Assembly: GCA_964342815.1 (NCBI GenBank)
Contig: CAYFHS010000047.1
Location: forward strand, 1-21,448
Length of the DNA: 21,448 bases
Source of the DNA: an uncultured archaeon
GTDB taxonomy: Archaea; Thermoplasmatota; Penumbrarchaeia; JASLWR01
Direction of reading: 5' to 3'
In this document: one piece after another, positions 1 through 21,448 of the stretch
Numbering within the stretch: the stretch's first letter is position 1
Layout of the letters: the number at the start of each line of letters is the position of its first letter
The notes under the pieces: model-generated
Databases searched by the model: none
The model's input: the letters and a program-made list of their open reading frames with translations, nothing else
What the model was told of the DNA's origin: nothing
Program-made: the position numbers and the translations under genes

Positions 1-136
1 TAGGGTTCGATGAACTATGTTCATCATCACCCACTGGCTTGGCTTGAAAGTGTGACATGCCATCAGGTATGTCTTTACTTGGCAATAACATCGACTGATA
101 TCTGAACATTAATGTATAACTTTCCGAGATTTCATA

Positions 137-301
137 TCAATATCTTGGCGGCCTGCGCTTACTAAAACAATCCCTGCAATATACCGGCCGTTCTCCATCA
201 GGTTTAAAAGGTACCTGGGTCTCTTGGCCGCAATCGGAGCAGGTTGTATCGTGCATTTCACGGGGCGGACGATCGTGCCCTCTTCTTCTTTCGTCAAACA
301 T
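137..301 (-). CDS. Small CxxC-x17-CxxC zinc-ribbon protein (TIGR04272-type), 54 aa; absent from the ORF track
   Basis: Hand translation from ATG at 301 gives MFDERRRGHDRPPREMHDTTCSDCGQETQVPFKPDGERPVYCRDCFSKRRPPRY, stop TGA at 139-137. CSDC-x17-CRDC with the family-typical VPFKP..RPVYC..C motif. Purine-rich AAGGAAG upstream and a TTATATA box at about 383-377. Confidence 0.92.
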   Translation of the reverse strand: MFDERRRGHDRPPREMHDTTCSDCGQETQVPFKPDGERPVYCRDCFSKRRPPRY

Positions 302-442
302 ATTTTACTTCCTTTTTTTGTTGTTTTCAGAATCTCCAATTCAAGAGATATCTCAACTTGTTGAACCGGAATGTTGTATATAATAGTATGCACTGAAAAA
401 TAAAGAGGTATTTTGTCAGACCTAAGCTCATCATCTATTTTT

Positions 443-673
443 TCATATCATGTAAAAGATTCGATACTTCCCCACTCGTTCCGAACGAATCATTCCCGCT
501 TCCTCCAATCTTCGAAGATGATGTCTAAGGGTTCCGCCGGCAATATCCAATTGTCTTTTGATACGCCGGTAATGCTCCCCAGGATGTTCACCGATATACT
601 CGTAGATCGAACGGCGTTTCTCGTTTTCGACTATCTTTTGCTCTCGTAAGGACCGAATTGGGATCACCCACAT
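443..673 (-). CDS. Stand-alone single winged-helix DNA-binding domain (N-terminal wHTH of the COG3398/HVO_0163-like family), 76 aa; possibly a fragment
   Basis: RRSIYEYIGEHPGEHYRRIKRQLDIAGGTLRHHLRRLEEAGMIRSERVGKYRIFY is a typical wHTH. Manual alignment gives 37/68 identities to the first wHTH of 4093-7380. No clear SD, and an in-frame TAA immediately precedes the ATG. Confidence 0.75.
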   Translation of the reverse strand: MWVIPIRSLREQKIVENEKRRSIYEYIGEHPGEHYRRIKRQLDIAGGTLRHHLRRLEEAGMIRSERVGKYRIFYMI

Positions 674-764
674 TTATATTTCTCGTGAAAAAAAGAACCG
701 ATGGAGACGACATACTCTCAATCGTTTTTGTTCACAGTCGCGCCATCGGTCCCTTACAGTTGTT

Positions 765-3167
765 CTATCGGTTTCTGGGCTCAAATACAGCCTTTTTCTC
801 CTCAGTCCACTTGCAGATCATAACTCCTTCGAAATGGTTTACCATGTCATCATTTTCGGAGGGGCTGTCTTGGAAAGGCAAGGAGGAACGGCTCCTGTTG
901 GACCCATTATCGTCCTCCTCCTCTTCCGGGGGGAATTCGGGCTCTTCCTGCTGGCCCTCGAGGTCCTCGGGGTACCAAACGTTCAGGTCATCTATCTCCA
1001 CCACAAAACAGGTGTACTCAGTGATGAAATCGTACTGGCACGAAAGCTCAACTACGCGGTCCACCAGTTCCGACGTCTCTCCGTACACTTCCATCTGCTC
1101 CATGATCTTTTCGATCTCCTGGTAAGCCCAGAGCCTTGCCACGAATGGATTTTTATCGTTACCGCCCACGTTCACGGTATCGGTGAAGGTGCGGACCCCG
1201 TTGCGTCCGGTGGCGTTTATCTCCATATCGAAAGATTCGCAGCGTTCGAACCTCCCCGTTATCGCTATGTCGGTACCTGCAAAGAGGTAATCGGCACTCT
1301 CCTGGGATACGTCATACACATTTTCCGAGAAACCGAAATCCATCTGCATCAGAAGAGGGGTCGAGATGGTACGGTAGAAATCGGTTATCTGGTTGGTAGG
1401 GTCGCCCGATGTGCTGATCTTGATAGCCTGACCGAAATTCTCCATGCTTATGGCCCGGAGGAAATCGAAATCCACGTCGGAGCCGAATCCCAGGCAGAAA
1501 ACGGAAGAACGGGCCGTATTGGTATTGACTATGTTGTTCCTTATTCGAGTGCAGTCACTCTCCCCTGCCGTGGGTTGGCCGTCGGTTAAAAGCACCACAA
1601 TGGGTATGTGAGAATTTCCCTCATCCCCCAGCAGTTCCAGGGCATCCATGGCCGCCTGATTGAAGTTCGTGGACCCGGAAGCACCGATATTGTTGATGAA
1701 GTTCACAGCCCGCTGCTTGTTTTCCCGGCTCGCAGCGATGATCTCAGGCTCGTACTGCTCCACACCGGTTGAAAAGGTCAGTATGTTGAACTTGTCATCC
1801 GCGGGAAGGTCATTGACTACATATTCAAACGCCTCTTTGACCTGGCCGATCTTTTTTCCCGACATGGAGCCGGAACGGTCAATTACGAATATGATATGCT
1901 TGGGGACCGGCGCTTCCTGGAGGGCGTTTGCAGACGGCGAAAAACGCAGGAGGAAATATCCTCCGTCACCGTCGTTGTGAACTGTCACGTCACCCTCCAG
2001 CGGGGGTTCTCCCACTGTATAGAGTAATTTGATATCCTGAAGACTGGTCTGGTTCGCGCTCAGAACCATTCCCGCCGCCTGGTTCGAGCCTATAACGAGA
2101 TTATTGTTGTGGATCGGCCCTGAGACGCTGAAATTATCGAGACCGCTCTTGTGGTACAGGTCCATGATCATCAGGAACTCACCTATGGTCTCGTACGAGT
2201 TGATGCCTGCGATGGGTACGTTATAGCTGAATTCACCCAGGTATCTCTTGAGGAAGGTTTCATGTCGAAGGTTGACCTTCATGTATGATAGTGGAGGAAC
2301 TCTAAGGCTCATCTCCAGGCTGTTGCTGCCGTGCCATTTGATGAATACCGCCATCTTGTCAGGTCCCTGTTTCACAACTTTTTCAGCCTCTTTCGGTATG
2401 ATGAAAGAGTAATAAGTATTACCGTTCAACACCATGGTAAGGTTGGATACCATGGCTCCCTCGGGTATCCTGATGGTGAAGGATTTGGTGCTTATATTGC
2501 CAGTTGGGTTTGCCACCCCGAGCTGGATGTCGGTGACGGCGTAGGAGTTATCGATGACGAGACTTATCTTCGTACGTGCAAGGCTTACGCGATACTGCGG
2601 ATAGTATGGCTCCCCCACGAAATCGAAATTATAGTTTTTCCTCGGTTGATCGCTATCTTCCTCGTCGGATTCCGCTGCATCCACCGGTTTTTCTTCTTCC
2701 TCAACTTCTTCGACCTCAGGCTCTACCGGTTCTTGCGGAGGCGGAACTGCGGAATTGCCGTCCTCTTCGGGCTCGTTCGTTAGATCCGTCCCGGCATCCA
2801 CCACATCACTGTCGGGAGGTACTGCTGCATTGTTGGATTTCTCTTCTGCGGGTTCGGGCGGCGTATTTTGACTCCCGACGGGTGTATCTGGATTTTGAGT
2901 TGGGTGTTCCGGTTCCACCGTGGTATTATTTGCGCTTGCTGCCGCTTTGGCCTTATCATTGGTTCCCATTAGTTCCTGGAAAAAATAATTCTCCGTGAAA
3001 CCTTCATGCGACTCCGCGGTCTCATTTCCAAATTCATCTTCGCTATTCCCGACCCTAATTATCTCAACCGGCCGTTCCGCCGCATTCATATAGATTATAT
3101 ATACCATGTTGACGCCCAGAAGCAGGAACACCAACACCAGGGACAATGTGTTTTTCTTTATCTCCAT
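765..3167 (-). CDS. Membrane-anchored VIT + vWA (inter-alpha-trypsin-inhibitor-like) surface protein, about 800 aa
   Basis: N-terminal hydrophobic segment LSLVLVFLLLGVNMVYIIY, an acidic E/P/D stalk, a VIT-like region, and a vWA domain with intact MIDAS (DRSGS...T...LTDG) followed by RLWAYQEI and an acidic tail. Start moved from the track GTG at 3239 to ATG at 3167 because of a perfect SD. Confidence 0.9.
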   Translation of the reverse strand: MEIKKNTLSLVLVFLLLGVNMVYIIYMNAAERPVEIIRVGNSEDEFGNETAESHEGFTENYFFQELMGTNDKAKAAASANNTTVEPEHPTQNPDTPVGSQNTPPEPAEEKSNNAAVPPDSDVVDAGTDLTNEPEEDGNSAVPPPQEPVEPEVEEVEEEEKPVDAAESDEEDSDQPRKNYNFDFVGEPYYPQYRVSLARTKISLVIDNSYAVTDIQLGVANPTGNISTKSFTIRIPEGAMVSNLTMVLNGNTYYSFIIPKEAEKVVKQGPDKMAVFIKWHGSNSLEMSLRVPPLSYMKVNLRHETFLKRYLGEFSYNVPIAGINSYETIGEFLMIMDLYHKSGLDNFSVSGPIHNNNLVIGSNQAAGMVLSANQTSLQDIKLLYTVGEPPLEGDVTVHNDGDGGYFLLRFSPSANALQEAPVPKHIIFVIDRSGSMSGKKIGQVKEAFEYVVNDLPADDKFNILTFSTGVEQYEPEIIAASRENKQRAVNFINNIGASGSTNFNQAAMDALELLGDEGNSHIPIVVLLTDGQPTAGESDCTRIRNNIVNTNTARSSVFCLGFGSDVDFDFLRAISMENFGQAIKISTSGDPTNQITDFYRTISTPLLMQMDFGFSENVYDVSQESADYLFAGTDIAITGRFERCESFDMEINATGRNGVRTFTDTVNVGGNDKNPFVARLWAYQEIEKIMEQMEVYGETSELVDRVVELSCQYDFITEYTCFVVEIDDLNVWYPEDLEGQQEEPEFPPEEEEDDNGSNRSRSSLPFQDSPSENDDMVNHFEGVMICKWTEEKKAVFEPRNR

Positions 3168-3172
3168 TTTTT

Positions 3173-3179
3173 TCACCTC
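3173..3179 (-). promoter_or_regulatory. Shine-Dalgarno GAGGTGA for VIT-vWA-1
   Basis: Minus strand reads GAGGTGAaaaaaATG, with the ATG at 3167. Confidence 0.8.
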
Positions 3180-3270
3180 TATGAGTTTCCGGCGGGACGA
3201 AGCAGCGACACTTTTGCCGGTGGGATTCGCCCTTTTCACCGTTCACAAATAATGGAAGTACCGAAAACGC

Positions 3271-3291
3271 ATATAAACAGATTGACACAAT
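3271..3291 (-). promoter_or_regulatory. Promoter element: palindrome ATTG-N3-CAAT, 3 nt, then TTTATAT TATA box (copy 1)
   Basis: Minus strand ATTGTGTCAATCTGTTTATAT upstream of VIT-vWA-1; 20/21 identical to 7405-7425. Confidence 0.75.
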
Positions 3292-3439
3292 AACTTCCAC
3301 TTCCCGGGCGGCCAATTTTTTTGTAGAAATCAATCTGGTAAATGGCCAATCAGAGAATTATTAAAATAAAGTGAAAATATTGGATAAGACCAATGACATG
3401 ATCATAATCCATAAGGATGACATGGCATCCATCTTAAAC

Positions 3440-4027
3440 TCAATTTATTCCAAATTCCCTGAATTTTTTGCTGTATTTGGGCTTTTCTTTGATTTTTCTT
3501 ATATAGAATCCATAGGCCAATCCTATTGCCAGGCCAATCAAATGAGCTATATTTGCTGTTCCTGATGGGAAGAAAATACCAAAACTGTCAATTACAATAT
3601 ATAATATCCCGAGCATCCAAAGGGGCATGGGTATTACCATATAGAACAGGATCTTCTTGGTGGGGTATAGTACTATTGCCATGCCGGCGATTCCCATTAT
3701 TGCACCACTGGCACCTAGTGCGGACGAGTAGAAAAAGCTTGCACCTATTCCGGCCAACAATCCTCCTGTTATATATAATATCAAGAAACGCTTCGTGCCT
3801 ATTCTTTCTTCAACCAATGGGCCAAATACAATTAGTGCGATCATATTGAATACTAAGTGTGACAAGCTGCCATGTAGAAACATCGAGGTTATCAGTATCC
3901 ATGGTCTTACGAGTATATCCTCAGACACTAATAGAAATTCTCCTGTAAAACCTTTGGAGAATTCTTGTACAAGAAATGCGATAACATTGATGACAACCAA
4001 CGTTAGAGTAGCTTTTTTAATATTCAT
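3440..4027 (-). CDS. Rhomboid-family intramembrane serine protease (S54), 195 aa
   Basis: TSMFLHGSLSHLVFNM motif, EERIG, catalytic GASG serine and ANIAHLIG histidine, about 6 hydrophobic segments. The catalytic dyad is intact. Confidence 0.97.
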   Translation of the reverse strand: MNIKKATLTLVVINVIAFLVQEFSKGFTGEFLLVSEDILVRPWILITSMFLHGSLSHLVFNMIALIVFGPLVEERIGTKRFLILYITGGLLAGIGASFFYSSALGASGAIMGIAGMAIVLYPTKKILFYMVIPMPLWMLGILYIVIDSFGIFFPSGTANIAHLIGLAIGLAYGFYIRKIKEKPKYSKKFREFGIN

Positions 4028-4092
4028 GATTAGTTTATAAAAGCAATGATTTTAAATCTTTGGGTTTGAGTTTATTATTAAAATGGAATGAA

Positions 4093-7000
4093 TCATGTCA
4101 GCCTATTCCCACCCCATGAATCACCCACAGATGAATCTGTGGGTTTCATCCTCGAAACCGCAGAAATCTGCTTCCCCTTCTCCCCTACCACCAAACGGTG
4201 GCGGTCTCCGAAGGGGATTCCTGCGGACTGATCGTCATCAAGATGCCATGTCGGCGCCCGGCCCATCTTCTCGACCTTTAAAACCCCGATATCAGACAGA
4301 TCGTTCATGTGATGCTGCACGGCCCTGCGGGTCTTTCCAAGTTTTTCGGCGATCTGCTGCGTTGTGGTCCCCGGTTCTTTCTGTATGATATCCACGATCT
4401 CCTTCTGGACCGGTGTCAGAATGTGTCCGGCCTTGCGGGCTCCATACGGAAAATAATAAAGATATTTTCCTTCGCGGTGGGAGCTGATCATATTTGACCG
4501 CTCCAGGGTTTTGAGATGGTGCCGAAGGGTTCCGCTGGACATGTCGAGCTGTCTTTTTATCTCCCGGTAATGCTCCCCCGGGTGACGGTTGATGAATTCC
4601 ACGATGGTCTGTCTCTTCTTGTTGTTCAGAATGTTCTTACTTTTCAATCTCGTGTAATAAAAAATGCACAGTATAAGTAGAAGAAGGCCGAGCACGAAAA
4701 ATAGGGCCACAAGAAAATACCCCGGCTCCTCTTCCTTCCATCGCTTCGGGTCTCTTGGATAAGCATCCTTCTCGTTGGGTACGCCGTCGCCGTCCATGTC
4801 GGGGTCCAGTTTGTCCGGAATACCATCATCGTCGATATCGGAGGGGTATGAAAACGGATCATATGGGTCGGTTCCGCATTCCAGCTCAACGGTGTCGTTC
4901 CAGCCGTCACCGTCCGAATCCTCTTCCGTTTCATTATCATCTCCCGTTCCGTTTCCATTCTCACCATCCGGAGGAGTGCCATTGCCACTACCGTTATTCG
5001 GGATTGACCCGTTTGCATTCAAAACTGTTAAAATTAACTCGGTATCGTCGCGGTTCTCCTCCAGGTCCATAACGGTAAGCGTTATGGCATAAAAACCTGG
5101 AATGTCGAACAGATAGGATTGCTTGCTTCCGTAAAGCTTGACTGTCGTGTTGTTATACTGGAATTCCCATGTATAGTTAACTATACCGACGTTGTCCCAG
5201 CTCCCGGTTGCGTTGAAAAATGCGGTCTCGCCAAGGCTTATATTGAAGTTTGTACCAGAGATCGCCACCGGGGCGGTAATATCGATAACTATCACAGTAA
5301 CGACATCCCGATTCCAGTTGCCTCTTTCGTCCGTGAGATTCAGCGTAAGCACATATACTCCCGGTATATTGAATGAAAAACCTCGGACCATCCCATATAG
5401 GATTTCCTCAGTGCCGTCATAGGTGAAATTCCAGGTGTAATTCGATTCTCCCACAGCAAAACTGGCAGTTCCGTTCAGGAAAATGATCTCACCCTGTTGA
5501 ACGATCATATCGTTTCCCGCTCTGGCGATAGGCAGGTCCGAATCCCTTACCGTGAGAGTTTTTTTAATTACTGCCCAGTTTCCCCGGGCATCGGTGACAT
5601 TCAATGTGATTGTATACGTCCCAGGTATGTCGAAAGTGAAACGCGCCGTGGCCCCATTGAGCATTATTTGCCCGCCATCGTATGTGAAGTTCCAGGTATA
5701 ATTGGTGATCCCTGCGTTATCCTGGCTGCCGCTTCCATCGAAAATAAAGGTCTCGCCCCGGTTGATGACTGACAAGTCACCCGCATCGGGTATCGGCGGC
5801 TCGATATCCAGCACGTATACGGACCTCTCGTCGCTGTCGGTCCGGTTTTCCTCGTCGGTGATCGTCAACTTGATCTCATACGCTCCTACAGTATCGAACA
5901 GGAATGAAACTGTACCGCCGTAGAGAGTTATTTCCTCATCATCATAATTAAAGGACCACGTGTAGTTGATAATCGCAGAGGTCCCCCAAGAGTTCATCCC
6001 GTTGAATTGAAGCGTTTCATGCTGGTCAACGGCGACATCAATTCCCGCATTGGCCACCAGAACCGGATTTCCACCTACCGGAATCCCTGTGAGCGGAAGC
6101 TGGTCTTCTGCATTGGCGGCGCCGTCAATGGCGTAGGGCAGATCCACGATACCGTCGCTGTCATTGTCCGGGCTTACCCATTCCGACCAGTAATTTCCTC
6201 CCGAAGGAATGTTCCAGTTATTACCGGTACCGTCATCGTAGCCTTGCGCCCCTTCGTTGTTTGCGATGAAATCGTTGTGATGGATCGTATTATCCCCGGA
6301 TTCGCCGTCCAAAGAAATGCCGTAATTATTATTTTCAAAGTATGTGTTATTGAATATTTCGTTATCGTCTGAACTGCTGAAGTTCATCCCATATCCCAGG
6401 TTCCTTCCCACATTGTTGTACTTTATTGTACCGCCGTCGGAACTCCAAAGCTCTATACCGCCAAAACCGTTCTCATCGCATGTGTTGTTCTCAATGATAC
6501 TGCCGTAACAGTTCCGGAGAGATATTCCTGCTCTTTGGTTCACTGAGCAGGTATTAAATTCGATGATATTGCCATTGGATGAGATCACGTTGATACCAAA
6601 AGGGTCGTTGGAATCGAATTTATTGTTTCTTACTTCGATATTTGTGGAAAAAGCGATATCAAGGCCCACGTTTGCGTCTGTGATGATCTGATCCTCCACT
6701 TCAACGCCATTACAGCGAGAAAGTATGATCTGGCCTGCATCATCGGGGACCTTCCCCCCGGTCTGGTTCTTCCAGTAATGCACCATCTTCCCGTTCACCG
6801 TGTTAGAGGAATCTATGGTATGAGTGTCCCAGTTACCCAAGTATGTTCCCGATATGAGTATCCCATTCGAGAACATCTTGTTGTTGATGATTATGATGCT
6901 CGTGGTACGGTTCAGGTGCAAGCCCACTGATTTGTTTGTGATGGTATTGTCTTCTATGCTGCAGCTTCCCACGTTATCCACAGCGAGCCCGGCCCCTTCC

Positions 7001-7380
7001 GAATATGAATCGTTAGTGGTAATGTTGAAGCCCTTTACGAGGACACCCGCGGAGCGTATCGTCAGCACATCAGTGGAATCGCCGATGATGTAACAAATAT
7101 CGCTCCCGGCCCCGATAAGCTCTATATCGTTGCTGACCACCGGATTTTCGTAATATATTCCCCCCTCAACCTGGACCGTGTCACCGTCATTTGCCGTGTT
7201 GAGAGCCGCCTGTATACTTCGATGGTCTGCACCCCCAGCTTGATTTACCACTATGGTTTCGGCACGGGTTCCGACGACAGTATCCTGAACGTCCGGGGTG
7301 CTTTGTGAGACAACACCGGATCCCGTGATGAGAACCCATGACAGTAAAAAGACAAGAAAAAATCGGCCTCTCCATCGCAT
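4093..7380 (-). CDS. Membrane-tethered transcription regulator: signal peptide - right-handed beta-helix (NosD/CASH-like) - 4x PKD - TSP3-like Ca-binding repeats - TM - tandem wHTH, 1095 aa
   Basis: Signal MRWRGRFFLVFLLSWVLITGSG; I..N...N beta-helix repeats; four PKD units with NYTW.F.Y...F..PG.Y.I.L..TD; DSDGDG/DIDDDG/DMDGDG motifs; TM YFLVALFFVLGLLLLILCIFYY; wHTH1 HPGEHYREIKRQL...GTLRHHL; wHTH2 QKEIVDIIQKEPGTTTQQIAEKLG...AVQHHM. Confidence 0.93.
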   Translation of the reverse strand: MRWRGRFFLVFLLSWVLITGSGVVSQSTPDVQDTVVGTRAETIVVNQAGGADHRSIQAALNTANDGDTVQVEGGIYYENPVVSNDIELIGAGSDICYIIGDSTDVLTIRSAGVLVKGFNITTNDSYSEGAGLAVDNVGSCSIEDNTITNKSVGLHLNRTTSIIIINNKMFSNGILISGTYLGNWDTHTIDSSNTVNGKMVHYWKNQTGGKVPDDAGQIILSRCNGVEVEDQIITDANVGLDIAFSTNIEVRNNKFDSNDPFGINVISSNGNIIEFNTCSVNQRAGISLRNCYGSIIENNTCDENGFGGIELWSSDGGTIKYNNVGRNLGYGMNFSSSDDNEIFNNTYFENNNYGISLDGESGDNTIHHNDFIANNEGAQGYDDGTGNNWNIPSGGNYWSEWVSPDNDSDGIVDLPYAIDGAANAEDQLPLTGIPVGGNPVLVANAGIDVAVDQHETLQFNGMNSWGTSAIINYTWSFNYDDEEITLYGGTVSFLFDTVGAYEIKLTITDEENRTDSDERSVYVLDIEPPIPDAGDLSVINRGETFIFDGSGSQDNAGITNYTWNFTYDGGQIMLNGATARFTFDIPGTYTITLNVTDARGNWAVIKKTLTVRDSDLPIARAGNDMIVQQGEIIFLNGTASFAVGESNYTWNFTYDGTEEILYGMVRGFSFNIPGVYVLTLNLTDERGNWNRDVVTVIVIDITAPVAISGTNFNISLGETAFFNATGSWDNVGIVNYTWEFQYNNTTVKLYGSKQSYLFDIPGFYAITLTVMDLEENRDDTELILTVLNANGSIPNNGSGNGTPPDGENGNGTGDDNETEEDSDGDGWNDTVELECGTDPYDPFSYPSDIDDDGIPDKLDPDMDGDGVPNEKDAYPRDPKRWKEEEPGYFLVALFFVLGLLLLILCIFYYTRLKSKNILNNKKRQTIVEFINRHPGEHYREIKRQLDMSSGTLRHHLKTLERSNMISSHREGKYLYYFPYGARKAGHILTPVQKEIVDIIQKEPGTTTQQIAEKLGKTRRAVQHHMNDLSDIGVLKVEKMGRAPTWHLDDDQSAGIPFGDRHRLVVGEKGKQISAVSRMKPTDSSVGDSWGGNRLT

Positions 7381-7404
7381 AATTTACAAATACACGATTC
7401 TAAT

Positions 7405-7425
7405 ATATAAACAGATTGGCACAAT
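7405..7425 (-). promoter_or_regulatory. Promoter element: palindrome ATTG-N3-CAAT plus TTTATATA TATA box (copy 2); probable leaderless transcript
   Basis: Minus strand ATTGTGCCAATCTGTTTATAT(A). The TATA box ends about 24 nt before the ATG at 7380, and there is no SD. Confidence 0.75.
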
Positions 7426-7483
7426 GATTACTCTTTTAGCTAAAAATATTTGTTTTACTGGTTTTTTCCACCTTATGTAACAT

Positions 7484-7501
7484 TTCGGTTCATGAACTGA
7501 A
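7484..7501. promoter_or_regulatory. 18-bp near-perfect palindrome in the divergent intergenic region (candidate operator)
   Basis: TTCGGTTCATGAACTGAA, with a perfect core GTTCATGAAC and one mismatched pair, just upstream of an AT-rich TTTAATATA. Confidence 0.35.
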
Positions 7502-7591
7502 CATATTTAATATAAGCGATTTTAATCAATAGTATTTGTACAATGTTATTTCATATATATTGATATCAACCCATGAGTTAAGGTGTGTATT

Positions 7592-10500
7592 ATGAAAAAA
7601 GGATTTGCGCTATTATTCGGATTCTTGATGATCGTAGTTGGTCTGTCACCTATGCTGGCAGCCGGTAATATGGTTCCTCGGGGAATGGCCGAGCATTCGG
7701 TTATGTTTCCACAAATCGAGTACCTCCATGTCAACGTCACTATAAACGATCGTATAGCCCATACCGAGGTGGATCAAGCGTTTAGGAACACTAATGATGA
7801 ACCTTTACACGGAACCTATTTCTTCCCTGTTCCCAATAGGGCGGTCCTGAGCAATTTCTCGGTTCTTGTTGACGGGGTGGTCAAGACTCCCCGGATAGTT
7901 GAGGATGATGAGTCGGATGCGTTCTTGAAGTCCCAAGTTCTCCAGCAAAATGATTCATCGTTTCTTAGATACATGGATGACGATCTTTTCAAGCTTGACA
8001 TCCTGATTCCGTCTAACCAGACCAGGGTAATGCACCTGGAATATGACGAGTTCCTCACCAAAGAAAACAACGCTGTCAAATACCTCTATACCCTTTCCTC
8101 GGCCACCTATTCCATTACTCGGGTCCCACATATCAGACTGACGATCAACATCACTTCCGAGAAGGGCGTGCGTAATGTGTATATCCCGGAATATGATACT
8201 ATTATCACCCGCAACTCCCGGGATAATGTGGTTGTAAGCTGGGAAACCGGCACTCTTTTAAATCCGCTGCAAACCCGCAGCCAGCAGGGCCAAGGTCAAG
8301 GTCAGGGCCAAGGTCAAGGTCAGGGCCAAGGTCAAGGTCAGGGCCAAGGCCAAGGTCAAGGTCAGGGTCAAGGTCAGCAGGGTCAGCAAGGTCAGGGTCA
8401 AGGCCAAGGTCAAATAGTTAGTAATAGACCTCCCAGGATCAAAGACGGTTATATCCAAGCCTCAACCCATTACCAAGAATTCACTCTCTTTTACACCCCG
8501 GTGGATGATGATAAGGGTGGATCGTTTCTCAACTATGATGACGGGGTTGACAGGTTCTTCATGTTCCTCTATTCTCGGGAGGATGAGGACAGGGAATCCG
8601 TGCGGCTTCCCAAAGACGTGGTCTTCATTTTTGATAAATCAGGGTCCATGAGCGGTAGTAAAATCGAGAAAACCCGTGAAGCACTGGTGCAGATGATTGG
8701 GCTTCTCACCCCTGATGACAGATACGATCTGATCGCATTCGACAATACCGTAACCCCTCTGTTCGGTGAACTCGCATCGGCAACTTCGGAACATTTGCAG
8801 ACAGGCCTCGAAACGGCCAGATCCTTGACTGCCAGTGGATCTACGGCCATTAACGACGCCTTAATAAAAGGGTTTTCAGAGATGGCTCCCGGATACCAGG
8901 CCGGCCGTTCTCGATTGATCATGTTTTTAACCGACGGGTTGGCGAACGTGGGTGAATCCTCTGTGGAAGGAATAACTGCCAATGTGGAGAATGCAAATTC
9001 CGAAATAAACGTGCCTATGTTCGTATTCGGCGTCGGCACCGACGTAAACAACCACCTTCTGGGTCAGTTGGCCCAGGAAAACTGGGGCGAGGTGTACTAT
9101 ATAGACCGGTCGGGGATGAACCTGAACGAAATTGTTTTGAGGGTGTTCAATGAAAACGCAAATCCGGTGCTATCCGACGTGACCGTGGAATTTCAAAATA
9201 TTACCACAGAGCAATTGTATCCCAAGAAGATCGGGAATCTGTATGCAGGATCTGAGCTTTTACTGGTAGGGAAATACCGGGGCTCCGGGGAGCTTACCGT
9301 ATTCGTCAACGGAACAGGATACGATGGTACTATCTCGGATGTTTTCAAGTTCCAGGCAGGACCCAATGCGGACCACCCTTACATCCCCCGCCTCTGGGCA
9401 ACGCGGCGGATCGGGGATCTGCTATTCAACATCTCCATAACAGGCGGAGGCAGCCAGGAGCAAATCGACGAGGTGATCGAACTTTCTATGAAATATGGGA
9501 TCGTGACACCGTATACCTACCTTATTATCGAAGAGAATGCGAATGAGCTGACCCAGGACAACGAAGCGTATAATGCTGATTCCAATAACGATGGAATCCC
9601 CGATGGCAATGACGCTCAAGGAGATGGTGGACAGATGGGTCAGGGAAAAGGTCAAGGATACAAAAAAACCACGTCATCCACCACTGCGGCCGGAGGAAAT
9701 GCCAGGACTGTGGGCATTCGCTCTTTTGTAGAAATTTTCAGGGTGATATTCGATCTTCATTTATTCTTCGAGAATAATATTACCCATATAACAATCTACA
9801 ACAACGACACCATCGATGACTGGATACGAACAAACTTAAGCATCGATAAGGTGGTCACCTTCGGATCAGAGGAGTATTTCGATCTGGTCAGTGAGCATGC
9901 CGATATACTGGCCTTGGGAAATCTGATCGTATTCAAAACCGGAAATGAAGTGATTTATGTTACTGAGGGCTCGAGGGGATTCGAGTTAATAGATAAGTGG
10001 TTGGAAGTGGACGGGAGGGATGTGATAGTGTCATACCAGTTCACTAAACCGACCGCCATGACGTTCTACTATTCCAATAATCCGTCCGCCCAGTGGATAC
10101 AATTAGACTCCTCAGGGGTTCAAAAGCATCACACTTTCCGGCTTACGGAGCTCAATGAAGGGACCTATTCCTATTACGCTGTAGCCGTCTATCAGGATAA
10201 CTATACGTCAACCGGTTTCCTCGATATGCCTAGTACATGGACCATCCAGTCGGAGACCCCAATTTACCAAATTACCCTGGGCCCCATTATGTATCAAGAC
10301 GGAGTTCCCGTTTCAGGTATGACTGTCATCATCAACGGGGTAATTGATGCTCGGGGAGTCTTGGACGAGTTGGGTACTCTGAGCTTGAACATACCGTCCG
10401 GGACTTATACTGCAACATTGAAGGATGAGAAGAACGAAAACCTTGCCGAATGGATTTTCACGGTCTCGGAAGCGGGAGAACTGAAAGGTAAGATACCTGT

Positions 10501-10879
10501 TGTCGTCCTCTCCGATGAAAGGCCGGAAGAACCATTGGAGAAGCCCAAGGAAGAAGCACCAGATGTCGAAGAGCCTGAGGAAGAGCCACCAAAAGAACAA
10601 CAGGAAGAAACACTGGGAGAACCGACGGAAGAACCTCTTGATGAATTATCGGAAGAGCCGTTGGAGAAAGCGCTTCCCGAACCGAAGAACTCGCCATCAA
10701 CAATGACCGTGATAAATATAATAAACGCAGTTATGGTTATTTCAGTGATTATCGCATTGGTCTTAATAAAGAAGAAACGAGGAGGGGGGCGACCGAAAAT
10801 ATCCCTAGAAAAAAAAGTTCCTGCACTGGAGTATGGCCGCGAGGAAATTTCCCCCGAAGAGGACAATCCAGTCATATAA
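7592..10879 (+). CDS. Type I membrane VIT + vWA (ITIH-like) surface protein with (QG)n insert, C-terminal beta-sandwich-like region, EEP stalk and TM, about 1095 aa
   Basis: Signal MKKGFALLFGFLMIVVGLSPMLAA after AGGTG at 7581-7585 (start moved from the track GTG at 7583). VIT region (V...INDRIAHTEVDQAFRN...YFFPVP..A), vWA with DKSGS...T...LTDG, RLWATRRI, and TM VINIINAVMVISVIIALVLI followed by KKKR. Confidence 0.92.
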   Translation: MKKGFALLFGFLMIVVGLSPMLAAGNMVPRGMAEHSVMFPQIEYLHVNVTINDRIAHTEVDQAFRNTNDEPLHGTYFFPVPNRAVLSNFSVLVDGVVKTPRIVEDDESDAFLKSQVLQQNDSSFLRYMDDDLFKLDILIPSNQTRVMHLEYDEFLTKENNAVKYLYTLSSATYSITRVPHIRLTINITSEKGVRNVYIPEYDTIITRNSRDNVVVSWETGTLLNPLQTRSQQGQGQGQGQGQGQGQGQGQGQGQGQGQGQGQQGQQGQGQGQGQIVSNRPPRIKDGYIQASTHYQEFTLFYTPVDDDKGGSFLNYDDGVDRFFMFLYSREDEDRESVRLPKDVVFIFDKSGSMSGSKIEKTREALVQMIGLLTPDDRYDLIAFDNTVTPLFGELASATSEHLQTGLETARSLTASGSTAINDALIKGFSEMAPGYQAGRSRLIMFLTDGLANVGESSVEGITANVENANSEINVPMFVFGVGTDVNNHLLGQLAQENWGEVYYIDRSGMNLNEIVLRVFNENANPVLSDVTVEFQNITTEQLYPKKIGNLYAGSELLLVGKYRGSGELTVFVNGTGYDGTISDVFKFQAGPNADHPYIPRLWATRRIGDLLFNISITGGGSQEQIDEVIELSMKYGIVTPYTYLIIEENANELTQDNEAYNADSNNDGIPDGNDAQGDGGQMGQGKGQGYKKTTSSTTAAGGNARTVGIRSFVEIFRVIFDLHLFFENNITHITIYNNDTIDDWIRTNLSIDKVVTFGSEEYFDLVSEHADILALGNLIVFKTGNEVIYVTEGSRGFELIDKWLEVDGRDVIVSYQFTKPTAMTFYYSNNPSAQWIQLDSSGVQKHHTFRLTELNEGTYSYYAVAVYQDNYTSTGFLDMPSTWTIQSETPIYQITLGPIMYQDGVPVSGMTVIINGVIDARGVLDELGTLSLNIPSGTYTATLKDEKNENLAEWIFTVSEAGELKGKIPVVVLSDERPEEPLEKPKEEAPDVEEPEEEPPKEQQEETLGEPTEEPLDELSEEPLEKALPEPKNSPSTMTVINIINAVMVISVIIALVLIKKKRGGGRPKISLEKKVPALEYGREEISPEEDNPVI
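8282..8413 (+). repeat. In-frame hexamer tandem repeat CARGGY encoding 44 aa of Q/G
   Basis: The 18-mer CAGGGCCAAGGTCAAGGT occurs perfectly three times (8285-8338) with a fourth one-mismatch copy, then more degenerate CAR-GGY units. Confidence 0.97.
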
Positions 10880-10933
10880 ATCCTATAGACCGAACTCCCA
10901 ATGTAAAGATATGACTCTTCTTACCTAAGGTAT

Positions 10934-10953
10934 TGGGACGGATCGGCGTCCCA
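10934..10953. terminator. GC-rich hairpin between convergent genes (possible terminator or 3' stabiliser)
   Basis: TGGGACG-gatcgg-CGTCCCA, a 7-bp stem 2 nt past the protease stop codon. No U-tract, and archaeal terminators need not use hairpins. Confidence 0.3.
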
Positions 10954-10955
10954 TC

Positions 10956-13900
10956 TCAATCTTCGTCGAGAAGGTCCTCATCGGAAATATTGATCTCTTC
11001 CGTTTCAACCGTTTTCTCATCCTCGTCACTGCCATCCTCGGACCGGATTTCGGCCCCCGTACTTTCCTCAATATAATCCTCCGTTTCACTCTTTGCATCA
11101 ACCTCTACGTCGACATCCATTTCCTCAGTTATCTCTTCCCAGACTTCCGACTCAACGACATCCCAATCAAATACCTCGGTGTCCCCCGTCTCCATGTCTT
11201 TTTTCATGTCATCCTCAACCACCCCATTTTCTCCAGTACTACAGCTGCCGCATATCTCGCCGTCCCCCTCCACGCCCTCTCCGCAGTCGGGGCAGGTATA
11301 GCCCGGTGCGTCTATCACCCACGTATCCTCGAAATCCTCCGTATACCGGTCCCAGCACTCCATATCTTCCTCTACCACAACCGGTTCCTCGTTCTTTGTG
11401 GAATCACTCTCGGCCGCACTTGATTCTTCCTCCTTTATCACCCGGGATGGTATGTCTTTCGTCTTGTCTCCATCCCCTGCTTCTTCGACCCTTTCCGCAT
11501 TCTTTTTTCGCCGCTTGAACACAATGAGTAAAGAAACAACTATTATAAAGACAAAAAGAATCGCGAAAATGATCATCCCGCCGAGAGAGGTGGAAAATGC
11601 CGCCCAATCTTTATCGAACCAGTCACCGTCATCGTCCCGGGGACCGGTGACGTCGTCATCACCCGGGCCCGTATCATCGTCATCTCCAGGTGTCACGTCG
11701 TCGTCATCCTCGATATCCGGCACATCCTCCCCCTTTAACGAAATAATCAGGCTGTCGCTGCCATTGTTTCCCGCCGCATCGAAGACAGTGAGATATATGG
11801 TATAATTTCCTGATTTTGCGAATCGGAATTCAGTGATCGGCCCGTATATCGTCCGCAACTTTCCATCATACTCAAAGCTCCAGGTGTAGTTTATCACACC
11901 AATGTTGTCCCGGCTTGCGGATCCATTGAAACTCACCAACGTGCCATTATCCACGGTCATATCCGCTCCCGCATTTGAAACGGGTGCATCATCGTCCTTC
12001 ACCTGACGGACGATGCTGCCGTCCTCGGGGTAATTTATCGCGTTTCCGGCAGAATCCCATAACAGAAAGGTATATTCCAGAATTAGGGCGTCCGCCGGAA
12101 TATCCACTAAGTGATACCAGATATCGGCTGCACCCCGTACCATGGCAGCAACGGAAGAAGTTCCGTCGATCACATAACTTACATTCATCCCGACTATACC
12201 GATATTGTCGGTGGCCCTTAAAGTAATATTGAAAGGGTTGCCGGTGCAAGGGATGTTCGACCCGGGCTCTCCCCCCACTACGGGTAAATCATCATCGATA
12301 AGCTTCATATTTTCAGGCATGGTCTCATTCCAGTTACCGGAAATGTCGCAGGCTGCAAAACGGTAGGAAAAATTTCCATGATCGGGAGCGGTAAAGCGTA
12401 TTCCCCACTGGTCTCCGCTGCGGTTGGAAACCGATAGATTTAGGATATTTTCACCGTATTCCAGTATCAGGCGGACCTCCTCGATTCCCAGATTGTCGGT
12501 GGTCACGACGGAAAGGGTCAGCAGGTCACCCGTGGTTGATGATGAGGGGAACGTTACTTCGCCAAAAACGGGCGGGTCGTCATCGGTCACATTGATCGTA
12601 CGGCGTAGCGTGGAATTCCAGTTCCCGGCGATATCCGACACATAGAAGGCATAATGAAGTTCTGTGGCATTTGTGGGGATCGTTATGTTCCCGCTCCACG
12701 TTCCCCTGCTTATTTCCAGGGTAACATTTTTTTCCAGTCCGGGACCGAAATCGTATCGTGCAATTGCGGCATTTGCATCATCGGCCACCAAACGAAGATT
12801 GAAAATATCCCCGGTAGTGGGTGTGCCCATGGGCGCTTCAGTAATTTCAGGCATCAATAGGTCAATAGTGAAATTCAGTTTATCATCGGCCGTATTTCCT
12901 GCCAGATCGCGGGCTCTTACCACTATACTGTGTTCTCCTGGAGTCAGGTTCGTAAGGACATACGACAGGTTAGCCCCAACATCGAATTCTGTCGAGCCGT
13001 CAAGAAATAATTCATACTCATGAATGCCGCTAAGATTGTCAGAGCCCTGCCAGGTCACGTTTATTTCGGTACTGTTCAGAAAACTGTTTCTCTCAGGAGC
13101 GGTGATGTTCACCACAGGTGCAGTCAGATCCACGTGAAATGATAAATTTGTTGAATTCAAATTTCCGGCCAGATCGCTGAGCTGCACCCATACTGTATGC
13201 GGCCCCTCGGCCAGGCCTTCGAATGTATGACCGGTGCTTGAGCCTGCATCCTGCCATTCTCCGTCGTCGAGACTGTACGAATAATTATTCACCCCACTGG
13301 TTTCATCCGTACCGGTCCAGTTCATCGTCACATTGGTGGAATTATGGAATGAGCCAGCCCCGGGGCTGGTGATGCCGAGCATAGGAGGCGTATTATCGAT
13401 GATCAGGTCCGTTTCATAGATGTATTCGTAGGTCCCCCGTATGGCTTTCCATTGAATCGTATGGGGGCCGTCCGCGTAAATTGATGTATTCAGCACATAA
13501 TACCAGTAATCGGTTCCGTTCACGCCCTGCCAAGTCCCGCCATCCATCTTCATTTCAATGTCGGTGATTATGTCCGAGGCGGTACCGGTGATATTCACGG
13601 TCCCTCTTTTCAATTCAGCCGATGAAGTGGAATTGACGCTAAGATGACCAACTAAACCCTTTATGCAGAAGTTGGCGGTGGGATTCAATCCGGTTAGATC
13701 GCGCCATTGTGTCCCATTACGATAAAAGCTCTCCCCCGGGCTTGCTTCAGAAGTTACCAATGTCATTGGCCTCGGCCCGTCCAGCAGTACCGGAACGTCG
13801 GATGTCCGATCGAATGGATGGCCGCCCCGGGAGAGGTTCACAAGAATATAGAAAAAATCGCCCTTTGTGAGCTGAACCGGGTTCGGGAGGTCTATGGTGC

Positions 13901-15059
13901 GGAATCCCCGGTAATCGATATGGCCGCTTTTGGAAGTGAGCTCGTCCTTTAAAGTCCCGTTATGAAATTTATCGAAGATCTTCACCGTGTAGTTGACGTT
14001 GTCGGCAGCGGTATAGAAGCTAACGGCTCTCAGCTCTTCATTGTCAGTGGCGTTAAATGCGTTGAATGCCTCCGAGGCGTTGGCGAGAGTGTCCCGCCAC
14101 CCGTGATAATCATGATAGTAATAGCGGCTGTAAGGTTCGAGAGTAACGTTCTGGTACGAGACAGTTCCCATCTCAATGTTTCTCGTGGAGTGTTTATCAT
14201 AGTACGATATCCAGAAATAGCCGTTGTATGTTCCCCAGTTTCCCCAGCTGTTACGGCAGAGCCATGCCCCCGGTTGCGGGGCTTGCGTGGTCTTGTTGTC
14301 GTCCCATCCGATAATGGAAACGGCGTGGTTCGGATCGTTCCCATTGGCCGGCGGCTGGTAATGGATATAGTTGGACATCAGGCTGCCGGAGTAGTACATG
14401 CAGGTTCCCACTATCCCCTCGGTCATGATCTTTTTCTTGATGGTATCGATGCCGTTGAGCTGATCATCCATGGTGAACCACTCGATCTCCTGGGGATAAT
14501 AGTAGCGGTATGACGGATCGGTTCGGGGGGCCGCACTTGTAATCCCGCTGTAGGGCGAATCGGATTCCCTTATCGCGCCTTCGCCCCGAGTGAGGTATGA
14601 GGAAGTTACCAGATAGTCTCCGCCCTGGTGGACGGTGAGACCGCCTCCGGACGGAGGGATTCGATCATCGTTGTTATGATCGTTGAACCCGTTCCACCAG
14701 TCCAGGTGTGCCTCCGAGAGGTTCGGCTCTCCCGCTTCTCCGGCCCCGGTCCAGTTTCCGGTCATATAGAGATTGCCTTCCATGGATGCGTAGGCGCCGA
14801 AGGTCCAACAGGTCCCGTATGGCCCCTGGTTCCTGATGGATGGAACAAAGTTCTGGCCTCCGTAATCACGCAGGTCGAAGGTCAATGGCAGGGAAGTTGC
14901 ACTGCTGCGCATTGATTGGGATGGAACCGTTGAAATGGATTGGCCATGCCCGGAAGATGTGTGAGCTATGCGAGAAGTGACGGTCGGCAGGGGGAAAGAG
15001 ACAACACAGAGCAGGACGACGGTCATTAGAATCAGAATACATTTCGCAGCAGACCTCAT
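10956..15059 (-). CDS. Cell-surface papain-family (C1A) cysteine protease with lectin-like, Ig-like and PKD domains, TM and acidic cytoplasmic tail with a Zn ribbon, 1367 aa
   Basis: LPLTFDLR start of the mature domain; [12 protein letters not shown] (oxyanion Q, catalytic C); [12 protein letters not shown] (H); CRNSWG (N). Followed by the lectin-like region typical of archaeal C1 proteases, D..PP-delimited Ig repeats, one [26 protein letters not shown] plus KRRKK, and CPDC-x10-CGSC. GGTGA SD upstream. Confidence 0.95.
11622..11709 (-). repeat. About 24-bp degenerate coding repeat, [24 protein letters not shown], in the juxtamembrane linker
   Basis: Read directly from the translation just before the TM of the C1A protease. 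Confidence 0.75.
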
Positions 15060-15137
15060 TTCGCATTCACCGGATGTTTTTCATGCCCTGGATTGGAGAT
15101 AAGGGTTTCGGTACAATTTCTATTGAAGAATATTGCT

Positions 15138-18100
15138 CTATAATATATTGTCAATGGGAATCAGCACCGGAATCGACTCGTCATCCAGCTCGGATTCAAC
15201 CTTGACCTCGTCATCGGTATCAGTTGGGGATTCCAACCCCGCCAACGGTCCTGGAATTTCGATCTTAGCCTCGGGCAGGCCAGCGAAGATTCTTTCGATG
15301 TCCTCGCTGCGGTGCACCGGGATATCCATCCTGCCTTCGGGGCCATTGGATTCATCATCGTCATCCAAAAGCTCGTGGTCACTCATATTCTCGGTATCGT
15401 TCATGGTATGATCTGCTACGGCCGAGCCGACCGGTACATGCACCGCCTCCGCTTCGCCGTCCCCGGAGGGAACCCGGCTCGGAGTGTCGACCTCATCTTG
15501 CTCCGTCCCCACTTCGCTATCGCCCGGGGACCTCGTGTTCGGGGGCTCGATAGAACCGGGCTGCACCGGGACGGTTGGGGTTGTAAATGGTACTTCCGGG
15601 AAAACGAGTGGCGCCAGAGATGGGGGTGCCGGTGCTTTGAGCAGCTCGGGAGCCGCCGACGGCGGCGCTGGAGGTGCAGTTCGTATCGAAGGACCTGCAG
15701 GGGGAACCGTATCGGTGCGGACGGCACCAACAAGCTCAGAATTATTTTTCATCTTTTTGCGCTTTATCTGGAGTGTGACAACGACAAATAGGGCAATCAG
15801 AGCAAGTATTATGGTGACAACTATGATTACCGTAAGAAGCGTATCCGACGCAGCTTTTTCTCCAGTTTCTCCAACAGCGGATGGTTTCCCCCCGTTCCCA
15901 TTGGCCTTCACTACATTTACTGTGATCGTCAGTTCTTCAATATGTACTGAAGCATGCGATGCCGTTACCGTCACCGTGTATTTGCCGAACATGACATTGC
16001 TTGAGATGTCCAGCACCAACTCCAATTCTTTCATGTCCCCCGGCCCCAGCTCCACGCCGTCATCCATTGAAAGACCCGCAAGTCCTCCGTCGTAAAGAAC
16101 GATCTTGATGGACTTGTTAACGCTTCCATTGTTGCTGATTGTTATCTTCTCAGTATGTTTTTGCCCTGGATATAACACGATCATGGAAGGACCTGTCAGA
16201 ATAATATCCCCATTGTCCTGCCCACCATTCCCAGCCAGTTTCACAGTGAAGCTCCACACCCCACTTGCGCATATGCCCTCGAATAGATCGCGGCGGGGAA
16301 TTATCGTCCAGTAATATGTTTCGCCATCAGAAAGACCCATCACTGTATAATTGAAACCGGCCTGACGTTCAGTTAAGAGCTTCATATCGTCCTGTGACGT
16401 TCCCAAAAGAACGTCGTATTCCAGCAATGAAGGATTGTAGAAATCTGTCACCCAGGTGAGATTCACCGCATCCGTTTCCACCACGGTTCCGTCTTCGGGA
16501 CTAAGCAGACTGCTTTCCGGAAAATCCTCCAAAACAGGTTCCTCAACAGTTAGAAGAATGGTCGTATTTGCCGTGCGGCCGGCAAGGTCGGTTACCGAAA
16601 ACATTATACGATGAACGCCCACTTCCAGCTCCGGGACGGATAAATTCTCTCCGTATCCCAGCAATCCTGAAACGTTTGAATGCCAGGTGCAGTTCAGCAT
16701 ATCTCCGTGCAGCTCATCCGGGTCCGATCCTCGGCCCGTAAATGATATTATATCACCCAGGAAAAACACACTTTCGTTAGTAGGTGACAGGATCGCGGCA
16801 CTGTCCGGTGGGTCGTTGACATTCAGAACAGTAAGCGTGAACACTCGCCGGTCCTGTTCTCCGCTGTCGTCGGAGACGTTGATGCTGACATTGTACGTGC
16901 CGACATCCCCGTTATCCGGAGTTCCATATAGAGTGTTATTATCGGCACCCCATTGCAGCCAGCTTGCATTCGTCAGAAGAAACCAGTGGAGTTCATCGTC
17001 CGGATCAATATCCGTGGCATTGTAGACGACCGAATACAGATCGTCCTGCTTCACCTCCGTTAGATCCGTGGTATTGATGACGGGAGGATCGTTTATATTG
17101 GTAACTTCAAGAACAAAGTGCGAGTTTGCCGTACCCCCATTGCCGTCGTGTACCGTCACGTCCACCCACCACAGCCCCACGTCGTTGTTGCCCGGAGTTC
17201 CGTTTAGCAGCCCCGTGCGCTCGTTCATGGACAGGAATGCCGCGTTGGTATCCATGCTCCAGCGTATATTTCCCTGTCCGTCGTCGGTTGAATTATAATT
17301 ATTGTGATAGTAAAAATCCTCTTTTACCGTTACGATATCCGGTGTAAGCAGAACGGGGTCCGTATTCTCCACCGTCAGGGTATAATTGCGCTCAGTATAA
17401 CCCCCTTGACCGTCGGATACGTTGATCCGCACCCAGTAATTTCCAACATGCGAATTGTCCGGTCTTCCATACACCGTGTGATTATCGGCCCCCCAGTGGA
17501 GCCATGATGCGTTCGTACCGAATTCCCATTCCAATTCATCCCGGTTGGGGTCTGTAGCCGTGTATTCATTGTTATAGTACTCGTCCTCGAGGATACTGGT
17601 AATGTCCGGAGTATCGATAACAGGCGCATCGTTGTCTCTCTTGGATCTGAGCCAAGGCCGGAAGGTAACGTGGTCAGTTACGTTATCTCCGGTACCCTGC
17701 GGATTGCCCGTGGTGTGATGAGGACCGGAACGGTTTCCCCACCAGTTGTTCCTCCCGTCCACCTGAAGCGCATTCACATTGTAGACGAAAACACCCCACA
17801 TATCATTTCCGTAAATATCGTTGTAATGAACGTCCGTACCCGCACTCGCCCCATACAGCATTATACCGTTGGAATTGTTCGATACGGTGTTGTTATCGAT
17901 GCCGTTGTCATCCGCACCCGAGAGCTTTATTCCGACCCAATCGTTGGCCGTTATCTTATTTTCGTACACTCGGTTAGAATTCGAATTTTCTATGTATATA
18001 CCGCCGTTCCACCCGCCATTTCCGCTTATGTTATTGTTATGAATAGTGTTCGACACGGCTGCCCACAGGGTTATGCCCTCGTCGTTTCCCGTGATGTTGC

Positions 18101-18587
18101 ACTGGGATATATCACAATTCTGGGAGACTGAGAGCTTGATGGCAGAGTGTGACTGGGGCGCGTTGCGAACGGTAAGAAGTTTGATGACCACCGAGTTGGC
18201 CGTTACGTATATTCCGGTTCCGGTACCTCCCGCATCGATTATCGTCCCATTCACGCTCTCCCCCTGGAGCGTAATTCCTTTGGATACCGTTACGTGCTCG
18301 GTGTAGATCCCGTTGTGAATAAAAACGGTGTCTCCGTGATTGGCGGCGTCCACACCTTGCGAAATCTTTTGAAACTGCTGGCCGCCTCCCGCGTCCACGT
18401 GTATGACCGCGCGGCTGCCGTTCGGGTTAATGTTATTTGCTTTCATTGGCTGCCGGAAGGGCTCCGGCGATGTATAAGAGACCGTGTTTTCATTCGTAAT
18501 CGAAATGCTGCAGGTGAAAAGAATCAAATTTATCAGTATCAGGGCCGATAGCAGAGCATTTCCATGATCACGCATGCAATTTCCCAT
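15138..18587 (-). CDS. Type I surface protein: beta-helix (NosD-like) - 3x cadherin-like/He_PIG Ig - further Ig/FN3-like domains - TM - Pro-rich/acidic tail, about 1149 aa
   Basis: Hydrophobic signal ALLSALILINLILFTCSISI; beta-helix ending in NNWWG; three N.PP.I....ED..Y...Y..TD...W...TNA..L....YG.P.N..VG units; TM LLTVIIVVTIILALIALFVVVTL plus QIKRKK. Alternative start at 18575. Confidence 0.9.
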   Translation of the reverse strand: MGNCMRDHGNALLSALILINLILFTCSISITNENTVSYTSPEPFRQPMKANNINPNGSRAVIHVDAGGGQQFQKISQGVDAANHGDTVFIHNGIYTEHVTVSKGITLQGESVNGTIIDAGGTGTGIYVTANSVVIKLLTVRNAPQSHSAIKLSVSQNCDISQCNITGNDEGITLWAAVSNTIHNNNISGNGGWNGGIYIENSNSNRVYENKITANDWVGIKLSGADDNGIDNNTVSNNSNGIMLYGASAGTDVHYNDIYGNDMWGVFVYNVNALQVDGRNNWWGNRSGPHHTTGNPQGTGDNVTDHVTFRPWLRSKRDNDAPVIDTPDITSILEDEYYNNEYTATDPNRDELEWEFGTNASWLHWGADNHTVYGRPDNSHVGNYWVRINVSDGQGGYTERNYTLTVENTDPVLLTPDIVTVKEDFYYHNNYNSTDDGQGNIRWSMDTNAAFLSMNERTGLLNGTPGNNDVGLWWVDVTVHDGNGGTANSHFVLEVTNINDPPVINTTDLTEVKQDDLYSVVYNATDIDPDDELHWFLLTNASWLQWGADNNTLYGTPDNGDVGTYNVSINVSDDSGEQDRRVFTLTVLNVNDPPDSAAILSPTNESVFFLGDIISFTGRGSDPDELHGDMLNCTWHSNVSGLLGYGENLSVPELEVGVHRIMFSVTDLAGRTANTTILLTVEEPVLEDFPESSLLSPEDGTVVETDAVNLTWVTDFYNPSLLEYDVLLGTSQDDMKLLTERQAGFNYTVMGLSDGETYYWTIIPRRDLFEGICASGVWSFTVKLAGNGGQDNGDIILTGPSMIVLYPGQKHTEKITISNNGSVNKSIKIVLYDGGLAGLSMDDGVELGPGDMKELELVLDISSNVMFGKYTVTVTASHASVHIEELTITVNVVKANGNGGKPSAVGETGEKAASDTLLTVIIVVTIILALIALFVVVTLQIKRKKMKNNSELVGAVRTDTVPPAGPSIRTAPPAPPSAAPELLKAPAPPSLAPLVFPEVPFTTPTVPVQPGSIEPPNTRSPGDSEVGTEQDEVDTPSRVPSGDGEAEAVHVPVGSAVADHTMNDTENMSDHELLDDDDESNGPEGRMDIPVHRSEDIERIFAGLPEAKIEIPGPLAGLESPTDTDDEVKVESELDDESIPVLIPIDNIL

Positions 18588-19163
18588 GCAATACCACTGG
18601 AGAAAGTAATAAGATATCGTCCTATTAATATTATCGGTTCAGGAAGGGGAGAATGCATCGTTCTATTGAAGAGGAGAAGATAGTCGATACCCTGAAGTTC
18701 GAGGCGAATGAATATCACTCAGCTGATCACGATGAGGGGGGACGGCGGAGGTGTTTTTCTCGATGGGAGGGATGGTGAGATCTCCATCCGCAGGAATCCC
18801 CTTCGGGTTCCTGGTTTGCTGTCTCCTCGGCAGGTATGCCTACGGACAAAGGCCGACCCAAGCTCCCTATTTTTACTTTGAAAACCAGAATGTTCTACGA
18901 AATTCTTACTTCAAACCCAATAACAGGGAGAAAGTAGGAGACACAAGTAGCTTAAGTAAAATTACTAATAAACTAAGAACAGCCCTTATATTCGATAAGA
19001 ATATTCCAATGCTACAAAATGGCCCTGGGGGTATCTAACCGCCAAGATCTCTTGGCCGGCTACAATGTTCCATCCTATTTCGTTCGGAACGCAGTGACCC
19101 CATTTCTATTATGGGCCGGGCCACCATTATAATTCTATATGTTGTTCCAGTCCCGGGGTTCTA

Positions 19164-20297
19164 ATGATGGGCGATGGCGATTTGCGAATACGCACGATGC
19201 GGCGGATGGAGATTGAAAAGGTGAGACGGCTCTTGAAGGGCATGTCGTTCCCAGACAAGATATTCTTCCCTGCGGAGTTCAAATCGAATCTGAAGCAGAT
19301 ACGGAAAGGGAAGGGTACGTGCCTAGTCGCTGTATTGGATGGAAAGATAGTCGGCATGATCGCGCTAAATTTTTCTATAATTCAGGGGAAGCGGCACGGT
19401 CTCATTGACATCGTCGCCACTGATAAGGACGCACGGAGCAAGGGCGTCGGCAAGTCACTATTGACAGCGGGTATGGCTTGGTACAAGCGGAAGGGATGCC
19501 GCGATGTTTATGCGTTTGTCAACAGGTACAACTCGCCGTCGTGGAACATGCTCACGCACTTCGGGTTCTTCGAATACAGCCTGTCCAGCCAGGTCAAGGA
19601 CCACGGGATTGCATCGCTCAAGCTCTGGCCCTTCATGTCGTACATCTTCGGCATCGGCGTCTTCAAGATGAAGAAGGAGTTCCCCGGCCAAAAGAAGCGC
19701 AAGACGAATTCGACTAGGCAGTTCATCACCGCTTGGTTCATCACGTCGCTCATCTGGATGCTGGTCGCTTTTCGGAAAGGATTCTCCGCTGGCCTCTTCC
19801 CATATGTCTTGCTCATCGCCGGCTTGAGCATGCTGGCTACCGAGCTCGCGCATGTAGCCATGGCACGAAGACACGGCCTTCGGATGGTCTTCAGAGCGTG
19901 GTATCCTGGCCTATTACTAAGCATCCTCATCGTGTCAATCGAAGGGATGTGGCTTGCCTATGGCTCGGTATACATTCGGCAGACTGACTGGAATTACGTC
20001 AAGGACACCAAGACGAATGGTGCCATATACGTGATGGGGCCGATAGCTAACATCATGATGATTCTCGCGTGCGCCATGCTCATCCCGTTCGCAGGCAGCC
20101 AGCAGTACGTAGACATGCTGACGCTGGGTTATGAAATGAACATACTCATGACTATCCTTAACTTGTTGCCTATAGCTGGCCCAGGTGGATTTGCGTGGGA
20201 TGGGATGAAAATATTCCGGTGGAATAAGCTCATTTGGCTCGCGATAGTCGTCGCTCTTGCGGCGATAATCGTGACACGTCGCATCGGCGCCTTCTAG
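19164..20297 (+). CDS. GNAT acetyltransferase fused to a site-2-protease (M50)-like membrane domain with a non-canonical TELAH motif, 377 aa
   Basis: GNAT motif A IVATDKDARSKGVGKSLL and N.PSWNML.HFGF. The C-terminal half has several TMs, LATELAH, MGPIAN and NLLPIAGPGGFAWDG (M50 NxxPxxxxDG-type motif). Confidence 0.85.
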   Translation: MMGDGDLRIRTMRRMEIEKVRRLLKGMSFPDKIFFPAEFKSNLKQIRKGKGTCLVAVLDGKIVGMIALNFSIIQGKRHGLIDIVATDKDARSKGVGKSLLTAGMAWYKRKGCRDVYAFVNRYNSPSWNMLTHFGFFEYSLSSQVKDHGIASLKLWPFMSYIFGIGVFKMKKEFPGQKKRKTNSTRQFITAWFITSLIWMLVAFRKGFSAGLFPYVLLIAGLSMLATELAHVAMARRHGLRMVFRAWYPGLLLSILIVSIEGMWLAYGSVYIRQTDWNYVKDTKTNGAIYVMGPIANIMMILACAMLIPFAGSQQYVDMLTLGYEMNILMTILNLLPIAGPGGFAWDGMKIFRWNKLIWLAIVVALAAIIVTRRIGAF

Positions 20298-20445
20298 AAT
20301 ATTTATCGCAATCGTGATAGGGATTTCCACCTGGGTTCACTATGTAATCGAGACAATGGGCCGAAAGATAACAAATATAATCCTGATCCGCGGTTCCGGA
20401 GGGAGACCTGTGGTTTTAATAAGGGAATGCTAATTCGCAATTATT

Positions 20446-20543
20446 TCGCATAATGCCTTGCAAGTTGGCGAAGTTCCGAGCAAAGCGAGGAATTTGGGTG
20501 GAGGGCGTCAAGCCCGAGAGCCGCTAATTTGCTAGTTATGCGA
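20446..20543. mobile_element. attC-like integron cassette recombination site (98 bp)
   Basis: Terminal 8-bp IR TCGCATAA...TTATGCGA containing GCATAAT and GTTATGC cores; inner arms GCAAGTTGGCG/CGCTAATTTGC; internal hairpins AAGTTCC/GGAATTT and GGGC/GCCC. Confidence 0.6.
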
Positions 20544-20691
20544 CGCCGTTAGGTCCGAGCATCGGAGGGGGGCAGTAGTCCCCCGAGAAGCGCAAGCTTT
20601 TCGGAATCACTATTAAGATAGAAACTCTTTTATCAAACAAAATTTTAATGTAAAAAAAAATCTTCGTTAAACAAGGGAGATGTTTGCATCC

Positions 20692-21360
20692 AAACCAACA
20701 TGAATTGAATAAATTATTACTAATCAAGATTCATCAATCTTTTAAACATTTTCTTAGTAGGGTTATTATCTTTTCAGATTGATTTAAAGGTATTCTACAG
20801 TAGCTTTTTCCTACTAGTGGCTTTTTTAATACAATTATGTGTTTACTCCATCTTGCATTTATCTTTTTTCGTTTATAATTTAAAATTTTTTTTCTGAGAT
20901 AACTTAATTCTTTGTTATTTACGAATAGGGGATCCACGATTATTTTATCGATTTTTTCAAAAGGATAATATTTAAATCCCAATTCCCACCCCTTATAACC
21001 AATACCTAATTTCCAAAAATGTGTTGTTTTAAAACCATTCTCAAATATTCGAAATATATCGCCCATAAATACAATAGATACTAGAAAGAAAAAAACTGAA
21101 ATTAAGAAAAAAATTCCTGTAAAAGATATAATCCATGGGCCTCCTAATAAAGTTATAGCAAAACAGAATAGTGCAATAAATCCACAAAAGATACCTAAAA
21201 AGCGATACATAGTAACACTATGTTTATCAGATACTAAAGAATAATTATCATATAGTAATTTACCTTTTTTCCTTATAGATGAAGTAGTACTCATTATTAC
21301 ACCAAGGGTCCTTCGCTAAACGTTGGGTTTCTTTTATTTAAATTCAATTCATGTTAGTTT
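20692..21360. repeat. 19-bp inverted repeat pair (18/19) bracketing the AT-rich gene
   Basis: 20692-20710 AAACCAACATGAATTGAAT; 21342-21360 ATTCAATTCATGTTAGTTT (reverse complement AAACTAACATGAATTGAAT). Confidence 0.8.
20734..21294 (-). CDS. Hypothetical membrane protein (2 TM plus basic cytoplasmic domain), 186 aa, AT-rich; probable cassette cargo
   Basis: Two adjacent hydrophobic helices (FLGIFCGFIALFCFAITLL; IISFTGIFFLISVFFFLVSIVF) and a Lys-rich C-terminal domain. The frame stays open over 561 nt at roughly 27-30% GC, which is unlikely by chance. Confidence 0.8.
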   Translation of the reverse strand: MSTTSSIRKKGKLLYDNYSLVSDKHSVTMYRFLGIFCGFIALFCFAITLLGGPWIISFTGIFFLISVFFFLVSIVFMGDIFRIFENGFKTTHFWKLGIGYKGWELGFKYYPFEKIDKIIVDPLFVNNKELSYLRKKILNYKRKKINARWSKHIIVLKKPLVGKSYCRIPLNQSEKIITLLRKCLKD

Positions 21361-21396
21361 TAATAAAATTTTTTGCTAAATATCAGTGATTTCGAA

Positions 21397-21448
21397 ATTT
21401 CGCATAAGTCCCCTATTTACGAATATAGAGTTCGGAAAAGGGGAGTTA
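21397..21448. mobile_element. Second attC-like hairpin, truncated by the window edge
   Basis: Begins with the same 11-mer ATTTCGCATAA as 20443-20453, then folds TAA-g-TCCCCT..TT..CGAA / TTCG..AA..AGGGGA-g-TTA up to the last base. Confidence 0.5.

Follow-up and report, generated by a model that had tools for sequence, protein, structure and literature searches.

The window, i.e. the whole stretch of 21,448 nt that was analysed, originates from a marine archaeon, and the locus lies in genus g1. The four items named by the initial annotation were present in the sequence, some in corrected form: a transmembrane transcription regulator (TTR), a rhomboid protease, VIT-vWA genes on both sides of them and a promoter element shared by two genes. 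The features are listed by their window coordinates:

443-673, minus strand: stand-alone single wHTH gene (76 aa, PF24266), paralogous to the first wHTH of the TTR (51-56% amino acid identity)
765-3239, minus strand: VIT-vWA surface protein, 824 aa by open reading frame, likely start ATG at 3167 (Pfam, hydropathy)
3271-3291, minus strand: element copy 2, ATTGTGTCAATCTGTTTATAT, before VIT-vWA 765-3239; an identical copy precedes the orthologue in the sister species G001
3440-4027, minus strand: rhomboid intramembrane serine protease, 195 aa, catalytic residues intact (PF01694, E = 4e-33)
4049-4056, minus strand: candidate TATA box of the rhomboid gene, TTTAAAAT, 21 nt before its ATG (spacer alignment; block conserved with G001)
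4093-7380, minus strand: TTR, 1095 aa (Pfam, sequence, hydropathy)
4116-4227, unstranded: 111-nt mobile repeat, MITE/PATE-like and rich in hairpins; in-frame insertion at the 3' end of the TTR gene (repeat copies, comparison with G001)
4270-4620, minus strand: cytoplasmic tandem wHTH of the TTR (PF24266, E = 2.9e-15; HTH_24/HTH_20, E = 4.2e-15)
4660-4716, minus strand: single TM helix of the TTR, residues ~889-907, FLVALFFVLGLLLLILCIF (Kyte-Doolittle 3.31)
7404-7425, minus strand: element copy 1, ATTGTGCCAATCTG plus TATA box TTTATATA, before the TTR gene; identical in G001 and G003
7583-10879, plus strand: VIT-vWA-2, 1098 aa (Pfam, hydropathy)

The TTR is composed of a signal peptide (residues 1-26), a NosD/beta-helix region, four PKD domains, TSP3-like Asp repeats of the calcium type, the TM helix and the tandem wHTH. 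Directly after the helix follows a K/R-rich stop-transfer sequence (YYTRLKSKN...), and its juxtamembrane motif YTR(L/I)K is common to the TTR paralogues. Pfam, hydropathy and this motif confirmed the annotated type I protein with a cytoplasmic tandem wHTH; the ectodomain is large as proposed, its size has to be corrected from ~890 to about 860 aa. Domain wHTH1 corresponds to PF24266 (HTH_HVO_0163_N, residues 921-979) and wHTH2 to HTH_24 (residues 991-1035), both above the cut-offs, and the ArsR/SmtB-type model NF033788 was reached marginally (56.6 bits vs a cut-off of 55). Membership in the TTR class requires that one polypeptide carries a DNA-binding domain together with one or more TM regions (PMC10269533). 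The presence of both parts supports an assignment of the protein as type I (N-out/C-in) transmembrane transcription regulator with predicted DNA binding. Orthologues shared 80% identity in G001 and 49% in G003, which represents a sister genus. The genome encodes at least 12 large paralogues of this kind with a TM helix and two wHTH domains, and only two rhomboids.

One-component regulators that span the membrane form a known class. Like ToxR, TcpP, CadC and ArnR/ArnR1 of Sulfolobus, the TTR combines an extracytoplasmic sensor, a TM region and a DNA-binding domain on one chain (Demey et al. 2023, PMC10269533). Members of the class often control surface structures or adhesion, and they do so from the membrane, with no need to be released from it (PMC10269533). 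In ToxR, CadC and ArnR the DNA-binding domain is N-terminal, whereas the TTR is oriented N-out/C-in and carries PF24266 and HTH_24 in tandem at the C-terminus. Further differences to the known class are the adhesin-like ectodomain of the size given above and the high number of paralogues in one genome. The archaeal type I family, in which a giant adhesin-like head is combined with a tandem wHTH at the C-terminus and a genome has a dozen copies or more, is unstudied.

Four genes of the locus were under purifying selection according to their dN/dS ratios: the TTR (0.12; 0.079 for the part with TM helix and wHTH), the rhomboid (0.11), VIT-vWA 765-3239 (0.13) and the 76-aa wHTH (0.086 vs G001), the latter being separated from the VIT-vWA gene by a spacer with indels. 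Both VIT-vWA proteins exceeded the cut-offs for PF08487 (VIT) and PF00092 (vWA) and contain a DxSGS MIDAS motif (DRSGSMSG and DKSGSMSG). The order of VIT and vWA with MIDAS in a membrane- or wall-anchored, adhesin-type architecture resembles inter-alpha-trypsin-inhibitor heavy-chain-like proteins and the TIGR03788 sortase targets of marine proteobacteria. However, TIGR03788 scores of 154 and 191 were far below the cut-off of 552, and anchoring in the window is by a TM helix, without a sortase signal. VIT-vWA 765-3239 has an N-terminal hydrophobic anchor or signal and an acidic tail and lacks a C-terminal TM helix. The DNA of its C-terminal part is homologous to the TTR gene at a spacing of ~4 kb, and an intact paralogue with VIT, vWA, TM helix and wHTH was found on contig C1. 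The protein thus represents the ectodomain part of a TTR paralogue that has been split, in other words the detached head of a former regulator. VIT-vWA-2 consists of a signal peptide, VIT, a (GQ)n tract, vWA, an acidic linker, a TM helix (residues 1044-1062) and a short basic tail. Its gene is divergent from the TTR gene and has no copy of the element; in the sister species G001 it is missing from this position, where two DUF1670 genes were found instead. VIT-vWA-2 is a non-conserved neighbour of the TTR. The proposal of two VIT-vWA targets held insofar as the element precedes 765-3239, and it failed for 7583-10879. As a plain target of the TTR, 765-3239 was rejected, given its nature as a split member of the TTR family.

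The element copies at 3271-3291 and 7405-7425 are identical in 20 of 21 nt, and the element includes the TATA box, which reads TTTATAT on the minus strand. Each copy is situated just upstream of a minus-strand gene, VIT-vWA 765-3239 and the TTR, respectively. A core of 14 nt, ATTGTG(C/T)CAATCTG, abuts the TATA box. The near identity and the TATA box had been annotated correctly; the palindrome described with them is weak, with arms of just 4 bp (ATTG-N3-CAAT). The ATG of the TTR follows 23-24 nt past the TATA box, suggesting a leaderless transcript. At up to two mismatches the genome (4.35 Mb) contained three copies, with ~0.004 expected by chance, all of them 25-120 nt before TTR or vWA-protein genes; the third copy precedes a second vWA gene on a different contig. 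The reversed element, used as control, had no match in 37 genomes. A relaxed search for core and TATA box yielded four sites in the genome, two before TTRs and two before vWA genes (control: one). In G001 and G003 all 21 nt of the element were retained upstream of the orthologous TTR gene, in G003 despite flanks that could not be aligned and the low protein identity. In G012, which belongs to another family, an element with two mismatches precedes a different TTR with a BNR ectodomain. The conservation across genera and families together with the copies at vWA genes supports a small regulon of the element-bearing genes that is probably autoregulated. The locus offers the first concrete candidate for a DNA target of the family, a 14-nt box fused to a TATA box, recurring across genera and common to vWA genes.

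An intact rhomboid gene immediately downstream of the TTR gene on the same strand, with a spacer of 65 nt, was described accurately. The PF01694 profile scored 115 bits vs a cut-off of 22.6 and covered positions 4-141 of 143, that is the 6-TM core. Rhomboids are recognized by the catalytic Ser of GxSG in TM4, a His in TM6 and HxxxxHxxxN in TM2; the corresponding residues Ser107 (GASG), His162 (AHL) and H52/H57/N61 were invariant in an alignment of 25 sequences. Scores for rhombosortase (TIGR03902, 40.8 vs 84) and the GlpG equivalog (TIGR04239, 59.4 vs 250) were far below the cut-offs, hence no specific sorting role can be assigned. The purifying selection indicates that the rhomboid does something useful here. 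At consensus level, a putative TATA box of its own, conserved and in leaderless spacing, may drive the gene. No strong oligo-T terminator was found between the TTR and rhomboid genes, so co-transcription by read-through is possible.

The junction of TTR and rhomboid is neither unique to this assembly nor a contig join, as strand and spacer were the same in G001 and in three independent metagenome contigs. Orthologues of the rhomboid were confined to genus g1. The closest relatives outside the genus, with 50-59% identity, are the ~210-aa rhomboids of DPANN archaea (Woesearchaeota, Nanoarchaeota), which agree with it in the 6-TM core and in the invariant catalytic residues. The conserved C-terminal tail of the DPANN proteins (HL...D.EEY...GRI) is lost in the genus copies, which reside in a Thermoplasmatota genome. 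In the phylogenetic tree the rhomboid was placed outside a clade, supported with 99%, of the other short rhomboids of Thermoplasmatota. Its deviating base composition, reported before, was verified (GC 0.38, GC3 0.39; GC3 0.54-0.62 in the neighbours). Mobile DNA had landed twice at this spot, the MITE-like repeat 90 nt upstream (G000) and an IS200 Y1 transposase gene just downstream in the sister species. Horizontal acquisition of the rhomboid is probable from these data. The neighbourhood check proposed with the initial annotation revealed no TTR-type gene beside the rhomboid at 58 other rhomboid loci in Thermoplasmatota, nor at 80 of the DPANN type and 33 further ones from metagenomes (~170 in total). 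Conversely, no rhomboid neighbour was present at the relative in G012, at the 12 or more paralogues in this genome or at the TTR orthologue of G003, downstream of which lie a 154-aa ORF and an ABC transporter. Linkage of protease and substrate genes in independent lineages was not observed; the adjacency was found in genus g1 only. On the comparative data it is apparently one evolutionary event in one genus, a single recent insertion, and rhomboid-mediated release is therefore unfit as a prediction from gene neighbourhood. A rhomboid dedicated to TTR activation, as had been proposed, is not supported beyond the adjacency.

The locus is best explained as genus-specific part of a surface-protein island around two tandem TTR-family paralogues, with a regulator acting on the box from the membrane and an acquired rhomboid that became its neighbour by accident; for this explanation as a whole we estimate a probability of about 0.55. 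The TTR would most likely sense a ligand, a surface or Ca2+ by its beta-helix/PKD/TSP3 ectodomain and, in analogy to ToxR, CadC and Sulfolobus ArnR, would most likely act on DNA while anchored in the membrane. The probable target is the ATTGTG(C/T)CAATCTG box that adjoins the TATA box in the leaderless promoter of the TTR gene itself, and the same box in two promoters of vWA surface proteins would establish a small autoregulated adhesin regulon. The second TTR copy would have given rise, by a split, to a VIT-vWA surface protein and to a soluble wHTH of 76 aa under selection of its own. The rhomboid, located between the two copies, would be a functional gene with its own promoter that entered the genus horizontally at a site where the MITE and IS200 also landed; the simplest account of its position beside the TTR is chance insertion. 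The data directly show the domain architecture, the signals of topology, the conserved element, how the rhomboid is distributed and composed, and the purifying selection on the four genes. We infer that the wHTH binds the box, that the TTR acts from the membrane and that it has no dedicated protease. A circuit in which cell contact controls which adhesins are made is now directly testable.

The box may be bound by a factor other than the TTR, e.g. the neighbouring soluble 76-aa wHTH or an unrelated protein, or it may be a plain strong core promoter inherited with duplicated genes. Part of the similarity between the two window promoters could indeed stem from the tandem duplication. The genes behind them are tandem paralogues whose 3' parts are homologous; the location of the box coincides in part with that of BRE/TATA, and the small wHTH is maintained by selection. 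We consider this unlikely: the box was unchanged across genera next to promoter bases that had completely diverged, further copies stand upstream of a TTR from another family, whose ectodomain is unrelated, and of a vWA gene on a separate contig, and with four occurrences among the promoters of the genome it is not a generic promoter. Another option, tentative at best, is a broad role of the rhomboid in shedding or quality control of the many single-pass type I surface proteins of this organism, with the TTR maybe as one client among them; ectodomains would then be removed or degraded rather than transcription activated. According to hydropathy, four window proteins are of type I with a single C-terminal TM helix (the TTR, VIT-vWA-2, a papain-lectin and a beta-helix/He_PIG protein), and many more such single-pass surface proteins are encoded elsewhere in the genome. 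In DPANN, rhomboids of this type are common and have no constant gene neighbour, and GlpG, Rhom7 and YqgP participate in the quality control of bacterial membrane proteins (PMC11985538), but the scores for rhombosortase and GlpG were low.

The activation circuit of the initial annotation, in which the rhomboid alone or with a second protease cleaves the TM helix upon sensing of a ligand or Ca2+ and the freed wHTH controls the vWA genes as well as its own, appears improbable. Rhomboids prefer type I single-pass helices, exactly the topology of the TTR, which lies beside an intact, selected rhomboid in a junction retained within the genus, and a shared operator is present. Rhomboids cut near the outer membrane face; such a cut would release the ectodomain, and the wHTH would stay in the membrane. 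A second cut could be provided by a presenilin/SPP-type protease or by the two to three S2P homologues of the genome. The tethered DNA-binding domain recalls RseA/RseP, SREBP with S1P/S2P or the fungal Rbd2 rhomboid, and Notch/gamma-secretase; here the gene adjoins that of an intramembrane protease, and both protease types matching a type I TTR, rhomboid and presenilin-type, are encoded. In contrast to these systems, evolutionary coupling past one genus is lacking, the protease is foreign in composition and phylogeny with a TATA box of its own, and relatives and paralogues of the TTR keep the same tail without a rhomboid. Very doubtful, too, is a pathway similar to Notch or Spitz, in which cleavage of the TTR by the acquired rhomboid, with or without a subsequent cut by the presenilin-type protease, would free the wHTH from the membrane to act on the ATTGTGCCAATCTG box at its own gene and at the vWA adhesin genes. 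No natural substrate is known for any archaeal rhomboid (PMC11985538), which leaves this slot open. Release by the rhomboid, if true, would answer the question of archaeal rhomboid substrates; under the Notch- or Spitz-like reading, the TTR would be the first natural one and also, in archaea, the first transcription factor set free by proteolysis.

The 111-nt repeat supplies the last ~37 residues of the TTR and is exactly absent from the TTR gene of the sister species. At least ten copies with 79-91% identity and sharp ends were present in the genome, both strands are predicted to fold strongly (z ~-6), and no Rfam family was found for it. Multiple copies, sharp ends, presence/absence polymorphism between close relatives and strong hairpins characterize the repeat as MITE/PATE-like. 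Rickettsia palindromic elements and the IS200/IS605-derived PATEs are likewise hairpin-rich multi-copy elements located in frame in coding regions; the repeat described here differs from them in being archaeal.

The window equals one entire contig (C47) of an assembly of 4.35 Mb that is 89 % complete. Genes were called from six-frame ORFs and Pfam, and all functional statements on the locus are inference from sequence.

Genes around the regulator, and the insert in the sister species
4093-7380, minus strand: regulator, first of the minus-strand series read 5' to 3'
3440-4027, minus strand: rhomboid, second in the series
765-3239, minus strand: VIT-vWA gene, third in the series
443-673, minus strand: wHTH ORF of 76 aa, fourth in the series
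7583-10879, plus strand: VIT-vWA-2, divergent from the regulator
L197:5614-7124 (sister-species locus): IS200-type Y1 insert, ORF 6258-6749

The regulator has a signal peptide, a NosD/beta-helix domain, PKD domains (four) and repeats of the TSP3 type that are rich in Asp. Residues 889-907 are the single strongly hydrophobic helix, followed by a K/R-rich stretch, and the C-terminal part carries two winged-helix domains, PF24266 (HTH_HVO_0163_N) and then HTH_24. The N-out/C-in topology is sound because of the signal peptide, the single helix, the K/R-rich stretch and the position of the winged helices after the helix. Thus the membrane-tethered tandem wHTH protein of the initial annotation was borne out by domains, sequence and hydropathy. 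The rhomboid was rightly described as intact (GASG Ser107, His162 and H52/H57/N61 do not vary among 25 aligned homologues), and so were the VIT-vWA genes on both sides, the MIDAS motif being kept in both proteins. Scans of the window for tRNA genes and Rfam families gave no match at gathering thresholds.

The shared cis element was confirmed and tells more than any other feature of the locus. The 21-mer ATTGTG(C/T)CAATCTGTTTATAT (minus strand) was found at 7405-7425 before the regulator and at 3271-3291 before VIT-vWA 765-3239, identical in 20 of 21 positions; its box lies directly against the TATA box. Three copies with at most two mismatches are present in the own genome versus a chance expectation of about 0.004; the third, on contig C1, precedes a 645-aa vWA protein with signal peptide and C-terminal TM helix. 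All 21 positions are identical before the regulator orthologue in the sister species (G001) and before the orthologue in another genus (G003), where the protein is 49 % identical and the surrounding promoter DNA unalignable. In G012, a member of another family of the same class, a copy with two mismatches stands before a 648-aa regulator of the TTR family with an unrelated BNR ectodomain. A reversed-pattern control yielded no matches in 37 genomes. A relaxed core with a TATA box after it revealed just four promoters in the own genome, two belonging to TTRs and the other two to vWA genes, and its reversed control one. The regulator ATG lies 23-24 nt past the TATA box in three of three orthologues, a spacing typical of leaderless transcripts in archaea. 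A copy with three mismatches before a PAS-STAS gene in G003 was set aside as probable chance. Of the near-identical palindrome with TATA box reported initially, the shared and conserved box stood, but the arms of the palindrome are just 4 bp long (ATTG N3 CAAT). We infer that the box is a candidate operator of a small regulon, regulator plus vWA surface proteins; since the box accompanies TTR genes, autoregulation of the predicted regulon is probable. A perfect 10-bp palindrome, GTTCATGAAC, is also present at 7488-7497, between the divergent genes for the regulator and VIT-vWA-2, in a part of the spacer without alignment to G001.

Besides the box, VIT-vWA 765-3239 and the regulator share homologous 3' DNA at a spacing of about 4 kb: an acidic linker (897-928 vs. 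4897-4928) and the wHTH (503-586 vs. 4501-4584, 74 %). This makes the two genes tandem paralogues whose heads have been swapped. The TM region of the VIT-vWA copy has decayed: none of the frames encodes a hydrophobic segment, and the two species differ there by indels. Despite this decayed spacer before it, the wHTH ORF 443-673 is under purifying selection (dN/dS 0.086); 17 synonymous versus 7 non-synonymous changes ruled out a decaying pseudogene remnant. The pair of VIT-vWA and 76-aa wHTH looks like a family regulator that has come apart, one half being a surface protein and the other a soluble wHTH. An intact VIT-vWA-TM-wHTH paralogue is present on contig C1. Two VIT-vWA targets had been proposed for the regulator: the gene 765-3239 carries the box, but is itself a paralogue of the regulator, and VIT-vWA-2, a type I anchored protein, has no box and gives its place to two DUF1670 genes in G001. 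Within VIT-vWA-2, a perfect-to-degenerate 18-nt tandem array (8267-8416) gives rise to some 50 residues of (GQ)n that join VIT and vWA, likely a length-variable linker.

A search of the own genome with the TM+wHTH query identified 12 or more large open frames (about 590-1480 aa) that share the C-terminal module of the regulator and a common YTR(I/L)K juxtamembrane motif, as well as several small soluble double-wHTH genes. Only two rhomboid genes are present in this genome. The publication on the TTR class treats its members as membrane-acting regulators, and rhomboids go unmentioned (PMC10269533). An HMM of the TM+wHTH module, built from the paralogues, was used to scan rhomboid loci; as wHTH and rhomboid are at most 600 nt apart in the window, the flanks of about 1.5 kb in the genome-search loci suffice for same-operon adjacency, not for looser linkage. 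The module was found next to a rhomboid in this genus only and was absent at 58 Thermoplasmatota, 80 DPANN-type and 33 further metagenome rhomboid loci. Downstream of the regulator orthologue in G003 are a 154-aa ORF and then an ABC transporter; the relative in G012 is followed by a convergent Ig/TSP3 gene. The regulator-rhomboid adjacency does not originate from the assembly, an artefact that the initial annotation had named as a refutation; it is, however, one event in one genus. Two metagenome contigs of the sister species retain the order regulator, rhomboid, (IS200), VIT-vWA, wHTH.

The rhomboid spot is an insertion hot spot. In the sister species the IS200-type Y1 transposase (PF01797, E=8e-30) is located between rhomboid and VIT-vWA, directly past the rhomboid. 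The G001 contig C108 ends within this insert, and a second contig, C158, may be mis-joined at it; the best explanation for the C158 arrangement is that the contig was broken or wrongly joined at the IS. A location of VIT-vWA 765-3239 away from the rhomboid, read from C158, was withdrawn as the two metagenome contigs contradict it. A 111-nt mobile hairpin repeat (4116-4227) has entered the 3' end of the regulator gene without breaking the reading frame, so that the protein is 37 residues longer. It has at least 10 genome copies of 79-91 % identity and is exactly missing from the G001 orthologue, the insertion into the regulator being seen in the own genome only. The sole match of the repeat, a sub-threshold one to a snoRNA (15.6 vs. 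50 bits, E=0.18), was taken as chance.

Orthologues of the short rhomboid are confined to the genus (89 % identity in G001, a cluster at 83 %, three metagenome contigs at 89 %). In 400 sampled genomes from the phylum, the matches that came next were 38-50 % identical and belonged to other classes; the sole rhomboid in relatives of the same class is of another type, about 330-380 aa long, as on contig C20. In a set of 5.8 billion proteins plus GTDB genomes, the nearest relatives beyond the genus were rhomboids of about 210 aa with 50-59 % identity, and those with a named source were from Woesearchaeota or Nanoarchaeota. A quick maximum-likelihood search placed the genus clade outside the clade that unites the other short rhomboids of Thermoplasmatota with 99 % support; the genus clade, this Thermoplasmatota clade and two DPANN clades form a polytomy. 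A firm claim of a DPANN donor was dropped because of this polytomy; the rhomboid falls outside the Thermoplasmatota clade and is nearest to DPANN by identity. In DPANN-type rhomboids the cytoplasmic tail is conserved as HL..(E/D)D(I/V)(E/D)EY(L/F)..GRI (alignment columns 200-246); it is replaced by a short FREFGIN end in the three copies of the genus. The GC content of the rhomboid is 0.38 and its GC3 0.39, versus a GC3 of 0.54-0.62 in the flanking genes. Its dN/dS between the two species is 0.11, thus the gene is functional. The 65-nt spacer ahead of it is conserved, with TTTAAAAT 21 nt before the ATG; the rhomboid probably has its own transcription start, since the TATA-to-ATG geometry equals that of the regulator promoter.

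In the most parsimonious reading, the regulator would act as a TTR and, in the manner of ToxR, CadC and ArnR, would bind its target, here the conserved box, while in the membrane; it would control its own gene and vWA surface-protein genes. Input would reach it via the beta-helix/PKD/TSP3 ectodomain, and the rhomboid would be an acquired protease transcribed independently of the regulator. The initial annotation had proposed instead that a rhomboid-type cleavage frees the wHTH. Type I helices suit rhomboids and presenilin-type enzymes, and the genome encodes one presenilin/SPP-type protein and two to three S2P homologues; however, cleavage by a rhomboid close to the outer leaflet would lead to loss of the head and not free the wHTH, and we consider release improbable. 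The model would matter if true, because no substrate is known for archaeal rhomboids (PMC11985538). Four type I single-pass proteins in the window are possible rhomboid clients.

Further surface proteins are encoded in the window. A papain-family (C1) protease of 1367 aa (10956-15059, minus strand) has lectin-like, Ig and PKD domains, a TM helix at residues 1163-1181 and an acidic cytoplasmic tail of 186 aa; it is a predicted extracellular protease, anchored next to the remaining surface proteins, and may act as a sheddase itself. The adjacent gene for a beta-helix/He_PIG surface protein (15138-18587) contains about 1.9 kb (15366-17281) without counterpart in G001, a large repeat-domain indel, so that the protein has 1149 aa here versus 520 aa in G001. 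Towards the contig end (20400-21448) the GC content falls to 26-35 %. An ORF of 186 aa in this part (20734-21294, minus strand) has one TM helix, a GC3 of 0.18 and no Pfam family; due to these properties and the low GC content, the DNA of the contig end may be foreign.

Follow-up and report, generated by a model that had tools for sequence, protein, structure and literature searches.

The window analysed here is the whole of contig C47 (21,448 nt), which comes from a 4.35-Mb genome assembly of 116 contigs that is 89% complete. The host is a marine Thermoplasmatota archaeon; the SSU rRNA on contig C9 scores 1512.9 bits as archaeal, in agreement with the initial annotation, which had read the genome as archaeal-type from the letters of the window alone. 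We refer to this genome as G000, to that of its sister species as G001 and to other genomes of the class as G002, G003, G008, G010, G011 and G014.

Most of the contig is occupied by five very large ORFs at 765-18587 (824, 1095, 1098, 1367 and 1149 aa), the last of which contains NosD/beta-helix and He_PIG Ig domains and is probably a surface protein. Nucleotides 1-40 recur within contig C22 (30481, minus strand), so the left end of the contig abuts a repeat, as the right end does. Synteny with the sister species stops at 18701, and the left edge of an accessory region lies at 18702-18716, where the flanking-box motif AGGCGAATGA starts at 18702. In the sister genome, GGGCGAT is found 6 nt past the same synteny break; just beyond the break (locus L026 on G001 contig C108, ~3343-3369) there is a mini-hairpin, CGCATAATG-AAA-CATTATGC, which may be the remnant of a site. 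The far side of the locus in G001 matches contigs C66 and C59 of G000, which probably follow C47 on this comparison. A 25-nt stretch of the window (18783-18807) is also present on a different 26.5-kb contig of run X1, which carries a short site of the kind described below.

The accessory region contains, on the plus strand at 19164-20297, a gene whose 377-aa product joins a GNAT acetyltransferase to a membrane domain (GC 0.53; PF00583, E 3.4e-15). No orthologue of the fusion was found in the 36 other genomes of the class, and the same locus in the sister species is without it. It is an accessory gene that may be older cargo of the system described here, and it is plausible that it is a cassette. 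We considered 18786-18915 as a decayed site for the GNAT segment and rejected it, its model match being too weak (8.5 bits, E 0.83). Past 20600 the GC content drops from ~0.5 to 0.27, and the ORF list gives a gene on the minus strand at 20734-21294, encoding 186 aa with a hydrophobic middle stretch (GC 0.26). This ORF has no Pfam or NCBIfam match, and a search for its relatives among 5.8 billion clustered proteins found only itself.

Two hairpin sites at the end of the window

The AT-rich gene lies between two hairpin sites. The initial annotation had recorded two imperfect hairpins, 954 nt apart, which share an 11-mer and enclose one very AT-rich gene, with a GNAT fusion just to the left. All of these observations hold: the 11-mer ATTTCGCATAA is present as exact copies at 20443-20453 and 21397-21407, a spacing of 954 nt. 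By itself the 11-mer pair is weak evidence, as at least two matches with at most one mismatch occurred in 10 of 100 shuffles of the 21-kb window; as members of the family described below, both sites are far beyond chance.

Site 1 (20431-20560, ~130 nt, plus strand) is an attC-like site of a class that we call long, defined by covariance model, alignment, covariation and DNA fold. Against the long-site covariance model it scores 113.1 bits (E 4.7e-24) on the plus strand versus 3.8 bits on the minus strand, and the plus strand is also the better-folding (bottom) strand, at -19.7 versus -14.9 kcal/mol. Its outer boxes are TCGCATAAT at 20446-20454 and a closing box at 20535-20543; its other parts are an inner stem and two hairpins, an internal one of the form GGGC..GCCC and a small, weak one at 20544-20555. 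At 20562-20598 (plus strand) there follows a conserved G-run hairpin module, GGGGGG..CCCCC and then GAGAAGCGC, which trails many long sites (for example those at C11 28268, C69 2706 and C68 2515; fold z-score -1.98) and is the 3' tail of the cassette when this is read on the minus strand. A degenerate copy of the flanking box, GCTAATTCGCAAT, was recognized at 20420-20442 by comparison with flanks elsewhere by eye; at other sites the flanking box after the cutting box has the consensus ATCGCCC or ATTCGCC.

Site 2 (21392-21448, minus strand), identified by nhmmer and DNA fold, belongs to a second class of short, near-palindromic hairpin sites (~50 nt) and is cut by the contig end. The short-site profile gives 43.4 bits (E 4.8e-11) on the minus strand versus 19.7 bits on the plus strand; the plus strand folds at -12.8 kcal/mol (z -5.0), the other at -8.1. 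Read on the minus strand, its cutting box is CTTATGCGAAAT (21408-21397). Since site 2 matches much better on the minus strand and site 1 on the plus strand, the two sites are inverted relative to each other; site 2 starts with the same 11-mer as site 1 because its ends are palindromic. The earlier reading needs correction here: the hairpins differ in size class and face in opposite directions. We infer that site 2 holds the head (attI-like) position of a one-cassette island. As for the closing GTTA(TGCG) claimed for both hairpins, site 1 closes on GTTATGCGA, and at site 2 the GTTA can be read but nothing further, because contig C47 stops at 21448 within the second hairpin. Complete short sites elsewhere in the genome continue after the GTTA-type end with TGCGA (3/4) or TACGT (1/4). 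No overlap with the 21448 end was found among the other contigs of the genome. A 13.4-kb Logan contig of run X1 runs 318 nt past 21448; scans of metagenome contigs by exact pattern and by protein gave no match.

A family of sites across the genome

The 11-mer occurs in 15 exact copies genome-wide, mostly where conserved elements begin. The covariance model matches 20 long sites (120-160 nt), and the profile search gives about eight short sites (~50 nt), which are near-perfect hairpins. At least 11 long sites are arrayed over contigs C14 and C69, the ends of which overlap by 55 nt, and islands of one to three genes, each with a long site at one end and a short site at the opposite end, are found on C1, C2, C4, C7, C42 and C68/C45 and in the window. 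The segments between sites show no mutual similarity, have a GC content of 0.26-0.40 and contain mostly orphan genes. That they are copies of one mobile element was rejected, since the sites alone match; a tRNA-anchored element or a known RNA was also rejected, tRNA scans and an Rfam search at E up to 1 both being without a match.

The ORFs run opposite to the folding strand in ~15 of 20 cassettes (author's count from ORF listings); about a quarter of the cargo ORFs are reversed, and two short sites are flipped. The two window sites are ~830 nt apart, within the CALIN spacing rule (at least two attC within 4 kb) if they count as attC-type sites. The absence of an integrase gene from the window had been pointed out before, and neither the ORF list nor the five window ORFs given to family searches include a recombinase; the genome has four tyrosine-recombinase matches, all on contigs other than C47.

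Two further repeats were observed. The first is a dispersed repeat of ~100-250 nt, unrelated to the hairpin sites, which may be a MITE-like element; it is present in L026 (G001 contig C108, 6446-6904) and on contigs C1, C13, C14, C19, C20, C36 and C66 of G000. The second is a module of ~200 nt common to the tails of several otherwise unrelated cassettes, where it stands just before the tail hairpins (in G000, C7 144501-144673, C69 171-368 and C14 105460-105649; also L028 2766-2967). On C7 this module falls within an 89-aa ORF.

Fold and covariation of the long sites

We aligned 21 long sites from G000 and the sister species G001. In the proposed fold, an asymmetric loop (5 nt versus 2 nt) separates the outer stem from the inner stem; further parts are a CGAAsTTCC stem, an internal hairpin and, at the 3' side, a small hairpin. 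In these 21 sites 88.5% of the cells pair and 16 pairs have changed on both sides; none of 500 shuffles was as good, and slid controls pair in 24-44%. Pairs of the G.T type are frequent, and are confined to the aligned strand, which is the plus strand of the window. The long sites have the form by which attC sites are defined, namely an imperfect hairpin with paired outer and inner boxes and AAC/GTT cores, the exceptions to AAC/GTT being the two window sites and one partial site on C2, the right box of which starts with T. The folding strand is the bottom strand in integron terms, so the window cassette reads from right to left. Its minus-strand ORF is thus correctly oriented, and the cargo direction that had been listed as a deviation from the integron pattern is none.

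Strand-specific structure, many G.U-type pairs and good covariation would also be found if the long site were a structured RNA, such as a small RNA, a terminator or a UTR element, with a merely intergenic placement. We regard this as highly improbable: the Rfam search (E up to 1) found no family, most neighbouring ORFs lie on the strand opposite to the one that folds (author's count), and such an RNA leaves the junction complementarity and the turnover of cargo at the box, both described below, unexplained.

The inner stems keep their pairing and not their sequence, and the 5-nt spacer next to the cut differs among the long sites. Varying spacers at this position argue against a double-strand exchange and for a one-strand exchange on a folded strand. 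They bear directly on another alternative, in which the sites are dif-like double-stranded Xer sites that bound 'dif modules', as on Acinetobacter plasmids, and recombine without folding. The initial annotation had noted that the 11-mer resembles a XerC-type arm, and the 11-nt box indeed matches the dif arm of P. abyssi at 7 of 11 positions (PMC2958812). The short sites contain arm-6 bp-arm units, for example ..ATA-GGGGAG-TTATGCGAAAT, and the candidate enzyme described below is XerA-like. In the long sites, however, the boxes are 80-110 nt apart, the variable spacer leaves no common central region for double-strand exchange, the inner stems conserve pairing and not sequence, and the two strands fold unequally well; recombination of plain duplex sites is thus an improbable account of the family. 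The pdif modules of Acinetobacter plasmids are discrete sets of accessory genes bounded by Xer-type sites that alternate in orientation, as here, but pdif sites are plain 28-bp duplexes, without the hairpin body or the covarying stems of the present sites.

Junctions between sites and turnover of cargo

The junctions were tested with 9-nt outer boxes, the right box of site n-1 being compared with the left box of site n. Of 25 junctions, 14 have neighbouring boxes that are exact reverse complements, where permutation gives a mean of 4.6 (P<1e-5); in the large array alone the figure is 9 of 10 (P 3e-4). Within a site, an exact match between the two boxes is seen in only 5 of 33 cases, whereas the inner stems do complement each other. 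The window junction is complementary at 8 of 9 positions. As the boxes complement those of the neighbours and the inner stems belong to their own site, the crossover would, on this comparative evidence, lie between outer box and inner stem, as is characteristic of cassettes that excise and integrate in circular form. We rejected the loop of the small hairpin that follows the site as the place of crossover, because the two arms of this hairpin stay complementary within a site.

Comparison with the sister species gives one mapped boundary and several cases of turnover. A cassette encoding proteins of 99 and 113 aa is found behind a short site on C42 of G000 and behind a long site on C70 of G001, with 90% homology over 970 nt that starts at GTTAT(G/A)CGAAAT. 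The orthologous loci on C11 and on C74 of G001 hold different cargo. One homology break falls before the tail hairpins and not at the box. One island of G001, short site and all, has no counterpart in G000, where the orthologous locus is empty and site-free, so islands also move or are lost as blocks. The attC-like sites and the cassette array of the initial annotation are therefore borne out by a structured, covarying family that separates unrelated cargo, by circular-cassette junction logic and by a boundary at G|TTAT.

An extra module of 770 nt was seen at 2665-3430 on C68 of G000; it encodes a 218-aa ORF (GC 0.28) and has its own pair of tail hairpins, without the body of a long site. The corresponding island in G001 lacks it, and the junction there looks like a hybrid of both hairpin pairs, which suggests that breakpoints of a second kind exist.

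One long and one short end on most islands, together with an island that is absent from an orthologous, site-free locus, is what a non-autonomous transposable element would show if the two kinds of site were its ends, the genes were passengers and its transposase had not been identified. Tandem arrays in which 11 or more long sites follow one another with no short site among them, the complementarity at the junctions of neighbouring sites and the exchange of a single cassette between a short-site and a long-site context all speak against this reading, and an unsystematic look noticed no target-site duplications; we judge a transposable element to be quite unlikely. The sites resemble REP/BIME and MITE sequences in being dispersed, palindromic, intergenic and assembly-breaking. 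Unlike the present sites, copies of those elements neither enclose unrelated cargo in arrays nor have ends that are complementary to the adjacent copy.

Candidate recombinase

The best of the four tyrosine-recombinase matches in the genome is a protein of 391 aa encoded at 140389-141564 on C7. It barely passes the NCBIfam archaeal XerA equivalog NF040815 (222.4 bits, cut-off 220), a model which is itself named 'site-specific tyrosine recombinase/integron integrase', and it stays below the IntI model TIGR02249 (203.5 bits versus a cut-off of 265). It is about equally like XerA of P. abyssi (139 bits) and IntI4 of V. cholerae (130 bits). The protein is without ~40 residues of the IntI insert (relative to VchIntIA 170-241) and keeps an IntI-like G-x-x-SPL tail. 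Its residues 1-95 (L001 1222-1506) form an N-terminal extension with no Pfam match, and this extension of ~95 residues is conserved in the full-length homologues of G001, G003, G002, G010 and G008.

Recombinase and sites are linked in two ways. The first is co-occurrence: homologues are present in 17 of 37 genomes of the class, and long sites in 10 of these 17 versus 2 of the 20 genomes without a homologue (Fisher 0.004, with relatives that are not independent). The second is position. A gene of the C7 type lies within ~2 kb of long sites in G000, G010, G014 and G011, and in G000 and G001 a core of the same arm-spacer-arm form as in the short sites (..ATA-GGGGAG- and the same right arm) follows the recombinase stop codon by 70-110 nt. 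Looser variants stand in the same place in G003 (TTATCTGAAAT), G010 (GGAG-TTAGGCGAAAT) and G002 (a short hairpin closing on GTTAT). A core thus follows the recombinase stop in five genomes. It might be an attI-type primary site, but its place is the gene's 3' end, and the enzyme is not IntI. Homology between G000 and G001 stops right past this core. The contig ends at most ~310 nt from the recombinase stop in G001, G002, G003 and G008, as a repeat would cause, and runs on in G000 and G010. A scan of contigs with the C7 recombinase gave one close relative and one distant bacterial match only, whereas the genome search gave more. A candidate for the Xer/IntI-family recombinase proposed earlier, together with further hairpins elsewhere in the genome, has in this way been found, the sole linked recombinase being XerA/IntI-like and without the IntI insert.

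It might nevertheless be argued that these are ordinary integron attC sites (CALIN), that a canonical IntI is unassembled or foreign and that the Xer-like gene is incidental. The sites have AAC/GTT cores and hairpin form, and the genome is 89% complete; published archaeal arrays are mostly integrase-less, including those of Thermoplasmatota with 0 IntI, and the bacterial IntI1 recombined a Thermoplasmatota attC (PMC9668308). Against this, no IntI over the cut-off was found in the 37 genomes of the class, although 12 of them carry a long site, and in four genomes no more than ~2 kb separates the insert-less recombinase from sites, its stop codon being followed by a conserved site. We therefore consider an ordinary integron unlikely, though less so than the other alternatives. 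The C7 recombinase itself could instead be a housekeeping dimer resolvase, because the IntI insert is missing and the XerA equivalog is passed.

Lost base in the window cassette

In a set of 29 well-formed left boxes the final C is present in 27, and the sole exceptions are the two window sites, in which the cutting boxes end in AAT (20452-54, site 1) and AAG (21406-08, site 2). The initial annotation took these cores to be a variant site; with only two exceptions among 29 boxes they are not a variant consensus, and they look like inactivating changes. The mobile unit would be a 954-nt cassette on the minus strand at 20454-21407, which extends from the TT of the site 2 box to the first base of the site 1 box, and the boxes that have lost the base are exactly the two that excision of this cassette would cut. 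Contigs of three other samples have the same sequence here: that of X3 spans the junction of GNAT gene, site 1 and cassette, and that of X5 covers both sites. No alternative joint at the window cassette was seen in the contigs of these three samples. With both cutting boxes altered at an otherwise invariant base, the cassette is probably fixed in place and no longer mobile. A cassette can, on this reading, become fixed by the loss of both crossover bases, and the present one offers a natural negative control for excision assays.

Proposed mechanism

We propose that the window ends in an island that holds a single cassette of an integron-like system, in which a Xer-type enzyme acts by exchange of a folded strand, and we assign this reading a probability of about 0.65. 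On the minus strand the layout would be site 2 as the head, followed by the 954-nt cassette with its orphan gene and small-hairpin tail, and then by the cassette's own long site, site 1. A tyrosine recombinase would bind the Xer-arm-like outer box of 11 nt, which becomes duplexed once one strand (here the plus strand) folds. It would cut at the inner edge of the box, at ..ATAA|C, which is G|TTAT on the opposite strand; Xer enzymes cut at the inner edge of the arm box. A single-strand exchange as in attC recombination would follow, by which cassettes are inserted behind the head site and can be excised as circles. The enzyme is likely to be the XerA/IntI-like recombinase encoded on C7, without the IntI insert and acting in trans. 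Reversed cargo ORFs, flipped short sites, breakpoints away from the box, islands that move or disappear as blocks, the incomplete site 2 and an enzyme that lacks the insert all speak against the proposal.

The evidence for recombination is wholly comparative. At this level the site family, its fold and covariation, the junction logic, one boundary, the turnover of cargo and the linkage of sites and recombinase are established, and from them we infer single-strand folding in vivo, the exact cut position and the acting enzyme.

Relation to known systems

Archaeal attC arrays are known and are mostly integrase-less, with 6 IntI for 539 sites (Ghaly 2022; PMC9668308). As in integrons and CALINs (PMC9668308), imperfect AAC...GTT hairpins separate single-gene, often orphan cassettes, and the outer half of each site is that of the neighbouring cassette. 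As in those systems, too, sites are more alike within a lineage, one strand folds better while the ORFs are mostly on the other, and most arrays are without a nearby integrase. Nevertheless, there are clear differences from integrons. The linked recombinase is without the IntI-specific insert and stays under the IntI cut-off. The long sites have a branched interior, two extra conserved hairpins, a flanking box and conserved 11-nt boxes. Furthermore, a class of short sites heads most islands, many small islands are spread over the chromosome, and about a quarter of the ORFs are reversed.

The system also shares features with archaeal XerA/dif (P. abyssi XerA, PDB 4a8e; Cortez et al. 2010; PMC2958812), which gives the recombinase its best match among solved structures as well as NCBIfam families. 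The box of 11 nt follows the ATT....ATAA pattern seen in dif arms, and the place of crossover would be the inner edge of the box. It differs from XerA/dif in that a chromosome has one dif, a 28-bp duplex of two 11-bp arms around a 6-bp spacer that serves dimer resolution, whereas here there are dozens of sites with boxes 30-110 nt apart, mobile cargo and a recombinase with a 95-aa N-terminal extension. What is new is thus a variant of the published archaeal attC arrays, of which the window is a terminal and apparently immobilized member.

Recombination of single-stranded, folded sites is thought to depend on the insert gained by IntI, and this insert (the I2 helix, near patch III) is considered necessary for attC recombination (PMC7790495). 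Our literature search found no paper that ties an insert-less enzyme to cassette arrays. Tentatively, and at somewhat below even odds, the present system may represent a second archaeal lineage of integron-type gene capture, with a XerA-like enzyme without the I2 insert, a dif-like duplex head site and folded long sites, to which many of the published integrase-less archaeal 'CALINs' could belong. If an insert-less Xer-type enzyme does run cassette arrays, the ability to recombine folded sites would be older than the insert or would have arisen more than once, and this would explain why archaeal attC arrays rarely come with IntI.
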